A model generated the notes under the pieces. It made no database searches. It was not told the DNA's origin and was given only the letters and a program-made list of their open reading frames with translations. The position numbers were made by a program, and so were the translations under genes. A stretch of DNA of 64,000 bases from an uncultured bacterium. GTDB taxonomy: Bacteria > Planctomycetota > JAJSAM01 > JAJVHW01. Below are positions 1 through 64,000 of this stretch, piece after piece. The DNA lies in contig CALKVK010000012.1 of NCBI GenBank assembly GCA_937996235.1, positions 145,139-209,138 on the forward strand, given 5' to 3'. Each line of letters starts with the position of its first letter. Positions within the stretch are counted from its first letter, which is position 1.

Positions 1-2144
1 GCGAGCGGCAGCACGGCGCGCACCGCGGCGGCGTGGAGGCCCCCGCGCAGGCGTGCCGCGCCGCCGGGCGCGCGCAGAGCGAAGCCGAGGTTCTCGGGCG
101 CCGCCCACGCGAGCGTGCCGTCCTCCGCGAACGCCGCGCTGCGCGGGATGTCCACGACCTCGCTCCGCTCGACGGTCTCGCCGAGGAGCGGGTCCCACAC
201 GGCGACGACGTGGTCTTCGCCCGCGCTCGCGAGGCGCGCGCCGTCGCGCGTCGCGGCGACGCAGACGACGGCGCCCTGGTGCGCGCGGATCTCGCCCGTG
301 ACGCGCAGCGCGGCACCGTCGCGGCGGACCGACAGCACGCGCCCGTCGGCCGTGCCGACGACGAACGCGTCGCCCGCCGCGGCCGCGACGCGCGGCTCGT
401 GGTCGAGATCGCACGCGGCGCTCTCGCGCAGGTCCGGCAGCGCGAGAAGCCGCACGCGTCCGCCCCGGCTCGCGACGCAGAGCGCAGCGTCGTGCGCGGC
501 GAGCGCAAGCGGCTCGTCGTCGAGACGGGCGGACGCGCGCACGGCGCCGTCGTCGAGCGCACGCAGCCACACCTCGCCGTCGGCGCCGATGCCGGCGACG
601 AGGTCGGTGCCGGGCACCGCCGCGAGGGCGCGGGCACCGCTGCCGTGCGGCGCGAGCACACGTTCGCAGGTGAACCAAGGCCGCAGCGTGCCCTCGCAGC
701 GCGCTGCGAGGGTGCGCAGCCGCGGCAGGTCGTCGGGCGGCACGCCGAGCGCGACGGCCTCGCGCAGCGCATCGCGTGTGCGCCCGTACCAGTCGGTGTC
801 GTGCGCCGCGAGCCGCGCGCCCGCCTCCTCGACGAGCGCACGCCGCAGATTCGCGCGGGCGATGTCGCGCTCCGCGACGACGCGCGCGAAGGCCAACGAC
901 GCGACGAGTGCGATCACCCCCGCGCTCGCGCCGAGCGTCGCCGCCAGCGCCGGCTCGCGTCGCACCCACAGCGCGGTGCGGCGCAGCGCGCCGGGCGGCC
1001 GCGCGCGCACCGGCTCGCGCGCGAGGAAGCGGCGCAGGTCGTCGGCGAACGCGCGCGCCGTCGCGTAGCGCTCGCCCGGCTCGTGCGCGAGCGCCTTCGC
1101 GCAGACGGTCGCGAGGTCCGCGGGGACCTCGGGTGCGAGGCGCGCGATCGGCGTCGGCCGCGCGTGCAGCACGGCGTGGACGACGCTCGCCGCCGAGCCG
1201 CCGACGTACGGCGGGCGCCCCGTCAGCAGCTCGTAGAGGACGGCGCCGAGACCGTAGACATCGGTGCGCGCGTCCACGGCGGCCGCGTCGCCGCGCGCCT
1301 GCTCGGGCGCCATGTACGCCGGTGTGCCGAGCACGTCGCCCGCGCGCGTGAGCGCCGGCTCGCCGCGCGCGAGGTGCGCGAGGCCGAAGTCCGCGAGCAC
1401 CGGGCGACCGCCCGCCGCGAGCAGCACGTTCGCGGGCTTCACGTCGCGGTGCACGATGCCGTATGCGTGCGCGTACTCGAGCGCGTCGGCGAGCCGGGCC
1501 ACGAGCTCCGCGGACGCGTCGGGGGGGAGGCGGCGCGCCGTGATCGCGCGCGCGAGGCTCTCGCCCTCGATGAAGTCCGAGACGATGAACGGCCGCCCGC
1601 CGCACGTGCCGACCTCGTGCACGCTGACGATGCCGGGATGGCGGAGCTGCGCCGTGCTGCGCGCCTCGCGCACGAGCCGCGCGGCGAGCAGCGGGTCGTC
1701 GAGCAGATCCTCGCGCGGCAGCTTCACCGCGACGTCGCGCGCGAGCTGAGGGTCGAACGCACGCCAGACCTCGGCGGACGCGCCGCGTCCGACGCGCTCG
1801 CGCAGCTCGTAGCGCCCGACGTGCGACCCTGCGGCGAGCGGCGGGCGGGCGACGAACCGCGCGGCGAGCGCGGCGTGCTCCTTGAGCACGCGCGCCCGCG
1901 CGGCCGTGTCGAGCTCCGGGTGCGGGTCGCAGAGCGCGGCGGCGTCGGGCTCCGGTGCGGCGGCGTCCCACGCCTTCCAGCGCAGCTCGAGCTCGATGAG
2001 CAGCAGTTCCTCCAGGGTCGCCGCGCGGAGCGGCGAGTCCCGCGGGGGCAGGAACGCGTCGAGCGGACGCGCGCCACCGGCCAGGCGGTGCGCCTCGAAG
2101 CGGCGGCGCGCGTCCTCGTCGATGGGCACGCGCGCGTCCGCCAT
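1..2144 (-). CDS. Hanks-type Ser/Thr protein kinase with C-terminal WD40/beta-propeller-like repeats. Partial: the 3' end lies beyond the window start.
   Basis: Reverse-strand translation from ATG at 2144 (RBS-like GGCGAGGA upstream) reads MADARVPIDEDARRRFEAH. The kinase domain follows, with VGRYEL..VAVK, HRDVKPANVLL, DFGLA and APE subdomain motifs, then W/D-rich repeats. It is absent from the ORF track because there is no in-window stop. Confidence 0.85.
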   Translation of the reverse strand, partial: MADARVPIDEDARRRFEAHRLAGGARPLDAFLPPRDSPLRAATLEELLLIELELRWKAWDAAAPEPDAAALCDPHPELDTAARARVLKEHAALAARFVARPPLAAGSHVGRYELRERVGRGASAEVWRAFDPQLARDVAVKLPREDLLDDPLLAARLVREARSTAQLRHPGIVSVHEVGTCGGRPFIVSDFIEGESLARAITARRLPPDASAELVARLADALEYAHAYGIVHRDVKPANVLLAAGGRPVLADFGLAHLARGEPALTRAGDVLGTPAYMAPEQARGDAAAVDARTDVYGLGAVLYELLTGRPPYVGGSAASVVHAVLHARPTPIARLAPEVPADLATVCAKALAHEPGERYATARAFADDLRRFLAREPVRARPPGALRRTALWVRREPALAATLGASAGVIALVASLAFARVVAERDIARANLRRALVEEAGARLAAHDTDWYGRTRDALREAVALGVPPDDLPRLRTLAARCEGTLRPWFTCERVLAPHGSGARALAAVPGTDLVAGIGADGEVWLRALDDGAVRASARLDDEPLALAAHDAALCVASRGGRVRLLALPDLRESAACDLDHEPRVAAAAGDAFVVGTADGRVLSVRRDGAALRVTGEIRAHQGAVVCVAATRDGARLASAGEDHVVAVWDPLLGETVERSEVVDIPRSAAFAEDGTLAWAAPENLGFALRAPGGAARLRGGLHAAAVRAVLPL

Positions 2145-2238
2145 CGACGCATCCTCGCCGCCCCCCGACAGCGACGCGACCCCCAACCGGGACGCCGACG
2201 GCGACGCGCCCAACACCGACGCGCCCAACGCGCCCAAC

Positions 2239-2474
2239 GGGGACGCTGGCAGCTAAGTCGGGTTCCAGCCTCGACAACGTCCGCGCCGTCCGCGCCGTCC
2301 GCGGCGTCGGCGGCGCCCGCGGCGCCCGCGCCGCGCGCGCCGCGCGCGACCGCGTCCGACGTGGCGCCCGCCGACCTCGGTGGCAGAGCCGAGGCTGCAA
2401 CCCGACTTAGCTGCCAGCGTCCCCAAGAGGGCGTCCCGAGGAGGCTGGAACTCGACTTGGCTGCCGGCGTCCCC
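2239..2474. repeat. Composite inverted-repeat element. One direct copy (2239-2273) plus two tandem inverted copies (2388-2424, 2441-2474) of a ~36-bp unit, GGGGACGCTGGCAGCTAAGTCGGGTTCCAGCCTCG.
   Basis: Copy A and the reverse complement of copy B differ at 1 of 36 positions. Copy C is degenerate. The same family recurs at 6140-6336. Confidence 0.8.
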
Positions 2475-2486
2475 AAGACTGGGCGG

Positions 2487-3059
2487 GTGGACGACTGGGA
2501 GGCGCTGATCGCCGGGGTCCGGGCGGGCGAGGCCGACGCGCTCGACGCGTTCTTCCGCCGCTTCGGACCGGCGCTCGAGAGGCTCGCGGCGCGCGCGATC
2601 GAGCCGGGCATGCGCCGCCGCTTCGGACCCGAGTCCATCGCGCAGTCGGTCTGCCGCACCTTCCTGCAGCGCGCACGCGACCGGGCGTACGACCTGCCCG
2701 ACGGGGACGCCCTCTGGCGCCTGCTCTGCGCCATCGCGCTGACCAAGGTGCGCGAGCGCGCCCGCCACCACCTGCGCCAGCGCCGCGCCATGCAGCGCGA
2801 GATCCACGGCGACGCCGCCGACGACGCGCTCGCCCGCGTCTCCTCGAGCGCTCCGGGTCCGGAGGACGACGCCGCCTTCCGCGAGCAGTTCCAGACGGCG
2901 CTCGACACGCTCGACGACGAGGAGCGCAGCATCCTCGAGCTGCGTCTCGCCGCGCGCACGCAGGCCGAGATCGCCGAGGCGCTGCACATCAGCGAGCGCA
3001 CGGTGCGGCGCATCCTCGGGCGCGTCGAGGAGCGGCTGACGCAGCTCCTCGCGACCTGA
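2487..3059 (+). CDS. ECF (sigma-70 family) RNA polymerase sigma factor.
   Basis: Only the C-terminal ~190 aa of track ORF 33..3059 is protein-like. It shows region 2 (DAFFRRFGPALERLAARA, LQRAR) and region 4 (DDEERSILELRLAARTQAEIAEALHISERTVRRIL) signatures. GTG at 2487 is the proposed start; TTG at 2457 is the alternative. The upstream part of that ORF is antisense to the kinase gene. Confidence 0.8.
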   Translation: MDDWEALIAGVRAGEADALDAFFRRFGPALERLAARAIEPGMRRRFGPESIAQSVCRTFLQRARDRAYDLPDGDALWRLLCAIALTKVRERARHHLRQRRAMQREIHGDAADDALARVSSSAPGPEDDAAFREQFQTALDTLDDEERSILELRLAARTQAEIAEALHISERTVRRILGRVEERLTQLLAT

Positions 3060-3178
3060 TCTCGGGTCGCATTCCGGTCGCGTTCCGGCCGACGCGCGGC
3101 GACGACGTGTCCGGTCCGTGCGCCCGACGGCAATCCCCCGTCGGAGGGTCGCCCCAGGGGCGCCCCCCGGGAGACCCC

Positions 3179-6118
3179 ATGCGCACGCCCCAGCTCGGAG
3201 ACATCAGCCACATCGCACGGCCGACACGCCACGCCTGGCGGGCGCCGGCCCTCGCCCTCGCCGCCACGCTGCTGGTGTTCGCGCCCGCTCCCGACGCCGC
3301 GGGCGGCGGACGCCTGCGGATCTCGTCGGGCCCCACGGTGCTCACCGAGGACCCGACCGCGGGCAAGCCCGTGGACTTCCGCGCGAGCGCGGTCTTCCCC
3401 GGCGAGGAGTGGATCGGCTTCCAGTGGGACTTCGGCGACGGCGTGACCGGCGGCGGCATCACGTACCAGTCGTCCGTCACGTCGGAGGTCTCGCACGTCT
3501 TCACGACGCCGGGCACGCACCGCGTCCTCTGCACCGCCTACCACGGCTTCAAGAGCGGCGTCTTCGGCGAGGGACCGTTCAAGTACCGCATGTCGCGGAC
3601 GGTGAGCGTGAAGGTCGCGCCGTCGCTGCCTCTCACGATCGGCGTGCTGACGGTGGACGGCGAGAACATCGCCGCGCGCGACGGCAGCGGGAAGCGCTAC
3701 CGCGTCTCGGGCAACGTGCGCATCAACGGCGGGCTGACGCTCTCGAACGACATCGACGTCGACTTCGAGAAGGTGACGGTCACGATCGCCGGCGCTCTGG
3801 GCGTCCCCGGCGCGGGCAGCTACGCCGACGGGCTCGCGTTCGCGCAGAACATCACGCTCGACGCCGCGACCGGTGGCTTCGCGAGCGTGGACCTGCCGCG
3901 CGTGAGCGCGTCGTTCGACGTGCACGGTCTCGCCGCGAAGCTCGAGAACGTGCGGATCGTGGGCGCGGGGATCGAGTTCGACTTCGAGGTGCGCATCCCG
4001 CGCATCTCGCAGGACCCCGCCGCACCCACGGAGCCGCCGGCGCCTGGCGCGCCGCTCGACCTCTCGCACGTCTACCCGAAGGCGCCGTCGCCGAAGCAGC
4101 TCGCCGCGCTGTCGTTCAAGCAGTTCCGCGTCGACGCGGTCGCGCCCTACCTGCACCCGCTCGGCGAGACGAAGGCGACGATCTCGAACGTGCCGCTCGG
4201 CTTCGCCGGGACGAAGTGGGGCATCGAGTCGCTCGAGGCGGGCATCGACCCGTCGCAGGAGCGCTTCTTCGGCTCGTTCCTGCTGAAGCTGCCGACCGAC
4301 CGCGGCGTCGGCGCGACGTTCGAGATCCGCGAGGGGCAGCTCGAGAAGGTCGGCGCGACGCTGCAGGGCAAGCTGCCGTTCTGGACGTTCACGGGCGCAC
4401 TCGACGCCATCTACGTCAACACGCTCTCGGGCAACGTCGTGAACCTCGCGCAGCTCGAGGGCCAGCCGCCGCGCACGCCGATGGTCGTCTGCGGCGCGTT
4501 CGATCCGGGCACGGGCAACGTGTCCGAGGACGGCATCGTGATCGAGTGGGGCCCGTCCACGAACCTCGTCGGGCAGAACGTGCTCACGCCGCTGCGGCTG
4601 CGCGGCGCGTGCACGTTCGATCCGTTCTGGAACGTCGCGGCCGCCGGACAGCTCTCCGTGTTCGAGGACGTGTTCGGCGAGCGCATGCGGCTCGTCGACG
4701 CGCAGGGCTCGTTCCACCCGGCGCCGGACGGCACCGAGGGCGGCACCTGGATGCTGCGCGGCGACCTGGTGTTCGACCCGCTCTTCGCGCTGAGCGCGGA
4801 TCTCACGACGACGTACGCGCCGGGCGAGTTCCGCGCGACGGCCTACGGCAACGGCACGACGCTCCTGCCGTCCGACCACTGGATCGCGGCCGTCGTGCCG
4901 CAGCTCGAGGCGAGCGTCGAGTGGACGTGGCGCTCGGGCCCGTTCCCGCGCAACCGCCTCTACGCGCGGGGGCACGTGGACGTGCCCGGCACGTACCCCG
5001 TGCTGGCTCAGGTGCTGAACGGCCGCGGTGTCGGCTGGTCGTACGACTTCGAGACCGGCGAGACGTCGTGGCAGGTCACCGACGTCGTCACCGACGTCTC
5101 CCCCGGCAAGGCCGTGGCGCGCACGGGCACCGTCGCGGGCGGCGCGGGCGCGCAGGGGCTCGTGGTGACGCTGCGCCACGCGAGCGGCTCGGGCGCCTTC
5201 GACCTGCGCCTGCCCGACGGCACCGTGCTCACGCCCGCGTCCGCGGACGGTCAGGACGTCGACTTCGTGGACGGTCCCGCGGTCGCGTTCTACGCGCTGC
5301 GCAGCGCTCCGGACGGCACGTACACCGCGCAGTTCGACGACGCCGCGCTCGGCTCGTACGACGTCAGCTTCTTCATCCCCGCCGCGCTGCCGGAACTCGA
5401 CGTGACGACGCCCGCCACGGCGACGACGCTCGCGCGCTACGACACCGCGGACGTCGCGTTCAGCGTCTCCGGCGTCGCCGCCGACGCGCCCGTGCGCGTG
5501 CTCCTCGACGACGACGGCGTGCCGGGCGGCGGGTTCGTCGTCGCGACGGGCGGCGCCGCGGACGGCTCGCTCGCGATCGACCTCGCGCAGGTCCCGGCGG
5601 GCACCTACGACGTCGTCGTCGAGGCGCTCGGCGAGGACGGCGCGCCGGTGCGCGGCACGGCTCCGGGGCACGTGGTCGTCGAGGAGCACGTCGCCGTCGC
5701 CGTCACGAGGGGCTCGCTCGTGGACGGTCCGAAGGCCGGGAAGGACAAGGTCTCCGTCGCGGGCACGCTGCGCTTCGCAGGCTCCGCGCCGGCGCAGCTC
5801 TTCGACCCGCAGACCGAGACGCTGCACGTCGTGCTCGGCGGCGACGCCGCGCCCCTCGCCATCGACGTGCCGGCCGGCGACCTCGGCTGGAAGGCGAACG
5901 CGAAGGGCGTGCTGAAGTGGCGGAGTCCGAAGGGCGCGACGCCCGTCGTCGCGCTGCTCCTCGACCCCGTGAAGCGCCGCTTCAGCGTGAAGGCGACGAA
6001 GGCCGAGTTCACGACGCCGGCGGTCAACCCCGTGCGCTTCGAGCTCGTCTTCGGCTCGGACCGCGCGTCGGACACGGCGGAGTGGACCGAGAAGGCGCCG
6101 GGCCGCCTCGTGCGCTGA
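3179..6118 (+). CDS. Large secreted PKD-domain protein (~979 aa).
   Basis: Internal Met at 3179 gives a signal peptide (MRTPQLGD...LALAATLLVFAPAPDAAGG). A PKD motif follows (WDFGDGVTGGG...HVFTTPGTHRV). Composition is non-biased, unlike the overlapping Arg-rich ORF 3118..6387. Confidence 0.8.
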   Translation: MRTPQLGDISHIARPTRHAWRAPALALAATLLVFAPAPDAAGGGRLRISSGPTVLTEDPTAGKPVDFRASAVFPGEEWIGFQWDFGDGVTGGGITYQSSVTSEVSHVFTTPGTHRVLCTAYHGFKSGVFGEGPFKYRMSRTVSVKVAPSLPLTIGVLTVDGENIAARDGSGKRYRVSGNVRINGGLTLSNDIDVDFEKVTVTIAGALGVPGAGSYADGLAFAQNITLDAATGGFASVDLPRVSASFDVHGLAAKLENVRIVGAGIEFDFEVRIPRISQDPAAPTEPPAPGAPLDLSHVYPKAPSPKQLAALSFKQFRVDAVAPYLHPLGETKATISNVPLGFAGTKWGIESLEAGIDPSQERFFGSFLLKLPTDRGVGATFEIREGQLEKVGATLQGKLPFWTFTGALDAIYVNTLSGNVVNLAQLEGQPPRTPMVVCGAFDPGTGNVSEDGIVIEWGPSTNLVGQNVLTPLRLRGACTFDPFWNVAAAGQLSVFEDVFGERMRLVDAQGSFHPAPDGTEGGTWMLRGDLVFDPLFALSADLTTTYAPGEFRATAYGNGTTLLPSDHWIAAVVPQLEASVEWTWRSGPFPRNRLYARGHVDVPGTYPVLAQVLNGRGVGWSYDFETGETSWQVTDVVTDVSPGKAVARTGTVAGGAGAQGLVVTLRHASGSGAFDLRLPDGTVLTPASADGQDVDFVDGPAVAFYALRSAPDGTYTAQFDDAALGSYDVSFFIPAALPELDVTTPATATTLARYDTADVAFSVSGVAADAPVRVLLDDDGVPGGGFVVATGGAADGSLAIDLAQVPAGTYDVVVEALGEDGAPVRGTAPGHVVVEEHVAVAVTRGSLVDGPKAGKDKVSVAGTLRFAGSAPAQLFDPQTETLHVVLGGDAAPLAIDVPAGDLGWKANAKGVLKWRSPKGATPVVALLLDPVKRRFSVKATKAEFTTPAVNPVRFELVFGSDRASDTAEWTEKAPGRLVR

Positions 6119-6139
6119 CCAAGACGGAGACGCCGAGAC

Positions 6140-6336
6140 GGGGACGCTGGCAGCTAATTCGGGTTCCAGCCTCGAGATCGACACGACAGCCAGGTCGGCG
6201 CTCTGCGCGGAGGGCAACCACCCTGGTCGAGCCGAGGCTGGAACGCCACGTGGCCGCCGGCGTCCCCTGCGGACTGCGTCGCGCGACGGCCGTGCTGAAG
6301 CCGAGGCTGGAACCCGACTTAGCTGCCAGCGTCCCC
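6140..6336. repeat. Second locus of the same ~36-bp inverted-repeat element family. Direct copy 6140-6174; degenerate inverted copy 6231-6267; near-perfect inverted copy 6300-6336.
   Basis: Copy D (GGGGACGCTGGCAGCTAATTCGGGTTCCAGCCTCG) differs from copy A at 1 position. The reverse complement of copy F is identical to A apart from its ends. The locus starts 22 bp after the PKD gene stop. Confidence 0.8.
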
Positions 6337-6420
6337 CGGGTCCGCGTCCCCCGGGTCCCCGGGGTCTCCCGGGTTCGGATTCGCTGACGGCCGGCGCCGT
6401 ACGTACGGATCCTGCACACC

Positions 6421-7137
6421 ATGCTGTTCGACCCCGTCTACTGGATCGTGATCGGCATCGGGATGGCGCTCAGCCTTGCGGCGAGCGCCCTCGTGAAGGG
6501 CCGCTTCGCGAAGTACTCGCAGATCGGCACGCGCTCGCGCATGACCGGCGCGGACATCGCGCGCGCGATCCTGCGCGACAACGGCATCCACGACGTCACC
6601 GTGGAGCGCGTGCCGGGGAACCTGACCGACCACTACGACCCGCGCGGGAAGATGCTGCGGCTCTCGGAGCCGGTCTACGCCAGCAACAGCATGGCCGCGT
6701 TCGGCATCGCGGCGCACGAGGTCGGCCACGCGATCCAGCACGCGCAGGGCTACGCGCTCCTCGGCTTCCGCTCGGCGTGGGTACCCGTCGCGAACGTGGG
6801 CGGCGGCATCTCGATGTTCGTGCTCTTCGCCGCCGCGTTCATGGGCGGCGCACAGACGGTCATGGGCGAGCGCCTCGCGTGGGTCGGCATCGCGCTCTTC
6901 GCGACGACCACGCTGTTCACGCTCGTCACGCTGCCGGTGGAGTTCGACGCGAGCCGCCGCGCCCTAGCAGCGCTGCGCGGCCGCTACGTCACCGACGACG
7001 AGTACGTCGGCGCGCGCAAGGTGCTGACGGCGGCGGCGCTGACCTACGTCGCCGCGTTCATCACGTCGCTCCTGACGCTGCTCTACTGGGCGTACCGCCT
7101 CGGCCTGCTCGGCGGCGGCCGCCGCCGCGACGACTGA
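6421..7137 (+). CDS. Membrane zinc metallopeptidase (Zn_peptidase_2 / YpuF-like neutral zinc metallopeptidase family).
   Basis: HEVGH zinc-binding motif, several TM helices and non-biased composition. Confidence 0.85.
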   Translation: MLFDPVYWIVIGIGMALSLAASALVKGRFAKYSQIGTRSRMTGADIARAILRDNGIHDVTVERVPGNLTDHYDPRGKMLRLSEPVYASNSMAAFGIAAHEVGHAIQHAQGYALLGFRSAWVPVANVGGGISMFVLFAAAFMGGAQTVMGERLAWVGIALFATTTLFTLVTLPVEFDASRRALAALRGRYVTDDEYVGARKVLTAAALTYVAAFITSLLTLLYWAYRLGLLGGGRRRDD

Positions 7138-7184
7138 CGCGCGACACCGCCGGGGCGCTGCGCTGACGCCGCGCGCGCCGACGC

Positions 7185-7643
7185 TCAGCGCGACTCGCCC
7201 TCCTGCCCGCTCTCCGGCTCCGGGAGCTCCACCGGGGGCTGCTCCTCCTCCGCGAGCAGGTCGATCTCGGTCGGGTCGCCGTCGAGCGTCAGCTTCGCCT
7301 CGTCGAACCGGATGGTGTTCCCGTCCTGCTGCTGCGACATCACGGCGACGACGCGACCCGAGCCCTTGCTCCCCTCGACGCGGAAGACGAGCCCGTTCTG
7401 GCGGCCGAGCTCCACGCTCTCCATCCACCGCACGTCCATCGTGGAGACGGTTCCCACGTGCTCGAGGAGCACCGGGTTCGCGCGCAGCTCGGAGCTCATC
7501 ACCTGCTCCACCGCGCCGGCTCCCACCTTCCACGCGACGATCCCGGTGCCGCAGCACAGCACCCCGATGCCGAGCAGCACCAGGAGCACGATGAGGATCC
7601 AGTTCCGCTTCTTCTTCTCGCCGCCGACGTTCCCGTCGCTCAT
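7185..7643 (-). CDS. Hypothetical membrane-anchored protein (152 aa).
   Basis: Non-biased composition (K, N, I, W present), an N-terminal TM helix (WILIVLLVLLGIGVLCC) and an acidic C-terminal tail. Confidence 0.55.
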   Translation of the reverse strand: MSDGNVGGEKKKRNWILIVLLVLLGIGVLCCGTGIVAWKVGAGAVEQVMSSELRANPVLLEHVGTVSTMDVRWMESVELGRQNGLVFRVEGSKGSGRVVAVMSQQQDGNTIRFDEAKLTLDGDPTEIDLLAEEEQPPVELPEPESGQEGESR

Positions 7644-7785
7644 GCCGTCCTCCGTGCGTCCCTGCGGACGAAGCCGTTCCCGTCGGCCGCATTCTGCGCC
7701 CGGCCGCGCCCCCGGTCAGGCATTCCCCGTGACAGCGCGGCGCGGACTCGCGGGAGGGTATGCTCGGCGCCCCGGGGAGGGATCG

Positions 7786-9207
7786 ATGTCCGTACGCCGC
7801 ATCGCCTGCATCGCCGCACTGCTCGCCGTGTGCGTCGCGCCCGCGTTCCTCGCGACGCCCGCGCGCGCGAAGGGCACGGCCGAGGACGAGCTGCGTGGGA
7901 AGCGCCGCAAGGCGCTGCTCGAGGCCGGACAGCGTCATCTCGAGATCGGCGTGTGGGCCCGCGACCAGGGCCTCGTGCCGCAGGCGACGGCCGAGTTCAT
8001 CCGTGCCGTCGAGGTCTCGGACGGACAGCACCCCGGCGCGAACAAGGTGCTGTCGATCATGCAGCGCTACGACGAGGCGTTCTGGAAGAAGCGGCGCAAG
8101 AAGCCGCACCAGGGCCTGCTCGACTCGTACGAGAAGCGCGCCGCGAAGGCGGCGGCCGCCGAGCTGGACGACCGCCTCGACATCGCGCGCTGGGCGTCGA
8201 AGAAGTCGGACCTCGCGGACGCCGCCTACGCGGAGTACGTCGACATCCTGCGCGATCTCGACCGTCCGCTCGAGCTGGACGACAAGGGCACCGTCGTCAT
8301 CGGCGGCGGGCCGATCCCCGACGCGCTGTCGGCGCGCGTCGTCGAGCACTCCGTGACGATCAACGGCAAGCGGTACGTGCGCGACGCGTTCCTCGAGAAG
8401 CTGCCCGAGGTCGGCGAGATCCACGAGGCGGTGCACGAGCGCGTGCGCGTGCGGACGATGAAGGACGACGCGCAGGCGGCGGACGTCCTCGCGCTGGCGC
8501 TCGCGCTCCTGCCGCAGCTCGAGGAGGAGACGGGCGGACGACCGACGCGGCGCATGAACGTGTTCGTCTTCACCGACAAGAAGACGTACGACGCGTACTT
8601 CGACGCCGCGGGCCTCTCCGAGCACAAGGTCGCGGCGGGGCTCGCCGTCTCCGGCATGAACATCGCGCTCGTGAACGGCGGCGGGCGGAGCGACGAGGAC
8701 GTGCGCGGCATCGCGCTGCACGAGCTGTCGCACCTGTTCGACATGGGCGTCACGCGCGGCGTGATGCCGAGCTGGTACCGCGAGGGCTTCGCGGAGACGT
8801 TCGGCGGCACCGGCACCTTCGCCTGGGACGGGACGACGCTGACGCTCGGCGGCAAGATGGCGTCGTTCCGGCTCGGCGCCGTGAAGGACGGCGCGCAGCG
8901 CATCCCGCTGCGTGAGCTGTTCACGTCGTCCGCGCACGCGCTGCTCACCACCGACCGCAACCGGGCCGCGGTCTTCTACGCCGAGTCGTGGGCGCTCATG
9001 CGCTACTTCCGCGAGGGCGCGACCGACGACGTGCGCGAGGCCTTCGACACGTGGCAGGCGTTCTGCCGCGGCGCCGCGATCGGCGCGAAGATCGGCGACC
9101 GCGACGCGAGCGACGGCACGGCGACGATCGCGGAGTTCGAGCGCCTGGTCGGCCCCCACCTCGACCGCATCGAGACCGAGTTCGCGACGTTCGTCGAGTC
9201 GCTCTGA
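7786..9207 (+). CDS. Secreted protein with HExxH motif; putative zinc-dependent peptidase (DUF1570/peptidase-MA-like).
   Basis: Signal peptide MSVRRIACIAALLAVCVAPAFLATPARA starts at 7786. HELSHLFD motif is present. The upstream part of track ORF 7312..9207 is antisense to the 7185-7643 gene. Confidence 0.75.
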   Translation: MSVRRIACIAALLAVCVAPAFLATPARAKGTAEDELRGKRRKALLEAGQRHLEIGVWARDQGLVPQATAEFIRAVEVSDGQHPGANKVLSIMQRYDEAFWKKRRKKPHQGLLDSYEKRAAKAAAAELDDRLDIARWASKKSDLADAAYAEYVDILRDLDRPLELDDKGTVVIGGGPIPDALSARVVEHSVTINGKRYVRDAFLEKLPEVGEIHEAVHERVRVRTMKDDAQAADVLALALALLPQLEEETGGRPTRRMNVFVFTDKKTYDAYFDAAGLSEHKVAAGLAVSGMNIALVNGGGRSDEDVRGIALHELSHLFDMGVTRGVMPSWYREGFAETFGGTGTFAWDGTTLTLGGKMASFRLGAVKDGAQRIPLRELFTSSAHALLTTDRNRAAVFYAESWALMRYFREGATDDVREAFDTWQAFCRGAAIGAKIGDRDASDGTATIAEFERLVGPHLDRIETEFATFVESL

Positions 9208-9272
9208 CGCGGCGCGCGCAGCGCCGTCGGGGATCGCGGGACGGCGCGCGAGAGCCGCGTCAGACTGCTGCC

Positions 9273-9803
9273 ATGCCGCCCCTCCTCGCGCGCCCGGTCG
9301 CAGGCGACTTCGACTCGTACCACGCCGGCTACGTGGAGCAGGTGCCGCCCGGCGATCTGCTGCAGCTCCTGCAGGGCCAGACGGCGGCGCACCGTGCCGC
9401 GTGCGTGCGCTTCGCAGCCTCGCCCGGACACCGCTACGCCGCAGGGAAGTGGACGGCGCGCGAGGTCCTCCTGCACGTGAACGACACGGAGCGGGTGTTC
9501 GGGTACCGGCTGCTGCGCTTCGTGCGCCGCGACCCGACGCCGCTCCCGGGCTTCGACCAGGACCTCTTCATGGCCGGCGCCGCGCGCGACGCGCGCACGC
9601 TCGACGCGCTCGCCGACGAGTTCGGACACCTGCGCGCCGCGAACGTCTCGCTGCTCGCCGCGTGCGACGCCGAGACGCTCGCGTGGCACGGCCGCATGTG
9701 GGAGCGCGAGATCTCGGTGCTGGCCCTCGCGTGCCTCTGCTTCGGCCACGCGGCGCACCATCTGCGCGTGCTCGACGAGCGCTACGCGACCGGCACCGCC
9801 TGA
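9273..9803 (+). CDS. DinB-family (DinB_2-like) four-helix-bundle protein.
   Basis: The internal Met at 9273 begins a protein-like region (YHAGYVEQVPPGDLLQLL...WTAREVLLHVNDTERVF...FGHAAHHLRVL). The histidine-rich motifs are typical of DinB/YfiT-like proteins. Confidence 0.7.
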   Translation: MPPLLARPVAGDFDSYHAGYVEQVPPGDLLQLLQGQTAAHRAACVRFAASPGHRYAAGKWTAREVLLHVNDTERVFGYRLLRFVRRDPTPLPGFDQDLFMAGAARDARTLDALADEFGHLRAANVSLLAACDAETLAWHGRMWEREISVLALACLCFGHAAHHLRVLDERYATGTA

Positions 9804-10056
9804 CGACGCAGCGAGCGCGGTCGGAGCGCCGTGGACGCGACGACCTGGGCGTCGCACGGACGCATCCCCGACGGCACGGCGGCGACGGCGTTGCACTCGA
9901 TCTCGGATCGCTTCGAGGGCTCCGTCGCGACATGGCGGCGCGCCGGCGCGGAACGGTCGCCGCGCAGCGGCGTCGCGGACTGCGCGCGCCGCGGACTCCG
10001 ACCGGCCCGGCCGACAGCGTACACTCCCCCACGGCGCCGGCGCGCCGCACGTCGCC

Positions 10057-10380
10057 ATGCCGCATCCCGGCCTTCCCGTCTGCTCCGCCTGCGGAGCCGT
10101 GCTCCGCCTCACGGCGACACGGCACGCGCTCGGGTTCCCGCGCCTCGCGTGCGGTGGCTGCGGGACGAGCGTGCTCGGCCCGCTGCCCACGGCGTTCCGC
10201 GTGACGTACATCGTGCTCGCGGTGCTCGTGGCTGTCGATGCCGTGCGCCTGCTGGTCACCGACGCGTTCGGTCCGTTCGACATCGCGCGTCTCGTGCTCT
10301 TCGACGGCGTCTTCGTCGGCGTGCTCGTCGCCGATGCGCGCCTGCGACGCGCGTCGCCGCCCGGCGACGCGCACGACTGA
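10057..10380 (+). CDS. Small hypothetical protein with an N-terminal CxxC...CxxC zinc-ribbon and a C-terminal hydrophobic segment.
   Basis: The ORF has two CxxC pairs and a TM-like stretch (VTYIVLAVLVAVDAVRLLV). Supported only by ORF plausibility. Confidence 0.35.
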   Translation: MPHPGLPVCSACGAVLRLTATRHALGFPRLACGGCGTSVLGPLPTAFRVTYIVLAVLVAVDAVRLLVTDAFGPFDIARLVLFDGVFVGVLVADARLRRASPPGDAHD

Positions 10381-10392
10381 GCGCCGCCCGGC

Positions 10393-11235
10393 TCAGGCGT
10401 CCGACGGCGCGGCGGCGGGCAGATCGACGCGGAAGACGGTGCCGAGCGGCGAGGTCCGCACGGCGATCGTGCCGCCGAGATCGAGCACGGCCTGCCGCAC
10501 GATGAAGAGTCCGAGACCGTTGCCGCCGCCGCGCGTGTGCACGCCGGAGAACGGCCGGAAGAGCCGCGCGCGCATCGTCTCGGGAATGCCCGGTCCGTTG
10601 TCCGCGACGGTGAGGCGGCAGATGCCGGCGCGCGGGCACGAGGCGCTGAGCGTCACCTCCGCGCCGGGCCGCTCGCCGCACGCCTTCACGGCGTTGGTCG
10701 CGAGGTTCACGACGGCCTGCACCGCGAGGCGGCACTCGCCGCGCACGCCGCCGTCCTCGGCCACGTCCGCGCGGAACGCGACGCTGTGCGCGTGCGCGAG
10801 CGGCCGGACGATCCGCGCGCCGTGGGCGAGCACCTCGGAGAGCAGGAAGCGCTGGTCGTCGAGCGCCGACTGCCGTCGCGCGAACGCGAGGAAGGCGTCG
10901 GTCGTCTCGGCGACGTCGCGGCACAGGTCGCGGATGCCGTCGAGCGCGCTGCGCATCTCCTCGGCGTCGCCGGAGTGCAGCGCGAGCTCCGCCGTCGAGA
11001 GGATGAGCTGCGCCTGGTTGCGGACGTCGTGCGCGAGACTCGACGTGATCAGCCCCGCCTGCGCGACGCGCTGCTGGTGCCCGAGCATCTGCAGCAGCGT
11101 CTCCCGTTCCGCCTCCCACTTCGCACGCTCGGCGTCGAGCGTCGGCGCACGGTCGACGGGCGGCGCCGACGCGGCGGGAGCCCGCCGGGAGGGGTTCCCG
11201 GCGGGACTGCGCGCGCGCGGAGCGTTGCTGTGCAT
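10393..11235 (-). CDS. Cytoplasmic sensor histidine kinase (HisKA + HATPase_c) with no adjacent response regulator.
   Basis: H-box SLAHDVRNQ, N-box NLATNAVKA, G1 DNGPGIP, G2 GLGL. The start lies 15 bp after the stop of the upstream small gene. Confidence 0.85.
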   Translation of the reverse strand: MHSNAPRARSPAGNPSRRAPAASAPPVDRAPTLDAERAKWEAERETLLQMLGHQQRVAQAGLITSSLAHDVRNQAQLILSTAELALHSGDAEEMRSALDGIRDLCRDVAETTDAFLAFARRQSALDDQRFLLSEVLAHGARIVRPLAHAHSVAFRADVAEDGGVRGECRLAVQAVVNLATNAVKACGERPGAEVTLSASCPRAGICRLTVADNGPGIPETMRARLFRPFSGVHTRGGGNGLGLFIVRQAVLDLGGTIAVRTSPLGTVFRVDLPAAAPSDA

Positions 11236-11250
11236 CGTGCGCCGAGACCC

Positions 11251-11628
11251 TCAGGTGACGTCGGAAGCGCTGTCGCAGCCAGGCAGATCGAGGTCGAGCG
11301 AAAGCCCGCCGGCCGTCGCCACGCGGAGCACGCGCGCCGCGCGCGGCTCGGCCGTGGACAGCGTGAACTGCCCGCAGTCGTCGGTCGTGACGGCCGGTCC
11401 CGCATCGAGCGCGACCGTCGCGCCGACCACGGGCCTCTCGTCGGCCGTTCGGATCACCTGACCGTAGTGGTAGCCCCAGGAATCGCCCCCGGTGTGGACC
11501 ACCAGGTCGACCGTCAGGCCGCCGCCGCAGAACACGAGCGACCTCCCGTCGGGGAGCGCCGCGCGCGCGCCGACGACCGCCCACGAGCGGGCCGAGTCGT
11601 AGACGAGACGCGCGGCGACGGCGCTCAT
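11251..11628 (-). CDS. Small hypothetical protein (125 aa); C-terminal domain paralogous to the adjacent gene.
   Basis: Only the C-terminal 125 aa of track ORF 11251..12132 are protein-like. ATG at 11628 overlaps the upstream stop (ATGA). Shares a DDCGQFTL / FGEFTF beta-rich C-terminal motif with the 11625..12164 product. Confidence 0.6.
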   Translation of the reverse strand: MSAVAARLVYDSARSWAVVGARAALPDGRSLVFCGGGLTVDLVVHTGGDSWGYHYGQVIRTADERPVVGATVALDAGPAVTTDDCGQFTLSTAEPRAARVLRVATAGGLSLDLDLPGCDSASDVT

Positions 11629-12164
11629 GCGTCCCAGCCTTCCCAGACCATCACGCACGGAGCGTCGAAGGCGGCGCCGAGGCGGAGTGCGTACACGCCG
11701 TCGCGGGCCGAGGCGAACGTGAACTCGCCGAACTCGTCGGTCGTCGTGTCGTCGGACGCCGGGACGGGAAGCCCCACCAGCCGGAGCGGCAGACTCGCGA
11801 CGGGCTCGTGGATGCGCCCGGCGTGCGTGACCTGACCGACGTAGCGCAGCTCGCGCTGCACCTCGCAGTCGCGCACGAGCACGTCGAGCGTGAACGGGCC
11901 GGCCGCGCACACGAGCTGGTAGTCGGCGGCCGCTCCGACGCGGGTTCCCGCACGGGCGCCCACGCGGGTCGGCCGCAGCCAGCGGCTCATGAGCGGACTG
12001 CGGCGCACGCGCGCCGTGTCGCCCGAGAGCAGGTCGAACGTGGTCGCGCTGCACGCGCTGCAGCGCTCCACCTCGAGGTGCTGCCGCACGCGGCGCACGA
12101 GCTCGCGCTCCGGCGCCGAGCCGAGCGCGCACTCCGACAGCTCCTCGCGGGTCGGGTGGGCCAT
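11625..12164 (-). CDS. Hypothetical protein (179 aa) with an N-terminal putative zinc-finger (H-x5-C-x2-C, anti-sigma zf-HC2-like) and a C-terminal beta-rich domain paralogous to the downstream gene.
   Basis: Protein-like region MAHPTREELSECALGS...HLEVERCSACS...TTDEFGEFTF. ATG at 12164. Its stop overlaps the downstream start (ATGA). Confidence 0.6.
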   Translation of the reverse strand: MAHPTREELSECALGSAPERELVRRVRQHLEVERCSACSATTFDLLSGDTARVRRSPLMSRWLRPTRVGARAGTRVGAAADYQLVCAAGPFTLDVLVRDCEVQRELRYVGQVTHAGRIHEPVASLPLRLVGLPVPASDDTTTDEFGEFTFASARDGVYALRLGAAFDAPCVMVWEGWDA

Positions 12165-12172
12165 CGCGATGT

Positions 12173-13264
12173 TCACCTGCCCACCGCCTGGCCCACGTCG
12201 AGCCGTCCCGAGTAGCGCAGACGACGGCCCTTCGCGTCGTAGACGGGGTACGCGGTGTCGGCGAGCCGCGCGACGACCTCGTTCACGCAGAGCTCCGGCT
12301 CGACCTGACGCAGGAGCGCGGCAGCTCCGGCGACGAACGGGGCGGCGAACGAGGTGCCGCTCCAGTACGCGTTGGCGTCGTCGGTGGGCGTGCCGACCGG
12401 CCCGTAGAGGTTGACGCCGGGCGCGAAGATCATGCGCGCCTGGCCCTCGAGCGGCCGCATGTCCTGGTACGAGGAGAACGGCGCGATCGCGTCGTTCTCG
12501 TCCACCGCGCCGACGACCAGAGCGGGCACGCCGAGCGCGAGATCGGTCACCGGGCCCCTGCCGTCGTTGCCGGCCGAGAGCACGACGACGATGCCGCTCG
12601 ACGTCGCCTCGCGCATGAGGTCCATGAGCTGCGTGTCCTTCGCCTTCGACGCCTCGAGCGACATGTTGATCACGTCCACGCGGCGGTCGATCGCGTAGCG
12701 CAGCCCGGCCGCGAGCGACGCGTTGAACCCGCGGCCCTCGTCGTCGCGCACGCGGATCGGCAGGATCTGCGCCTCGGGCGCGACCTTCAGGATCATGCCC
12801 GCGACGAACGTGCCGTGGCCGAGGCCCTCGTCCACGACTCCGTCGCCGTCGTCGTCGAGACCGTTGCCGTGGTCGTTGACGTCGCTGTCGCGGTCCACCG
12901 CGTCGAGACCCCCGGGTGCGATGTGTGCGCACACCGCGGGGTGATCGACGTTGAAGCCGCCGTCGAGCACGGCGACGAGCGCCCCGCTCCCGACCGACAG
13001 CGACCACGCGGCCGGCGCGCGCACCTGCTGCTCGGGCGCGTACGCCATCGCCATCGCAAGATCCGACGAGACGAGCTTGACGTTCGTCGGGTTGCACTCG
13101 CCGGAGAGCAGCTCGTAGCGTCGCGACTCCGACCTCGTCCGGCCGTCGCAGTCGCGCGACTGCTCCGACCTGTCCGCCGCCGCGGGGACCGCGGCGAGCG
13201 TGACGGCCAGCGCCGCGATCGCGGCGGCGCGCCCCATGCGGCGCGGCTGGTGGGTGTCCTTCAT
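12173..13264 (-). CDS. Secreted subtilisin-like serine protease (peptidase S8).
   Basis: Signal peptide MKDTHQPRRMGRAAAIAALAVTLAAVPAAA. Catalytic D (VAVLDGG), H (GHGTFVAGM) and S (GTSFAAPFVAGAAALL). Start at 13264 overlaps the CHAT gene stop (ATGA). Confidence 0.85.
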   Translation of the reverse strand: MKDTHQPRRMGRAAAIAALAVTLAAVPAAADRSEQSRDCDGRTRSESRRYELLSGECNPTNVKLVSSDLAMAMAYAPEQQVRAPAAWSLSVGSGALVAVLDGGFNVDHPAVCAHIAPGGLDAVDRDSDVNDHGNGLDDDGDGVVDEGLGHGTFVAGMILKVAPEAQILPIRVRDDEGRGFNASLAAGLRYAIDRRVDVINMSLEASKAKDTQLMDLMREATSSGIVVVLSAGNDGRGPVTDLALGVPALVVGAVDENDAIAPFSSYQDMRPLEGQARMIFAPGVNLYGPVGTPTDDANAYWSGTSFAAPFVAGAAALLRQVEPELCVNEVVARLADTAYPVYDAKGRRLRYSGRLDVGQAVGR

Positions 13265-16209
13265 CGTGCGTGCTCCTTCCGACCGCGCCGCCCGGTCGCG
13301 GCGCCGGCCCTGTCGTGACGACAGCCCTGCCGGCGCGCGGCCCCGCGCGATCCCTGTGATTCGGTCCCGGGGCGTCCCGTCAGGAAGAAGGGCGCCCAGT
13401 AGTACGGATGGGGATGCCGCTCGCGGACCGCGACCATCGTGGCGCGATGCGCTGCGGCGGCGTCGCCGAGTCGTTCGAACTCGGCGTAGAAACGGGTCAT
13501 GAACGACGTCGTGACGGCGTCGTCGACACGCCACTGGCTGGCGAGGATCGCGGGCGCGCCGGCGTAGAGGAAGCCGCGCGTGAGTCCCAGGATCTCGTCC
13601 CCGCCGGCGACGTCGGCGATGCCGCTCTCGCACGTCGAGAGCACGATCAGCTCGCTGCGCACGTCGAGCTCGTAGAGGTCGTAGAGGTTCGCCCAGCGGT
13701 CGGCGAGCCGCACCGACGAGAGCATCGGCTGCGCGTGGCGGAACATGCCGTGCGTCGCGAGGTGCACGATGCGCGCGCGGCCGACCTCCTGCGCGAGGCG
13801 ATGGAACGTGGCCGCCGGACCGACGTGCACGCGGTCCGTGCCGAGCCGTGCGCCGAGCGCGACGGCCTCGTCGGCGATCGCGGGCGCGACCTCGTCGGGC
13901 AGCGCCAGGATGGCGGGCGCACCGGTGGCGCGGGCGCGCGGCGCGCCGCAGTGGCGGTACACCGCGGCGCTCGGCGCGTACGTGATCTCGAAGCGGTCGC
14001 AGAGCCAGCCGTCACCCCACGGCAGGGCGTGGAACGGCACATGGTGCAGCGCACCGTGCGGGACGATCACGAGCCGCTCGCTCGTGAGGTGCGGCGCGAT
14101 GTCGCCGAGGGCCAGCGCGGCCAGCTTCCCGAGCGTGGCGCGCGTCGCGCGCAGCACGAGCTCGGGCGCCGGCATCTCCGGCCGCTCGTGCTTCGCGAGG
14201 TGGAAGTGGAACTGCTCGAGCAGGTCGAGCACCTCGCGCGCCCGCACGGCGCGCCGCGTCACGTGCAGCGCGTCGCGCGTGATCGCGAACGTGAAGAGGC
14301 TCGTGCCCGTGAGGAAGAACTCGACCAGGCACGTGCGCCCGTCGAGTTCGGCACGCGTCTCGGCGAGCGTCGGCGCCGCCGCGGACTCGAGCGCGTACGT
14401 GCCGCCGCCCGACATGCGGCGCTGCCGCAGCACGTCGGCGAGCTCCACCTCGAGCGAGCGCGCCTCGCGCAGCGCGCGCTGCGTCGCACGCGAGCTGCGC
14501 GCGGCGCCGCCTTCGCCCTGGCGCATGATGCGCCCGTAGATCGCGGTCAGCCGCTCGCGCAGGTGCTGCGCGCGCGCCGCGAGTGTGCCCTCTCCCTGCC
14601 CTGCGCCGCCGCTCTCGCGGCCCTGCAGCAGGTCCGTGAGCGCACGCGACTTCGCGCGCTCCACGAACTCGAACGCGTCGTGCTCGCGCCCTGCGTCCGC
14701 GAGCAGCTCGACGATCTCCTCGTACAGCGCGCGGCGCCCCGCGAGGAACGCCATCATGTACTCGTCGACGGGCACGCCGCCGCGGTAGCGCTCGAGCTCG
14801 TCGATCGCCCGGCGGTACGCGTCGATGGCCGACGAGACGTCGCCCAGCTCGCGCAGCGCCCGACCGAGCAGCCGCTCCGCCTCGATTCGCACGCACGGCG
14901 CGTGGACGCGCCGGCAGTGGGCGAGCACCTCCTCCGCACGCCCGCGCGCCGCGGACGCGCGCCCCTCGTCGAGCTCCAACCAACCCCGGAGCAGAGCGAC
15001 CGACGCGAGCGAGAGCGGGTTCTGCCGGCCCCGCGGGTGCGCGCGCTCCGCGCGGGCCGCCATGCGCCGCGCGCCGGCGCGGTCGCCGGCGGCGCGGAGC
15101 AGCTCCGCACGCCCTGCGAGACACTGATAGGCACGCTCGCCGTGGCCGGCCTTCGCGAAGCGGCGCGCGGCACGTTCCCAGAGCGCGTGCGCCTTCTTCG
15201 CGTCGCCGTCCTGCGCCGCGGCGCGCGCCGCGATCTGGCACGCCTGCGTCGCCTCCTTCGCGAGGCCGAGGGCGCGGAAGCGTCGCTCGGCACGCGACGC
15301 CGCGAGCGCGGCCTCGGCGGGCATGTTGAGCTGGACGTGGATCTCGGCGCGGTCGAGGTCCACGTGCGCGAGATGGCGCTCGTCGCCAAGTGCCTCGAGC
15401 GCGTGCTCGACGTCCGCGTAGCGCCGCAACGCCGAGGCGAAGCGTCCGCGGAGGCCCTCGGCGTACGCGGCGTTGTAGTCGATCTGCGCGACCGTGTGCG
15501 TGCAGCCCTCGCGTGCGAAGAGGTCCCGCGCGATCACGAACTGCCGCTCGGCGCCGCGGAAGCGGTTGCACGCCTCGAGCGCGTTCGCGCGGTTGGCGGC
15601 GATGGCGCCGCGCACGCGCGGCAGCGGCGAGCCGTTCAGCAGGCGGTCGGCGTCGGCGAGGTGGCGCAGCGCGGCGCGCGGGTCGTCCTCGCGGTACGCG
15701 ATGTCGCCGAGCACGAGCGACGTCCAGAGCAGGCCCTTGCGGTCGCCGCGCTCCGCGTGGCTGCGGCGCGCGCGCTCGACGGCGTCCCGCGCCGGGCCGT
15801 AGCGCTCGAGATGCAGGAGCGCCTGCGCCCGCAGCGTCTCGAGTTCGGCCGCGTGCGCGTGCTCGTCGGCATGCAGGTGCACGGCGCCGCGGCGAACGGC
15901 GCGGAGCGCGGCGCGGTGGTCGCCGCCGCTCGACTCGGCCTGCGCCCACGCGCTGCAGGCGCGCAGCATGGCCTCTCGGTCGCCTGCGGACTCGGCGACG
16001 CGGAGCGCGAGGCGTGCCGCTTCGGAGGCGTCGCGCGGGTCCACGCGCATCCGCGTGTGGGCGGCGGCGAGGAAGGCTTCGGCGAGCGCGGATCCGGCGG
16101 GCGTCGCCCGCCGCGCCAGACGGCGCGAGCGCGCGGCCAGACCACGCGCGGCGAGCACGTGATCGCAGAACTCCGCGGGCGCGGCGGCCCTGTCGGATTC
16201 GTTCGGCAA
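13261..16209 (-). CDS. TPR-repeat + CHAT domain protein (caspase-like protease; 982 aa).
   Basis: N-terminal tetratricopeptide-like helical repeats. C-terminal CHAT signature (RIVHLATHG ... LIVLSTCESG His/Cys dyad). Confidence 0.85.
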   Translation of the reverse strand: MPNESDRAAAPAEFCDHVLAARGLAARSRRLARRATPAGSALAEAFLAAAHTRMRVDPRDASEAARLALRVAESAGDREAMLRACSAWAQAESSGGDHRAALRAVRRGAVHLHADEHAHAAELETLRAQALLHLERYGPARDAVERARRSHAERGDRKGLLWTSLVLGDIAYREDDPRAALRHLADADRLLNGSPLPRVRGAIAANRANALEACNRFRGAERQFVIARDLFAREGCTHTVAQIDYNAAYAEGLRGRFASALRRYADVEHALEALGDERHLAHVDLDRAEIHVQLNMPAEAALAASRAERRFRALGLAKEATQACQIAARAAAQDGDAKKAHALWERAARRFAKAGHGERAYQCLAGRAELLRAAGDRAGARRMAARAERAHPRGRQNPLSLASVALLRGWLELDEGRASAARGRAEEVLAHCRRVHAPCVRIEAERLLGRALRELGDVSSAIDAYRRAIDELERYRGGVPVDEYMMAFLAGRRALYEEIVELLADAGREHDAFEFVERAKSRALTDLLQGRESGGAGQGEGTLAARAQHLRERLTAIYGRIMRQGEGGAARSSRATQRALREARSLEVELADVLRQRRMSGGGTYALESAAAPTLAETRAELDGRTCLVEFFLTGTSLFTFAITRDALHVTRRAVRAREVLDLLEQFHFHLAKHERPEMPAPELVLRATRATLGKLAALALGDIAPHLTSERLVIVPHGALHHVPFHALPWGDGWLCDRFEITYAPSAAVYRHCGAPRARATGAPAILALPDEVAPAIADEAVALGARLGTDRVHVGPAATFHRLAQEVGRARIVHLATHGMFRHAQPMLSSVRLADRWANLYDLYELDVRSELIVLSTCESGIADVAGGDEILGLTRGFLYAGAPAILASQWRVDDAVTTSFMTRFYAEFERLGDAAAAHRATMVAVRERHPHPYYWAPFFLTGRPGTESQGSRGAARRQGCRHDRAGAATGRRGRKEHAR

Positions 16210-16376
16210 CGGACCTCCCCCGTCCCGGCTCCGCGGTCGGCCTCCTCTGCCGTCCCCGCGTCACCGACCCACGTGGGATCGAGATGCAGCGTCGTTGCAT
16301 CGGGAAGCGGCGGATGCGGACTTGAGGGAAATCCGGGTTTTAGCGCCGCGGCGGCGACGCGAGCAGCGGCGCACCG

Positions 16377-17876
16377 GTGAACGCCGCGCGCTACCCTCCC
16401 GCGGTGACCACGCAGGGGAACGTCGTCGCGCAGGGGAAGGGCTGGGAGATCCGGCGGCTCGGGGAGGACGTCCACGAGCTGCGGACGGGTGTGGTGCCCA
16501 GCCGGTGGCGGCGGCTGCGCACGGCGGTGTCGTGGCTCCCAGCGCTCGTGGCCATCCCGGTGATCCTCGGGAGTCTGGCTCCGCGAACGCTCGCGCAGTT
16601 CGGGGGATCCGGGCGCCTCGGCCTGCTCCTCGCCTTGATGTACGTCGGTCCGCGCCTCGCGCGCCGCTTCCGTGAGCAGGACGTGCTCACGATCCAGGCG
16701 CGCACCCTGAGATGGCAGTCGACGGAGGGCAGTTCGGTCCCGATGGCGCGCCCGCCGGAGGGCGTCTACGAGTCGATTCCGACGGCGCCCGAGTTCCGGC
16801 GCCTGCGCCGGTCGTGCTCCGTCCGCTTCGTCGGCGGCGGGCGCGACCTGGAGCTGGGGCACGGACTCCCGCCGGAACAGGCCGACGCGATGGTCGCGGC
16901 GCTGCGCGCCCACGCGCCGCTCGCGCGCGAGCGCGAGGTCGTCCCCGGGTGTCCCGGCGTGCCGCTGCTCGCCGGCAAGACCTTCAGCGCGTCCCTCATC
17001 GAACAGCACAACCGGGGCGTGCCGGCGCGCGGACGCCCGCGCGTCGGCGCGTCCGGTCCGTCGGTCGCCGCGTGCACCGCCGCCGCGCTCGGGCTGCTCC
17101 CGTGCATGATCGGTCTCGGCCTCGCACCCGCGCGGTGGCCGACCTTCCTCTCGATCGCACTCACCTGCGTTGCGGTGCTCGTGTGGCTCGTGCCGGGCGG
17201 ACTGCGGATGCGCTACGCGCGGGCGGCGCGCGCGCGCCGCCGCGCCGTCCACCCGCACGAGCCGTGGCGCTGGACCGGCGACTTCGAGTCGCCGCGCGAA
17301 GTGCGCCACGCGCTCGCGCGCGTGTTCCGCAGCTCCCACGTGTACGTGCTCGTCGGCTGCGCGCTCTACCTGCTCGTACGCGACCGCATGGGAGGGTTCG
17401 TGCTCGATGTCGTCGCCGCGGTCGCTGCGATCGGCAACGCCCTCCCGCTGTGGAACGCACCGTTCCTCGGCGACACCGAGGTCACGTGGGACGACGTGCG
17501 CGCCGGCCCGGGGTCCTCACTGACGGGGACGTTCGCGGTCGCGCGGGGCGGTGCGGCGTTCGAGACTCTGCTCTTCCGCCTGCGGCGCCTCGAGGAGCAG
17601 TCCGGCATGGTGCTGCCCGCGGTGAGCGGTCTCGCGTGCACGCACGAGGCCATCTACCGGCTGCCCGACGACGTGCCGCCTCCCATCGCGGGCGAGGCCG
17701 TTCCCTTCCGCTTCGAGCTGCCGCCGGACACGCCGCCGACCGACCTCGACGCGCGCCTCCCCGCGTGGTGGGAGCTGCTCGTCGAGGGGTCGACGTCGCG
17801 CGGCCGCTACTCGGAGAGCTTCCGTGCTCCCGTGTCGGCGCGGGTCTCCGCGGCAGACGACGCGCCCGCCGGCTGA
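16377..17876 (+). CDS. Hypothetical multipass membrane protein (499 aa).
   Basis: Several hydrophobic helices (WLPALVAIPVILGSLAP, LGLLPCMIGLGLAP, LTCVAVLVWLVPGG, VYVLVGCALYLLV). The competing antisense ORF 15636..17339 is Arg-rich junk. Start is uncertain. Confidence 0.5.
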   Translation: MNAARYPPAVTTQGNVVAQGKGWEIRRLGEDVHELRTGVVPSRWRRLRTAVSWLPALVAIPVILGSLAPRTLAQFGGSGRLGLLLALMYVGPRLARRFREQDVLTIQARTLRWQSTEGSSVPMARPPEGVYESIPTAPEFRRLRRSCSVRFVGGGRDLELGHGLPPEQADAMVAALRAHAPLAREREVVPGCPGVPLLAGKTFSASLIEQHNRGVPARGRPRVGASGPSVAACTAAALGLLPCMIGLGLAPARWPTFLSIALTCVAVLVWLVPGGLRMRYARAARARRRAVHPHEPWRWTGDFESPREVRHALARVFRSSHVYVLVGCALYLLVRDRMGGFVLDVVAAVAAIGNALPLWNAPFLGDTEVTWDDVRAGPGSSLTGTFAVARGGAAFETLLFRLRRLEEQSGMVLPAVSGLACTHEAIYRLPDDVPPPIAGEAVPFRFELPPDTPPTDLDARLPAWWELLVEGSTSRGRYSESFRAPVSARVSAADDAPAG

Positions 17877-17883
17877 GCGAGCG

Positions 17884-18087
17884 TCACTTCTCCACGGCGA
17901 AGAAGACGACGCGCGTGCCGTCGCCCTGCGGCGCGTCGTGCACGTGGCTCCTGAACAGGCGCGCGCGCTGGCACAGGTACTCGGCCCGCCACGCGCGACG
18001 CCGCCAGTCGCTCTCCTTCACGACCTCCTCGCGCACTTCCCACGCGTTGCCGAGCCACGTCTGCAACTGCTGCCTGTCGAGCGCCAT
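17884..18087 (-). CDS. Small hypothetical protein (67 aa).
   Basis: Non-biased composition (W, K, E, F, Y). Directly downstream of the lipoprotein triplet on the same strand. Confidence 0.35.
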   Translation of the reverse strand: MALDRQQLQTWLGNAWEVREEVVKESDWRRRAWRAEYLCQRARLFRSHVHDAPQGDGTRVVFFAVEK

Positions 18088-18114
18088 CGGCGTCTCCTCC
18101 CCGCGCTCCGCGCG

Positions 18115-18723
18115 TCAACGCACCGCGATGCCCGCCTGGATGAGTTCGCTGCGCAGACGCGCGAGCGCGGCGCTGTCGCCCCGCTGCGCGGCGGCCTGGA
18201 TCGCCGCCTGCGCGTCGGCGAACGAGCGCACGGGCGCGCCCTGCCACGCCGCGACGACCTCGAGCGCGCGGGCCCTCTGCGCGTCGTCTCCCGGCGTCCC
18301 GCGCACGGCGCGCAGCAGCGACTCCGCCTGCGTCAGCGGCTCCGCCGCGACCAGCGTGCCGGCGAGCGCGTCGACCGAGGCCTTCATCGTCTCCTCGGCG
18401 CCGGGCACCTGCGCCGCGGCGCCCGTTGCGAAGACCTGCGTCACGCGCACGTTGCCGAGACTCGCGAGCAGGAATCCGGACGACTGGATCGACGACCCCG
18501 CGAGCACGGAGTACGCCTCGGCGTACTCGCCGCTCACAGGATCTCGGCGCATCGGCATGAGCACGCCCTCGGTGCGGTCGTAACCGACCCTCACCGTCTG
18601 CATGCCGCCCTCGACGGCGTTCAGCTCGACGCCCGTCAGGTTGGACGTGGTGAAGATCACGGCGTGCCGGCAGCCGGGTGCGACGCACAGGGCGGCCGCC
18701 AGGAGCCACGTCGCGGTGCGCAT
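18115..18723 (-). CDS. Lipoprotein, paralog 1 of a tandem triplet (202 aa).
   Basis: MRTATWLLAAALCVAPGC lipobox. Conserved IFTTSNLTGVEL / QVFATG motifs shared with the next gene. Confidence 0.65.
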   Translation of the reverse strand: MRTATWLLAAALCVAPGCRHAVIFTTSNLTGVELNAVEGGMQTVRVGYDRTEGVLMPMRRDPVSGEYAEAYSVLAGSSIQSSGFLLASLGNVRVTQVFATGAAAQVPGAEETMKASVDALAGTLVAAEPLTQAESLLRAVRGTPGDDAQRARALEVVAAWQGAPVRSFADAQAAIQAAAQRGDSAALARLRSELIQAGIAVR

Positions 18724-19124
18724 CACTCCCCCGCCTTCTCGGCGGCCGCGCGCCGGTGCATCGAGTCGAGGAGCTGGACGAGTCCCGAGCTCGCGCCGCT
18801 CCGCGAGACGTTGTTCGCCGCCTCGCCCGTCGCGAAGACCTGGAACAGGTCGAGGCCGCCGAGCCAGCGGTTGTCCATGTCGATCGCCGCGAAGACGGAC
18901 GCCGCCTCGTCGGCCTGCGCGCCGCTCTGCGGGTCCTCGACGGGCACGATCGCACCCTCGAAGCGCTTGTAGCCGAGCACCGCGGACGTCGGGACGCCGT
19001 CGGTGGCGGACAGCTCCACGCCCACCTTCGTGGTGGTGGTGAAGATCAGGTGGTCGCTGCGGCAGCCCGCGAGCGCGAGCGCCGCCAGCGCCGTGGCGGT
19101 CCATGCCGCGGTCGGTCTCCTCAT
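18723..19124 (-). CDS. Lipoprotein, paralog 2 (133 aa).
   Basis: MRRPTAAWTATALAALALAGC lipobox. LIFTTTTKVGVEL / FQVFATGEAA motifs. One-nucleotide stop/start overlap with the downstream paralog. Confidence 0.6.
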   Translation of the reverse strand: MRRPTAAWTATALAALALAGCRSDHLIFTTTTKVGVELSATDGVPTSAVLGYKRFEGAIVPVEDPQSGAQADEAASVFAAIDMDNRWLGGLDLFQVFATGEAANNVSRSGASSGLVQLLDSMHRRAAAEKAGE

Positions 19125-19690
19125 GGCCGGTCTCCTCCCCTGCTGCGGACGAAGCGCGTGGCGCGCCAGTCCTGCGCGTCGAGCGTGATGGCGTAGAGCG
19201 CGTCGTCGTCCCGCGGGACGGCGACGTGCGTGACGGACGAGTAGCCGAGGTGCGCGCCCTGCGAGGTCGCGGCGAGCACGCAGCCGGCACCGAACGCGCG
19301 GTGCCGCACGAACGCGGGGCGATCGGGCGGCGCGGGCCACGCCACGATGCCGACCGCGTGCGTCGCGCCCGCGTCGTCGGTCCACGTGAAGCAGAGCGGC
19401 GGCGGGAGCTGCGGTCCGAGCGAAGCGGGCGCCTGGTCGGTCGCGACGTCGCGCTGCGGCGCGACGAGCAGATCGGACGCGCCGAGCTCGACGCCGCCCC
19501 ACGGACCCGTGGCGCGCACGTCCACGCCGACCACGACCCGCCGGAGCGCGCCCGTCTCGGGTGCCGACGCCGCGTAGCCGAGGAGCACGTCGCCGCCCGT
19601 GAAGGGGTTCGGCAGCGCGCAGCCGGCGGCAGAAGCTGCGACGGCGAGCGCCGCGCCTCCCCGCACCAGCGCGCGCAGGTACCCACTCAC
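19121..19690 (-). CDS. Lipoprotein, third member of the tandem cluster (190 aa).
   Basis: GTG start at 19690 gives VSGYLRALVRGGAALAVAASAAGC (signal peptide + lipobox). The longer track ORF starting at 19816 carries a junk N-terminus. Confidence 0.5.
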   Translation of the reverse strand: MSGYLRALVRGGAALAVAASAAGCALPNPFTGGDVLLGYAASAPETGALRRVVVGVDVRATGPWGGVELGASDLLVAPQRDVATDQAPASLGPQLPPPLCFTWTDDAGATHAVGIVAWPAPPDRPAFVRHRAFGAGCVLAATSQGAHLGYSSVTHVAVPRDDDALYAITLDAQDWRATRFVRSRGGDRP

Positions 19691-19817
19691 GGAGCCCTCC
19701 CGGCGCGCGGCACGCGCGCCTCCCACATCCGCAGGGAGTCTACGGAGCCGGGACGCGGCGAATCCACCGTCGATTCGCTCCGTGAATGACGCAGCCTCGT
19801 GCGCGGAGGTCGGCACG

Positions 19818-20198
19818 ATGCCCCAGCGCTATCGCAGGAAGTCCGGAGCCGACGTGATCGCGGTCCGGCTCGCACTCGACACCGAGGGCTTCTCGTATCG
19901 CAAGTGGGGCGGCGTGCAGCGCTGCGCGGCCGGCGACTGGATCGTGGACAACGGCAGCGACGTCTACACCGTGAAGGCCGACGTGTTCGCGGCGACGTAC
20001 GGGCACGTGCGCGACGGCCGCTACCGCAAGACGGCGCCCGTCTGGGCCGAGCGGATGGCCGAGGCGGGCAGCGTCGCGACGAACGAGGGCGTCTCGCACT
20101 ACGTCGCGGGCGACTACGTCGTCTCGCACCACGCGGACCTGCGCGAGCCGTGGGCCGTCGCGGCCGCTGCGTTCGACGAGCTGTACGAGCCGGACTGA
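19818..20198 (+). CDS. Hypothetical protein (126 aa).
   Basis: Internal ATG at 19818 (MPQRYRRKSGADVIAVRLALDTEGFSYRKWGG...). Non-biased composition. Divergent from the lipoprotein cluster. Confidence 0.5.
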   Translation: MPQRYRRKSGADVIAVRLALDTEGFSYRKWGGVQRCAAGDWIVDNGSDVYTVKADVFAATYGHVRDGRYRKTAPVWAERMAEAGSVATNEGVSHYVAGDYVVSHHADLREPWAVAAAAFDELYEPD

Positions 20199-20207
20199 CG
20201 GCCGTCG

Positions 20208-21386
20208 TCACCTCTTCTCGGTCTCGCGGTCCGGCGGCGCATTCGCCTCCACGGGCCGGAACGACATCGGGAAGGTCATCGCGAGGCGCAGGCCGAGGGT
20301 CGCGTCCTCGCCGATCGCCACGGGCCGCGGCACCGAGACGTCGATCGTCGTCGCGGGGTCCGCGACCCGCCCCCCGCCGAGTGCGTCGCCGCCCCGCAGA
20401 TCCACGCGCAGCTCGACGCCGACGCGCGGGGCTCCCTCCGCACCGTCGGCCCGCGCGACGCCGTTCGTGGGCCACGATCCGAACGCGCCGGGCCACGCGT
20501 CGCCGGCCCACCACGTGCCGCCGCGCGCGAGGCCCTCGAGCTGCGAGCGCTGCCACGCGCCGCCGGGGACCGGCCGCGCCGTGACGTACTGCCACTCCGC
20601 GATCGAGGGCACGCGCAGCTCGTGTCGTCCGAGCACCGCGGAGAGCTCCTCCCACGTGAGGGCGAACGACCCGTCGTCCGCGACGACGCGCGCAGGAGGA
20701 GCGGCGCCGTCGAGGAGCGGCTCGAGGAGGTGGTTCCACTGCGCGAGCGTCGTGGGGCTCCTGGCGACGAGGAACGACTGCAGCCGGACGTGACGCTCGA
20801 CGACGCGCGCGCCGTTGTTCTGGGCGGTGCGCGTCGCAGGCAGCTCGAAGCTCTGGTCGGCCTCGCCGCCGGGCACGAGCACCATCACGAGCGCGGGATC
20901 GTCGCCGTCCGGCACGCGCCCCGTCGCCGGGTCGCGCAGCCGGATCGTGCCGGAGCCGACGACCGCGAACTCGAGGAGCCCCGTCTCGGGATCCGGGCCG
21001 AGCGGCACGATCGACGGCGACGCCTCGATGTGGAACCAGTCCGGCGGGCCGGACTCGGCTGCGTCCCCGTCCGTCCCCCGCCAGAGCACGACGCTGAACA
21101 GGTCGGCGTAGCGCGCGTCGCGCGGCAGCTCGTTGCGCAGCGCGTCCCAGAGCGCCTCCTGCTCGCGGCGCGACAGCGTCTGCCGCAGGACGACGGGCGT
21201 GGTGTCGGGCGGCGGCTCCAGACCGGCGAAGCCCTGCGTGTCGGGACCGGCGACGGCGTCGGGCAGCTCCTCCCCGACGAGCGCGCGACCGAACGCGGCA
21301 GCCGAGCCCGCGGCGCGTCCGCGCGACTCCGCCCCGCACGCGGCGACGACGAGTGCCAGCGCGAGCGGAAGAGCGCGCCGCGTCAC
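20208..21386 (-). CDS. Lipoprotein with formylglycine-generating-enzyme (FGE-sulfatase/SUMF1-like) domain. Last gene of the central operon.
   Basis: GTG at 21386 gives VTRRALPLALALVVAACG (lipobox). FGE-like motifs SFLVARSPTTLAQWNHLL and RVPSIAEWQYVTA (compare LPTEAEWEYAAR). The start overlaps the upstream stop (GTGA). Confidence 0.75.
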   Translation of the reverse strand: MTRRALPLALALVVAACGAESRGRAAGSAAAFGRALVGEELPDAVAGPDTQGFAGLEPPPDTTPVVLRQTLSRREQEALWDALRNELPRDARYADLFSVVLWRGTDGDAAESGPPDWFHIEASPSIVPLGPDPETGLLEFAVVGSGTIRLRDPATGRVPDGDDPALVMVLVPGGEADQSFELPATRTAQNNGARVVERHVRLQSFLVARSPTTLAQWNHLLEPLLDGAAPPARVVADDGSFALTWEELSAVLGRHELRVPSIAEWQYVTARPVPGGAWQRSQLEGLARGGTWWAGDAWPGAFGSWPTNGVARADGAEGAPRVGVELRVDLRGGDALGGGRVADPATTIDVSVPRPVAIGEDATLGLRLAMTFPMSFRPVEANAPPDRETEKR

Positions 21387-21973
21387 GCGCTCTCCCGCGG
21401 CGCGCGCAGGCGCGAGGACACCGCGCGCACCCAGGTGTCGGCGGCGAGTGCGTCGCCGAGGCCCTCCGCGACGGCGACGAACTCGTAGAGGCGATGGCGC
21501 CGGCGGCGGAACGACGCCGCGACCGTCAGAGCGCAGCACGCCAGGAGACCGTGACCGACTCCGAGCAGCACGACGTCGACGGCGAAGGATGGCGAGACCA
21601 CCGTGGACGCCCCCGAGCCGAGGAGTGCGAACGCCGTCCGCAGCACCGCCCAGAAGAGCAGCAACTCCACGAGGATGCGCGCACGCGACGCCGCCTCGTG
21701 CCGCCGCGACTCCGCCAGCGTCACGAGCGTCGGGTGGACGCACGCGACCGCGCCGACGACGAGCCACGCGAACGTGCGCGGTCCCGGAGTCGCCGCGTCG
21801 AGCGACGCGCCGCACGCGGCCGCGGCGAGTGCGACGCACGCGGTCGTCGCGAGGGGGACGGCCCAACCGCGCGACGTCCCCGGACCGGGCGACGGCTCGC
21901 GCGGGGCGAGCAGTTCCTCCCAGAGCGCGAGGGGCGCGCTGACCGGCGTCGACGGGCGCGAGGTATCGCTCAC
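21383..21973 (-). CDS. Small multipass membrane protein (~196 aa).
   Basis: Only the C-terminal ~196 aa of track ORF 21383..26242 are protein-like, with TM helices (WAVPLATTACVALAAAACG, AWLVVGAVACV, LVELLLFWAVLRTAFALLG, VVLLGVGHGLLACCALTVAA). GTG at 21973 overlaps the upstream stop (GTGA). Confidence 0.6.
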   Translation of the reverse strand: MSDTSRPSTPVSAPLALWEELLAPREPSPGPGTSRGWAVPLATTACVALAAAACGASLDAATPGPRTFAWLVVGAVACVHPTLVTLAESRRHEAASRARILVELLLFWAVLRTAFALLGSGASTVVSPSFAVDVVLLGVGHGLLACCALTVAASFRRRRHRLYEFVAVAEGLGDALAADTWVRAVSSRLRAPRESA

Positions 21974-24900
21974 GCCGGGAGCGCCTCGCCGTGCTCCATG
22001 TCGTCCTCCAGATCGTCCTCCATGTCGTGCTCCGCCTGCTGCGCCTCGGCGGGCGAGCCGGCCTCGACCGCGGGCTCCGCCGTCTCGGCCCAGTCCAGCT
22101 CGACGTCCACGTCGAGCGCGTCCGAGCCCGTCGTCTCCGCTTCGGTCGCCCCGGCCGCCGCCGCGGCCTCCTGCGCGCGACGGCGCCGCGACATGACGAA
22201 CCCGATGGCGCCGCCGAGCACCGCGAGACCGATCCAGACGAGGAACGCCCAGCGCGCCACGTCCGCCATCCACGCCGTCGCGGCGGCGAGGGCGCGCAGT
22301 CCGAGCCACGTGCCCGCGCACGCCACGGCGACCACGACCAGCCGGCGCGGCGCGACGTCCACGGGCCGCAGCGCGCCGCGGCGTTCGTTGCGCACGTGGA
22401 CGAGGAGCGCCGCCCCCGCCGCCGCGAGGAACGCGCCGCCGACGGCCGTGCGCAGCACGCCGGGACTCGCCGCGGGCGCGAGCACGTCGAGGCGCCACGC
22501 GAGCAGCGCGAGCCAGCCGAGCGGCACGAGGTGCGCGGCCGCCCACACCGGCGGCGCGTACCGCGGTGCGTCGCGCGCCGCGGCGGCGCGCTCGGATGCG
22601 GGACGTTCGTCCGCGAGCAGCGCCGAGACGACACGGTCCACCGGCAGCGCCGACAGCGCGCGCTCGAGTCGCCCGGGTGCGACGGCGTCGGCGTGACGTC
22701 GCGCGCACGCCGCGGTCCGCGCGAGCACGACGACGAGCACGAGCACCTCGACGACGAGGAGCGCACGCCAGTCGTCCCACGTCGCCGCGCGCGCCGCGTC
22801 GAGGACGGCGCCCGACCCGCCGTGGTGGCCGAGCAGCGCGCCGACGTGCAGGAGCAGCAGCTCGGACGCGAAGAGCCACCAGCGTCCGCGCAGGTCGGAC
22901 CGCGCCGCGGAAGCGCCGCACCCGAGCGCGTACACCGCGACGACCGGCATGACGACGTCTCCGACGCCGAGCTGGGCGAGGCCCCACCCGAGCGCCCACG
23001 CGACACCGAACGTGCACGGCGGCGCAAGCCACCACGTGCGCTCGGGACGCCGCTGCGCATCCGCCGACGCGGCACGCGGAGCGCGCCGCAGCAGCGCGGC
23101 GACGGAGCGTCGCACGCGCACGCCGAGGCCGTCGTCGGCGAACCCCAGGAACACCGTGTCGCGCAGCGCGTCCGCGTCCGGGTCGTCGGCCGTGGCCGAG
23201 CGGCGCCGCGCCTCGGCGAGGCGGCGCAGCCACGGACGCTCCTCGACCGCCACCTCGAGAGCGTCCGGGTCGGACGCGGACGCCGGGACGAGCCACGCGA
23301 GGAAGCTCGCACGGATCTCGCGCGCGAGCGGCTCGGGGAGCGCTTCGGTCAGGTGGCGCCGCAGCCAGTCCGGGAAGACGCCCGCGCGCATCCACGGCAG
23401 CCGCACCAGCCGCGTGAGGTCGGCGGACGTCCACGCGTCGGAGCCGTCGGTGTGCGCGAAGACCAGGTCGCCGAGCCGCTGGGTGAGGCCGTGGTGCACC
23501 TGCGGGTACACGGCGCACGCGCAGAGCCATGCGTACGTCTGCGGTCCGAGATACGCGCGCAGTTCCGCCAGCACGCGCGCGACCTCGTGCTCGGGCGGCG
23601 ACCCCGACGCGAGCCAGCGCTCCGCGCCGGCGCGCAGCGTGGGCGGGAACGCGGCGCGCCCGCCCGCGCCGCGGTGCGCGTCGAACGCGGCGAGGTCGCC
23701 GGGCGCCGCCGCGCGCGCCGGGGTCTCGAGGGCCGCGACCGCGAGACCGTCGGCGAGGACGGCGCGCTCCTCGTGCGACCACTCGTCGCGCGCGGCCGGG
23801 ACCACGGCAGAGCGTTGCGCCCACGCGTCGAGCCCCGCGAGCCACGGTGCCGCGCCGCCGCGCGGATCCCGGAACGTGGACGCCTCCGCGAACACCAGCA
23901 GCCGCCGGTCGCGCAGGCGTCCGACGAGGTCGTCGAGCCGCTCGGCGCGCTCCCCGCCGCGGCGCCGCACGACGCGCGGATCGCGCGAGAACTCGAAGCG
24001 CTCGACGTGCACGCCCTCCGACTCCAGACGGTCGAGCACGGCTGCGACGTGGTCGGCCTGCGCGTCGGCGGCGCTGCGCCGATCGACGAGCGCGACGTAC
24101 TCCGGCGTCTGCGGACGCGAGCGCAGGACGGGCGTCGGCAGGCCGCCCGCGGCGACGGTGCGCTCCACGCTGCGTTCGACGTCGAGGTCGCCGGTCACGA
24201 CGTCGGCGTGTGTGCGCAGGCGCGCGATGTCGGCGCGCAGCGTCGGGGCCACCGCGGAGCCGCGCGTGTGCTGCGGCACGGTCAGGAAGGCCGGCCGCGC
24301 GTCGTCCGCGACGACGCCGCGCCGCACGTAGGCGCGCGCGATTCCGCGGCGCACGACGACGCCGACCAGGAACACGCCCGCCAGCGCGGCCACGAACGGC
24401 AGCGGCGACGGCGCGGGCGCGCCCACGCGCCACACGCGCAGCGTGCCGTCGAGCGACGACGTCGCGATGAACGCACCGTCGGGGCTGAAACGCGCGTCGG
24501 TCACGGCTCCCGTGTGACCGAGCAGCACGCGCTCGAGGGCGCCGGTCCGGGCGTCCCAGACGCGGGCCGTCATGTCGGCGCTCGCGGTGACGATGCGCGT
24601 GCCGTCGGGACTCCAGTCGCCTCCCGTCACCCAGCCGTCGTGTCCGCGCAGCGCCACCACGGCGCCGTTCGTCACGTCGTAGATCCGCGCGACGTCGTCG
24701 GTGCGCGTGACCAACAGGGAGACGGAGTCCGGCGAGAACGCGATGGTCGCCAGGTCGCCGCGCGGTCCGGACCACGCCCGCGCCTGCGACCCGGTACCTG
24801 CGTCGAAGGTCCGAAGCGTGCCGTCCTCCGCGACTGCGGCGATCCAGTCGCCCGACGGACTCCACGCCACGGCGTGAGCAGGCGATCCACCAGTCGGCAG

Positions 24901-26964
24901 ATCTGCAGCGGTGCTGCCCGTCACAGCATCGACCACGCGCACGAGCGCGTCGTCGCACGCAGCCGCGATTCGTCCGCCGTCCGGGCTCCACGCGATGTCC
25001 TTGGCGCCCTCCATCGACGAGAGCCAGCGGACCTCGGCGCCTGTCCGACCGTCGCAAACGTGGACGGTCGCAGTGTCGGAGAGCGCGATCTGCCCGCCGT
25101 CCGGGCGGAAGCGTACTCGCCAAACGATCCTCCAGCGACCGGTCAGGGGACTGCTGGAGGCGCCCGTGCGCGTATCGAACAGCGCGTACGTCGCCAGACG
25201 GGATCCGTCCGGGCTCCACGCCGCATCCACCACAGGGAGTTCGTGCGGGCCGACATGCACGACCGCATCCGCGCCCGCCGCTGCGAAGATGGACGCGGCG
25301 CCGCGGACGGAGAGCGCCGCGATCCTCGTTCCGTCCGGACTCCAGCGAAGTCCGCGCAGCCGGTCCGATCCGGGCGTCGAGCGCCACGTGACTGCGTCCT
25401 CGAGGTGGGTCACGTCGAAGAGCGTGGCCGACGGGGACTCGCCGACGACCACGCGTCTGCCGTCCGCGGCCCAGGCGACGGCGACTGCGCCAGCCGTCTC
25501 CGCCGCGGTGCTGCGCGAGTCCAGCTCTCCCAGTTGCTCTCCCGTCACCGTGTCCCAAACCCGGGCCCCGGCATCCGACGCCGTCGCGATCCGTGTTCCG
25601 TCCGGGCTGAACGAACACGCGCTGACGACGCCGTCGGGGCTGGAGAGCTCGACGCTCGGTGCATCGCCGCTCACGGGCCAGACGCGTGCACCCTGATCCG
25701 CATACGCGACGAACCGGCTGCCATCTGCGCTCCACGACGCTCCGTGCAGCATGCCGCGCTGGATCTCGACCTCCGCCACGGTCACCGGCGCCGGGCCCTC
25801 CACGTCCCACACGCGCACCGTGCCGCCCTCGGACGCGACGAGCAGCCGGCGCGTGCCGGCGTGCCACGCGATCGCGCGGATCGGGAGCGGATGCGCCTGC
25901 AGCGCAGCGAACTCCGGCTGTTCCTGCGACGCGCTCCAGAGCCGCACGCTGCCGTCCTCGCAGCCCGTCGCCACGCGGCCGCCCGACAGCCACGACACGG
26001 CGGTGACCGGGGACGCGCACTCGAGGACGCTCGCGGTCGTCCCGTCCGCAGCGCTCCAGACACGGGCCGTGCCGTCGTCGGAGCCGCTGACGACGTGTGT
26101 CCCCGCCGCGTTCCACTCCGCCGCACGCACACGTCCCGTGTGCTCTGCGTACCCGACCACGTTCCGACCCGACTCGACGTCCCACACGCGCGCCGTCCCG
26201 TCCTCGGACGCCGTCAGCACGCGCGTGCCGTCGGGACTCCACGCGGCCTGCGTCAGCCGCTTCGAGTGGCCGGCGAGGACCGCATCGCAGCCGCCGTCGA
26301 GGTCCCAGAGACGAGCCGTGCCGTCGTCCGAACCGGTCAACAGGTGCTGCCCCTGCGGCGAGAACGAGACGAACGTGACCGCGGACTCGTGGCCGAGGAG
26401 CACGGGCGGCGACCAGCGCGAGCGGGTCCGCTCCACGTCCACGACCTGGAAGTCCGCCGACGACGTCGCCGGCGGCGGCTCGACTCCGACCGATCGAACG
26501 ACCTGCTGCGGCGGTCCCGGCTCCGGCTCGACGACGGGGTCGGACTGCGGCGGCGTGGGCCGGAACACGTCGAGCGCCCAGAGCGCTGCGACGCCAAGGG
26601 CGAGCACGACGAGCACCGCGAGCGCGACGCGCACCGTGCGCGATCCCGGGGCGGGCGTCCGCGGCGGCGCGCGTCGCGCGGGCCCCCTGCCACGGTCCGC
26701 GGTCGGTGCGACCGCGGGTGCGCCGCCGCGCCGCAGGCGCTCGCGCAGGTCGCGCTGCTCGTGCGGCGAGCGCGCGATCAGCGGCGCGAGCCAGTCGGCG
26801 ACGTCGTCCGGCGTCTCCCCCGCGGCGCCGCGTGCGACGAGCGCGAGGAACGCCTCCTGCACGACCAGGTGCTCCTCGACGCCGACGCCCCAGCCCTCGC
26901 GCCGCAGCTCGCGCAGGAGCGCGTGCAGCGCGGCGAGGCGCTCGGAGTCGGCGGGACCGCTCAC
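21970..26964 (-). CDS. Giant WD40-repeat / multipass membrane protein (~1664 aa). N-terminal helical region, one TM, at least 12 WD40 blades, a long middle region, and a C-terminal polytopic membrane domain with an acidic tail.
   Basis: GTG at 26964 overlaps the MoxR stop (GTGA). Canonical WD40 units (GHSKRLTQAAWSPDGTRVLTASEDGTARVWDVESG and similar, repeated). C-terminal hydrophobic helices. Ends ...DDLEDDMEHGEALPA at 21970. Confidence 0.8.
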   Translation of the reverse strand: MSGPADSERLAALHALLRELRREGWGVGVEEHLVVQEAFLALVARGAAGETPDDVADWLAPLIARSPHEQRDLRERLRRGGAPAVAPTADRGRGPARRAPPRTPAPGSRTVRVALAVLVVLALGVAALWALDVFRPTPPQSDPVVEPEPGPPQQVVRSVGVEPPPATSSADFQVVDVERTRSRWSPPVLLGHESAVTFVSFSPQGQHLLTGSDDGTARLWDLDGGCDAVLAGHSKRLTQAAWSPDGTRVLTASEDGTARVWDVESGRNVVGYAEHTGRVRAAEWNAAGTHVVSGSDDGTARVWSAADGTTASVLECASPVTAVSWLSGGRVATGCEDGSVRLWSASQEQPEFAALQAHPLPIRAIAWHAGTRRLLVASEGGTVRVWDVEGPAPVTVAEVEIQRGMLHGASWSADGSRFVAYADQGARVWPVSGDAPSVELSSPDGVVSACSFSPDGTRIATASDAGARVWDTVTGEQLGELDSRSTAAETAGAVAVAWAADGRRVVVGESPSATLFDVTHLEDAVTWRSTPGSDRLRGLRWSPDGTRIAALSVRGAASIFAAAGADAVVHVGPHELPVVDAAWSPDGSRLATYALFDTRTGASSSPLTGRWRIVWRVRFRPDGGQIALSDTATVHVCDGRTGAEVRWLSSMEGAKDIAWSPDGGRIAAACDDALVRVVDAVTGSTAADLPTGGSPAHAVAWSPSGDWIAAVAEDGTLRTFDAGTGSQARAWSGPRGDLATIAFSPDSVSLLVTRTDDVARIYDVTNGAVVALRGHDGWVTGGDWSPDGTRIVTASADMTARVWDARTGALERVLLGHTGAVTDARFSPDGAFIATSSLDGTLRVWRVGAPAPSPLPFVAALAGVFLVGVVVRRGIARAYVRRGVVADDARPAFLTVPQHTRGSAVAPTLRADIARLRTHADVVTGDLDVERSVERTVAAGGLPTPVLRSRPQTPEYVALVDRRSAADAQADHVAAVLDRLESEGVHVERFEFSRDPRVVRRRGGERAERLDDLVGRLRDRRLLVFAEASTFRDPRGGAAPWLAGLDAWAQRSAVVPAARDEWSHEERAVLADGLAVAALETPARAAAPGDLAAFDAHRGAGGRAAFPPTLRAGAERWLASGSPPEHEVARVLAELRAYLGPQTYAWLCACAVYPQVHHGLTQRLGDLVFAHTDGSDAWTSADLTRLVRLPWMRAGVFPDWLRRHLTEALPEPLAREIRASFLAWLVPASASDPDALEVAVEERPWLRRLAEARRRSATADDPDADALRDTVFLGFADDGLGVRVRRSVAALLRRAPRAASADAQRRPERTWWLAPPCTFGVAWALGWGLAQLGVGDVVMPVVAVYALGCGASAARSDLRGRWWLFASELLLLHVGALLGHHGGSGAVLDAARAATWDDWRALLVVEVLVLVVVLARTAACARRHADAVAPGRLERALSALPVDRVVSALLADERPASERAAAARDAPRYAPPVWAAAHLVPLGWLALLAWRLDVLAPAASPGVLRTAVGGAFLAAAGAALLVHVRNERRGALRPVDVAPRRLVVVAVACAGTWLGLRALAAATAWMADVARWAFLVWIGLAVLGGAIGFVMSRRRRAQEAAAAAGATEAETTGSDALDVDVELDWAETAEPAVEAGSPAEAQQAEHDMEDDLEDDMEHGEALPA

Positions 26965-27956
26965 GCGCCCCCGCGCCCCGCCTTCCACGTCGCGAAGATG
27001 CGACGCGCCGCCGCGAGATCCTCCTGGCCCTTCACGAGCGTTCCGAGGTCGCCGTCGGCCGACGCGGCGAGCGGGTTCGCGACGCCTTCCCCGGCGGAGC
27101 GCCGCAGCGCGGCGAGCCAGTCGATGAGCTCGGACGTCGCCGGCGGCTTGCGCAGGGGCGGCCGCGCGTCGCGCAGCGCACGGAAGAGCGCGAGCGCGTC
27201 CTTCACGAAGGCGCTGCCGGGCGCCGCCCAGGAGCCGAGGCGGCTCACGAGGATCTCGCCGAGGCGCTCCTCGTCGGGGAACTCGATGTGGTGGTAGACG
27301 CAGCGGCGCAGGAACGCGTCCGGCAGGTTGCGCTCGGAGTTGCTCGTCACGATGACGATCGGGCGCAGCGCGGGGTCCGCGGCGATCGCCGCGATGCCGA
27401 GCTCCGCCACGCGGAACTCCATCCGCTCGATCTCGGCGAGCAGGTCGTTCGGGAAGTCGCGCGGCGCCTTGTCGACCTCGTCGATCAGCACGACGCTGCG
27501 CCGCGGACCGTCGTGTGCGAACTCCGACGGCAGCCACGTCGCGACCTCGCCCGACTCGCGCGACAGCAGCACCGCGCGGCCGAGCGCCTCGTAGCGCAGG
27601 AAGCGCAGCCCGTCGGCGAGCGAGCTCCCGCCCGCGTCGCGCGCGTGGAAGCGGCCGAGCGCGTCGTACGTGTAGAAGAGGTGCCGCGCCTCGCTCGTCG
27701 ACTTCGTGTCGAAGCGCAGCGGCGCGCCGAGCCGCAGCTCCCACGCCACGCTGTAGGCGAGCTGCGTCTTGCCGGTGCCCGGTTCGCCGGTGAGCAGCAG
27801 CGGGCGGCCGAGCAGGATCGCGAGGTCCACGGCGCGGCGCAGCCGCGCGTCCACGCGGTAGCCGGCGGGGTCCTCCGCACGCGCGCGATCGACGGACGGC
27901 AGGTCGACGGCCGGCGCCTCGCGACGCTCGCCGCTCCCGCGGTAGATCATGTCCAT
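26961..27956 (-). CDS. MoxR-like AAA+ ATPase (AAA_5 family, 331 aa).
   Basis: Walker A LLLTGEPGTGKT; Walker B VVLIDEVDKA; sensor and arginine-finger region IVIVTSNSERNLPDAFLRRC. Length is typical of MoxR. Confidence 0.9.
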   Translation of the reverse strand: MDMIYRGSGERREAPAVDLPSVDRARAEDPAGYRVDARLRRAVDLAILLGRPLLLTGEPGTGKTQLAYSVAWELRLGAPLRFDTKSTSEARHLFYTYDALGRFHARDAGGSSLADGLRFLRYEALGRAVLLSRESGEVATWLPSEFAHDGPRRSVVLIDEVDKAPRDFPNDLLAEIERMEFRVAELGIAAIAADPALRPIVIVTSNSERNLPDAFLRRCVYHHIEFPDEERLGEILVSRLGSWAAPGSAFVKDALALFRALRDARPPLRKPPATSELIDWLAALRRSAGEGVANPLAASADGDLGTLVKGQEDLAAARRIFATWKAGRGGA

Positions 27957-27969
27957 GGGCAGTCCTCCG

Positions 27970-29220
27970 TCATCCAGGGGTGCGGAGCCTCTCGCGCAGG
28001 ATGCGGCTCAGCGCCTGCGCGACCGGATCGAGCGGCGAGCGCTGCGTCGCCGGCAGGGCTCGCGCGAGGTCCTGCTCGGGCAGGCGCCGCTGCTGCAGCA
28101 GCCCGAGCACGCGCGGATGCCGCGCCCACGCGGTCACGTCGGCGAAGTCCACGTCGTCGAGCTCGGGCAGCAGCGCGACACGGCCGCCCGCCGCGTGACG
28201 CCGCGCGAGGTCCGTGAGAGACGCGCGGACGCCGTCCGCGAGCTTTCTGTCCCGTTCGTCGAAGCGCACCCACGGCACGACGACGGCCGGCGCCGTGCGG
28301 TGCACGGGCGCCCACGCGGCGAGGCGCGAGACCACGGCATCGAGGCAGCGCGGCGTCGCGTCCGCGTCCCAGCGGCAGAACGGCACCTCGCTGGTCACGA
28401 GCAGCGCGCTCGGCCACGCGCCGGCGGCGTCCGCGGCGGCGGCGTGGCCGCGCGCGCCGAGCGCCTCCGCGAGGCGCTGCTCGAAGCGGCGCACGCACGC
28501 CGCGGGGTCCGTCTCGCGCGGCCACTCCACGTCCACCGCGTGCACGACGTCGCCCGCAGGTGCCGACGCGAAGTCCGCGAGCAGCTCGTCGCGCACGCGG
28601 TCCAGGAACTGCTCGTGCGCCTGGGCGAAGCGGCCGTGCAGCAGCCAGACGAACGGCCGCGACACGTCGAGGGCGGGAACCGCGGCGAGGTCGCGCAGCG
28701 CGTCGCGTTGCGGCGTCCGGTCGCACAGGTAGGGCAGCGCCGGCGGCACGGGGTCGTGGCTCCCGATCGCGGTGTTCAGGTCCGCGAGGACGTCGCTGTG
28801 GAGCGCTTCGACCGTGGCGAACGGCTTCGACGTGTGCCGCTGGCAGATGAGAGCGCGAAACGCCCGCGCCCGCTCGGCCTCGGCACGGCCGAACCCCAGG
28901 AAGCCGGCGCGCGGCTCGGCCTCCGTGTGGAAGAACAGCATCTGCTCGACGTCCGCGGCGCACGCGGTCTCGTACTCGAGATGGGTGATGCTGCGCCCTT
29001 CGTGGCCGTCGGGCACCCAGCCGTAGCGGCGTCCCAGCAGCAGGACGAACGCGTCACAGTTCCGCACGTCGGTGGTGCACTTCGCGACGACCGTGCGCCT
29101 GTCGGATCCGTAGTCCTCCATGCCGATCGGCTGGTGGCCGAGGCGCAGGATGGCCGCGCGCACCGCCGCCCGCGCCTCGCGCAGGTCCTGGAACGTCGAG
29201 GAGACGTACACGCGAGCCAC
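27970..29220 (-). CDS. DUF4062 domain protein (416 aa) with a C-terminal extension of unknown function.
   Basis: N-terminus MARVYVSSTFQDLREARAAVRAAILRLGHQPIGMEDYG...CDAFVLLLGRRYGWVP...ITHLEYETA matches the DUF4062 signature as I recall it. Non-biased composition. Confidence 0.8.
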   Translation of the reverse strand: MARVYVSSTFQDLREARAAVRAAILRLGHQPIGMEDYGSDRRTVVAKCTTDVRNCDAFVLLLGRRYGWVPDGHEGRSITHLEYETACAADVEQMLFFHTEAEPRAGFLGFGRAEAERARAFRALICQRHTSKPFATVEALHSDVLADLNTAIGSHDPVPPALPYLCDRTPQRDALRDLAAVPALDVSRPFVWLLHGRFAQAHEQFLDRVRDELLADFASAPAGDVVHAVDVEWPRETDPAACVRRFEQRLAEALGARGHAAAADAAGAWPSALLVTSEVPFCRWDADATPRCLDAVVSRLAAWAPVHRTAPAVVVPWVRFDERDRKLADGVRASLTDLARRHAAGGRVALLPELDDVDFADVTAWARHPRVLGLLQQRRLPEQDLARALPATQRSPLDPVAQALSRILRERLRTPG

Positions 29221-29263
29221 GGGGGGCGAACCTCCTGCGCGCGCCGAGGGCGGCGCGCTCCCT

Positions 29264-30166
29264 TCAGAGTCCGAGTCTGTCGCGCAGCCGGGCGACGACC
29301 GCCGGCTGTGCGAGGTACTGCGCGATGCCGTGGCGCCAGGCGCCGGAGTTCGAGACGCGCACGTCCGCGACCGTCTCCTCGCCGTCGGCGAGGTAGTCGT
29401 TCGCGAGCACGGTGTCGAAGCCGCACACGGGATCGAGCCGGTCGTAGACGTTCGTCCACGCGCCGAGTGCGAGCTTCGCGCTCGGGTACGCGGTGTCGTA
29501 CTCCCACGCGTCGCCGAAGCCGTCCTGCACCTCGGACAGGCCGAGCGGGCTGCCGATCGTGAACAGCGCCGCGACGCCGGGCGTGTCGGCCACGTGCCGC
29601 AGGCAGTCGTACGCGATCACGGTGCCCATGCTGTGCGAGACGACGACGTGCGGCCCGGCCGCCGGGGGGACCGCGCGCAGAGCGGCGACGAAGCGCTGCC
29701 GGATCTCGCGCCGGACGCGGTACGTGACGCCGGGGCGCGGCCGCGACTCGGCGTCGTAGAGGTAGTGGTGGCAGTCGCGCAGGAGCCGCCGCATGAGGAT
29801 TTTCTCGAGGAAGTGCGGCAGCGGGACCGCGCGCTCGGACGCCGCGGCGAACGTCGCCCCGCCCTCGCGGATCGCCTCCTCCGCGAGCTCCTCGGTGCGG
29901 CGGCGGAGCGCGGCGACGAACGCGCGCTCGACGACGTCCGCACCGACTGCGAGCAGCTCGTCCTCCTCCGGCGCCGCGCCGCGCTGCGCCGGGTCCTCGG
30001 CCTCGGGCCGCGCGTAGAGCACGTCGGCCCAGTACACCATCGAGCTCGTCACGCCGCGCGCCGACAGGTCGAGCCCGCCCTGGCGCAGCGCCGCGAGCCA
30101 CTCCGCGAGGAGCACGTCCTGCGGCGGCTTGTTCAGGAGTCCGTGGACGAACGTCACGTGGGGCAT
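29264..30166 (-). CDS. Alpha/beta-hydrolase fold protein (lipase/esterase-like, 300 aa).
   Basis: Nucleophile elbow VVVSHSMGTVIAYD (GxSxG-type). Conserved downstream Asp/His candidates. Confidence 0.8.
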   Translation of the reverse strand: MPHVTFVHGLLNKPPQDVLLAEWLAALRQGGLDLSARGVTSSMVYWADVLYARPEAEDPAQRGAAPEEDELLAVGADVVERAFVAALRRRTEELAEEAIREGGATFAAASERAVPLPHFLEKILMRRLLRDCHHYLYDAESRPRPGVTYRVRREIRQRFVAALRAVPPAAGPHVVVSHSMGTVIAYDCLRHVADTPGVAALFTIGSPLGLSEVQDGFGDAWEYDTAYPSAKLALGAWTNVYDRLDPVCGFDTVLANDYLADGEETVADVRVSNSGAWRHGIAQYLAQPAVVARLRDRLGL

Positions 30167-30197
30167 GGGGTCCTCCGGGATGGCGTGGCGGCGCGCG

Positions 30198-33100
30198 TCA
30201 CGCGCGTCCCTCCACCGTGGACAGTGCGGCCGCCAGCGCGGCGAGGTCGGCGGCGTCGCGGCGTCCCGCGGCGGTCTCGGGAGCGAGTTCGCCGAGGGTC
30301 GCGAGCTGCGTCAGGACGGAGTCGCGCTCGCGTGGCGAGGCGCCGCGCGCCGCCGCGCCGAAGCACTCGCGTATCCGCGCGACGCGCGCTCCGAGTGCGT
30401 GCCCGGCGAGCGCGTGCAGGATCTCCATGTCGACGACGGCGAGCTGCCACCACACGTCACGGCGCGCCTCCGGCACCTGCGCGTGGTCCTGACGCGCCGC
30501 GTCGAGGACCGCGCGGACGACGCGCGCCGAGCGCCGGAGGGCCCACAGCAGTGCGGCCTGGTTGCACGCGGGGTAGTAGCCGGCGCCGGGCCGCCCGCGG
30601 GCGGCGAGCTCGACACCGCGCGCGTACTCGCGCTCGGCCTGGGCGAGCAGACGACGACGCTCGCGTCCGACGGCGTGCGTCGCCCGGCGCTTGAACGCGC
30701 CGCCCACGAGCGATGCGCGCTCGCACGTCGGCGGCGCGATCGCGTCGAGCGCGCGGCAGCGCTCGATCGCCGTCTCCCAGAGCTGGCGCGCGCGCGCGAG
30801 CCGTGCGGCGTCCGCGCCGCCGCCCGCGATGCGATGCGCGAGCCGGTCCTCGAAGTTCGCGAGCTGCTCGATGTCCTCGACGCGCAGCGCGGAGCCGTCG
30901 CTCGCGAGCGCCGCGCGCAGATCCGCGACGGCCTCCTCGAAGTCGCCGAGCTCGCCGCGCAGGCGCCCGCGCGCCACGAGCACGCGCGCGCTGAGCCACT
31001 CCGGACGCAGCGCGGCGTCCACCTGCGCGAGACGGCTGCGCACACGCTCCGCCGAATCCGCGCTCGGCCGGCGCAGGTTGTGGAGACCGATGCGCAGCAC
31101 CGCGAGCTCCTCCGCCACCTCGCGCTCCGACACGTAGCGCGGCACCTCGCCGCCGCGCCACGGCGCGGACGTCAGCCGGAAGTGCGGGTCGCCGTAGCAC
31201 TGGAACGCGCCCCACGTCGTGCTCCCGAGCTCGTGCGCGGAGCGGCGCGCCGCGCTCACGGCGTCGCCGAACGTCTCGCCGTCGAGCAGGCGTTCGTAGA
31301 ACGCGGTCGCGAACGCGCGCGCGGCGGCGTCGTCCACGGCCCACCCCGCGACGACCAGGCAGCGCACGCCGATGCGCATCAGCTCGACGGCGACGCTCGC
31401 GGCGAAGCGGCCGTGCTGCGGCTCGTCGGTCCGGCCCAGGTGGCAGCAGCTCAGGAACACGAGCGAGGGGCACGCGGGGAGCTGACGGATGACGTCGGCC
31501 GTCAGCCGCACGTCGTCGCCGATCACCACGCCGGTGCGCGCGGGGTCCGCGGCGTCGAAGGTGCCGTGCGCGGCGACGTGCACCACCACGTAGTCGTTCG
31601 CGTAGAGGCGCTGCAGCACCGCGGACGCGTCCTCGTCGATCGACGTCTCGACGACGTACCGGGCGCGGGTGAGCTGCTGCGAGACGCGCACGGCCTCGGC
31701 GCGCGCCCCCGGCAGGTCCGCGAACGCCGGCGCCTGCGGCGTGCCGACGACGAGCACCGCGCCGCCGCGCGCCGGCTCGACGACCTCGGCGGCGCTGCGA
31801 TCGCGGAACTGCCGCACGACGCCGAGCAGCGCCGGCGACGCGCCGTCGTCGCTGCGCCGGCGCATCAGCAGCTCCCACGGGTAGCGCGCGGTCAGCGGGT
31901 CCACGACGAGCACGAGCTCGCCGGCGTCCGCGATCTCCTCCTTGAAGGGACCGGGCACCAGCAGGTCGAACAGCGTGTGCGAGATGGAGTCGGGCGCGAT
32001 GCCGCTCGTCGTGCGCTCCGTCGCGCGCAGGAACGCATCCACGAGAGTGTGGATCGTGGGCTGCGTGATGACGGGCGCCCGCGCGCGATCGGTCACGTAG
32101 AGGTACTCGAGTCCCGTGGTGCGCGCGGCGTCGCCCGCGTCCTCCTCGCGCCGCGCGCTGACGTGCAGGCGATTCCACCAGCGGTCCGCCGCGGCCCCCG
32201 TGCGGCCGCCGGGACGGCCGTCGCGCCCGATCACGAGCGCGTCGTCCGCGTGCACGTCCGGGAGCCCGCCGCTCTGCCGCGCGCGCTCGCGCGCCGCGTC
32301 GACCAGCGCCCGTGCCGCCGCCACGGCCACGTCCTCGCTCAGCTCGACGAACTCGAGCCGCGCGATGCGCGCGCCGGCGTTCGGACCGTCCGGCTCCGCG
32401 AGCCGCGCGTTGACGCGCACGACCGCGTCGAGGATCGCCGCGATGGACTCGCGCACGTCGAGCGCCCGGCCGCCGCGCGTGCCGATCAGGAGCGACGACA
32501 GCGTGAGCTCGTGCGGCGTGCCGTCGCCGCGCGCGTCCGCGGCGCGGAGCGCCCACTCGAGGACGCCGGCGTGCACCGTGCGCCGCAGCCGCCGCGGCGT
32601 GAGGTCGCCGACGTCGCCGAGCCCCACCACGATCGCGCCCGGCGGACGGCCGGCAGCGCCGTCTTCCGCGGGCGGCGCGTCCACGACGAGCACGTCGCCG
32701 ATGCGCCCCGGGTACTGCCGCACGGCGAAGCGCCGCGCGAGCCGCCCGTCGAGACGCGAGTCGAGGTAGCGCTCGGCGCCGAACAGGCCGTCGCCCTCGT
32801 AGTGGCCCACGAGCACGGGACCGTGCGCGGCGTGCAGACTGCCGTGCACGACCTCCGCACGCAGCTGCGGCCCGACGACGGCCTCCTCGTCGCCGAGCAC
32901 GCGCGCTGCGAGCAGTCCCACGACGCCGTCCTCGGGCGGGAACGTGGACGCGGCCGCGACGATCGTCTCCGGCCGCACGGGAGGACGCGGCGGCACGCGC
33001 GCGGAGACTCCCGCCTCGAGCAGGTCGCGGATGCCCGCGACGAGATCCGCGGCGGACGGCAGCCGCTCGTGGCGCGCGGCCAGCCAGCGCGCCGTGGGGC

Positions 33101-35447
33101 GTTCCGCGAGCGTGGGATCCGCGAGGCACCAGCCGTCGCCCGCGTCGGGCTTGATCTCGGCGCGCAGCCGTGCGTCGGCGGCGCCGCGCTCGAACGACAC
33201 GACCGTGCGGTCGGCGGCGCCGAGCACGGTCAGCGCATCGAGCGCGAGCAGCGCCTCCGCGGCCTTGCGGCGACGCGCCCGTCCGGCGCGCAGGAACTCG
33301 CGCGACGGCGCCGCGTCGACCGCGCGCGCGCGCCACCACTCCGGCTGCCCGCAGGGCTCGGGCAACTGGTCGTGCACCGCGGGGCACTCCGCGAACACGC
33401 GCCGCAGAGCAGCGCGGCGTCCGCGTCCGTCGAGCAGGCAGAGCGACTCGAACAGCGCGCCCTCGCCGAGGGCGAGCGACAGCACGGCGCCCGAGCCGAC
33501 GGTCGGCGGTCCGAGCAGCACGACGCGGCGCAGGCGCGCGGGCCGCGGCACGCCGGCCAGCGCGAGCGCGACGGCGAGGGCGCCGTAGCCGTGCGCGATC
33601 ACGTGCACGTCGCACGCCGCGCACGCCGTCTCGATCCGCTCGCGCAGCACGGCGGCGACGACGTCGAGCGACTGCCGCCAGTCGTACGGCACCGGCTCGA
33701 CGAGCGCAAACCCCTCGAGCGCCCGCTCGAGCGCGATCCACTGTTCGGGGGCCGCGAGTCCCACCGCTCGGACCACGCCGACCGGCGCGGCGAGTCGCTC
33801 GAGACGGCCCGCGACGAGCGCGTCGCGGTCGGGCCAGAGCGGCCCGTCGTCGTCGGCCAGCGACGACCCGAGGAAGTCGGGCACGAGCAGGACCGCGCGC
33901 GAGGGCGCCGCCACGTCGGCGGCCTCGTCGCGCCGCCGCACGGGCACGAGCCGCTCGGGCGGCCCGCCGCGGAACGGCCGGAAGCCGCGCGGACGCAGGT
34001 CCGCGCCGTGCTGCGCGTCGAGTGCGGCATCGACGCTCTGGCGCGTGTCGCGTCCGCCGAAGTACGTGAAGTGGCTGACGGCCGGGCTCTGGTGGAACGC
34101 GGCCACGGCGCCGCCGCGCCCGCCGGTCGCGCCGTACATCGACGCCGTCTGCACGACGAGATCGTTCGCCTCGCCGAAGAACGCGTACGCGGCGAGCGCG
34201 CGCAGGCGGCGCCAGACGCCGTCGCCCTGCAGGTTGCCCGCCACGACGCGCAGCTCGTCGCCCGACGACGCGGGCGCGAGGTTCAGGTAGCGCGTGAGCG
34301 GCGAGCCGGGGAGCTGCGCCTCGATGCCCGGCACCTCCGCCGGCTCCGCGCGCCGGCGGACGATCTCGAGCAGCGTGCCGGTGATCGCGTCCACGACCTC
34401 CGGCACGGCCACGAGCGCGCCGACCAGGTCCACGAGCACGGAGAGGAATGCGTCGAGTCGCTCCGACGCGAGCGTCGTCCCGCTCGCGGGGCACGCGACG
34501 CGCACGAAGCGGCGGATCGCGATGCGCTTCTCGCGCAGCGCGCCCGCGAGCTGCACGAGCTGCTCGCGCTGCCGCGCGCGCACGTCCGCGTCTTCGCCCT
34601 GCGCGCGGAACCCCGCGAGCGCCGCGGCGCTCGGCTCGCCGCTCCGGCACAGCAGCTCGCCGACGAGTCCGCCGCGCGAGTGCGTCAGGAGGTCGAGCTG
34701 CACGCCCGGCGGCAGCCGCTCGACGGCGTGCAGCGCGTTGGCGGCGGGCGTGCGCGAGAGCGTGTGGTGCTCGAGCGCGAGCACGCGCCCGCGGTAGCGC
34801 TGCCACACGTGGCGCCAGCGCGCCGTCGCGACGGCCTGGCCCGACGACGCCTCGCGGCGGAAGAAGTCGCCGAAGCTCCCCTCGGTGCTCGACGCGGTGC
34901 CGTGGATCAGCAGCAGCACGGGCTCGTCGCCCGCGAGCGCCGCGGCGTCGTACGGCTCGAGCGAGCCGTCGCTCGCGACGGAGTAGAGGTCCTCCGCGTG
35001 CGGGAGCCGCGACTCGAGCGCAGCGACGGCCGCGGCGGTCCCGAGCTTCGCGATCTCCTCGTCGACGTCGATGCCGAGCAGCGACAGCGCGCGGATGCCG
35101 AGACCGAGGGCGTCGCGCGTCGCGCCCGGCAGCGGCAGCGCGGACGGCACGACGAAGGCCTCGGGCTCGCCCCGCTGCGACGTCGCGTCGCGCGCGCCCG
35201 CGGGCAGCCCGCCGAACAGCTCGGGCAGACGTGCGACCGACGTCCACAACACGCCGCCGCCGTCGAGTTCGAGTCGGACGAGTCCGTGCGCCTCGCCGGG
35301 CGACACCTGCACGGACTCCGCCCGCGCCCCCGCGCGGTCCGCGGCGAACTCGAAGCGACGCGCCGACGCGATCCGGTGTCGCGCACTCGGGGACGCCACG
35401 CCGTCGGCCCGCGTCTCCCGCGCAGGGATCGTCAGCGTCCGCGCCAT
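30198..35447 (-). CDS. Giant multidomain protein (1749 aa): N-terminal lipase-like alpha/beta-hydrolase domain(s), central CHAT (caspase-like) protease domain, C-terminal TPR-like repeats.
   Basis: Hydrolase region PVLLLIHGTASS...DLLTHSRGGLVGELL and a second degenerate one (VHVIAHGYGALAVALALAG). CHAT signature YVVVHVAAHGTF ... SLVFLSCCHLG. Helical repeats at the end. The overlapping plus-strand 1923-aa ORF is Arg-rich antisense. Confidence 0.85.
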   Translation of the reverse strand: MARTLTIPARETRADGVASPSARHRIASARRFEFAADRAGARAESVQVSPGEAHGLVRLELDGGGVLWTSVARLPELFGGLPAGARDATSQRGEPEAFVVPSALPLPGATRDALGLGIRALSLLGIDVDEEIAKLGTAAAVAALESRLPHAEDLYSVASDGSLEPYDAAALAGDEPVLLLIHGTASSTEGSFGDFFRREASSGQAVATARWRHVWQRYRGRVLALEHHTLSRTPAANALHAVERLPPGVQLDLLTHSRGGLVGELLCRSGEPSAAALAGFRAQGEDADVRARQREQLVQLAGALREKRIAIRRFVRVACPASGTTLASERLDAFLSVLVDLVGALVAVPEVVDAITGTLLEIVRRRAEPAEVPGIEAQLPGSPLTRYLNLAPASSGDELRVVAGNLQGDGVWRRLRALAAYAFFGEANDLVVQTASMYGATGGRGGAVAAFHQSPAVSHFTYFGGRDTRQSVDAALDAQHGADLRPRGFRPFRGGPPERLVPVRRRDEAADVAAPSRAVLLVPDFLGSSLADDDGPLWPDRDALVAGRLERLAAPVGVVRAVGLAAPEQWIALERALEGFALVEPVPYDWRQSLDVVAAVLRERIETACAACDVHVIAHGYGALAVALALAGVPRPARLRRVVLLGPPTVGSGAVLSLALGEGALFESLCLLDGRGRRAALRRVFAECPAVHDQLPEPCGQPEWWRARAVDAAPSREFLRAGRARRRKAAEALLALDALTVLGAADRTVVSFERGAADARLRAEIKPDAGDGWCLADPTLAERPTARWLAARHERLPSAADLVAGIRDLLEAGVSARVPPRPPVRPETIVAAASTFPPEDGVVGLLAARVLGDEEAVVGPQLRAEVVHGSLHAAHGPVLVGHYEGDGLFGAERYLDSRLDGRLARRFAVRQYPGRIGDVLVVDAPPAEDGAAGRPPGAIVVGLGDVGDLTPRRLRRTVHAGVLEWALRAADARGDGTPHELTLSSLLIGTRGGRALDVRESIAAILDAVVRVNARLAEPDGPNAGARIARLEFVELSEDVAVAAARALVDAARERARQSGGLPDVHADDALVIGRDGRPGGRTGAAADRWWNRLHVSARREEDAGDAARTTGLEYLYVTDRARAPVITQPTIHTLVDAFLRATERTTSGIAPDSISHTLFDLLVPGPFKEEIADAGELVLVVDPLTARYPWELLMRRRSDDGASPALLGVVRQFRDRSAAEVVEPARGGAVLVVGTPQAPAFADLPGARAEAVRVSQQLTRARYVVETSIDEDASAVLQRLYANDYVVVHVAAHGTFDAADPARTGVVIGDDVRLTADVIRQLPACPSLVFLSCCHLGRTDEPQHGRFAASVAVELMRIGVRCLVVAGWAVDDAAARAFATAFYERLLDGETFGDAVSAARRSAHELGSTTWGAFQCYGDPHFRLTSAPWRGGEVPRYVSEREVAEELAVLRIGLHNLRRPSADSAERVRSRLAQVDAALRPEWLSARVLVARGRLRGELGDFEEAVADLRAALASDGSALRVEDIEQLANFEDRLAHRIAGGGADAARLARARQLWETAIERCRALDAIAPPTCERASLVGGAFKRRATHAVGRERRRLLAQAEREYARGVELAARGRPGAGYYPACNQAALLWALRRSARVVRAVLDAARQDHAQVPEARRDVWWQLAVVDMEILHALAGHALGARVARIRECFGAAARGASPRERDSVLTQLATLGELAPETAAGRRDAADLAALAAALSTVEGRA

Positions 35448-35568
35448 CCTCCACCTCCCGGGGCCGCGCGGTCACGCGCCTCCCCGTGCGCAACGTCGTC
35501 CCCCACTCCCGGGGACGCCGCGAAGATACACGAAGCGAGGGAGCGAGCGCCGCCGTCGAATTCACGCC

Positions 35569-36471
35569 TCAGCGCGCGCGGAAGGTGTCGTTGGCCCCCG
35601 GGACGCGCGCGAGATCGAGTTCGAGTCGCACCGCCGCAGCGCCCTCGCCGACGACGGCGCCCAGCGCATATGCGCCGTAGACGAGGACCTCGCAGCGCGC
35701 CGTCGTGCGAGTCGTTGCGCTCGGTGGACCGTCGGCCCTGGACAGCGTCTCCGGGTCGTGGCAGAAGCGGATGGCACTGGGGAGCGGTCGATCGGGGTCG
35801 ACCGTCCGCACGCACGCGTGGACTCGGAACCAGTGCTGGGAGCCGACCTCGCGGCCGCGCGCGGGGTCGGGAGGCGGCAGCGGCTCCACACGCGCGCTGA
35901 GCAGGTACGGATGGACGAACGCGCGCCGGCCGAACTGCCCGCGATTGCGGTCCTCCACGCAGGTGCGTCCCGTGACCGTCAGCGCATCGAGCAGGATGAA
36001 GCACTCGAGGTGCGTGCGCAGTTCCGCCGCCGACGCGTAGCGCAGCACGCGGAAGCCCTGCACGTCGAAGTGGACGTCGTCGCCCGCGCGCACGACGTGG
36101 ACGACCGGGCGGCCGATCGCGTGCGCGAAGCCGAGCTCGTAGTAGCAGTTCGGCCGCGCGTGCGTCAGGTCGGCGATGACGAAGTCGGCGCCGCGGATCG
36201 CGTCGCGGATCTCGTCGATCATCTGTCCGCCGGACGGCAGCTCGTCCATGCGGTACGAGCGGAACCCGAACCGCCTCGCCGCGGGCGCGATCGCCTCGTG
36301 ACGCACCGCGCGCAGCTCCGGCGTGTCGGCGAACGACGAGATCACGAAGCAGTAGGGCTCGTCGGGGTCGAACGGCACGGGTGCCCCGGCGCAGGGCTCC
36401 GGCGCCGCGGCATCGGCGACGCCGCTCGCCTCCGGCTGCGACGCAGCCGGCTTCCGTCTCGCCGTCCCCAT
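35569..36471 (-). CDS. TIR-like / nucleoside 2-deoxyribosyltransferase-like Rossmannoid domain protein (~300 aa).
   Basis: ATG at 36471 (MGTARRK...). Motifs CFVISSFADT ... ADFVIADLTHARPNCYYELGFAHAIGRPVV match the D..NPNV.YELGYA..LGKPV signature of NDT/TIR-like domains. A 121-bp gap separates it from the giant CHAT gene downstream. Confidence 0.7.
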   Translation of the reverse strand: MGTARRKPAASQPEASGVADAAAPEPCAGAPVPFDPDEPYCFVISSFADTPELRAVRHEAIAPAARRFGFRSYRMDELPSGGQMIDEIRDAIRGADFVIADLTHARPNCYYELGFAHAIGRPVVHVVRAGDDVHFDVQGFRVLRYASAAELRTHLECFILLDALTVTGRTCVEDRNRGQFGRRAFVHPYLLSARVEPLPPPDPARGREVGSQHWFRVHACVRTVDPDRPLPSAIRFCHDPETLSRADGPPSATTRTTARCEVLVYGAYALGAVVGEGAAAVRLELDLARVPGANDTFRAR

Positions 36472-36641
36472 GCGCACCTCCCGACACACGGCGTGCCCTG
36501 CGCGGTCCGGGCGACTCCACTCGCCGGGCCCGCTCGTCGCAGCGAGGATGCCCGGACGCACCGCTCCGCGTCCACACTCGAACCGCGCCGCCGTGCGGCG
36601 AGGCTCCGCAGATCGCCGCCGCCCGGGCTACCCTCCCGCGC

Positions 36642-39600
36642 GTGACCGGGACGCGCCTCGGACCGTACCTCCTCGACCGCGAGCTCGGCGCGGGCGGGAT
36701 GGGGCGCGTCTACGCCGCCACCGTCGCCGCGCCTACCGACTGCGGCGTCCACGTCGGCGGGCGCGTCGCCGTGAAGCTCGTGCACGCGCACCTGCTCGAG
36801 TCGCCGGACGCGCTCGCGCGCTTCGAGCGCGAGGTCGCGATCGGCACGCGCGTGCGGCACGAGAACGTGGTGCGTACGTACGCGGGCGGCGCGCTCGACG
36901 GCGCGTGGGCGCTGGTGATGGAGTACGTCGAGGGCCAGACCCTCGCGGACCTCCTGAACGAGCTCGGTCCGCTCCCGGAGGAGCTCTGCCGCCACGTCGC
37001 GCGCGAGATGTGCAAGGGCCTCGCGGCGATCCACGCGACCGGCGCGATCCACCGCGACGTGAAGCCGGAGAACGTGCTCATCACGCCCGAGCACGTCGTC
37101 AAGCTGATGGACCTCGGCGTCGCGCGCTCGACCGACGACGCGCTGCGCCTCTCGCAGACGGGCGCGTTCGTCGGCTCGCTGCACTACGCCGCGCCGGAGC
37201 AGTTCGAGGACGGCGGACGCGGTCTCGACGCGCGCGTGGACCTGCACGCGCTCGGTCTCGTGCTCTACGAGCTCGCGACCGGCAGCGCGCCGTACCTCGC
37301 GGACGACATCCCGCAGACCGTGCGGCGCGTGCTGTCCGAGGACCCGCGGCGGCTCGGCGAGATCAACCCGCAGTGCAGCGCGTTCTTCGAGGAGGTCGTC
37401 CACACGCTCCTGCGCAAGCGCCGCGACGAGCGCTTCGCGTCGGCCGACGAGCTGCTCGCGGTGCTCGAGTCGGGCGAGGAGTCGCCGTGGTGGACGGAGC
37501 GTGCGCGCGCGCTCCAGCTCGCGACGCGGCGGCCGCTCCGGCGCATCCGCGTGCCGCGCGAGACGGCCGTCTACGGCCGCGACAGGGAGCTCGCGAAGCT
37601 GCGGGCGCTCTACGAGCTGGCGCGCGCAGGCGACGGGCAGGTGGTGCTCGTCGAGGGCGAGGCGGGCATCGGCAAGTCGCGCGTCGTGGACGAGTTCGTG
37701 GCGCGCCTGCAGCAGGAGGGCGAGGACGTCGACTTCCTGTTCGGGTCGTACCAGCCGGGCGGCGCGTCGGCTGCGGCGGGCGCGTTCTCGTCGGCGTTCC
37801 GCGAGCACTTCGGGCCCGACGGCTCCGCCGCGTACCTGCGCCAGACGCCGCTGCTCGTGCCTGCGTTCGACGCCGTGCTGCGCGGCGACGCGCCGCCGCC
37901 CGACGCGCAGCCGCTCTCCGCGGACTCGCTCGCGACGTGCTTCGTGCAGGCCACACGCGCCGTCGCCGCGGAGCGCCCCGCGATCGTCCTCGTGGACGAC
38001 CTCCACTTCGCGTCCGACGAGTCGCACACGCTCTTCGCGGCGCTCGCGATGGCGCTGCCGGGCCACCGCGTGCTGCTGATCGGCACGGTGCGGCCCGGCG
38101 CCGAGGGCGCGTGGCGCGGCACGCTCGCGCGGCTCGAGCACATGTCGCACATCGCGCTCGAGCGCCTCTTCCCGAAGGACCTCGTGCGCCTGCTCGAGGA
38201 CTCGTTCCACTCCTCGCAGCTCGCGCACGAGCTCGGCGTGCGCATCGCCCTCAAGTCCGACGGCAACCCCTACTTCGTGTTCGAGATCGTGCGCGGCCTG
38301 CGCGAGGGGCAGTTCATCACGCGCCGCGACGACGGCACGTGGGCGACGACGCGCGTCATCGACGACATCGAGATCCCGTCGTCGATCCTCGACCTCGTGC
38401 GCGCACGCGTCTCCACACTTGCACCGGCCGAGCGCGACCTGCTCGACGTCGCCGCGTGCTGCGGCTTCGAGTTCGACCCGCTGCTCGTCGCCGAGGTGCT
38501 CGGCATCGGGCGCATCCCGGTTCTCAAGCAGCTCGCGCAGATCGAGCGCGCGCACAGGCTCGTGCGCGCGAGCGGCCGGCGCTTCGTGTTCGACCACCAC
38601 CAGGTGCAGGAGGCGCTCTACGCGTCGCTGCCCGAGCTGCTCCGCGAGGAGTACCACGGCGCGCTCGGCGACGCGCTCGCGGCGCGCTCGGGCGCGGCCG
38701 AAGCCGACCCGCAGACGCTCGACGGTGCGCTCGCCGTGGACCTCGCCGAGCACTACCTGAAGGGCCTGCGCGGCACCGACGCGCTGCGCTACCTCGACCG
38801 CGCGCAGCAGGCGCTGCGCACCGCCTACTCGCTCGCGCGGTCGGTCGCGCTCGACGAGGCGGCGCTCGCGATCGACGGACTCCTGCGCGACGAGGCGCGC
38901 GTGAACGTGCTCGTGCGGCTCGCCTCGTGCCTCGACGATCTCGGGCGCAGCGAGCGCTGGCTCGCCGTGCTCGGCGAAGCCGTCGAGATCGCCGACCGGC
39001 TGGGCGAGGCGGGCGTGCGCGCCCGCGCGCATCGCGCACTCGGCCACGGCCACGAGCGCCTGCGCCGCAACGACGACGCGCTGCGCGAGCTGGAGCTCGG
39101 GCTCGTGCTCGCACGCGAGGCCGGCGACCGCGCCACGGAGTCGCAGGCGCAGAACTGTCGCGCGGTCGTCTACGCGACGAGCGGCCGGCTGCCCGAGGCC
39201 GAAGAGGCGTTCCGTGCGCTCGTCGCGCTGCGCGAGGAGAGCGGGGACCAGCGCGCGCTCTCCGCCGCCCTCGGCAACCTCGGCATCGCGCTCATGCACC
39301 TCGGCCGCGTCCCGGAATCGATCGCGTTCCAGGAGCGCTCGCTCGACGCCGCGCGACGCGCCGGCAACGCGCGCGCCGAGGCCGCGGCGCTCGGCAACCT
39401 CGCCCACGCGCTCCGCGCCGCGGGGCGGCGCTCCGAGGCGATCCCGGCGACCGAGCGCAGTCTCGAGCTGTGCCGCGAGATCGGCTACCGCCGCGGCGAG
39501 GCGCTCGCGCACTCGAGCCTCGCGATCGCGTTCCGCAGCACCGACCGCCTCGTGGAGGCGCGGCAGGCGCGCGAGGAGGCGGCGCGGCTCGCCCGCGAGT

Positions 39601-40259
39601 TCGGCGACCTGCGCATGCAGCAGGACGCGGACGCGGACCACGCCCTCGACCTGCACATGTGCGGACGCGTCGCCGAGGCGTGCGAGCGGCTCGAGACCGC
39701 CGTCGCGGCGGCGCGCGAGAGCGGCACGGGGCCACGCGAGGTCACGTCGCTGATCTTCCTCGCGCAGGCGCTCCGCGACCTGGGCGACGACGCCCGTGCG
39801 CGCGCGTGCTTCGAGACGGCGGTCACACGCGCGCGCGAGACGAGCATGCGCGACTGGGAGGCGTCCGCCCACGTCGGTCTCGCCGACCTGCTCGCCGACG
39901 CCGGCGACGCGGCCGGCGCGGCGGCGGCACTCGCCGCGTGCGAGGCGATCGCGCACGACAGCGACCTACCTGCGCTGCGGCTGCAGATCGCCTGCCTGCG
40001 CGCCGCGCTCCCGGGCGGCGACGCGACCGAGGCGCTCGCGCTCTTCGGACGCGACGCCGCATTCCTCGCCGAGTACGAGCGCCGCGCCGCGCTCGTCTGC
40101 CTCTGGCGCGCGACGGGCGACACCACACACCTCGCCGCCGCGCGCGCGTCGCTCCACGCCGCAGCCGCACGCCTGCCCGAGGAGGAGCGCCCCGCGTTCC
40201 TCGCCAACCTGCTCACCAACCGCACGATCGTCGCCGCCTGCAGCGCCCTCGGGCTCTGA
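36642..40259 (+). CDS. Ser/Thr protein kinase fused to an AAA/STAND-like ATPase and TPR repeats (~1205 aa); PknK-like regulator.
   Basis: GTG at 36642 gives VTGTRLGPYLLDRELGAGGMGRVY. Kinase motifs VAVK, HRDVKPENVLI, DLGVA, APEQ. P-loop VLVEGEAGIGKSRV and Walker B IVLVDDLH. C-terminal TPR-like repeats (ALGNLG...). Confidence 0.85.
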   Translation: MTGTRLGPYLLDRELGAGGMGRVYAATVAAPTDCGVHVGGRVAVKLVHAHLLESPDALARFEREVAIGTRVRHENVVRTYAGGALDGAWALVMEYVEGQTLADLLNELGPLPEELCRHVAREMCKGLAAIHATGAIHRDVKPENVLITPEHVVKLMDLGVARSTDDALRLSQTGAFVGSLHYAAPEQFEDGGRGLDARVDLHALGLVLYELATGSAPYLADDIPQTVRRVLSEDPRRLGEINPQCSAFFEEVVHTLLRKRRDERFASADELLAVLESGEESPWWTERARALQLATRRPLRRIRVPRETAVYGRDRELAKLRALYELARAGDGQVVLVEGEAGIGKSRVVDEFVARLQQEGEDVDFLFGSYQPGGASAAAGAFSSAFREHFGPDGSAAYLRQTPLLVPAFDAVLRGDAPPPDAQPLSADSLATCFVQATRAVAAERPAIVLVDDLHFASDESHTLFAALAMALPGHRVLLIGTVRPGAEGAWRGTLARLEHMSHIALERLFPKDLVRLLEDSFHSSQLAHELGVRIALKSDGNPYFVFEIVRGLREGQFITRRDDGTWATTRVIDDIEIPSSILDLVRARVSTLAPAERDLLDVAACCGFEFDPLLVAEVLGIGRIPVLKQLAQIERAHRLVRASGRRFVFDHHQVQEALYASLPELLREEYHGALGDALAARSGAAEADPQTLDGALAVDLAEHYLKGLRGTDALRYLDRAQQALRTAYSLARSVALDEAALAIDGLLRDEARVNVLVRLASCLDDLGRSERWLAVLGEAVEIADRLGEAGVRARAHRALGHGHERLRRNDDALRELELGLVLAREAGDRATESQAQNCRAVVYATSGRLPEAEEAFRALVALREESGDQRALSAALGNLGIALMHLGRVPESIAFQERSLDAARRAGNARAEAAALGNLAHALRAAGRRSEAIPATERSLELCREIGYRRGEALAHSSLAIAFRSTDRLVEARQAREEAARLAREFGDLRMQQDADADHALDLHMCGRVAEACERLETAVAAARESGTGPREVTSLIFLAQALRDLGDDARARACFETAVTRARETSMRDWEASAHVGLADLLADAGDAAGAAAALAACEAIAHDSDLPALRLQIACLRAALPGGDATEALALFGRDAAFLAEYERRAALVCLWRATGDTTHLAAARASLHAAAARLPEEERPAFLANLLTNRTIVAACSALGL

Positions 40260-40646
40260 CGCGCAGCAGCGGGCGGCGACGTGAGTCGGCGTCCGCCACG
40301 ACCTGTAGGGGCGACACCGTTCGGACGCCCCCCTCGCCCGAGCCCGGCCAGGCTCGCCCCTGCGGCGGCGGACGCTGCGATGGTCCTGCGCGTCCCGACG
40401 CCTCTGGCGGAGGATCCTGGGGACCTGCGCGCCGGGCGCGCCGCACACCGTGCGGCGGCGGACGCGCGACGGACGGTGGACGGCGGGTGCGCTGCACCCC
40501 GCGAGGACGCGCGACGAGGGAACGAGCCGACGCGAGGGGCGCGCGACGTCGCCCCCACGGACACTCCGCGGCCGCTTCGCAACCCCCGCACGCTGCATCT
40601 CGAGACTGATCCGGGTCCCCAGGCCAGTTCACGACGGAGCCAGGCA

Positions 40647-43600
40647 ATGACGATGGAAGCGCCGGTGGGCAACGACGAGATCACCGAGGCGGTGGTGCAG
40701 CGCATCCGCGAGCGCGTCGGCGGCCCCGGCGCGGAGTCGCGCGAGCGCCTCGCGCGCGCGCTGTTCGCGGACGCGGGCCCCGACGACCTGCGCGACGACG
40801 CGCCCGACGACGTCTACGGCGCCGCGCTCGCGCTCTGGTCGCTCGGCGCGCAGCGTCAGCGCGGGCGCGCCTCCGTGCGCGTCTACACGCCGGCCCTCGA
40901 CGAGGACGGGTGGTCGTCGCGGCACACGATCGTCGAGGTCGTCACCGACGACATGCCGTTCCTCGTCGACTCGGTGTCGAACTTCCTGACGCGCAACCAC
41001 GCCGAGGTGCTGCTCGTCCTGCACCCGCTGTTCCTCGCGGAGCGCGACGCGTCGGGCGCGCTGACAGAACTGCACCCCGAGGCCGGCCCCGGGGCGCGCG
41101 GCGCGCGCGAGTCGTGGATGCACGTGCGCGTGAGCGCGCAGCCGGCGTCGCGCCACGCCGAGTTGCGCGACGGCATCCTGGCGGTGCTCGCGGACGTGCG
41201 CGGCGCCGTCGAGGACTGGGAGGAGATGCGCGGCCTCTGCGAGCGCGCGGCGCACGACCTCGAGCCGCTCGGCGAGCGCTCCGAGGAAGCCGTGGCGTTC
41301 CTGCGCTGGCTGCTCGCGGACCACTACACGTTCCTCGGCTACCGCATCTACGACTTCGAGGGCGACCGCGCCTTCGTGCGCCAGGGCAGCGGCCGCGGCG
41401 TGCTGCGCGACGCGCTCGCGAGCGTCTTCGACGGCATGCTGACGGGCGGCCGGCGCCCGGCGGAGCTCGACCGCCCGGACCTCGTGCGGCTGACGAAGTC
41501 GAACCGCCGCTCGAGCGTGCACCGCGGCGTGCACATGGACGCGATCGGCGTGAAGCGCTTCGACGCGTCCGGCGAGGTCGTGGGCGAGCACCTGTTCGTG
41601 GGCCTGTTCACGTCGCTCGCGTACAGCGAGGGCGCGCGGCAGATCCCGATCGTGCGGCGCAAGGTGGCCGAGGTGCTGCGGCGCACGAGCTACCACCCCG
41701 CGAGCCACAACCACAAGACGCTCGTGCACATCCTCGAGACGTACCCGCGCGACGAGCTCTTCCAGATCGACGTGGACGATCTCGAGCGCATCGCGCGCGG
41801 CGTGCTCACGCTGCAGGAGCGCCAGCGCGTCGCGCTGTTCGTGCGCCTCGACCCGTTCGGACGCTTCGCGTCGTGCCTCGTCTACGTGCCGCGCGACCGC
41901 TACGACACGCCGCTCCGCCACCGCTTCCAGGAGATCCTGGAGAGCGCGTTCGACGGCCACGTGAGCGCGTTCTACACACTGCTCACCGACTCGCCGCTCG
42001 CGCGCCTGCACTTCATCGTCGCCACGACGCCCGGCCGCGTGCCGGAGTTCGACCGCCGCCGCATCGAGGCGTCGATGGTCGAAGCGGCGCGCTCCTGGGA
42101 CGACGCCCTCCGCGACGCGCTCGTCGAAGAGCGCGGCGAGCAGCGCGGGCTGCTCACGTACGAGCGCTTCCGCGGCACGTTCCCGCGGGCCTACGCGGAC
42201 GCGTTCCCCGTGGCGGTGGCCGTCCACGACGCGGAGCGCATCGAGGAGGCGCTCGAGAGCGGCGACGCGGCTCTCAACCTGTACCGCCCCATCGAGGCGC
42301 CGCCCCACGAGGTGCGCTTCAAGCTGTACGTGCACGGCGACGCGACGCGCCTCTCGGACGTGCTGCCCATGCTCGAGAACATGGGACTGCGCGCGCTGCA
42401 CGAGGTGCCCTACCGGGTGCAGCCGCAGGGCGCGCCCGGCCCGGTGTGGATCCGCGACGTCGCGCTCGAATCGCAGGACGGTCGCGCGATCGACCTCGGC
42501 CGCGTGCGCGACCGCTTCCACGAGGCGTTCCGCGCGGTCTGGCGCGGCGAGATGGAGAGCGACGGCTTCAACCGCCTCGTGCTCCGCGCCGGGCTCTCGG
42601 GCCGCGAGGTCACGGTGCTGCGCGCGTGCTGCAAGTTCCTGCGTCAGGCGCGCACGCCGTTCTCGCAGGAGTACATGGAGCAGACGCTCGCCGACCACCC
42701 GGAGCTCGCGCGCCTGCTCGTCGAGGTCTTCGTAGCGCGCTTCGACCCCGAGCACCGCGAGGGCGCCGAGGAGCGCGCCGACGCGGCCGTCGCGGGCGTG
42801 CGCCGCGCGCTCGACCAGATCTCGAACCTCGACGAGGACCGCATCCTGCGCGCGTTCCTGACGGTCATCGACGCGACCGTGCGCACGAACTACTTCCAGC
42901 GCGGCGACGACGGTCGGCCGAAGCGCTACCTCGCGCTCAAGCTCGACTCGCAGCGCATCCCCGACCTGCCCCGCCCGCGTCCGCTGCGCGAGGTGTTCGT
43001 CTACTCGCCGCGCGTCGAGGCGGTGCACCTGCGCGGCGGCATGGTCGCGCGTGGCGGCATCCGCTGGTCGGACCGCCGCGAGGACTTCCGCACCGAGGTG
43101 CTCGGCCTGATGAAGGCGCAGATGGTGAAGAACACCGTCATCGTGCCGGTCGGCTCGAAGGGCGGGTTCGTGGTGAAGCAGCCGCCGGCCGACCGCGCCG
43201 CGCTGCGCGACGAGGTCGTCGCCTGCTACCGCACGCTCATGTCGGGACTCCTCGACGTGACCGACAACCTGGACGGCGGCCGTGTCGTCCCGCCGCCCGC
43301 GGTCGTGCGCCGCGACGGCGACGACGCGTACCTCGTCGTCGCCGCCGACAAGGGCACGGCGACGTTCTCGGACATCGCGAACGGCGTCTCGGGCGAGTAC
43401 GGCTTCTGGCTCGACGACGCGTTCGCGTCGGGCGGCTCGGCCGGCTACGACCACAAGAAGATGGGCATCACCGCGCGCGGCGCGTGGGAGTCGGTGCGCC
43501 GTCACTTCCGCGAGATCGGCGTGGACGTGCAGACGACCGACTTCACCGTCGCGGGCGTCGGCGACATGGCCGGCGACGTGTTCGGCAACGGCATGCTGCT

Positions 43601-45482
43601 CTCGCCGCACATCCGCCTGGTCGCCGCGTTCAACCACATGCACGTGTTCCTCGACCCGGACCCGGATCCGGCGCGCAGCTTCGCCGAGCGCAAGCGTCTG
43701 TTCGAGCTGCCGACATCCACGTGGGCCGACTACGACACGTCGGCGCTCTCGGCGGGCGGCGGCGTGCACCCGCGCAGCGCGAAGTCGATCCCGCTCTCGG
43801 AGCCGGTGCGGCGCCTGCTCGGCGTCGACGCCGAGGCGCTGCCGCCGAACGACGTCATCCGCGCGATCCTGCGCCTCGACGTGGACCTGCTCTGGCTCGG
43901 CGGCATCGGCACCTACGTGCGCTCGAGCCGCGAGACCGACGCCGACGCCGGCGACCGCTCGAACGACGCGCTGCGCGTGGACGCGACCGAGCTGCGCGCG
44001 AAGGTGATCGGCGAGGGCGCGAACCTGGGCCTCACGCAGCGCGCGCGCATCGAGTACGCGCTCCGCGGCGGCCGCCTGAACACCGACTTCATCGACAACT
44101 CCGCGGGCGTGGACTGCTCGGACCACGAGGTCAACCTGAAGATCCTGCTCGGCGAGGTCGAGCGCGCGGGCGACATCACGCGCAAGCAGCGCAACGAGCT
44201 GCTCGTGGACATGACCGAGGACGTGGCCGCGCTCGTGCTGCGCGACAACTACCTCCAGACGCAGTGCCTCACGGTCACGCAGCAGATGGGCGCGCGCCTC
44301 CTGCAGCGCATCGGCCGCGCGATGCGCGAGATGGAGCGGCAGAACCGGCTCGACCGCAAGCTCGAGTTCCTGCCCGACGACGACGAGCTGCGCGATCGCG
44401 CGCAGCGCGGACTCGGACTCACGCGGCCCGAGCTCGCGATCCTGCTCTCGTACACCAAGATGGTGCTCTACGACGAGTTGCTCGCGTCGAGCGTCCCGGC
44501 CGACCCCTGCCTCGACGCCGACCTCGACTCGTACTTCCCGGCGCCCGTGCGCGCGCGCTTCCCGGAGGCGATCCGCCGCCACCGCCTGCGGCGCGAGATC
44601 GCGGCGACGGTCGTCACGAACGAGATCGTCAACCGCGTCGGCATCACCTTCGTGCACGAGGTGCGCGAGAAGTGCGGCCTGCCCGCGGCCGACATCGCGC
44701 GCGCCTACGTCGCCGCGCGCGACGTGCTGCGCATCCGCGCCGCATGGCGTGCGATCGAGGCGCAGGACGGCGCGATGCCGGCGCAGCTCCAGGCGACGCT
44801 GCTCGCCGAGTGCGGGCGTCTGCACGAGCGCGTGACCGTGTGGTTCCTGCGCGCGGCCGGACAGGGTCTCGACGTCGCCGAGCAGGTCCGCAGGTACGAG
44901 CCCGGCGTGCGCGAGTTCCGCCACGCGCTGCGCGAGGTGCTCGCGCCCGACCAGCTCCACGAGCTCGTGGCGCGCGCCGAGTCGTGGATCGCGGCGGGCG
45001 CGTCGCGCGACCTCGCGGAGGCGATCGCGAGCTTCGCGTACCTGGCGCCGGCGCTGGACGTCGTGCGTCTCGCGCAGCGCACCGGACTCTCCGTGCCGGC
45101 GATGGCGCGCACCTACTTCGCCGTGGGCGCGCGCTTCGGCTTCACGTGGTTGCGGCACGCGGCGCTGCAGCTCCCGAGCGAGTCCTCGTGGGACAAGCGC
45201 GCCGTCACGGCGCTCGTCGAGGAGCTCGACGCGCAGCAGGCCGACATCGCGGCGGCGGTGGTCGAGCGCGCCCACCCGGCCGGCGCCGCGCCTGCGGCGT
45301 CCGGCGCGGCGCCGGTCGCGCCGGCCGACGAGCCGCTCGGCGTCATCGAGGCGTGGGCGGCGACGCGCGGGCCGCTCGTCGCGCGCGTGGACGAACTCCT
45401 CGGCGAGCTCCAGGCCCAGCCCGCCCCGGACCTGGCGATGCTGGCCGTCGCGAGCCGTCAGCTCAAGACGCTGAGCGCCTGA
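40647..45482 (+). CDS. NAD-specific glutamate dehydrogenase, large (Bac_GDH, ~1611 aa) form.
   Basis: Internal ATG at 40647 (MTMEAPVGN). Diagnostic central GDH catalytic region (PVGSKGGFVVKQPP, DKGTATFSDIANG, GSAGYDHKKMGITARGAWESV, NSAGVDCSDHEVN). Length matches. Confidence 0.9.
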   Translation: MTMEAPVGNDEITEAVVQRIRERVGGPGAESRERLARALFADAGPDDLRDDAPDDVYGAALALWSLGAQRQRGRASVRVYTPALDEDGWSSRHTIVEVVTDDMPFLVDSVSNFLTRNHAEVLLVLHPLFLAERDASGALTELHPEAGPGARGARESWMHVRVSAQPASRHAELRDGILAVLADVRGAVEDWEEMRGLCERAAHDLEPLGERSEEAVAFLRWLLADHYTFLGYRIYDFEGDRAFVRQGSGRGVLRDALASVFDGMLTGGRRPAELDRPDLVRLTKSNRRSSVHRGVHMDAIGVKRFDASGEVVGEHLFVGLFTSLAYSEGARQIPIVRRKVAEVLRRTSYHPASHNHKTLVHILETYPRDELFQIDVDDLERIARGVLTLQERQRVALFVRLDPFGRFASCLVYVPRDRYDTPLRHRFQEILESAFDGHVSAFYTLLTDSPLARLHFIVATTPGRVPEFDRRRIEASMVEAARSWDDALRDALVEERGEQRGLLTYERFRGTFPRAYADAFPVAVAVHDAERIEEALESGDAALNLYRPIEAPPHEVRFKLYVHGDATRLSDVLPMLENMGLRALHEVPYRVQPQGAPGPVWIRDVALESQDGRAIDLGRVRDRFHEAFRAVWRGEMESDGFNRLVLRAGLSGREVTVLRACCKFLRQARTPFSQEYMEQTLADHPELARLLVEVFVARFDPEHREGAEERADAAVAGVRRALDQISNLDEDRILRAFLTVIDATVRTNYFQRGDDGRPKRYLALKLDSQRIPDLPRPRPLREVFVYSPRVEAVHLRGGMVARGGIRWSDRREDFRTEVLGLMKAQMVKNTVIVPVGSKGGFVVKQPPADRAALRDEVVACYRTLMSGLLDVTDNLDGGRVVPPPAVVRRDGDDAYLVVAADKGTATFSDIANGVSGEYGFWLDDAFASGGSAGYDHKKMGITARGAWESVRRHFREIGVDVQTTDFTVAGVGDMAGDVFGNGMLLSPHIRLVAAFNHMHVFLDPDPDPARSFAERKRLFELPTSTWADYDTSALSAGGGVHPRSAKSIPLSEPVRRLLGVDAEALPPNDVIRAILRLDVDLLWLGGIGTYVRSSRETDADAGDRSNDALRVDATELRAKVIGEGANLGLTQRARIEYALRGGRLNTDFIDNSAGVDCSDHEVNLKILLGEVERAGDITRKQRNELLVDMTEDVAALVLRDNYLQTQCLTVTQQMGARLLQRIGRAMREMERQNRLDRKLEFLPDDDELRDRAQRGLGLTRPELAILLSYTKMVLYDELLASSVPADPCLDADLDSYFPAPVRARFPEAIRRHRLRREIAATVVTNEIVNRVGITFVHEVREKCGLPAADIARAYVAARDVLRIRAAWRAIEAQDGAMPAQLQATLLAECGRLHERVTVWFLRAAGQGLDVAEQVRRYEPGVREFRHALREVLAPDQLHELVARAESWIAAGASRDLAEAIASFAYLAPALDVVRLAQRTGLSVPAMARTYFAVGARFGFTWLRHAALQLPSESSWDKRAVTALVEELDAQQADIAAAVVERAHPAGAAPAASGAAPVAPADEPLGVIEAWAATRGPLVARVDELLGELQAQPAPDLAMLAVASRQLKTLSA

Positions 45483-45576
45483 CCGCTACGAACGGTGTCC
45501 GACACCGTTCGTCGGCTTGACCGCTACGAACCGTGTCAGACACGGTTCGTAGCGGACACCGTTCGTAGCGGTCAGG
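45483..45576. repeat. REP-like palindromic element cluster (family GCTACGAACGGTGTC-N-GACACCGTTCGTAGC). 2-3 copies, between convergent genes.
   Basis: The perfect palindrome GAACGGTGTC C GACACCGTTC and its variant GAACCGTGTC A GACACGGTTC were read directly. Family members recur at five other loci. Confidence 0.8.
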
Positions 45577-45583
45577 CGCTCAC

Positions 45584-46753
45584 TCAGCGCCGGACGACCT
45601 GCAGCCCCGAGACGCCCGTGGTGGCGTCCGCGACGAAGTCGACGGGCGTCAGCGCGCCCGTCTTCTTGTCCAGCGCGAAGGTGTAGAAGCCGACGCCCTG
45701 GTCGCCGTCCCCGGCGACAACGACGTACTTGCCGTCCGGCGAGCGGCCGTGCGCCTGGATTCTCGTGAGCGATGTCTCCACCGTGTCGGGCAGCGGCTCG
45801 ATCGCCCCGTTCCGCGCGACGGTCGCCGACTGGATCCCCTCGCTACGGACACCGAACAGGACGGCCGGCCCCTTCTTGGCGAAGTTCGCCCCCGATCCCG
45901 CCGAGCCCAACGTCGCGGTGTACGGCGAGCCCTTCAGCGGCCGGAGTTCGCCAGTCTTCCGGTCGATCGAGAACCCATGCACCAGCGGGCCGTCGCCGTC
46001 GCCCGCGTAGACACGCCTGCCGCGCGCGTCCACGTGCAGGTTCCACGCACCGTCGGTGTCCATGTCGCCGAGAGCTCCCGGCGCGGGCGTCAGAGCGCCA
46101 TCCTTCCCGACGGCGAACGACGCGATCAGGCCCCCCACCTCGTGGATGCACAGGAGCTGGCGCGACGTGGCCGCGAGGCCGTCCGGCCCGTCGCCGCCGC
46201 TCGCGACCGGCGACCCGGGGAGAACGCTCAGCGAGCCGTCGGCGGCCATCTCGTAGCCGCGGATCGTGTCCCTGGTGTAGTCGCTCGTGTAGACGAACGT
46301 CCGGCTGCCGCGATCGACGGCGCGCGTCCCGAACAGGCGGTTGCCGACACCCTCGACGGCGAACGGCGAGCCGGGGGCGAGGGTCAGGACGCCGTCCGCG
46401 CCGACGAGGTAGACGTTGAGCGCGTCGCTGCCCGGCATCACCAGCGCGTTCCGCCGCTTCGAGTAGCCGAGCAGCCCGCAGAACCCGCCGCAGCCCACGG
46501 GATCGACGTCGGGTGAGAACGGGCTGCCGGCGATCGGCGTCAGCGTGCCGTCGCTCTCCCAGGCGTACGCCAGCACGGCGGGCGAGGGGCTCGAGCGGTA
46601 GGCGTAGACGAACGTGCGCTTCGCCGCCCGCTTCGCCACTGTCTTCGCCGCTGCGTTCGCCGTCGGGCTCGCAGACCCCGCCGGCGCCGACGCGACCGGC
46701 AACGCGAACGCGACGGCCGCACAGGCCACGAGCAACGCCACACGGATGCGCAT
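45584..46753 (-). CDS. Secreted beta-propeller protein (lactonase / 6-phosphogluconolactonase-like, 7-bladed).
   Basis: Signal peptide MRIRVALLVACAAVAFALPVASA. Repeated G-x-x-P/F-D-G blade motifs (SPDGKYVVVAG, AADGSLSVLPGSP and similar). Confidence 0.75.
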   Translation of the reverse strand: MRIRVALLVACAAVAFALPVASAPAGSASPTANAAAKTVAKRAAKRTFVYAYRSSPSPAVLAYAWESDGTLTPIAGSPFSPDVDPVGCGGFCGLLGYSKRRNALVMPGSDALNVYLVGADGVLTLAPGSPFAVEGVGNRLFGTRAVDRGSRTFVYTSDYTRDTIRGYEMAADGSLSVLPGSPVASGGDGPDGLAATSRQLLCIHEVGGLIASFAVGKDGALTPAPGALGDMDTDGAWNLHVDARGRRVYAGDGDGPLVHGFSIDRKTGELRPLKGSPYTATLGSAGSGANFAKKGPAVLFGVRSEGIQSATVARNGAIEPLPDTVETSLTRIQAHGRSPDGKYVVVAGDGDQGVGFYTFALDKKTGALTPVDFVADATTGVSGLQVVRR

Positions 46754-46827
46754 CGACGAGCCCTCCGAGGAGTGCGCGGGGGCGGGGCGGGTGCCCGCCC
46801 CGGCGGCGGCGGAGGACTCTACACGCT

Positions 46828-46932
46828 CGACGAACGGCGCCCGCTACGAACGGTGTCGCTACGAGCGGTGTCAGACACCGTTCGTCGGCTTGACCGCTAC
46901 GAACCGTGTCTGACACCGTTCGTAGCGGTTGA
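46828..46932. repeat. REP-like palindromic element cluster, near-identical to the 45483-45576 copy.
   Basis: Shares the exact segment GACACCGTTCGTCGGCTTGACCGCTACGAACCGTGTC with the 45.5 kb locus. The two copies flank the lactonase-like gene. Confidence 0.8.
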
Positions 46933-46938
46933 CGACGC

Positions 46939-49599
46939 TCAGCGCGACCACGTCGCCGCCGCGCCGGACTTCCGGTGCAGCCGGACGACCGTCTCGTACG
47001 CCGACGCGCCCGACGCGAGCGGCACGATTACGCGCACGTCCACGTCGGCCTCGAGGGCGCCCGTCGCCGGCAGGCCGAGGTCCGCCAGCTCCGTGGTGAC
47101 GATGCTCAGGACGCGCGTCTTCGGGTCGTACTTCAGCGACTTCAGCCCGGCCACCGCGGCCGCGCGGCGGTCGTAGGAGAAGCCCGTCGCCCCGCCGCGC
47201 TCGACGCGCACGAGCGCCGCGAGCGGCACGACGAGCGGGTCGGCGTCGCCGAGCACGAGCGACACGTCGCCCGCGGGGAACGCGTCCGCGCCGTCCGCGA
47301 GGACGAGCGGACCCTTCACGCTCACCACGTGCGCGCCGTTCGCGCGCCGCTTCGCCTTCGTCTTGAGGGCCGCGAACACGGCGTCGAGCGAGCGCTGCTT
47401 CGCGAACGCGAACGCCGCGCGCGTCGTGTCGCCCGCACGCGAGGCGTACGCGAACTCCAGGTCCTGGGCGGCCTCGGGGGTCGCGAGGTCGATGCCGTCG
47501 ATGCGCACGCCGAGCGCGAGCGGCAGCGCGCCGGAGGCGGTCTCGTCGGCGAGACCCGTCGCCGCGCGCAGGTCGAGTCCCTTCGCGCGCAGCACGAGCG
47601 CGCCCGTGGACGCGCTGTACGACGCCTTGAACGCCACGCCCTCGGAGGTCGTGCCGCTGCCGATCCCGCGCGCGTTCAGGCCGGAGGTCTCGAGCAACTC
47701 GACGCCGCCCAGCGTGAGCGTGACGTGCGCCCCGAACGCGTCGTCGGCGCCGCGCGGGTTCAGCACGGCGCGCAGCTCGAACGTGTCGGACGACGCGCCG
47801 CGCGCGTGCGCCTTCCAGTCGATCGCGAACGCCGCGCTCGCGACGTAGAGCGCGCCGTCGTCCGACGCGACCGGCACGGGCTCCGGCTCCTCGGGCTCCT
47901 CCGGCTCGGCGAGCACGGCGCCCTCGAGCGTCACCTGCGCGATGCGCGACAGCGCGACGCCGCCCGTTGCCGCGGGATCCGCGACGCGCCACTGGAACCA
48001 GTGCACCTCGCCGAAGCGCGCGGCGTCCGCGGGCACCGGCCAGAGCGCTGTCGCGTGACCGTCGCCCGCGCCCGACCCGCCGAGCGTGAGCGTCGCGACG
48101 ACCTCGTCCTGTGCGACGACACCGCCGCTCGGCGCCGACGACGAGCGCACGAGCTCGGCCGTCGCGCCGGGCAACGCGTTGTCGACGGCGAGCTGGAACA
48201 GCGCGTTCCCGAGCCGCGGCGGCGTCACCGCCACCATGCGCGGCGTCCGTCCGCCGGTCCCGGTGCTGCCCGCGCCCGTGAGGAGCGGGTTCGGCGTCCG
48301 CTCCGAGTGGAGCGTCGGCCGGTCGAACGGGAACGTCTCGGCCGCGACGCGCGGGTCGGTCAGTCCCGTGGTCAGGAACGCGACGATGTCGGCCTGCGCC
48401 TGAGGCGGCACGCGGATCGGCGGGATCAGCGGGTCCTGGTTGTCGGTGAACTGCTGCGTGCCGGGCGCCTGCGCGTAGAAGCGCAGCACGTCCGCGAGCG
48501 ACGTGAACTCGCCCTGGTGCATGAACGTGCGCTTCAGCCCGACGTTGCGCAGCCCCGGCACCTTGAACTTCCCGCGGTCCGCGCTGCTGCCGGTGATCGC
48601 CTGACGACCCGTGTCCTCGGCGACCGGCCGCACGCCGATGTTGCGGAACGTGTCGTCGGTGAAGAGCGGCGGCTCGTGGCAGACGTTGCAGCGGTGCGCG
48701 GGGGCCTGGAACGCGTTCCAGCCGCGGAGCGCGGCGTCCGTGAGCGCGTTCACGTCGCCCGCGCGGAAGCGGTCCCACGGGGTCTGGTCGGCGATGAGCG
48801 TGCGCTCGTACGTCGCGATGGCGAACGCGATGCGCCGCGGCGTGATCGCCGCGTCGCCGAACGCGGCCGCGAACAGCGCCGGATACGAGCCGCGCGCCGC
48901 GATCGCGTCCGCGGCGTCCTGCGGCACGTTCGTGGCGAGCACGAGCGGCACCGCCGTCTCGAGCTTCGTCGTGATCTGCCCCCAGTCGCGCGCCGCGTGC
49001 GCCATCTCGACGGAACTGACGGGCGGCCCGACCACCTGGCTCTCGAGCGCCCCGCCGCTCGCGATGTGCAGCGCGTCCGTGACCGGGTCGCGGAAGGCGC
49101 CCGTCGCGCGCCCGTCCCAGAACAGCAGGTCCGCGTACTGCGCCATGATCGCCGGCGGCGCCGCGCGGCCGGTGACCTGCGGCGTCAGCGCGAACGTCGC
49201 GTCCTTCTCGTACGCGCCCGCCGCGTCCGCGCGCAGCACGCCCGGCGACCCGACGACGTCGTCGGCCGTCCCGAAGGTGCCGTCCGCGCCCGGGTGCGCC
49301 CCGAGCCGCGGGTCCGTGCCGCCGCGCGCCGGCACGTGGCAGGTCCCGCACGCGACCGTGTCGTCCGCCGAGAGCTGCTCGTCCCAGAAGAGGATCTTCC
49401 CGAGCACGCGCTTCGACTCGGTGACCGGGTTCTCGACGGGTGCCGTCACCGCCGGCACCTCGGCGAACGCCGCCCCCAGCACGACCAGCGTTCCGCCGAC
49501 CGCCCCGCCGATCCACGCCGCCGCCCGCACCGTCCTCGGCGCTCGCAGCGCCCGCCTCGTCCCGGATTCCGTCGCGCGTCGCATCGTCCGTCCTCGCAT
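46939..49599 (-). CDS. Di-haem cytochrome c peroxidase family protein (CCP/MauG-like) with a long C-terminal extension (~886 aa).
   Basis: Two CxxCH haem motifs (CGTCH, CNVCH). Signal-like N-terminus MRGRTMRRATESGTRRALRAPRTVRAAAWIGGAVGG. The start could equally be 49584. Confidence 0.75.
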   Translation of the reverse strand: MRGRTMRRATESGTRRALRAPRTVRAAAWIGGAVGGTLVVLGAAFAEVPAVTAPVENPVTESKRVLGKILFWDEQLSADDTVACGTCHVPARGGTDPRLGAHPGADGTFGTADDVVGSPGVLRADAAGAYEKDATFALTPQVTGRAAPPAIMAQYADLLFWDGRATGAFRDPVTDALHIASGGALESQVVGPPVSSVEMAHAARDWGQITTKLETAVPLVLATNVPQDAADAIAARGSYPALFAAAFGDAAITPRRIAFAIATYERTLIADQTPWDRFRAGDVNALTDAALRGWNAFQAPAHRCNVCHEPPLFTDDTFRNIGVRPVAEDTGRQAITGSSADRGKFKVPGLRNVGLKRTFMHQGEFTSLADVLRFYAQAPGTQQFTDNQDPLIPPIRVPPQAQADIVAFLTTGLTDPRVAAETFPFDRPTLHSERTPNPLLTGAGSTGTGGRTPRMVAVTPPRLGNALFQLAVDNALPGATAELVRSSSAPSGGVVAQDEVVATLTLGGSGAGDGHATALWPVPADAARFGEVHWFQWRVADPAATGGVALSRIAQVTLEGAVLAEPEEPEEPEPVPVASDDGALYVASAAFAIDWKAHARGASSDTFELRAVLNPRGADDAFGAHVTLTLGGVELLETSGLNARGIGSGTTSEGVAFKASYSASTGALVLRAKGLDLRAATGLADETASGALPLALGVRIDGIDLATPEAAQDLEFAYASRAGDTTRAAFAFAKQRSLDAVFAALKTKAKRRANGAHVVSVKGPLVLADGADAFPAGDVSLVLGDADPLVVPLAALVRVERGGATGFSYDRRAAAVAGLKSLKYDPKTRVLSIVTTELADLGLPATGALEADVDVRVIVPLASGASAYETVVRLHRKSGAAATWSR

Positions 49600-49696
49600 C
49601 GGCCACAACGGCCGCCGAGCCGAACGTAGGACGCGCTCCTTGCGGACTCCTGAAGGCGCCCCCCTCGGACGGCGACGGACGGTGTCTGACACCGTT

Positions 49697-49770
49697 CGTC
49701 GGACACCGGACACCGTTCGTCGGACACCGTTCGTCGGCGTTCGTCGGACACCGTTCGTCGCGGAATCGGC
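49697..49770. repeat. REP-family half-site array. About four tandem direct copies of GACACCGTTCGTCG plus one palindromic copy, in the divergent CCP/Crp intergenic region.
   Basis: CGGTGTCTGACACCGTTCGTCGGACACCGGACACCGTTCGTCGGACACCGTTCGTCGGCGTTCGTCGGACACCGTTCGTCG was read directly. Confidence 0.75.
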
Positions 49771-49840
49771 CCCCGTCGCGCGCGGCGGCCCCTTGTCGCG
49801 CACCGAGACGGCAGTCACAATCCACGCTGAAGGAGCCTCG

Positions 49841-50716
49841 ATGGGACTGCTGCTCGACACACTCCGCAGCGTGGAGTTCCTGGCGGGACTCGGCGACGAG
49901 ACCCTGACGCGGTTCATGGTCCTCGGGCGCTCGCTCGAGCACCCGCGCGGCCACCTGTTCTGGCGCGCCGGCGACGCCGCGAGCGGCGTCGTCGTACCCG
50001 TCACGGGCACGGTCAAGTGCTCGAAGCACGGCGCCGACGGACGCGAGTTCATCGAGTCGTTCCGTGGGCCGGGCGAGTGCGTCGGGCTCGACGCCGCGGT
50101 GGACGGCCTCCCGCAGGTGGCGGACGCCGTGGTCGTGCGCGCCGGCGAGTTCTACCGGATCGGCGCCGAGGCCTTCCGCGGCTTCGTGCGCGAGAACCCC
50201 CAGGTCTATGCGGTCGCGGTGCGGCAGATCGGCCGCCAGTTGCGCCGCGCGACGCAGGAGCGCGAGGACATCACGCTGCGCCCGGTCGTGGAGCGCATGG
50301 CCCAGTTCCTGCTCGAGCACGCCTGCCTGCGCCAGCGCGACGGCGCGAAGGTGCTGGTGGAGGCGACCCAGGCCGACATGGCCGCACGCCTCGGGACCGT
50401 GCGCGAGGTGGTGGCGCGGACGCTCGCCGACCTCACGGAGCGCGGGCTCGTGGCGCGCACGGAGCACGGCATCTTCATCGAGGACTGGGACGGGCTCCAC
50501 GCCGTCGCCGGGGTCACGCCGGAGGAGGTGCGCCACCGCGCGACGATGCTCGGCTCCGCGCCGGGCCCGCGCTCGGCGCGCTACTTCCTTCCCATCGCGG
50601 ACGAGCGCGGCGCCGCCGCCGGTTCGGACGGCTGCGCGGAACACCTCGGCGACCTGAGCGCATGCCGCAGCGCGGGCTGCCCCGGCGCCGGTCCGCGCGA
50701 TCCCCGCCGCCGCTGA
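49841..50716 (+). CDS. Crp/Fnr-family transcriptional regulator (cNMP-binding domain + C-terminal HTH).
   Basis: AAGGAG RBS 6 bp upstream of ATG at 49841. The cNMP-like domain is followed by TQADMAARLGTVREVVARTLADL (HTH). Confidence 0.85.
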   Translation: MGLLLDTLRSVEFLAGLGDETLTRFMVLGRSLEHPRGHLFWRAGDAASGVVVPVTGTVKCSKHGADGREFIESFRGPGECVGLDAAVDGLPQVADAVVVRAGEFYRIGAEAFRGFVRENPQVYAVAVRQIGRQLRRATQEREDITLRPVVERMAQFLLEHACLRQRDGAKVLVEATQADMAARLGTVREVVARTLADLTERGLVARTEHGIFIEDWDGLHAVAGVTPEEVRHRATMLGSAPGPRSARYFLPIADERGAAAGSDGCAEHLGDLSACRSAGCPGAGPRDPRRR

Positions 50717-50747
50717 CGCCCCGCGCCTGCCGGGGACGGCGACCCGC

Positions 50748-51440
50748 GTGGCTCCACGCTACGATGCGACCGTGACGCCGCCCGACGCGCCCGACGCCCC
50801 GGCCGCCCCGGCCGCCCCGGCCGCGCCGCGCGCCGTGCTGCTCGCGCACGCGCTGCGGCTCGAGTACGCGACCGTCGGGTGGAACGTCGTCGAGGCCGTC
50901 GTGGCGCTCTCCGCCGCGGAGGCGGCGGGCAGCGTCGCGCTGCTCGGCTTCGGCGCCGACAGCGTCATCGAGAGCCTCTCGGGGGCCGTCCTCGTCTGGC
51001 GCCTGCGCGCGGAGCGGGTCGGGGACGACGCGGAGCGGATCGAGCGGCTCGACCGGCGCGCGCACCGCCTGGTCGGCGTGTCGCTCTTCGCGCTGGCGGC
51101 GTACGTCGGAGTCGCGGCGGCGCACGCGCTCTGGACGCAGCGCGCCCCCGAGGCCTCGCCGCTCGGGATCGCCGTCACCGCGGTCTCCGCCGCCGCGATG
51201 CTCGTCCTCGCGCGCGCCAAGCGCCGCGCGGCGGCGGCGCTCGCGAGCCGTGCACTCGAGGCGGACTCGTTCCAGACCACGGCGTGCTGGTGGCTCTCCG
51301 TCATCACCCTGACGGGGATTGCCGCCAACGCGGCGCTCGGCTGGTGGTGGGCGGACCCCGCGGCCGCGCTCGCGATGACCGCGCTGCTCGCGCGCGAGGG
51401 CGCGGACGCGTGGCGACGTCGGCCCTGCTGCGGCTGCTGA
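50748..51440 (+). CDS. Cation-diffusion-facilitator-like membrane protein (truncated or short CDF-related).
   Basis: TM helices with the CDF-like motif ALLGFGADSVIESLSGAVLVWRL. The N-terminus is low-complexity (PAAPAAPAAP), so the start is uncertain. Confidence 0.6.
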   Translation: MAPRYDATVTPPDAPDAPAAPAAPAAPRAVLLAHALRLEYATVGWNVVEAVVALSAAEAAGSVALLGFGADSVIESLSGAVLVWRLRAERVGDDAERIERLDRRAHRLVGVSLFALAAYVGVAAAHALWTQRAPEASPLGIAVTAVSAAAMLVLARAKRRAAAALASRALEADSFQTTACWWLSVITLTGIAANAALGWWWADPAAALAMTALLAREGADAWRRRPCCGC

Positions 51441-51552
51441 CCGCGCCCGCAGGCGCCGCGACGTGCCGCCGCGCGGGACCCGCGGATCCGGACGCGAGGG
51501 GCGCGCCGCGGAGTTCGCGGCGCGCCCCTCGGAGAGACGGCTCCGCCGGTCG

Positions 51553-53880
51553 TCAGGCGCGGACGCGCCCGCGGCCGGCCGGCAGCTCGGCGCCCGGCGG
51601 GACGAGCCGGTCGAGGTCGAGCGCGTCCGGCTGCGGTCGCCGGTCGAAGCTGTGGCCGGTGAAGAGGCCGGTCACGAACCACGCGAACGAGCCGACGCCC
51701 GCGAGGAAGAGCGTGTCGCCGACGAGCCGCGCCCAGCGCAGCTTCTCGACGAAGCCCTGCTGGAGCAGCTCCGAGCTGCGCGCGTACCAGAGGCCGGTCT
51801 CGATGCTCGCGTAGGCCTGCACGAGGCCGATCGGCAGCAGCGAGAAGGCGATCATGGCGGCGAGCCCGGCGTTCATCAGCCAGAAGCCGCGCGCGAGCCA
51901 GCGCTCGTCCCACGCGTGTTCGGGGCGCAGGCGCCGCAGCACGAGCAGGATCAGCGCCAGCGACAGCAGGCCGTACACGCCGAAGAGCGCCGAGTGGGCG
52001 TGCACCGGCGTCGTGTTCAGGCCCTGCATGTAGTAGAGCGCGATCGGCGGGTTGATGAGGAAGCCGAAGAGGCCCGCGCCGACGAGGTTCCAGAACGCGA
52101 CGCCCCCGAGGAAGCGCAGCGGCCAGCGATAGCGCCGCATCCACGGCGCGCGCTGCTCCATGCGCAGCGTCTCGAGCGCCTCCTTGCCGATCAGGACGAG
52201 CGGCACGACCTCGAGCGCGCTGAAGCTCGCGCCGACGGCCATGATCGAGACCGGCGTGCCGCTGAAGTACAGGTGGTGGAAGGTGCCGGGGATGCCGCCC
52301 AGCAGGAAGATCGCGGTCGCGAAGAGCGAGGCGCGCGCCGCGCTGCGCGGCGTCACGAGCCCGAACTGCGCGAACAGGAAGGCGACCGCCGCCGTGGCGA
52401 AGACCTCGAAGAAGCCCTCGACCCACAGGTGCACGACCCACCAGCGCCAGTACTCCATCACCGAGAGATGGGAGCGCGCGCCGAAGAGCAGCCCCGCGCC
52501 GTAGAACAGGCCGATCGCGACGGTCGAGCCGGTGAAGAGCGTGACGACCGGGCGCATCGAGCTCTTCGCGGTGAGCGCCGGCCAGAGCGCGCGCAGCATC
52601 AGCGTGAGCCAGAGCGCGAGTCCGCCGAACAGCGCGATCTGGAACGCGCGCCCGAGGTCCACGTACTCGTAGCCCTGGTGGCCGAACCAGAACGTCGCGC
52701 CGGCGCCGAGCTTCTGCTGCACCGCCAGCCACTCGCCCGCGAGCGAGCCGACGACGACGAGCACGAGCGCGCCGAACAGCACGTTGACGCCGAGGCGCTG
52801 GAAGCGCGGCTCGCGTCCGCCGATCGCCGGTGCGAGGAAGAGCCCCGCGGATAGGAACGCCGTCGCGATCCAGAAGACGGCGAGCTGCAGGTGCCACGTC
52901 CGCGAGACCGCGTACGGCAGGTACTCCGCGAGCGGGAAGCCGAAGAACGAGTCGCCCTCGACCGTGTAGTGCGCGGTGACTCCGCCGAGCAGGACCTGCA
53001 GCACGAACAGCGCGACGGCCGTCAGACAGAACTTCCCGGCGGCGCGCATCGACGGCGTCGGCGTGAGCGCGTCGAGCGGGTCGTGGCGCGGCGGCGCCGG
53101 GTCGTCCTCCTCGGCGCGCTTCGCGGCGTGGTACCAGACCAACGCGCCGACGCCCGCGAGCAGCACGACGATGCTGATGATCGACCACATCACGTTCGCC
53201 GCGCTCGGCACGTTGCCGACGAGCGGCTCGTGCGGCCAGTTGTTCGTGTACGTCGTCGGCGCGTCGGGGCGCTCGGTCGTGCACGCCCACGCGGTCCAGA
53301 AGAAGAACGCGGCCAGGTCCGCGCGGCGCTCGGGCTCGGGCACGGCGCGGGCGTGGAGCGCGTAGTCCTCGCGCAGCTCCGCGGTGGCGGGGTCGTCGCC
53401 GAAGAGCGACATGGTGTGCGCCGCCACCTCCGCGACGGCCGCGGCGCGCTCGTCGGAGATCGTCAGCGTGCCGGTCGCGGCGTCGTACGTGTTGCGGCGC
53501 AGCTCGCTCCGCAGGCGGTCGCGCAGCACGACCTGGCGCTCGGGCGGCAGCGCGTCGAACGTCGCCGCCCCCTCGGCCCGCGCCCAGACGCCGAGGAGCG
53601 CCGTCGCCTCGCGGTGCAGCCAGTCCGCGGACCAGTCGGGCGCCTGGTAGGCGCCGTGGCCCCAGACGGACCCGACCTGCTGGCCGCCGACGCTCTGCCA
53701 GACCTGCTGGCCGTCGAGGATGCGCTCGCCGGTCGCGATCTCGACGCCCGACGTCGTGACGACGCGCGCCGGGATCGGCGGCGCCTGCCGGTAGACCTCG
53801 CGCCCGAACCAGCCGAGCACGAGGAACGTGCCGAGGAGCACAGCCCCCAGCGCGATCCAGAGTCTGCGTGTGCCGTACAT
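51553..53880 (-). CDS. norB: Quinol-dependent nitric oxide reductase, single large subunit (qNOR; haem-copper oxidase superfamily, 775 aa).
   Basis: ATG at 53880 (MYGTRRLWIALGAVLLGTFLVLGWFG). About 14 TM helices. Conserved histidines (HLWVEGFFEVF, GTFHHLYFSG). Length is typical of qNOR. Confidence 0.9.
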   Translation of the reverse strand: MYGTRRLWIALGAVLLGTFLVLGWFGREVYRQAPPIPARVVTTSGVEIATGERILDGQQVWQSVGGQQVGSVWGHGAYQAPDWSADWLHREATALLGVWARAEGAATFDALPPERQVVLRDRLRSELRRNTYDAATGTLTISDERAAAVAEVAAHTMSLFGDDPATAELREDYALHARAVPEPERRADLAAFFFWTAWACTTERPDAPTTYTNNWPHEPLVGNVPSAANVMWSIISIVVLLAGVGALVWYHAAKRAEEDDPAPPRHDPLDALTPTPSMRAAGKFCLTAVALFVLQVLLGGVTAHYTVEGDSFFGFPLAEYLPYAVSRTWHLQLAVFWIATAFLSAGLFLAPAIGGREPRFQRLGVNVLFGALVLVVVGSLAGEWLAVQQKLGAGATFWFGHQGYEYVDLGRAFQIALFGGLALWLTLMLRALWPALTAKSSMRPVVTLFTGSTVAIGLFYGAGLLFGARSHLSVMEYWRWWVVHLWVEGFFEVFATAAVAFLFAQFGLVTPRSAARASLFATAIFLLGGIPGTFHHLYFSGTPVSIMAVGASFSALEVVPLVLIGKEALETLRMEQRAPWMRRYRWPLRFLGGVAFWNLVGAGLFGFLINPPIALYYMQGLNTTPVHAHSALFGVYGLLSLALILLVLRRLRPEHAWDERWLARGFWLMNAGLAAMIAFSLLPIGLVQAYASIETGLWYARSSELLQQGFVEKLRWARLVGDTLFLAGVGSFAWFVTGLFTGHSFDRRPQPDALDLDRLVPPGAELPAGRGRVRA

Positions 53881-53950
53881 CGTGAGGCTCCCTCTCGCCG
53901 TGGTCAGCGCGCGGCTGCGCGCGGGACGAGGACGTCGTCCCCACCGCACG

Positions 53951-53967
53951 TTGGCAAGCCACGTGCC
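53951..53967 (-). promoter_or_regulatory. Sigma54 (-24/-12) promoter driving the qNOR gene.
   Basis: Minus-strand reading GGCACGTGGCTTGCC gives GG-N10-GC with TGGCACG-N4-TTGC character. It lies ~70 bp upstream of the norB start and is divergent from norR. Confidence 0.6.
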
Positions 53968-54069
53968 GGGATCGCGCGGCGCGGAAGCGTGCCTGCGGGA
54001 GCCTGCGCGATATGGATTCGACAACGCTGCGCGTTATGATTGCGACATCTTCGTTGTCCGGAGAACAGC

Positions 54070-55659
54070 GTGACGCAGCTCGACGCCTTCCTCTCGGCCG
54101 CCCTCGATCTCACGTCCTCGCTCGCCGCCGAGGACCGCTACCGCCGCCTGCTCGCGGCCGTCCGGACCGCGATCCCCGCCGACGCGGCGTGCCTGCTGCG
54201 GGCCGAGGGCGACGTGCTCGTCCCCCTTGCCGCGCACGGCCTCGCGCCGGACGCGCTCGGGCGCCGCTACCCGCTCGACGCGCACCCGCGGCTCGCCGTC
54301 ATCTGCGGCGCGCGGGAGCCCGTCGTCTTCCCCGCCGACAGCACCCTGCCCGACCCCTTCGACGGCCTCGTGGCGGAGGACCCCGACGCGCTCGAGCACA
54401 TCCACGCGTGCATGGGCTGCCCGCTGCGGGTGGACGGGCGGCTCGTCGGCGTGCTGACCGCCGACTCCCTGAACCCCCACGCGTTCGACGGCCTCGACCT
54501 GCGCGTGCTCTCGGCGCTCGGCGCGCTCGCGGGCGCCGCGATGCGCACGAGCGCCCTGATCGAGGCGCTCGAGGAGTCGTCACGAAGGCTCGGGCTCGTC
54601 GCGCGCGACCTCGTCCGCGACGCGCACGAGCGCGGCGGCGGCCTGATCGGCACGAGCGCGCCGATGCAGCGGGTGCGGCGCGAGATCGAGCTCGTCGCGC
54701 GGACCGACATGCCGGTGCTCGTGACCGGCGAGACGGGGACGGGCAAGGAGCTCGTGGCGCGTGCGGTGCACGCGGCGTCCGAGCGGGCGGAGCGCCCGCT
54801 GATCTACGTCAACTGTGCGGCGCTCCCCGAGTCGGTCGCGGAGAGCGAGCTCTTCGGCCACGTGCGCGGCGCGTTCACGGGCGCGGAGCGCGACCGGCCC
54901 GGCAAGTTCGAGGTCGCCGACGGCGGCACGCTGCTGCTCGACGAGGTCGGCGAGCTGCCGCCCGGCGTCCAGGCGAAGCTGCTGCGTGCGCTGCAGGAGG
55001 GCGAGATCCAGCGCGTGGGCGCCGACCATCCGCTGCACGTGGACGTGCGGATCGTCGCGGCCACCAACCGTGACCTCGACCGCGAGATCGCGGCGGGCCG
55101 GATGCGCGCGGACCTCTACCACCGCCTGGCCGTGTACCCCATCCACGTGCCGCCGCTGCGCGAGCGCGGCGCGGACGTCGCGCTCCTGGCCGGCCACTTC
55201 TGCGACCGCACGCGCGCCCGGCTCGGCCTCGGCCCCGTGCGCCTCGACGCCGCCGCGCGCGCGCGGCTGGGCGGCTACCCCTGGCCCGGGAACGTGCGCG
55301 AGCTCGAGAACGTCGTCTCGCGCGCCGTCCTCCGCGCCGCGGCGGGCCTGGAGCGCGGGACGGCGGTGGTCGTCGCGCCCCACCACCTCGGCCGCGACTT
55401 CGGAGGCGACCCGGACGGTGCCGCGGACGCCGACCGCCCGGGCGCCGCCGCCGACGCGCCCGCGGCCGTCGCCGCCGTCCCCGACGCGTCGCCGCGCGCC
55501 GCACCCGCACCGCTCGCGCAGCGCGTGGACGAGTTCAAGCGCCGCGCCATCCGCGACGCCCTCGCAGCGCACGGCGGCAACTGGGCGGCCGCGGCGCGCT
55601 CCCTCGGCCTGCACCGCAGCAACCTGCACCACCTGGCGCAGCGGCTCGGCCTGCGCTGA
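54070..55659 (+). CDS. norR: NorR-type sigma54-dependent NO-responsive transcriptional activator (GAF + AAA+ sigma54-interaction + Fis-type HTH).
   Basis: GGAGA RBS before GTG at 54070 (TTG at 54040 is the alternative). GAFTGA motif ([10 protein letters not shown]), Walker [10 protein letters not shown]-terminal HTH ([22 protein letters not shown]). Divergent from qNOR. Confidence 0.85.
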
Positions 55660-55685
55660 GGGCCCCCGGCGCCGCGGACCCGCCC

Positions 55686-55733
55686 GACGAACGGTGTCCG
55701 ACGAACGGTGTCTGACACCGTTCGTAGCGGTTG
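55686..55733. repeat. REP-family palindromic element (one full copy + one half-site).
   Basis: CGACGAACGGTGTCCGACGAACGGTGTCTGACACCGTTCGTAGCGG. Confidence 0.75.
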
Positions 55734-55783
55734 TTGCGCCGACGGAGCTCGCGCATCCTTCTCGGACCGCGAGGTGTACCCGC

Positions 55784-55927
55784 ATGGCCCCTCCCTACTA
55801 CTGGATGCTCGTCGCCTCGACGAAGGCCGCCGGCAAGCGCCTGAACCCGCGCCGCCGCCGCATCGCGCGCGCACACCACGTCTCGTTCTTCGCCTGGCTC
55901 CGCCGCTGGTGGACCTCCCGGCGCTGA
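55784..55927 (+). CDS. Possible small ORF (47 aa) upstream of the antiporter gene.
   Basis: ATG at 55784 gives MAPPYYWMLVASTKAAGKRLNPRRRRIARAHHVSFFAWLRRWWTSRR. No recognisable domain. It lies in a frame that is otherwise antisense junk. Confidence 0.2.
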   Translation: MAPPYYWMLVASTKAAGKRLNPRRRRIARAHHVSFFAWLRRWWTSRR

Positions 55928-55987
55928 CGCGCCGCGGACGCAGGCGGGACCCGGCGCAACGGGCCACGGCAGGGAGGGACCGGACGC

Positions 55988-57685
55988 ATGCACGCGTGGG
56001 GGTTGCTGGCGCAGATCGTGATCCTGCTCGCCGCGGCGCTGGTCGCCGGCGGCGTGATGGCGCGGCTGAAACAGAGCCCGCTCGTCGGCTACCTGCTCGC
56101 CGGCATGGTGATCGGCGGACCGGGCAGCCTCGGCCTGGTCGAGGGCCAGCACGGCATCGACGTCATCGCCGAGCTGGGCGTGTCGCTCCTGCTCTTCAGC
56201 CTCGGCCTCGAGTTCTCGTGGACGCGCCTGCGCTCGTTCGGCACCCGCACGCTGCTCGGCGGCGCGCTCCAGGTGGCGGGGACGATCGTCGCCGCGTTCG
56301 CGGTCGGGATGCTGTTCGGCCTCGGCCCCGCCGCCGCGCTGGCGGTCGGCGCGATGGTCTGCCTGAGCAGCACCGCGGCCGTCCTGCGCGTGCTGATGGA
56401 CCGCGGCGAGTCCGACAGCCTGCACGGGCGCAACGCGGTGGCCGTCCTGCTCGTCCAGGACGTGGCGGTCGTCCCGCTCGCCGTCCTCGTCACCCTGCTC
56501 GCGGGCGGGGGCAGCCTGTCCGACGTCGCGCTCGACGTGGGCCGCGTGCTGCTCTTCGCGATCTGCCTCGTCCTGCTGCTCTACCTCGTCCTCAACAAGC
56601 TCGCCCTCTTCGCGCTCGGCCGCCTGACGCTCGAGCGCAACCGCGAGCTGACGATCCTGCTCGCCGTCGTCGTCGGTCTGGCCGCGACCTTCGCCGCGCA
56701 CGCAGCCGGCCTCTCCCCCGCGATGGGCGCGTTCCTCGCCGGGATGTTCCTCGGCGGCTCGCCCTTCGCGACCCAGGTGCGCGCCGACGTGGCCTCGCTG
56801 CGCGTCGTGCTGCTGACGCTCTTCTTCGCGGCGGCGGGGATGGTCGCGGACCCCGTGTGGATCGCGCAGCACGCGCTCCTCGTCCTCGGCGTGTCGCTGC
56901 TCGTGCTCGTCGTCAAGGCGGGCGTCGCGGCCGGCGCGCTGCGCGCGCTCGGGCAGCCGCGCGGCACGGCGCTCGCGACCGGCCTCTGCGTCGCGCAGAT
57001 CGGCGAGTTCGCGTTCGTGCTCGGCGGCTCCGCGGTCGAGCGCGGGGTCGTCAGCTCCGAGGTCTACACGCTCGTCGTCTCCTGCACCATCGTGTGCCTC
57101 GTCGTGACGCCGTACATCGTCGCGGCGAGCCCCCACGTCGCGGCCTGGACCGAGCGGCGCTTCGGCGCCGTCGCGGCGCTCGCGGCGCGCGCCGGCGGGC
57201 ACGGCTCCGACCCCGCCCCCCACCCGGCCGCCGCGCCGGACGTCCTCGTCATCGGCTTCGGCCCCGCCGGCCAGGCCGTGGGCCGCGTGCTCGCGCGCCG
57301 CCGCCACCAGGCCGCCGTGATCGACATCAACCCCGCGAGCCGCCCCGTCGCCGAGCGCATGGGCCACCTCGCCCACCTCGGCGACGCGCACCTGCCCGAG
57401 ATCCTCGAGCACGCGCACGTCGAGCACGCGGCCGTCGTCGTCGTCACCATCCCGTCGCGCGCCGCCACCCTGGCCGTGCTCGCGCAGGTGCGCTTCATGA
57501 ACCCCCGCGCGCACGTCATCGTCCGCACCCGCTACCAGTCGCACAAACAGGAGTTCATCGACGCCGGCGCGCACGTCGTCGTGGACGACGAGGAGGAGGC
57601 CGGCCGCCGCCTCGCCGCCGCGACGGCGGCCTTCCTCGGCCGCACGGCGCTACGAACGGTGTCCGACACCGTTCGTAGCGGTTGA
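55988..57685 (+). CDS. Monovalent cation:proton antiporter-2 (CPA2) family K+ efflux protein (KefB/KefC-like) with C-terminal TrkA-N/RCK domain.
   Basis: Na_H_Exchanger-type TM domain followed by a Rossmann segment DVLVIGFGPAGQAV (GxGxxG). The last ~10 codons run into the REP element. Confidence 0.85.
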   Translation: MHAWGLLAQIVILLAAALVAGGVMARLKQSPLVGYLLAGMVIGGPGSLGLVEGQHGIDVIAELGVSLLLFSLGLEFSWTRLRSFGTRTLLGGALQVAGTIVAAFAVGMLFGLGPAAALAVGAMVCLSSTAAVLRVLMDRGESDSLHGRNAVAVLLVQDVAVVPLAVLVTLLAGGGSLSDVALDVGRVLLFAICLVLLLYLVLNKLALFALGRLTLERNRELTILLAVVVGLAATFAAHAAGLSPAMGAFLAGMFLGGSPFATQVRADVASLRVVLLTLFFAAAGMVADPVWIAQHALLVLGVSLLVLVVKAGVAAGALRALGQPRGTALATGLCVAQIGEFAFVLGGSAVERGVVSSEVYTLVVSCTIVCLVVTPYIVAASPHVAAWTERRFGAVAALAARAGGHGSDPAPHPAAAPDVLVIGFGPAGQAVGRVLARRRHQAAVIDINPASRPVAERMGHLAHLGDAHLPEILEHAHVEHAAVVVVTIPSRAATLAVLAQVRFMNPRAHVIVRTRYQSHKQEFIDAGAHVVVDDEEEAGRRLAAATAAFLGRTALRTVSDTVRSG

Positions 57686-57726
57686 GCGCGACGAACGGTG
57701 TCGGACACCGTTCGTCGGCGTTCGGC
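57649..57726. repeat. REP-family palindromic elements (two copies) between the convergent kef and FG-GAP genes; likely bidirectional terminator hairpins.
   Basis: GCTACGAACGGTGTCCGACACCGTTCGTAGCGG and GACGAACGGTGTCGGACACCGTTCGTCGGCG. Confidence 0.8.
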
Positions 57727-57728
57727 GC

Positions 57729-59816
57729 TCAGTACGTCAGGCGGCTGCCGCGCTTGCGCGCCTGGACCTCGACGGCGTCCGGGCAGCCCCGCGGGAGCAG
57801 CGACAGGCCGAAGACGAACGGCGTGGAGTCGTCGCCGGGGAAGCGCCCCAAGAGGGCCCCGCGGAGCGCCACCCGCACGCGCCGCCGCGCGAAGTCGAGC
57901 GAGACGGTCGCGCGCGCGCCGTCGGGCGCGTCGGCGCGCGGTGTGAAGACGAAGCCGCCCGGGACGGAGCGGACGTCGTGCGTCGCCTGCGAGAGCGTCA
58001 TGCGCAGCGGCCGTCCCGGGGAGCCGAGCACGAGCCGGAGCTCCGGCGACTCGGCGACCACGCCCTCGCCCACCTCGCGCGCGAGCTGCGCGGTCAGCGA
58101 CACGCTCCCCGCGCGCCCGTGCGGTGCCGTGACGCGCAGCCGGCTCACCGTCAGCGGCGGGCCGGAGAACTCGCCGCGGCCGGACCGGTATACGCCGCTG
58201 GTCAGGTGCACGGTGGCCGCGACGCCGACATCCGCTGTCGCGAACCCGAGCCCCAGCAGCTCGTCACCGTCGCCCGTCACAGGCAGCGTCTCGTCCCAGC
58301 CGTTCAGGGTCAGGTCGAGCCGCGCCTTCGAGGACCCGCCCGCGCGGTCGGTGCGGACGGTCGCCTTCAGCGCCTTGTCCGTGCTCGCGTACGTCCACCG
58401 CGTCGCGCTGCCGTTCGGTGCGAACGCCGGGATCTCCAGCTGCAGCTCCCCGCACCGGATGGTCGCGCCCCCCGCGAGATCCACGCCGTCCGGTCCGAGA
58501 TCGATGTCGGCCCGCACGGTCAGGCGCTTCCCGGCCTTCGCGCGCACGGCGACGGGCGCGAGGAAGCTCCGCGCCCGCTTCACCGGCTGCGGCAGGAGCG
58601 GCAGGATCGCGACCTCCTCGCCGCCGTCCGGGTTGACGGGGTCGGGATCGCTCCCCACGAAGCCGCCGGCGCCGTCGCCTGTCCACAGGTGCGTGCGTCC
58701 GCCGAACGTGCCGGTGAAGACGGCGTCGAGGTCGCCGTCGCGGTCGAGGTCCGCGAGTGCGACGCCGTGGCTGATGAAGCTGCGGGACGGCTCGGGGTCG
58801 GAGCCCGTGAAGCCGCCCGCGCCGTCGCCGAGCCAGATCCGGTCCACGGTCCCGTTCGTGAAGACGACGTCGAGGTGCCCGTCGCCGTTCAGGTCCCCCA
58901 GCGCGACCGTCTTGCCGAGCCGCTGGACGTCGGGCTCCGGGTCGAACGCCGTGAAGACGGCGTGCCCGTCGTTCAGGAACACGCGGTCCGGCTGGTCGCG
59001 GTTCGCGATCACGATGTCCTGGTCGCCGTCGCCATCGAGGTCGCCGATCGCCACGCCGCTGGCGTCGCGCACGAGGTCCGGCTCGAGGTCGCTACCGGTG
59101 AAGCCGCCCCGCCCGTCGCCCAGCCACAGGCGGTCCGGGGCGCCGACGACCGCGAAGACCGCGTCGAGGTGCCCGTCGCCGTTCAGGTCCCCGAGCGCGA
59201 CGCGGCGCGACGCAAGCGCCACGTCCGGCTCCGGATCGCTGCCCGTGAAGTTGCCCGCGCCGTCGTTCAGGAGCACGCGGTCGGGCGCGAAGATCTGACA
59301 CACCACCGCGTCGAGGTCGCCGTCCGAGTCGAGGTCGCCGAGCGCCACGCAGTACGACGGCCGCGTGACGGTCGGCTCGGGGTCCACCCCGACGAACCCC
59401 CCGGCGCCGTCGCCGAACCAGATCCGGTCCGCCTGGTAGCCGACGAAGTACGCGTCCATCCGGCAGTCGCCGTTCAGGTCGCCCACGGCGACGCCGCGCG
59501 ACGTGCGCGCCACGGCCGGTTCCGGATCGACGAACCTGAAGCCGCCCACCCCGTCGCTCAGCCACACGCGGTTCGGGAGGTTGTTGATGGCGACGACGAC
59601 GTCGGGCGCGCCGTCCCCGTTGAAGTCGTCGTCCGCCGCCGCCGTCCCCGCGACGCCGAGGGCCGCCACGGCCACGAGCAGGCCCGCGCGCCGCGCGGCC
59701 CTGCGCCGGGCGATGCCGACCCAGGAGACGCAGCCCCCGGATGCGCCGACCCGGGCGTCACCCCCGCGCCGCGCGCCGCGTCGCACCTCCGCCAACGTCG
59801 CGTGGATCCCGGACAT
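57729..59816 (-). CDS. Secreted FG-GAP/VCBS-repeat (integrin-alpha-like beta-propeller) protein with a C-terminal extension (695 aa).
   Basis: Signal peptide (...RRRAARRAGLLVAVAALGVAGTAAA). At least 7 repeats of GDLNGDGHLD / FxNDGxGxF. Confidence 0.8.
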   Translation of the reverse strand: MSGIHATLAEVRRGARRGGDARVGASGGCVSWVGIARRRAARRAGLLVAVAALGVAGTAAADDDFNGDGAPDVVVAINNLPNRVWLSDGVGGFRFVDPEPAVARTSRGVAVGDLNGDCRMDAYFVGYQADRIWFGDGAGGFVGVDPEPTVTRPSYCVALGDLDSDGDLDAVVCQIFAPDRVLLNDGAGNFTGSDPEPDVALASRRVALGDLNGDGHLDAVFAVVGAPDRLWLGDGRGGFTGSDLEPDLVRDASGVAIGDLDGDGDQDIVIANRDQPDRVFLNDGHAVFTAFDPEPDVQRLGKTVALGDLNGDGHLDVVFTNGTVDRIWLGDGAGGFTGSDPEPSRSFISHGVALADLDRDGDLDAVFTGTFGGRTHLWTGDGAGGFVGSDPDPVNPDGGEEVAILPLLPQPVKRARSFLAPVAVRAKAGKRLTVRADIDLGPDGVDLAGGATIRCGELQLEIPAFAPNGSATRWTYASTDKALKATVRTDRAGGSSKARLDLTLNGWDETLPVTGDGDELLGLGFATADVGVAATVHLTSGVYRSGRGEFSGPPLTVSRLRVTAPHGRAGSVSLTAQLAREVGEGVVAESPELRLVLGSPGRPLRMTLSQATHDVRSVPGGFVFTPRADAPDGARATVSLDFARRRVRVALRGALLGRFPGDDSTPFVFGLSLLPRGCPDAVEVQARKRGSRLTY

Positions 59817-59869
59817 TGCGCGTCCTCCCTCCGCCGCGGGCGGCGGACTCCGTTACGTCAGGCTCAGGC

Positions 59870-59975
59870 TCTTCAGCCCCACTCAGCCCCGCTCAGCCCC
59901 GTGGAGCCCCGTGGAGCCCCGTGGAGCCCCGTGGAGCCTCGTGGAGCCTCGTTGGGCCTGGTCGGGCCTCGTGGG
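59870..59975. repeat. 10-bp tandem repeat (GTGGAGCCCC-like, ~10 units, progressively degenerate) in the promoter region of the FG-GAP gene.
   Basis: CAGCCCCACTCAGCCCCGCTCAGCCCCGTGGAGCCCCGTGGAGCCCCGTGGAGCCCCGTGGAGCCTCGTGGAGCCTCGTTGGGCCTGGTCGGGCCTCGTGGGCCCTCG was read directly. Confidence 0.75.
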
Positions 59976-60226
59976 CCCTCGTTCGGCATCCGGCGCGCGC
60001 CGCACCGACGCGCCCCAGCCTGGATTGGCCCGAGGCCGCGGTTTCGCAGGGAGAATCCGGTCTTCGCCGCCCAGCCGCGTTCGTCAGCAGGCCACGGGCG
60101 CCTCCCGGCCGGCGCGGTCCCCTCCGCCGCCCCTTCCGCCGCCCCGCCGACGCGAACCGTCGGTGCAGGCGCACTGCGGCCCAGCACGCGCCGGTGCCGG
60201 ACGCGAGCCGGATCTCGACCCGGCCA

Positions 60227-60296
60227 CTACGATCGGTGTCAGACACCGTTCGTAGCGGTCGAGCACTCCGGCCGGTGTCTGACACCGTTCGTCGCG
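60227..60296. repeat. REP-family palindromic elements (two copies) upstream of ppa.
   Basis: CTACGATCGGTGTCAGACACCGTTCGTAGCGG ... CCGGTGTCTGACACCGTTCGTCGCGG. Confidence 0.75.
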
Positions 60297-60316
60297 GCTG
60301 AGATCGGAGGAGCCCC

Positions 60317-60850
60317 ATGCACCCCTGGCACGACGTCACCGTGGACGAGTCGCGCATCGCCGAGAGCTTCCCGGCCGTCATCGAGGTCCCGAAGGGCAGC
60401 ACCAACAAGTACGAGCTCGACAAGGAGACGGGGCTCCTGCGCCTCGACCGCGTCCTCTACAGCGCCGTCCACTACCCCGCCGACTACGGCTTCGTCCCGC
60501 GCACTTGGTGCGACGACGGCGACCCGCTCGACGTCCTCGTCCTCGGCCAGGCGCCCGTCCACCCCCTGACCATCGTGGAGGCCCGCGCCGTCGCCGTCAT
60601 GCCCATGCGCGACGAGAAGGGCCTCGACCACAAGCTCATCGCCGTCAGCGCCGCTGACCCCGCCTACGACGGCATCCGGGAGCTCGATCAGCTCGCCCCC
60701 CACGTCCTGCGCCAGATCCGCCGCTTCTTCGAGGACTACAAGATCCTCGAGAACAAGCGCGTCGAAGTCGCCACCCCCCTCGGCCGCGCCGCCGCCCTCG
60801 ACGTCCTCCGCGAGGGGTTGCGGATGTACGCGGCGGGACGTCGCGGGTGA
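60317..60850 (+). CDS. ppa: Inorganic pyrophosphatase (family I).
   Basis: GGAGGAG RBS. Signature motifs EVPKGSTNKYELDKETG, DGDPLDVLVL, DHKLIAV. Confidence 0.9.
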   Translation: MHPWHDVTVDESRIAESFPAVIEVPKGSTNKYELDKETGLLRLDRVLYSAVHYPADYGFVPRTWCDDGDPLDVLVLGQAPVHPLTIVEARAVAVMPMRDEKGLDHKLIAVSAADPAYDGIRELDQLAPHVLRQIRRFFEDYKILENKRVEVATPLGRAAALDVLREGLRMYAAGRRG

Positions 60851-61027
60851 AGGGGGGCGCCGGACGGCTGGGTGCCACACCACCGTTCCGTGGTTCGCAC
60901 CCCCCTGGCGTCCCGGAGCAGCAAGCACGGGGAACGAGTGGTCGTCTACGGAGGGGCCGACTCGCGTGCAGCGTTCGAGCGACGCTATGCTGCGCCCGCA
61001 TCGGCCGGGTTGATCGGGAGGCGACGC

Positions 61028-62260
61028 ATGAAGATCGCGGGGACCATCCTGGTGACAGTGCTGCTGACCGCACTCGCAGCGGGTGCCGTCGCGGCGGAAG
61101 CGACGGTCGCTGACGGTGATCGCGTGCGTGGGACGCTCGCGGAGGGCGGCGGCGACCGCTTGACCGTGTTCGTCCCCGCACCCGCAAGTCTGGACGTGCG
61201 GCTCCGCCTGGATCGCAACCTGCGCGTCGCGCTGCGCGTCTTCGGTCCGGACGGGGCCGAGGTCGACGCGGATGCGTATCTACGCGGAGCTCTGAGCCGG
61301 AAGCCGTCGCTCCGTCACGTCCCTCTCCTGCAAGCCGGTTCATACCGAATCGTCATCGAACAGGATGCCGGCGCGGGGTCCTACGAGGCGCAGCTTCGCC
61401 TGGGCGCCCACTCAGCGCGGGTGATCGACCTCGCGACCCCATCGCCCGCTGATAGCGCGGTGAGACTCGACGCAGCCGAGGTTGCCTACCGAGGGAACGG
61501 CACTGCAATCGACGCGGCCGACGTCCAAGGCGCGCTCGACGAACTCGACGCGGCCGTCGGAGCGGTTCGCGAGGAACTCGCCGAGACATCGGGCGACGTA
61601 TCTGCGTACGCAACCGCAGTCGATGGCCTCGCAGCCGATGTCGCCGCAGGTGCCGACGCTCGCGCCGAACTGGCCGCAGACCTCGCAGCACTCGCCGCGC
61701 GCACGACGGCGCTCGAGACACCGGACCCGAACGAAGCGGCCAGCTCCCCCCTAGCGGTCCTGTGGGAACTGCCTTCGACGCAGACCGTCGAAGCGGAGGC
61801 GTACGTCTTGTTGCCCGGCGTGCAGAACGACGACGCCTTCCGCATCTACCGGCACTCGGTCAGATCGCACACGTTCGCCGCCGGGGAGATCCGGCACGTC
61901 GTGATCGCGCGCGTCCACTTCACGTACCGCCCGACCTTCAAGCCTGGCGTCGAGCCGAATCGCGGTATCCGTCCTCTGGACCAAATCGTTTGGGCCGAGG
62001 TCGGCGGCCGCGAAATTGCCTTCGTCAGCGCGGGCGCCGAACAGGATCTGTACGACTACCGCGACGGAGTCCTGGGACTTGCTGGCACGGATCAGCAGTA
62101 CACGCCCGAACGCACCTACCGCGAGCTCGTCTACTTCCCGACGGCGTCCGAGCGCAGTGACGGCTTCAGCATGGAAATCCGCTACTCCGCTCTCGCCTTC
62201 GCCGACCGGATCGAAGGCTTCTCGGTGGACATCGACAACGCGATCATTGTCGGCGGGTAG
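61028..62260 (+). CDS. Secreted hypothetical protein with an N-terminal PPC-like (pre-peptidase C-terminal) beta-sandwich and a C-terminal domain of unknown function (410 aa).
   Basis: GGGAGG RBS before ATG 61028. Signal peptide MKIAGTILVTVLLTALAAGAVAA. GDRVRGTL...DVRLRL...GPDGAEVDA...GSYRIVIE resembles the PPC domain. Confidence 0.6.
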   Translation: MKIAGTILVTVLLTALAAGAVAAEATVADGDRVRGTLAEGGGDRLTVFVPAPASLDVRLRLDRNLRVALRVFGPDGAEVDADAYLRGALSRKPSLRHVPLLQAGSYRIVIEQDAGAGSYEAQLRLGAHSARVIDLATPSPADSAVRLDAAEVAYRGNGTAIDAADVQGALDELDAAVGAVREELAETSGDVSAYATAVDGLAADVAAGADARAELAADLAALAARTTALETPDPNEAASSPLAVLWELPSTQTVEAEAYVLLPGVQNDDAFRIYRHSVRSHTFAAGEIRHVVIARVHFTYRPTFKPGVEPNRGIRPLDQIVWAEVGGREIAFVSAGAEQDLYDYRDGVLGLAGTDQQYTPERTYRELVYFPTASERSDGFSMEIRYSALAFADRIEGFSVDIDNAIIVGG

Positions 62261-62418
62261 CGCAAGACGCGGCAAGCCATCGGACCATGGCGCAACCTCC
62301 GAGGGGCGAGCCCGAACTCGTGTGGGGGCACCGAGCGCCAACCTTCCTCGCCGCTGAAGTTCTGCACGACTCCACTCGAAGCCAGGCGCAGTGTAGACAA
62401 CGCGCTCGGACTTCTGAG

Positions 62419-64000
62419 CTAGCTGCCACTGATCGCGCCGGCACGGATGAGCGCGTCCATCGTGCCGTCCATCGCAGCCCGCGGGCGATCCGGGACCCAG
62501 ATGACCAACCCCTCGCGTCCGCGCGTCAGCAGCACCCGGTACGCGTTCCGGCGCAATCGGTACGGGTCGCGAACGAGCCGACTCGGCCGAACAGGACTCA
62601 TGTGCCACCTGCCCGCGTCCCAGGAGAAGTCGTCGCCCCAGCAGAGGATCGGCAAGTCCAACTCCAGTCCCTGGCACTGGAACTCGGTGGCGACATCGAC
62701 GAGCTGGCAGCACGAACGCGCGCTGCCCGGACTGTCGTTGAACCATCGCGCAACGTTGATGCGGCGCGTCGCCTGAAACGTCGGATCGACACCGTAGCTC
62801 TCGAGGTTCTTGGCCTTCGACGATGCAACAAGTCCGTAGCGCCTGAGCGGCTCTCCCCGGAACCGGTCGCGTGCGTAGCGCTTCGCACTCTCGAGATCAC
62901 GCGTCGCGTAGATGGGGAATCCATCTCGTCGCAGTTCGTCCGCTGCGAGTCGTGCGTCGGCCAACGCAGCGTCGCCGCCATCGAGGAGCGCAGACACCCA
63001 GACGTGGAGGTTCTCTGCAGCGTGAGAGCGCAGGGTGACGTTCAGATCAAGAAGTTCGTCCTCTTCGTACGCGACTTGGCGATCCGCGAACATCGCTCGA
63101 AGCCCCGGCGGCCCAGACACTGACCAGTTCCACCGCTCTCTCGCCGCAGCAAGCGCCTCGGCCCACTGCACCACTCCAGCCTCTTCTCCCGTGTGGATCT
63201 CCTGCCCCGTGCCGACGAGCGCAAGCACCATCGACCAACCAGGAATGCGCTCCGCTGCATCAACGAGCATCTCCGGCTCGGACCGGAACGCCGACGGATC
63301 GATGCCCGGCAGCCGTTTGGCGTAGAAGTCGGCGACCTTCGCCGCGTCCCATGCACGCTGCGCTTCGTCGAAGACGATGAGATGCTCGGGCGGCATCTGG
63401 TCGCGCCGTTCGAGCCCGAACCGCCGCACGTAGCGGTGCATGTCCTGCACGAACGTCCTACTCTTCAGTGCGTCCTGCAGGACCTGCACGAGTGGACCGT
63501 TTCCGGACAGGAACGTGGCGGGCGTCGCGCGCTTCCGTGCCTCGTGCGCCACGACGGCACCCTCCAGCGCAGCGCTGTGCGCGACCTGGAGTCCGACCAA
63601 CGTCTTCCCCGCGCCGGGCACTCCGGTCAGGAGGAGGAGTCGCCGGCCGCCCATCTGGGCAGTCCGCCTCGCCGTCGTCAGCACGTGCTCGACCGTCCGT
63701 GGCACTCCTGCACTATGTGCGCGACGGATGAACGGCAAGTCCTGCCGTTCGAACAGCATACGGGCCGCCGTCACCAGGGTCGGCAGTGGCGCGTAGTCGC
63801 CCTCGAGCCAGGCATCGATCGCAACAGGCGGACCCTTCGCGGCCTGGGCGAACTCGACGAGGCGCGCTCCCAGGACCGTCGCCGGGACGACGAGGACTCC
63901 ATCGACATCACGCTCCTGAGCGTCCTTCCCGCAGAGAACGAGTAGGGGGACGACGGACAGATCGCGGCACGCGCTGTGGTATCCGCGCAGGTCTCGCGCG
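62419..64000 (-). CDS. DUF2075-family P-loop NTPase (Schlafen-group/helicase-like), 5' partial: the ORF is open to the window end.
   Basis: Walker A LLLLTGVPGAGKT, Walker B HLIVFDEAQRAWD. The upstream in-frame region 63775-64000 has no stop or start codon and translates to protein-like sequence (..VVPATVLGARLVEFAQAAKGPPVAIDAWLEGDYAPLPTL..). The track ORF start at 63774 (GTG) is therefore an artefact. Confidence 0.75.
   Translation of the reverse strand, partial: ARDLRGYHSACRDLSVVPLLVLCGKDAQERDVDGVLVVPATVLGARLVEFAQAAKGPPVAIDAWLEGDYAPLPTLVTAARMLFERQDLPFIRRAHSAGVPRTVEHVLTTARRTAQMGGRRLLLLTGVPGAGKTLVGLQVAHSAALEGAVVAHEARKRATPATFLSGNGPLVQVLQDALKSRTFVQDMHRYVRRFGLERRDQMPPEHLIVFDEAQRAWDAAKVADFYAKRLPGIDPSAFRSEPEMLVDAAERIPGWSMVLALVGTGQEIHTGEEAGVVQWAEALAAARERWNWSVSGPPGLRAMFADRQVAYEEDELLDLNVTLRSHAAENLHVWVSALLDGGDAALADARLAADELRRDGFPIYATRDLESAKRYARDRFRGEPLRRYGLVASSKAKNLESYGVDPTFQATRRINVARWFNDSPGSARSCCQLVDVATEFQCQGLELDLPILCWGDDFSWDAGRWHMSPVRPSRLVRDPYRLRRNAYRVLLTRGREGLVIWVPDRPRAAMDGTMDALIRAGAISGS

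What the first reader, a model, noticed from the sequence alone, without database searches (positions are those of the whole stretch)
35569..36471. TIR/nucleoside-deoxyribosyltransferase-like protein heads the operon
The motif ADFVIADLTHARPNCYYELGFAHAIGRPVV matches the hallmark D..NPNV.YELG.A..LGKPV of NDT/TIR-like Rossmannoid domains. These domains often act as NAD+/nucleotide-processing effectors or signal generators in defence systems. The C-terminal ~130 aa are of unknown function. It sits 121 bp upstream of the giant CHAT gene, so it may have its own promoter or be co-transcribed.
Basis: partly seen in the sequence, partly recalled or inferred. Interest (0 to 1): 0.6.

Follow-up and report, generated by a model that had tools for sequence, protein, structure and literature searches.

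The report
NDT-like enzyme fused to prokaryotic YEATS
This gene encodes an enzyme domain like those that cut bases off nucleotides or NAD+, fused to a bacterial YEATS domain, and it opens an immune-type operon that includes a giant CHAT protease; the domain combination is already catalogued in Pfam but I found no experimental work on it.

Summary
Window 35569-36471 (minus strand) is a real 300-aa gene. It has a strong ribosome-binding site, carries the quoted motif, and lies 121 bp upstream of the CHAT gene.

The N-terminal domain belongs to the nucleoside-deoxyribosyltransferase/DNPH1 ("DrHyd") superfamily rather than being a canonical TIR. The catalytic glutamate (E112) is invariant in the family. 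The "unknown" C-terminal 130 aa are a prokaryotic YEATS domain (Pfam PF20305), shown by homologue matches and by an independent fold match.

The two-domain architecture is rare, about 35-40 clusters at 50% identity. It recurs next to TIR proteins and next to effectors that carry TPR-S or SLOG sensor domains. TPR-S was linked to cADPR perception in a 2025 preprint. Here the downstream CHAT giant ends in TPR-S, and the same-strand array continues with DUF4062-iSTAND, an AAA ATPase and a WD40 giant.

It is therefore a component of a Thoeris-like, NAD+-derived-signal defence locus. Its role is unresolved:
- signal-activated effector, with pYEATS as the sensor (about 0.45; my preferred reading);
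- signal generator for the CHAT-TPR-S protease (about 0.3).

It is a new member of a computationally predicted kind, and I found no experimental characterisation of it. Interest is moderate.

The parts
35569..36471 (-). Target gene: 300-aa DrHyd(NDT/DNPH1-like)-pYEATS protein (stop codon 35569-35571)
   Evidence: ORF. GC3 0.90. GGGAGG Shine-Dalgarno 5 nt before the ATG. Full-length homologues at 40-45% identity.
35977..36369 (-). N-terminal DrHyd/NDT-superfamily Rossmannoid domain (aa ~35-165)
   Evidence: Pfam Nuc_deoxyrib_tr 24.3 bits, sub-threshold. PADLOC 'Effector TIR' 6.4e-11. AF2 pLDDT 80-95 in this region. Foldseek top hits DNPH1/Rcl, TMt 0.63-0.78.
36100..36189 (-). Hallmark motif ADFVIADLTHARPNCYYELGFAHAIGRPVV; the predicted catalytic Glu E112 is the codon at 36136-36138
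   Evidence: Invariant PNCYYE.G. At least 90% conserved in 95 distant relatives. E112 aligns with the Glu of the YELG motif of Rcl/DNPH1 and with the Glu of MilB.
35572..35964 (-). C-terminal prokaryotic YEATS (pYEATS) beta-sandwich (aa ~170-300), preceded by the invariant linker motif N.G.FGRRAF
   Evidence: Homologues hit PF20305 above the 26.9-bit cut-off: 36.5, 36.4 and 29.0 bits. Nearly all of the top 50 PDB Foldseek hits for the isolated-domain AF2 model are YEATS domains. The query alone gives no Pfam hit for this domain.
35448..35568 (-). 121-bp spacer between the target and the CHAT gene
   Evidence: No terminator or promoter consensus. No unusual RNA structure, z = 0.08. A GGAGG-type Shine-Dalgarno precedes the CHAT ATG.
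30198..35447 (-). 1749-aa protein with two DUF7379 matches, CHAT protease (aa 1156-1420) and a C-terminal TPR-S sensor (aa 1502-1634, nt 30546-30944)
   Evidence: Pfam CHAT 6e-34, DUF7379 3.3e-27, TPR-S 31.7 bits against a 27.6 cut-off.
29264..30166 (-). 300-aa protein, weakly alpha/beta-hydrolase-like, 31 bp after the CHAT gene
   Evidence: Abhydrolase_6 E = 0.0032, below cut-off. GC3 0.97.
27970..29220 (-). DUF4062 + inactive-STAND (iSTAND) protein; candidate second-messenger generator of the locus
   Evidence: Pfam DUF4062 2.1e-25, iSTAND 7.1e-7. Kaur et al. 2020 describe the N-terminal TIR/DRHyd domains of iSTAND proteins as messenger-generating.
26961..27956 (-). AAA+ ATPase (331 aa)
   Evidence: Pfam AAA 2.6e-9, AAA_5 8.5e-8. 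Weak NCBIfam MadB/IteA-like matches.
21970..26958 (-). WD40 beta-propeller protein of ~1660 aa (start approximate)
   Evidence: Frame set by GC3 periodicity. WD40 1.3e-81.

Best explanation
The gene encodes a cytoplasmic two-domain protein. The N-terminal domain is a DrHyd/NDT-superfamily N-glycosidase domain. It has the DNPH1/Rcl-like fold, is a sister of TIR and ADP-ribosyl cyclases, and retains its catalytic glutamate E112. The C-terminal domain is a prokaryotic YEATS beta-sandwich, joined by an invariant arginine-rich linker (FGRRAF).

The protein is a component of a Thoeris-like immune locus that signals with NAD+-derived nucleotides.

Most likely mechanism (inferred, not shown). The protein is a signal-activated effector.
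1. A neighbouring TIR-class protein senses the invader and makes an ADP-ribose-derived messenger. In this window that protein would be DUF4062-iSTAND, working with its AAA ATPase and WD40 partner. In other loci it would be a ThsB-like TIR.
2. The pYEATS domain binds that messenger or a related trigger.
3. Binding switches on the DrHyd domain, which cleaves the N-glycosidic bond of NAD+ or of a nucleotide and so depletes an essential metabolite.
4. In parallel, the CHAT protease is activated through its own TPR-S sensor.

Shown: domain identities, residue conservation, gene order, recurrent neighbourhood. Inferred: substrate, ligand of pYEATS, direction of signalling.
For: Domains.
- Foldseek hits to DNPH1/Rcl.
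- Alignment of E112 to the Rcl and MilB glutamate.
- Invariant PNCYYE.G motif.
- pYEATS by Pfam on homologues and by fold.

Context. Nine of 12 two-domain loci of at least 4 kb carry a TIR-domain protein. Pfam scans show this in L001, L002, L004, L005, L013, L090, L095, L097 and L098. Among loci that have only the DrHyd-like domain, 3 of 32 do (rough control).

Partner TIRs. They best-match ThsB, the Thoeris generator, in PADLOC. The target itself best-matches a PADLOC 'Effector TIR' model at 6.4e-11.

Fusion partners. In the wider family (28,750 representatives) this DrHyd-like domain is fused to receiver domains (10 of 95), effector-associated domains EAD7/8, TIR, CHAT and trypsin. That is the pattern of a regulated output domain.

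L095. A TIR-WD40 protein directly follows the homologue on the same strand. This fits 'TIR senses and signals, DrHyd-pYEATS responds'.

Precedent. The type VIII Thoeris effector ThsI is a CMP-hydrolase/DNPH1-type domain plus the Aravind TPR, and it is toxic on cADPR addition (bioRxiv 10.64898/2025.12.03.692087).

pYEATS residues. The domain has six invariant or near-invariant arginines, which suits a phosphorylated ligand.
Against: - No canonical TIR ORF is detectable in the 64-kb window. The nearest TIR-class (TIR/DrHyd/SLOG) enzyme domain to the TPR-S effector is therefore the target itself, which favours the generator reading here.
- DUF4062 has no demonstrated activity.
- Five two-domain loci show no partner at all: L014, L091, L093, L096 and the P0005 contig.
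- The ligand of pYEATS is unknown. Eukaryotic YEATS domains read acyl-lysine, not nucleotides.
- The 2020 paper that defined pYEATS and TPR-S could not be read.
- The query's own matches to PF05014 and PF20305 are below threshold or absent.
Confidence: 0.45

Rival explanations
1. Signal generator (ThsB analogue). pYEATS senses the invader. The DrHyd domain then converts NAD+ into a cyclic or linear ADPR-derived messenger, as the ADP-ribosyl-cyclase clade of the same superfamily does. The TPR-S (or SLOG) domain of the adjacent effector reads that messenger; here the effector is the CHAT giant 121 bp downstream.
For: - The gene sits immediately upstream of, and on the same strand as, a TPR-S effector.
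- No canonical TIR is found in the window.
- In L004 the homologue's start overlaps the stop of an abhydrolase-TPR-S gene. In L013 it is next to CHAT-TPR-S, and in L005 next to SLOG-patatin.
- Every partner with a recognised messenger-sensor domain has an effector-plus-sensor layout, so the target could be the one enzyme without a known messenger sensor.
- Iyer et al. 2022 state that the DrHyd superfamily includes the ADP-ribosyl cyclases that make cADPR.
Against: - Every locus with a TPR-S or SLOG effector also has a separate TIR or DUF4062 protein that could be the generator.
- Partner TIRs look ThsB-like.
- Several minimal loci contain only a TIR protein plus DrHyd-pYEATS: L090/L012 and L002.
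- The family's fusion partners are typical of output domains.
- The L004 copy is broken into four frames while its TPR-S effectors are intact, although assembly error is possible.
Confidence: 0.3
2. Self-contained single-gene abortive-infection protein. pYEATS directly detects a phage component or a phage-induced modification and activates the DrHyd NADase/nucleotidase. The TIR-rich surroundings would only reflect defence-island clustering.
For: - Partner-less loci: L014, L093, L091, the P0005 contig and L096, the last next to an integrase.
- Partner genes differ widely between loci.
Against: - Start/stop overlap or short same-strand spacing with partners in L004, L095, L097 and the window.
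- The partners are specifically TIR, TPR-S or SLOG genes rather than a random sample of defence genes.
Confidence: 0.12
3. Messenger-clearing or threshold-setting enzyme. The DrHyd domain hydrolyses the N-glycosidic bond of the ADPR-derived messenger, as a CD38-like cADPR hydrolase does, to reset or buffer the system. pYEATS would bind the messenger as substrate.
For: - It co-occurs with TIR signalling modules regardless of which sensor type is used, TPR-S or SLOG.
- A TIR-fold cADPR hydrolase has been reported (PMC13455253, title and abstract only).
Against: There is no direct evidence. Known Thoeris operons do not need such an enzyme. The relatives fused to EAD or REC domains look like effectors.
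Confidence: 0.08
4. Housekeeping nucleotide-salvage enzyme (an NDT or DNPH1 orthologue) that lies next to the CHAT gene by chance.
For: Best structural matches are DNPH1/Rcl and best PDB sequence matches are Rcl and MilB.
Against: - E-values to those enzymes are only 0.04-0.06.
- The protein is fused to pYEATS.
- Distribution is rare and patchy, about 35-40 clusters.
- Neighbours are immune-type genes across phyla.
- There is no NCBIfam match.
Confidence: 0.03

Closest known systems
pYEATS / TPR-S NAD+-derived-signal conflict systems (Pfam PF20305 and PF20308; Burroughs & Aravind 2020, J Bacteriol 202:e00365-20)
   Same: The same two Pfam families are present. Homologues of the target carry PF20305. 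The adjacent CHAT protein carries PF20308 above its cut-off. The neighbourhood is rich in TIR, DrHyd and SLOG domains.
   Different: The paper is not held, so whether this exact DrHyd-pYEATS + CHAT-TPR-S + iSTAND arrangement was described there is unverified. My recollection that it lists pYEATS among signal-sensor domains comes from memory of the abstract only.
Type VIII Thoeris effector ThsI (CMP-hydrolase/DNPH1-type domain + TPR, activated by canonical cADPR; bioRxiv 10.64898/2025.12.03.692087)
   Same: An NDT/DrHyd-superfamily enzymatic domain is used in TIR signalling. The TPR referred to is the one predicted by Burroughs & Aravind. The target's weak PDB sequence matches include MilB CMP hydrolase and DNPH1.
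   Different: In the target the enzyme domain is fused to pYEATS, not to the TPR. The TPR-S sits on the neighbouring CHAT protease. No ThsB TIR is present in the window. No ThsI sequence was available for direct comparison.
Type IV Thoeris (TIR + caspase-like protease activated by N7-cADPR; Rousset et al., bioRxiv 10.1101/2024.10.24.620036)
   Same: A caspase-family (CHAT) protease effector with a C-terminal putative ligand-binding domain is encoded next to a TIR-class enzyme gene.
   Different: The protease here is a 1749-aa multidomain protein whose C-terminal domain is TPR-S. The upstream enzyme is DrHyd-like rather than TIR. PADLOC does not call Thoeris here.
DNPH1/Rcl, nucleoside 2-deoxyribosyltransferases and MilB CMP N-glycosidase
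   Same: The Rossmannoid fold matches (TMt up to 0.78). The Glu of the ...YELG... motif aligns with E112.
   Different: Structural-alignment identity is only 20-27%. Pfam PF05014 is below threshold. The protein has an extra pYEATS domain and sits in an immune-type genomic context. The substrate-specifying residues were not compared.
Eukaryotic YEATS acyl-lysine readers (AF9, ENL, Taf14, Yaf9)
   Same: The best fold matches of the isolated C-terminal domain are YEATS domains (prob 0.93-0.99 for most, TM ~0.44). One homologue gives a faint hit to eukaryotic PF03366.
   Different: Identity is 11-17% and E-values are about 1e-2. The aromatic acyl-lysine cage was not verified. The conserved residues are mostly arginines. 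A PDB sequence search with the domain profile finds nothing.
iSTAND ternary systems (vWA-MoxR-iSTAND; Kaur et al. 2020, PMC7159879)
   Same: The same-strand array contains a DUF4062-iSTAND protein followed by an AAA ATPase. CHAT and TIR-class domains are typical effectors of these systems.
   Different: No vWA domain was detected; a WD40 giant follows the ATPase instead. The ATPase was not typed as MoxR.
PADLOC 'Effector TIR' model PDLC00733
   Same: This is the strongest profile match of the target (6.4e-11 over aa 85-152).
   Different: The match covers only 68 positions at the C-terminal end of a 388-position model. The rest of that architecture is absent.

Membership tests
NDT/DrHyd superfamily (Pfam PF05014 Nuc_deoxyrib_tr) | Score at or above the Pfam gathering cut-off (28.8 bits) | tested here: not met
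   The query scores 24.3 bits, E = 3.7e-5. Close homologues score 17-28 bits. Among 95 more distant relatives of the same domain, 69 match at E <= 1e-3, and the best scores 40.3 bits.
NDT/DrHyd superfamily (Pfam PF05014 Nuc_deoxyrib_tr) | Three-layer Rossmannoid fold superposable on NDT/DNPH1 | tested here: met
   AF2 model with pLDDT 79. Foldseek PDB ranks 1-41 are all DNPH1/Rcl, TMt 0.63-0.78, prob 1.00.
NDT/DrHyd superfamily (Pfam PF05014 Nuc_deoxyrib_tr) | Catalytic nucleophile Glu in the motif after the fourth strand (YELG in Rcl/DNPH1) | tested here: met
   E112 aligns with the Glu of GYELG in Rcl and of HVEIG in MilB. It is invariant in 11 of 11 homologues and at least 90% conserved in 95 relatives. 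That this Glu is the nucleophile is established knowledge about DNPH1, not something tested here.
NDT/DrHyd superfamily (Pfam PF05014 Nuc_deoxyrib_tr) | N-glycosidase or transferase activity on a nucleotide or NAD+ | not testable with these tools
   Requires a biochemical assay.
Canonical TIR domain (PF13676 / PF01582) | Pfam cut-off reached; TIR structures are the best fold matches | tested here: not met
   TIR_2 scores 18.1 bits against a cut-off of 28. Only one TIR-containing chain appears in the top 50 Foldseek hits, at rank 42 with rmsd 26 A. A custom TIR HMM does not hit the ORF.
pYEATS (Pfam PF20305) | Profile match at or above the cut-off (26.9 bits) | tested here: inconclusive
   The query alone gives no hit at E <= 1. 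Homologues that align with the query end to end score 36.5, 36.4 and 29.0 bits. Membership therefore rests on transitive homology.
pYEATS (Pfam PF20305) | YEATS-type immunoglobulin-like beta-sandwich fold | tested here: met
   Isolated-domain model with pLDDT 78.5. Nearly all of the top 50 PDB hits are YEATS domains (Taf14, AF9, ENL, Yaf9, YEATS2, GAS41); E is about 1e-2 and TM about 0.44.
Thoeris-type TIR signalling system | A TIR-domain (ThsB) signal generator encoded in the operon | tested here: not met
   No canonical TIR ORF is found in the 64-kb window with a custom HMM. Only the DrHyd-like and DUF4062 domains are present. Homologous loci do carry ThsB-like TIRs.
Thoeris-type TIR signalling system | An effector carrying a dedicated messenger-sensor domain | tested here: met
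   The CHAT protein ends in TPR-S, 31.7 bits against a 27.6 cut-off. A 2025 preprint proposes that this TPR perceives cADPR in type VIII Thoeris.
Thoeris-type TIR signalling system | Phage-dependent production of an ADPR-derived messenger, and phage protection | not testable with these tools
   Requires infection assays and LC-MS.
iSTAND ternary system (Kaur et al. 2020) | Triad of an iSTAND protein, a MoxR AAA ATPase and a vWA protein | tested here: inconclusive
   iSTAND scores 30.2 bits against a cut-off of 24, and an AAA ATPase is adjacent. No vWA domain was found; the next gene is a WD40 giant.

The most novel reading that the evidence does not exclude
A non-TIR enzyme is the messenger generator of a Thoeris-like pathway. 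The DrHyd (NDT/ADP-ribosyl-cyclase-superfamily) domain would be gated by a bacterial YEATS domain that senses the invader. It would make an NAD+-derived nucleotide that switches on a 1749-aa CHAT protease through its TPR-S domain. This would also give the first function for a prokaryotic YEATS domain and a possible origin for the eukaryotic chromatin reader.
Probability: 0.27. Interest if true: 0.75.

Novelty: new member of a known kind. Interest (0 to 1): 0.45.

Why it matters
I found no published experimental work on either pYEATS or this DrHyd subfamily; full-text searches for pYEATS returned nothing.

The locus is a compact place to test three questions:
- whether a bacterial YEATS domain binds an ADP-ribose-derived messenger or an invader cue;
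- whether NDT-like domains can substitute for TIR as generators or as NAD+/nucleotide-depleting effectors;
- whether TPR-S can control a caspase-family protease.

The last would extend the TIR-caspase (type IV) and TPR (type VIII) Thoeris findings.

It also joins two families of predicted systems in one operon: the iSTAND ternary systems and the TPR-S effectors. For annotation, the protein should be named 'DrHyd/NDT-like-pYEATS domain protein' rather than TIR protein or hypothetical protein.

Tried and rejected
1. Terminator and promoter consensus scan of 35000-37000: nothing found. RNA fold of the 121-bp spacer: no better than shuffles. So there is no evidence for or against co-transcription beyond the spacing.
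2. Word-index search with the pYEATS-domain profile, meant to survey other pYEATS architectures: it returned only two fragments. The test 'is pYEATS fused to many effector types?' could not be done.
3. PDB sequence search with the pYEATS profile: no hits.
5. NCBIfam: no model matches the target, its homologues, the CHAT giant, the 300-aa protein or DUF4062-iSTAND; only the AAA ATPase gives weak matches.
6. Profile comparison of the family with the DUF4062-iSTAND protein in the window: no similarity.
7. Viral contig scan: no relatives, so nothing suggests a phage-borne copy.
8. A custom TPR-S HMM found only its own training sequences among the 98 loci. It even missed the Pfam-annotated TPR-S protein in L095, so it is too narrow to use as a census.
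9. Exact look-up of the window protein's contig: not on record. The source organism remains unknown: 74.5% GC, and the closest full-length relative with a named source is in a Gemmatimonadaceae MAG.
10. The paper that defines pYEATS and TPR-S (PMC7685563) is not held. The supplements of the 2025 Thoeris survey do not mention YEATS, PF05014 or CHAT.
11. Housekeeping NDT/DNPH1 reading: rejected on context and rarity.
12. Canonical TIR reading: rejected on profile and fold ranking.
Full report
**1. The observation**

The finding's coordinates correspond to a minus-strand ORF, 35569-36471, of 300 aa from an ATG. An in-frame GTG 90 nt upstream would give 330 aa.

The window is 74.5% GC. The ORF has the codon-position GC pattern of real genes here: GC3 is 0.90 and GC2 is the lowest. 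The ATG is preceded by GGGAGG at a 5-nt spacing (sequence), and the variable N-termini of homologues line up with it.

The quoted peptide ADFVIADLTHARPNCYYELGFAHAIGRPVV is at aa 95-124. The CHAT gene's ATG is at 35447, so the gap is exactly 121 bp. That gap contains no consensus terminator or promoter and no unusually stable RNA structure (z = 0.08).

**2. The N-terminal domain**

Pfam gives only sub-threshold matches: Nuc_deoxyrib_tr 24.3 bits (cut-off 28.8) and TIR_2 18.1 bits (cut-off 28). PADLOC gives 6.4e-11 to an 'Effector TIR' model. Sequence search of the PDB gives weak hits (E about 0.04-0.06) to Rcl/DNPH1 and the CMP N-glycosidase MilB. In those alignments the query's YYELG lines up with GYELG of Rcl and HVEIG of MilB.

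An AlphaFold2 model built on 11 homologues has pLDDT 78.9 and pTM 0.77. Its 41 best Foldseek PDB hits are all DNPH1/Rcl (TMt 0.63-0.78). A single TIR-containing chain appears at rank 42, with a meaningless rmsd of 26 A.

A profile of the family finds 28,750 cluster representatives at E <= 1e-3 and 12,237 at E <= 1e-10 among 1.84 billion proteins. Of 95 of the more distant ones, 69 match PF05014, the best at 40.3 bits.

The motif P-N-x-Y-Y-E-x-G is invariant in the close family and at least 90% conserved in the distant set.

Conclusion: this is an NDT/DNPH1-type domain ('DrHyd' in the Aravind nomenclature). That superfamily is the sister of TIR and SLOG and also contains the ADP-ribosyl cyclases (PMC9503650). 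The predicted catalytic nucleophile E112 is intact. It is not a canonical TIR.

**3. The C-terminal domain**

The query alone has no Pfam hit here. The 10 full-length homologues (37-46% identity, aligned end to end) match PF20305 'prokaryotic YEATS', three of them above the cut-off at 36.5, 36.4 and 29.0 bits.

I modelled aa 170-300 on its own (pLDDT 78.5). Nearly all of the 50 best PDB matches are YEATS domains: Taf14, AF9, ENL, Yaf9, YEATS2 and GAS41. E-values are modest (about 1e-2) and TM is about 0.44, but probabilities are 0.9-0.99 for most.

Two independent lines therefore identify the 'unknown' C-terminus as pYEATS. Its conserved positions are dominated by arginines and by the invariant linker N.G.FGRRAF. 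I did not verify an aromatic acyl-lysine cage.

**4. How common the architecture is**

In the exhaustive search, about 35-40 representatives (50% identity clusters) cover both domains. All the others share only the DrHyd-like domain.

In those others the domain is usually C-terminal, behind an unannotated segment of 100-150 aa. Some are fused to other domains, counted out of 95:
- receiver domains: 10;
- TIR: 7;
- CHAT: 2;
- effector-associated domain EAD8: 2, and EAD7: 1;
- trypsin, AAA_22 and HTH in smaller numbers.

**5. The window's operon**

On the minus strand, with gaps of 121, 31, 43 and 13 bp (the fifth junction is abutting or overlapping, its start being approximate), lie:
- the target;
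- a 1749-aa protein with two DUF7379 matches, CHAT (6e-34) and a C-terminal TPR-S (31.7 bits, cut-off 27.6);
- a 300-aa weakly alpha/beta-hydrolase-like protein;
- DUF4062 + iSTAND;
- an AAA ATPase;
- a WD40 protein of about 1660 aa.

Upstream and divergent is a Ser/Thr kinase-AAA_16-TPR protein.

Kaur et al. 2020 describe iSTAND systems in which TIR or DRHyd domains at the iSTAND N-terminus are read as messenger generators, and caspase-like or TIR domains as effectors (PMC7159879). No vWA domain was found here.

A custom TIR HMM finds no canonical TIR in the whole 64-kb window.

**6. Neighbourhoods of homologues**

| Locus | Neighbours of the DrHyd-pYEATS gene |
|---|---|
| L013 | 263-aa protein, CHAT-TPR-S, TIR |
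| L004 (Gemmatimonadaceae MAG) | abhydrolase-TPR-S whose stop overlaps the homologue's start; divergent TIR-TPR-S; two further TIRs. The homologue itself is split over four frames |
| L005 (Pirellula MAG) | divergent SLOG-patatin, TIR-SLOG, another TIR |
| L001 | 260-aa protein (58% identical to the L013 one) and a TIR |
| L002 | TIR, 514 aa |
| L090, L012, L015 | L090 and L012: convergent 447-aa TIR; all three: a divergent RidA-like gene |
| L095 (Pseudomarimonas MAG) | TIR-WD40 directly downstream on the same strand; patatin and a TPR-S protein nearby |
| L097 | TIR-SIR2, nSTAND1, then the homologue; DUF4062 convergent |
| L098 | CHAT, a subtilase, ThsB_TIR, TIR, TIR-SLOG |

Five loci show no obvious partner: L014, L091, L093, L096 and the P0005 contig.

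By Pfam, 9 of 12 two-domain loci of at least 4 kb carry a TIR protein. With my own TIR HMM the count is 8 of 12, against 3 of 32 loci that have only the DrHyd-like domain (Fisher p = 3e-4). This control is rough, because the HMM was trained on six of the positive loci.

**7. What it most likely does**

TPR-S was predicted by Burroughs & Aravind (2020) to take part in TIR-mediated signalling. A 2025 preprint shows that type VIII Thoeris effectors are toxic on cADPR addition. These effectors combine a CMP-hydrolase/DNPH1-type domain with that TPR, and the authors propose that the TPR perceives cADPR. SLOG is the gcADPR sensor of type I Thoeris, and type IV Thoeris pairs a TIR with a caspase-like protease. 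The target therefore belongs to the world of NAD+-derived signalling. Two roles are possible.

*Effector reading (preferred, about 0.45).* pYEATS senses the messenger and DrHyd is the output. Support:
- The constant partner across loci is a TIR protein, not a sensor-effector.
- Those TIRs best-match ThsB models, whereas the target best-matches an 'Effector' model.
- Fusions of this DrHyd-like domain with REC, EAD, CHAT and trypsin are typical of output domains.
- ThsI is a precedent for an NDT-type Thoeris effector.
- L095 pairs the homologue with a TIR-WD40 protein, and WD40 is a macromolecule sensor rather than a messenger sensor.

*Generator reading (about 0.3).* In this window there is no TIR, and the gene directly precedes the TPR-S effector. 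The superfamily includes cyclases.

*Minor rivals.* A self-contained sensor-effector (0.12), a messenger-clearing hydrolase (0.08) and a housekeeping NDT (0.03).

None of these can be separated further with the tools available. The pYEATS architecture census failed, and the defining paper is not held.

**8. Comparison, novelty and score**

The domain families and the general system type are already catalogued: Pfam PF20305 and PF20308, Kaur et al. 2020, and Burroughs & Aravind 2020. So this is a new member of a known, computationally predicted kind.

I found no experimental work on pYEATS or on this DrHyd subfamily. The combination in one operon of iSTAND-type genes with a CHAT-TPR-S giant and DrHyd-pYEATS is unusual among the loci I examined.

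Interest is 0.45. A specialist would not be surprised by the architecture, but it is a good test bed for three open questions: the ligand of bacterial YEATS, NDT-like domains in NAD+ signalling, and TPR-S control of a caspase-family protease.

Noticed in passing
window 13261-16209 (-): A second CHAT protease gene (982 aa, TPR_12 + CHAT, 1.1e-52) lies about 14 kb from the CHAT giant, so the region holds more than one caspase-family protein.
   Followed up: no
L001 2658-3440 (-) and L013 6651-7442 (-): A ~260-aa protein with no Pfam or PADLOC match is 58% identical between two unrelated metagenome contigs. In both it lies directly beside, and divergent from, the DrHyd-pYEATS gene, which may make it a third conserved component. 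No homologue was found in the window.
   Followed up: partly
L004 9962-10993 (+): In the Gemmatimonadaceae MAG the DrHyd-pYEATS homologue is split over four reading frames, while the adjacent TPR-S effector genes are intact. It is either a pseudogene or an indel-rich assembly.
   Followed up: partly
window 36645-40259 (+): The gene divergent from the target encodes a Ser/Thr kinase + AAA_16 (STAND-like) + TPR protein of ~1200 aa, an architecture typical of signalling or conflict proteins. Whether it belongs to the same system was not examined.
   Followed up: no
window 30198-35447 (-), aa 880-961 of the CHAT giant: A sub-threshold match to the N-terminal domain of M17 aminopeptidases (22.4 bits against a 23.4 cut-off) lies between the DUF7379 lipase-like domains and CHAT. 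The region is otherwise unannotated.
   Followed up: no
P0051-P0166 (relatives): About 50 of 161 relatives carry an unannotated 100-150-aa N-terminal segment ahead of the DrHyd-like domain. Ten others have a CheY-like receiver there. The common segment is not recognised by Pfam.
   Followed up: partly
L090 3-1004 (-), L012, L015: A protein with two matches to the RidA/L-PSP endoribonuclease family (1e-50) is conserved divergent to the DrHyd-pYEATS gene in three contigs.
   Followed up: no
window 40281-45482 (+): A large NAD-specific glutamate dehydrogenase (Bac_GDH_CD, 2.4e-261) lies just beyond the kinase gene. It is a housekeeping gene that probably marks the edge of the immune-type cluster.
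   Followed up: no

Follow-up and report, generated by a model that had tools for sequence, protein, structure and literature searches.

REP and BIME elements of Enterobacteria and the REPINs of Pseudomonas are short (20-40 bp) extragenic stem-loop palindromes that occur in inverted doublets and larger clusters, and the doublet, which folds into one long hairpin, is the unit that is duplicated. They lie beside stop codons, at times supplying the last codons or the stop itself, and their stems have bulges and a loop of 2-5 nt. Among published REPs, dimers fold together, unidirectional and convergent sites lie less than 20 nt from stop codons, some elements supply the stop codon and families may be arranged in blocks (PMC3733652). 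The GTAG and CGTC superfamilies are defined by an unpaired tetranucleotide at one end, the 5' foot, of the stem-loop (Di Nocera et al. 2013, PMC3733652). In Acidobacteria and Planctomycetes, class 3 HUH-Y1 proteins are associated with atypical high-copy hairpins that carry a CnGA 5' foot (Quentin et al. 2018, PMC6006769). Among protein-binding sites, NorR enhancers have the form GT-(N7)-AC, with three sites per sigma-54 promoter (PMC2831303).

The DNA analysed here, referred to as the window, is a 64-kb stretch that contains a symmetric repeat with the 10-1-10 core GAACGGTGTC-N-GACACCGTTC. The repeat, proposed in an initial sequence-only reading, is real: the core had 10 matches at three or fewer mismatches, all within 45490-60290, and none in 100 dinucleotide-preserving shuffles. 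Similarly, the 15-nt arm GCTACGAACGGTGTC had 25 matches at two or fewer mismatches, where 0.18 were expected. Six intergenic clusters (A-F) between 45.5 and 60.3 kb held all 10 core copies and about 25 half-arms (Table 1). The left edge first given for cluster C, 49697, was 25 nt too far to the right, so that the single full palindrome there lost its left arm. With a solo half-arm, which is probably a decayed copy, the family has seven loci in the window, all at 40-60 kb. No further copies were revealed in the 64 kb by an unfiltered covariance-model search for the hairpin. The family occupied six of the eight intergenic gaps in the 45-60 kb region, as compared with none of about 11 in the 1-40 kb region (Fisher p=0.001). 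This restriction to 40-60 kb makes a purely local spread or a local function possible.

Table 1. Position, genomic setting and layout of the palindrome loci in the 64-kb window
Locus	Position	Setting	Layout
Solo half-arm GACACCGTTCG (exact)	40313-40323	Intergenic, upstream of the GDH gene	Degenerate opposite arm (GCGACGGACGGTGGAC) near 40466
Cluster A	45485-45571; outer palindrome 45475-45579	Convergent, GDH gene (stop 45480-45482) / lactonase-like gene (stop 45584-45586)	Hairpin 45485-45515, spacer CTTGAC, hairpin 45522-45554 (17-nt perfect arms), extra right arm 45555-45571; outermost 25-nt arms, 45475-45499 and 45555-45579, take in the GDH stop codon
Cluster B	46843-46928	Co-directional, 3' of CCP/MauG-like gene (-), 5' of lactonase-like gene (-)	Extra left arm 46843-46857, hairpin 46858-46888, spacer CTTGAC, hairpin 46896-46926
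Cluster C	49672-49761	Divergent, CCP/MauG-like gene (-, start ~49608) / Crp/Fnr-family regulator gene (+, 49841-50716)	Palindrome 49672-49702, then three direct right-arm copies starting at 49709, 49723 and 49747 (tandem periods 14 and 21)
Cluster D	55684-55730	Co-directional, 25 nt past the NorR-like gene stop, ~260 nt before kef	Extra left arm 55684-55698, palindrome 55698-55728
Cluster E	57648-57720	Convergent, kef (+, stop 57683-57685) / FG-GAP gene (-)	Perfect hairpin 57648-57680, spacer GTTGAG, hairpin 57688-57718
Cluster F	60226-60297	500-nt divergent gap, FG-GAP gene (-) / ppa (+; ATG 22 nt from the cluster end)	Hairpin 60226-60256, 10-nt spacer, hairpin 60269-60295

The unit is a palindrome of approximately 31-41 bp with the conserved centre CGAACGGTGTC-N-GACACCGTTCG, flanked by either of two kinds of outer stem, GCTAC...GTAGC or C/GCGAC...GTCGG. 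The description of the family as perfect 15+1+15 palindromes with minor variants applied to two copies, centred at 57664 (16-nt perfect arms) and 45538 (17-nt), while the others had perfect arms of 5-14 nt with 12-17 of 20 positions matched, so that the perfect arm length over all palindromes ranged from 5 to 17 nt. The copy centred at 45538 in cluster A carried a compensated C/G change, CCGTG/CACGG, where its paralogue in cluster B read CCGTG/CACCG. Thus, a change in one arm was mirrored on the partner arm. The palindromes are symmetric up to one central base, an arrangement more typical of a duplex site that binds a dimer than of an RNA hairpin, and this symmetry weighs against a REP assignment.

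In four of the clusters, two hairpins whose centres lay 38-39 nt from each other formed a doublet, with a spacer of 6-10 nt, GT[C/T][A/G]AG, between them. The predicted folds of the individual clusters ranged from -51 to -94 kcal/mol (z -4.8 to -13.5) and were stable on both strands, cluster A giving -93.6 kcal/mol (z -13.5) and cluster E -70 kcal/mol (z -8.8). Doublets E and F were predicted to fold as single long hairpins; a doublet can form either two hairpins or one long one, as in REPINs and BIMEs. The doublets in A and B were paralogous (94% identity over 72 nt) and, as had been noted from the sequence, share an identical 37-mer (45501-45537 and 46874-46910) on either side of one gene. 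Those in E and F were 87% identical over 68 nt. The doublet is therefore the unit that was duplicated into new intergenic sites (A/B, E/F). Moreover, single arms were duplicated in tandem beside the hairpins, with a period of 14-16, at 45539, 46830, 49707 and 55684.

The intergenic bias expected of such elements was borne out within the window, where 24 of 28 arms fell in non-coding DNA, which makes up about 7% of the sequence, and two others lay in the final 12 codons of kef. The kef reading frame runs through the first hairpin of cluster E and ends, as proposed, on repeat-encoded residues (C-terminus RTVSDTVRSG). The start of the GDH gene was taken as 40647, since the matching database protein, P0146, has 1611 aa. 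The junctions were of all three types anticipated: two convergent (A, E), two unidirectional (B, D) and two divergent (C, F). REPs are usually under-represented in divergent promoter regions, and the location of C and F in such regions is an observation against the REP reading. The gap that holds cluster F had no coding signal.

The exact 21-bp core was found elsewhere at 26 sites in 25 DNA stretches in a search of 596 Gb, where chance would give at most about one. The metagenome-assembled genomes (MAGs) that carried it came from soil and several phyla, with the labels Gaiella, Ilumatobacter/Ilumatobacteraceae, 'uncultured Actinomycetes', Vicinamibacterales, Acidobacteriota and Tepidisphaeraceae. 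These copies were mostly paired, 65-220 nt apart, and lay 0-85 nt from a stop codon, nearly always just 3' of it; 14 of 24 loci were convergent (p=5e-4) and two were divergent. Their outer stems covaried, with CG, GC, UA and AU at one pair, and 75% of cells were paired, as compared with 29-48% when the partner was slid. No neighbouring gene family or regulator was common to the loci. The core was not found in plasmid or viral contigs or in the published literature, and Rfam gave nothing at gathering thresholds, only sub-threshold look-alikes of miRNA hairpins.

The source is a deep-branching lineage with 75% GC. A myxobacterial affiliation, assumed in the sequence-only reading, was unsupported: the nearest protein relatives were just 60-74% identical, and the few with a named source were labelled as from Planctomycetota, Thermoanaerobaculia and Rhodospirillales (GDH) and from Gemmatimonadaceae and Vicinamibacterales (PPase).

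The 31-41 bp units, their extragenic location and the four inverted doublets correspond to the REP/BIME pattern, and the locus shares with REPs, BIMEs and REPINs the formation of larger clusters, the folding and duplication of the doublet and the position beside stop codons, including the contribution of last codons or a stop. It resembles the GTAG/CGTC REPs (PMC3733652) in size, in the presence of heterodimers and of HH/TT dimers with 1-100 bp spacers, in the unidirectional or convergent placement of part of the clusters, in the occurrence of one family across distant phyla and in the blocks seen in some genomes (T. roseum). However, the palindromes differ from REPs and REPINs in being nearly perfect around a single-base centre, and no cognate RAYT was encoded within the 64-kb window. 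They also fall outside the GTAG/CGTC-tagged REPs: on either strand, GTAG and GTCG are located 3' of the stem, where they are base-paired with CTAC and CGAC, and the stem sequence is absent from the text and text-format supplement of PMC3733652. The class 3 HUH-Y1 hairpins occur in the same kinds of phyla as the present core, and the class 3 proteins would be a plausible mobilising enzyme, but those hairpins have the CnGA 5' foot, and the text-format supplement of PMC6006769 had no match to the core. No class 3 HUH-Y1 gene was present in the window or in the loci of the relatives examined. Similarly, the translations of 54 window ORFs, a few of which overlap or repeat one gene, had no Pfam match to RAYT (Y1 HUH, PF01797), another HUH protein or a transposase.

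The dyad symmetry, free central base and two or three sites per locus would suit a dimeric transcription-factor operator. The palindromes might then be operators or enhancers of a regional regulator, either the NorR-like sigma-54 activator or the Crp/Fnr-family protein, that define a local regulon within one 20-kb region. Four of the six clusters are upstream of a gene, two regulator genes and a NO reductase gene lie among them, the Crp/Fnr-family gene adjoins cluster C, and the GGT-N7-ACC in the core fits the NorR consensus. The likeness to NorR enhancers (PMC2831303) extends to the number of sites per locus and the proximity of a norR-like gene and norB. Nevertheless, clusters A and E are situated entirely between the stop codons of convergent genes, the arms form ragged tandem duplications, the copies in other genomes sit at 3' ends with no common neighbour, and the outer stems covary and are not conserved. 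The sole good sigma-54 promoter, which precedes norB, is CGGCACGTGGCTTGC (53954-53968, minus strand) and has no palindrome nearby; no comparable promoter was found near any of the six clusters, and the sites are missing from the norR-norB intergenic region that holds it, so they do not qualify as NorR enhancers (UAS). CRP/FNR operators have the form 5-N4/6-5, which does not match the half-site spacing. An operator is thus disfavoured and very unlikely. It is highly improbable that the sites form, concentrated in these 20 kb, an array bound by a protein of chromosome organisation or topology, in the manner of a parS/KorB-like centromere or of gyrase sites. Gyrase sites have been proposed for the BIMEs of E. 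coli, the palindromes are clustered regionally, and they occupy convergent junctions, where positive supercoils accumulate. However, the window has no ParA, ParB or KorB gene, the repeat does not resemble the conserved consensus of parS, copies in other MAGs are scattered over many contigs, and the covariation of the stems points to a hairpin and not to a duplex site.

The position directly 3' of stop codons at A, B, D, E and most related loci, and the stability of the hairpins on both strands, would suit bidirectional terminators or 3' stabilisers that lack a U-tract and owe their spread to local recombination or to gene conversion, with no dedicated mobilisation. This explanation is quite unlikely, as no gene ends upstream of C or F and local recombination cannot account for a 21-bp core that is identical across several phyla. 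A terminator scan of 45-61 kb flagged no cluster, and the hairpins, none of which is followed by a T/U tract, are not intrinsic (Rho-independent) terminators. It also appears unlikely that the hairpin is the centre or inner remnant of a MITE mobilised by a DDE transposase, the window copies being derivatives without a tail. The evidence for it comes from 16 units in MAGs labelled Gaiella or 'uncultured Actinomycetes', where a conserved, one-sided 45-nt tail, GTCAAGGGCAAaCCGTGCCAACtnTGTGCCAATCGCTCCACAG, adjoins the hairpin. This tail terminates in CCACA/TGTGG and contains two GTGCCAA repeats spaced by one helical turn, which resemble the transposase-binding sites at Tn7-, Mu- and IS-type ends. 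It is conserved in sequence, with no predicted RNA structure. One Vicinamibacterales MAG has a related tail, some relatives (loci L008 and L018) have tails on both sides, and the window copies retain GTCAAG, GTTGAG or GTCGAG 3' of the hairpin. However, a covariance model of hairpin plus tail aligned to the window through the hairpin alone (model positions 3-30 of 85), and conservation peaks at the centre and falls outward, opposite to the usual pattern in MITEs. Half-elements in the order stop codon, hairpin, tail make up most related units (11 of the 12 in which a gene was placed no more than 50 nt from the hairpin), unlike random insertion, and neither target-site duplications nor a nearby transposase was seen.

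The REP-like palindrome family, as originally suggested, is the reading best supported by the intergenic bias, the long-hairpin doublets, the duplication of these doublets and the relatives at 3' ends with covarying stems. The six clusters are likely to be copies of a REP/BIME-type (REPIN-like) family, the copies of which in the source genome were counted over 64 kb of a 216-kb contig. Since the elements behave like REPs and BIMEs, and not like a regulator site, the family is new but the kind of element is an ordinary one, already known.

New copies of a REP-like family of this type would arise through single-stranded hairpin intermediates, either by the action of a hairpin-specific enzyme with its gene elsewhere in the genome, for which RAYT-like or other HUH-Y1 proteins offer a precedent, or by hairpin-templated strand switching and slippage during replication. 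Intergenic DNA would retain the copies because that is where they do the least harm. Those 3' of stop codons would be transcribed within the 3' UTR, and any function would be that of stable RNA hairpins, which would shield the 3' end or, with no U-tract, dampen read-through, rather than that of promoter operators.

A more tentative possibility, which we consider doubtful, is that the doublets in the window are a local version of a cross-phylum superfamily, as yet undescribed, of oriented elements in 3' UTRs. Members of this superfamily may have a CGGTGTC-N-GACACCG hairpin followed by GTCAAG, to which Gaiella-type MAGs add the 45-nt tail with two GTGCCAA repeats, and its range may include the six MAG labels that carry the core and the present 75% GC lineage. 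Such conservation across phyla would point to a horizontally spread, hairpin-specific mobilising enzyme or to a conserved host factor that reads the exact hairpin. If true, the superfamily would stand outside the Proteobacteria-centred GTAG/RAYT paradigm.

When the window was searched with the core pattern GAACGGTGTC-N-GACACCGTTC, allowing up to three mismatches, 10 matches were found, all inside 45490-60290, and none occurred in 100 dinucleotide-preserving shuffles. The 15-nt arm GCTACGAACGGTGTC, with at most two mismatches, gave 25 matches compared to an expectation of 0.18. The palindrome feature is real. The copies fall into six clusters, designated A to F, and occupy the kinds of junction that the sequence-only reading had proposed, with two clusters at each (convergent, co-directional and divergent). 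The hairpin covariance model, run with the filters off, found no further copy in the 64 kb. The coordinates first assigned to five of the clusters held, while cluster C was found on reading the sequence to begin 25 nt earlier. The perfect 15+1+15 palindrome described in that reading was present in only two copies (centres 57664 and 45538), the others having perfect arms of 5-14 nt. The 37-mer reported to be identical between A and B was confirmed, as was the Kef C-terminus, which ends ...RTVSDTVRSG followed by the stop codon. The intergenic bias was also apparent within the window; 24 of the 28 arms with at most one mismatch were located in the non-coding 7% or so of the sequence, and two others made up the final 12 codons of kef. 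The family occupied six of the eight intergenic gaps between 45 and 60.3 kb and none of the approximately 11 that precede 40 kb (Fisher p=0.001).

Genes and palindrome copies in the window (genes from a map based on third-position GC and Pfam)
Feature	Position	Strand	Location
Extra solo arm	40313		gap upstream of GDH gene
NAD-glutamate dehydrogenase (GDH)	40647-45482	+	
Cluster A	45485-45571		convergent junction
Lactonase-like beta-propeller	45584-46753	-	
Cluster B	46843-46928		co-directional junction
CCP/MauG-like di-haem protein	46939-~49608	-	
Cluster C	49672-49761		divergent junction
Crp/Fnr-family regulator	49841-50716	+	
CDF transporter	50748-51440	+	
qNor NorB	51553-53880	-	
NorR-like GAF-AAA+-HTH activator	~54070-55659	+	
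Cluster D	55684-55730		co-directional junction
Kef-type exchanger	55988-57685	+	
Cluster E	57648-57720		convergent junction
FG-GAP protein	57729-59816	-	
Cluster F	60226-60297		divergent junction
Inorganic pyrophosphatase (ppa)	60317-60850	+	

The window has a G+C content of 75%. No Pfam match to a transposase or HUH-Y1 enzyme was obtained among 54 ORF translations, a few of which overlap or repeat one gene. The closest protein relatives were only 60-74% identical, and the few with a source name bore the labels Planctomycetota, Thermoanaerobaculia and Rhodospirillales in the case of GDH and Gemmatimonadaceae and Vicinamibacterales in that of the pyrophosphatase, so that the earlier label "myxobacterial" is without support. 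At its C-terminal end, the Crp/Fnr ORF extends to 50716 in a long tail of low complexity. The CDF gene was assigned a start at 50748, its Pfam match beginning at profile position 8; the boundary between the two genes and their start codons (50650-50800) are uncertain. Upstream of the FG-GAP gene, the gap of 500 nt contains a 10-nt tandem repeat, AGCCCCGTGG, at 59873-59982 (about nine copies, 89-97% matches), which bears no relation to the palindrome family.

Several other loci in the window were noted. A repeat of about 53 nt occurs in four copies as two tandem pairs, at 2372-2474, immediately ahead of an ECF sigma factor gene (2457-3059) whose start it slightly overlaps, and at 6215-6336, upstream of a Zn-metallopeptidase gene (6421-7137). 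It contains GGAAC-N16-CGTC, an ECF-sigma-type promoter pattern, and probably marks an autoregulated ECF regulon. At 13261-36489, a run of very large genes flanked by Ser/Thr kinases is reminiscent of a conflict or STAND-type system. Its products are CHAT proteases with TPR, a WD40 protein of 1673 aa, AAA ATPases, DUF4062 together with inactive-STAND, and a nucleoside deoxyribosyltransferase-like domain. Between 60900 and 64000, the G+C content falls from about 75% to 66-70%, and only one ORF had a Pfam match, a Schlafen-group-3-like helicase (62419-63774, minus strand); the segment is possibly an island of foreign or defence type.

Clusters A, B, E and F are doublets, each composed of two adjacent hairpins with a centre-to-centre distance of 38-39 nt. 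The outer stem is GCTAC...GTAGC on one hairpin and (C/G)CGAC...GTCGG on its partner, and the spacer is GTCAAG, GTTGAG or GTCGAG. Reading from the upstream gene, CCP in B, Kef in E and the lactonase-like gene in A, the stop codon is followed by the GTAG-type hairpin, the spacer and the second hairpin, and on the NorR side, in D, by the first hairpin alone. The predicted RNA folds of the clusters had energies of -51 to -94 kcal/mol on either strand (z -4.8 to -13.5), and the E and F doublets were each predicted to form a single long hairpin. The doublet is the unit that was copied, as follows from the identity of A to B (94% over 72 nt) and of E to F (87% over 68 nt). Four clusters contain tandem duplications of single arms with periods of 14-16 nt. 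In addition, the second hairpin of A (centre 45538) has CCGTG on one arm and a compensating CACGG on the other, whereas in the paralogous hairpin of B, CCGTG faces CACCG. These features show duplication associated with the hairpins and copying from arm to arm, by a process that we infer.

When one genome of each GTDB species was scanned (596 Gb), in which chance would provide at most about one match, the exact 21-bp core was located at 26 sites on 25 DNA stretches, exclusively from soil MAGs labelled Gaiella, Ilumatobacter or Ilumatobacteraceae, "uncultured Actinomycetes", Vicinamibacterales, Acidobacteriota and Tepidisphaeraceae. The related sites were intergenic with a stop codon at 0-85 nt, and most loci had a second 7-1-7 core 65-220 nt away. 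Fourteen of 24 loci were convergent (p=5e-4) and two divergent. On one 8-kb piece of an Acidobacteriota MAG, copies were present at almost all gene junctions, beside ordinary housekeeping genes. There was no recurring neighbour gene family at these loci, and no RAYT was found near the copies. Beyond the core, the stems differed between copies yet remained complementary (gtaa/ttac, taga/tcta, gttac/gtaac, gat/atc, gga/tcc). In an alignment of 51 copies, 75% of the cells were paired compared to 29-48% when the partner was slid, with as many as five pair types at pairs 7-10.

In the Gaiella-type MAGs, each hairpin had a 45-nt tail, GTCAAGGGCAAaCCGTGCCAACtnTGTGCCAATCGCTCCACAG, which is conserved but unstructured. 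Such units were found in nine database stretches from Gaiella and "uncultured Actinomycetes" MAGs (L008, L009, L010, L014, L016, L017, L018, L021 and L022, for example L022 5680-5760), often as head-to-head pairs between convergent genes, and a Vicinamibacterales MAG had a related tail. Where a gene lay within 50 nt of the hairpin, the order was stop codon, hairpin, tail in 11 of 12 cases, as tallied by eye from ORF calls set against tail orientations. Searches of viral contigs and plasmids gave no matches to the core, and JGI metagenomes scanned for the window-specific arm GACACCGTTCGTAGCGGT yielded nothing beyond chance hits within coding sequence. The contig of a pyrophosphatase homologue had no such repeat. 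Downstream of a lactonase-like homologue of 67% identity (database stretch L041, 1146-1386) there were, in place of the palindrome, three copies of a different short motif resembling GGAGCCAGGCTC, which fits a fast turnover of intergenic repeats.

Published descriptions of REP, BIME and REPIN elements list 1) palindromes of 20-40 bp and dimers that fold together, 2) locations just past stop codons, between convergent or unidirectional genes, 3) terminal codons occasionally supplied by the element and 4) families common to distant phyla, with block-wise clustering in some genomes (PMC3733652; PMC6006769). The properties of the window family and its relatives match these descriptions, and the clusters are therefore likely to represent a new REP/BIME-like family, in agreement with the REP-like assignment made initially. 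They do not belong to the GTAG- or CGTC-tagged superfamilies because the tag of these must be left unpaired at the stem-loop foot, while here GTAG and GTCG are paired and 3' of the stem. Rfam had no match to the clusters, which ruled out a known RNA family, and, as judged from the sequence alone, the architecture spoke against integron attC sites, CRISPR, DUS-like uptake sequences and parS, which were rejected. The core was not found in the literature searched, nor in the portions of the supplements of the two REP surveys that were consulted (PMC3733652, PMC6006769), and that literature had no description of REPs in these taxa.

The palindromes might instead be operators, as the sequence-only reading had suggested as an alternative. 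NorR enhancer sites were attractive because the core contains GGT-N7-ACC, the NorR consensus being GT-(N7)-AC (PMC2831303), and because norR and norB are both situated among the clusters. However, no palindrome lies close to the sole convincing sigma-54 promoter, CGGCACGTGGCTTGC, which is on the minus strand at 53954-53968, about 75 nt ahead of norB. None of the six clusters has such a promoter, so this reading was rejected. The divergent norB and norR genes are separated by a gap (53880-54070) with an inverted repeat, GACAACG (54020-54026) and CGTTGTC (54052-54058), upstream of that promoter. As the expected enhancer region has a single GT-N7-AC match (54056), the NorR-like protein may use another site. 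A Crp/Fnr operator was suggested by the regulator gene adjoining cluster C and was likewise rejected; the half-site spacing is unsuitable and the convergent sites count against it. Moreover, no operator would explain clusters enclosed between two stop codons, the covarying stems or the absence of a common neighbour in other genomes.

The possibility that the clusters are MITEs rests on the Gaiella-type tail, which is absent from the window; the hairpin-plus-tail covariance model matched only the hairpin part, and homology of the window doublets to the tail was rejected. Pure terminators would account for neither clusters C and F nor the identity of the core across phyla, and none of the cluster hairpins is followed by a U-tract. 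A centromere or topology site has no support from the genes. As to a REP/BIME-like family, a RAYT or class 3 HUH-Y1 enzyme would be a plausible mobiliser, and hairpin-templated strand switching and slippage may be an alternative or additional origin of the ragged arms. A function, if any, would most likely be that of a hairpin in the 3' UTR, acting as RNA. It is conceivable, if rather doubtful, that oriented hairpin elements at 3' ends form an undescribed superfamily spanning several phyla and served by an as yet unknown mobiliser or reader, and that the window family is one of its branches.

In itself, the palindrome family belongs to an ordinary class of elements. Its recognition guards against mis-annotation, as junk ORFs translate the repeat and the 12-codon kef tail derives from it, and against mistaking the palindromes for operators of the adjoining NO-response genes. 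The clusters also flag sites liable to hairpin-driven rearrangement. The wider point, modest but real, is the identical 21-bp core at gene 3' ends in soil bacteria from several phyla. We know of no mobiliser of REP-like repeats outside the Proteobacteria, and the core is a handle on the enzyme or host factor that propagates them there.
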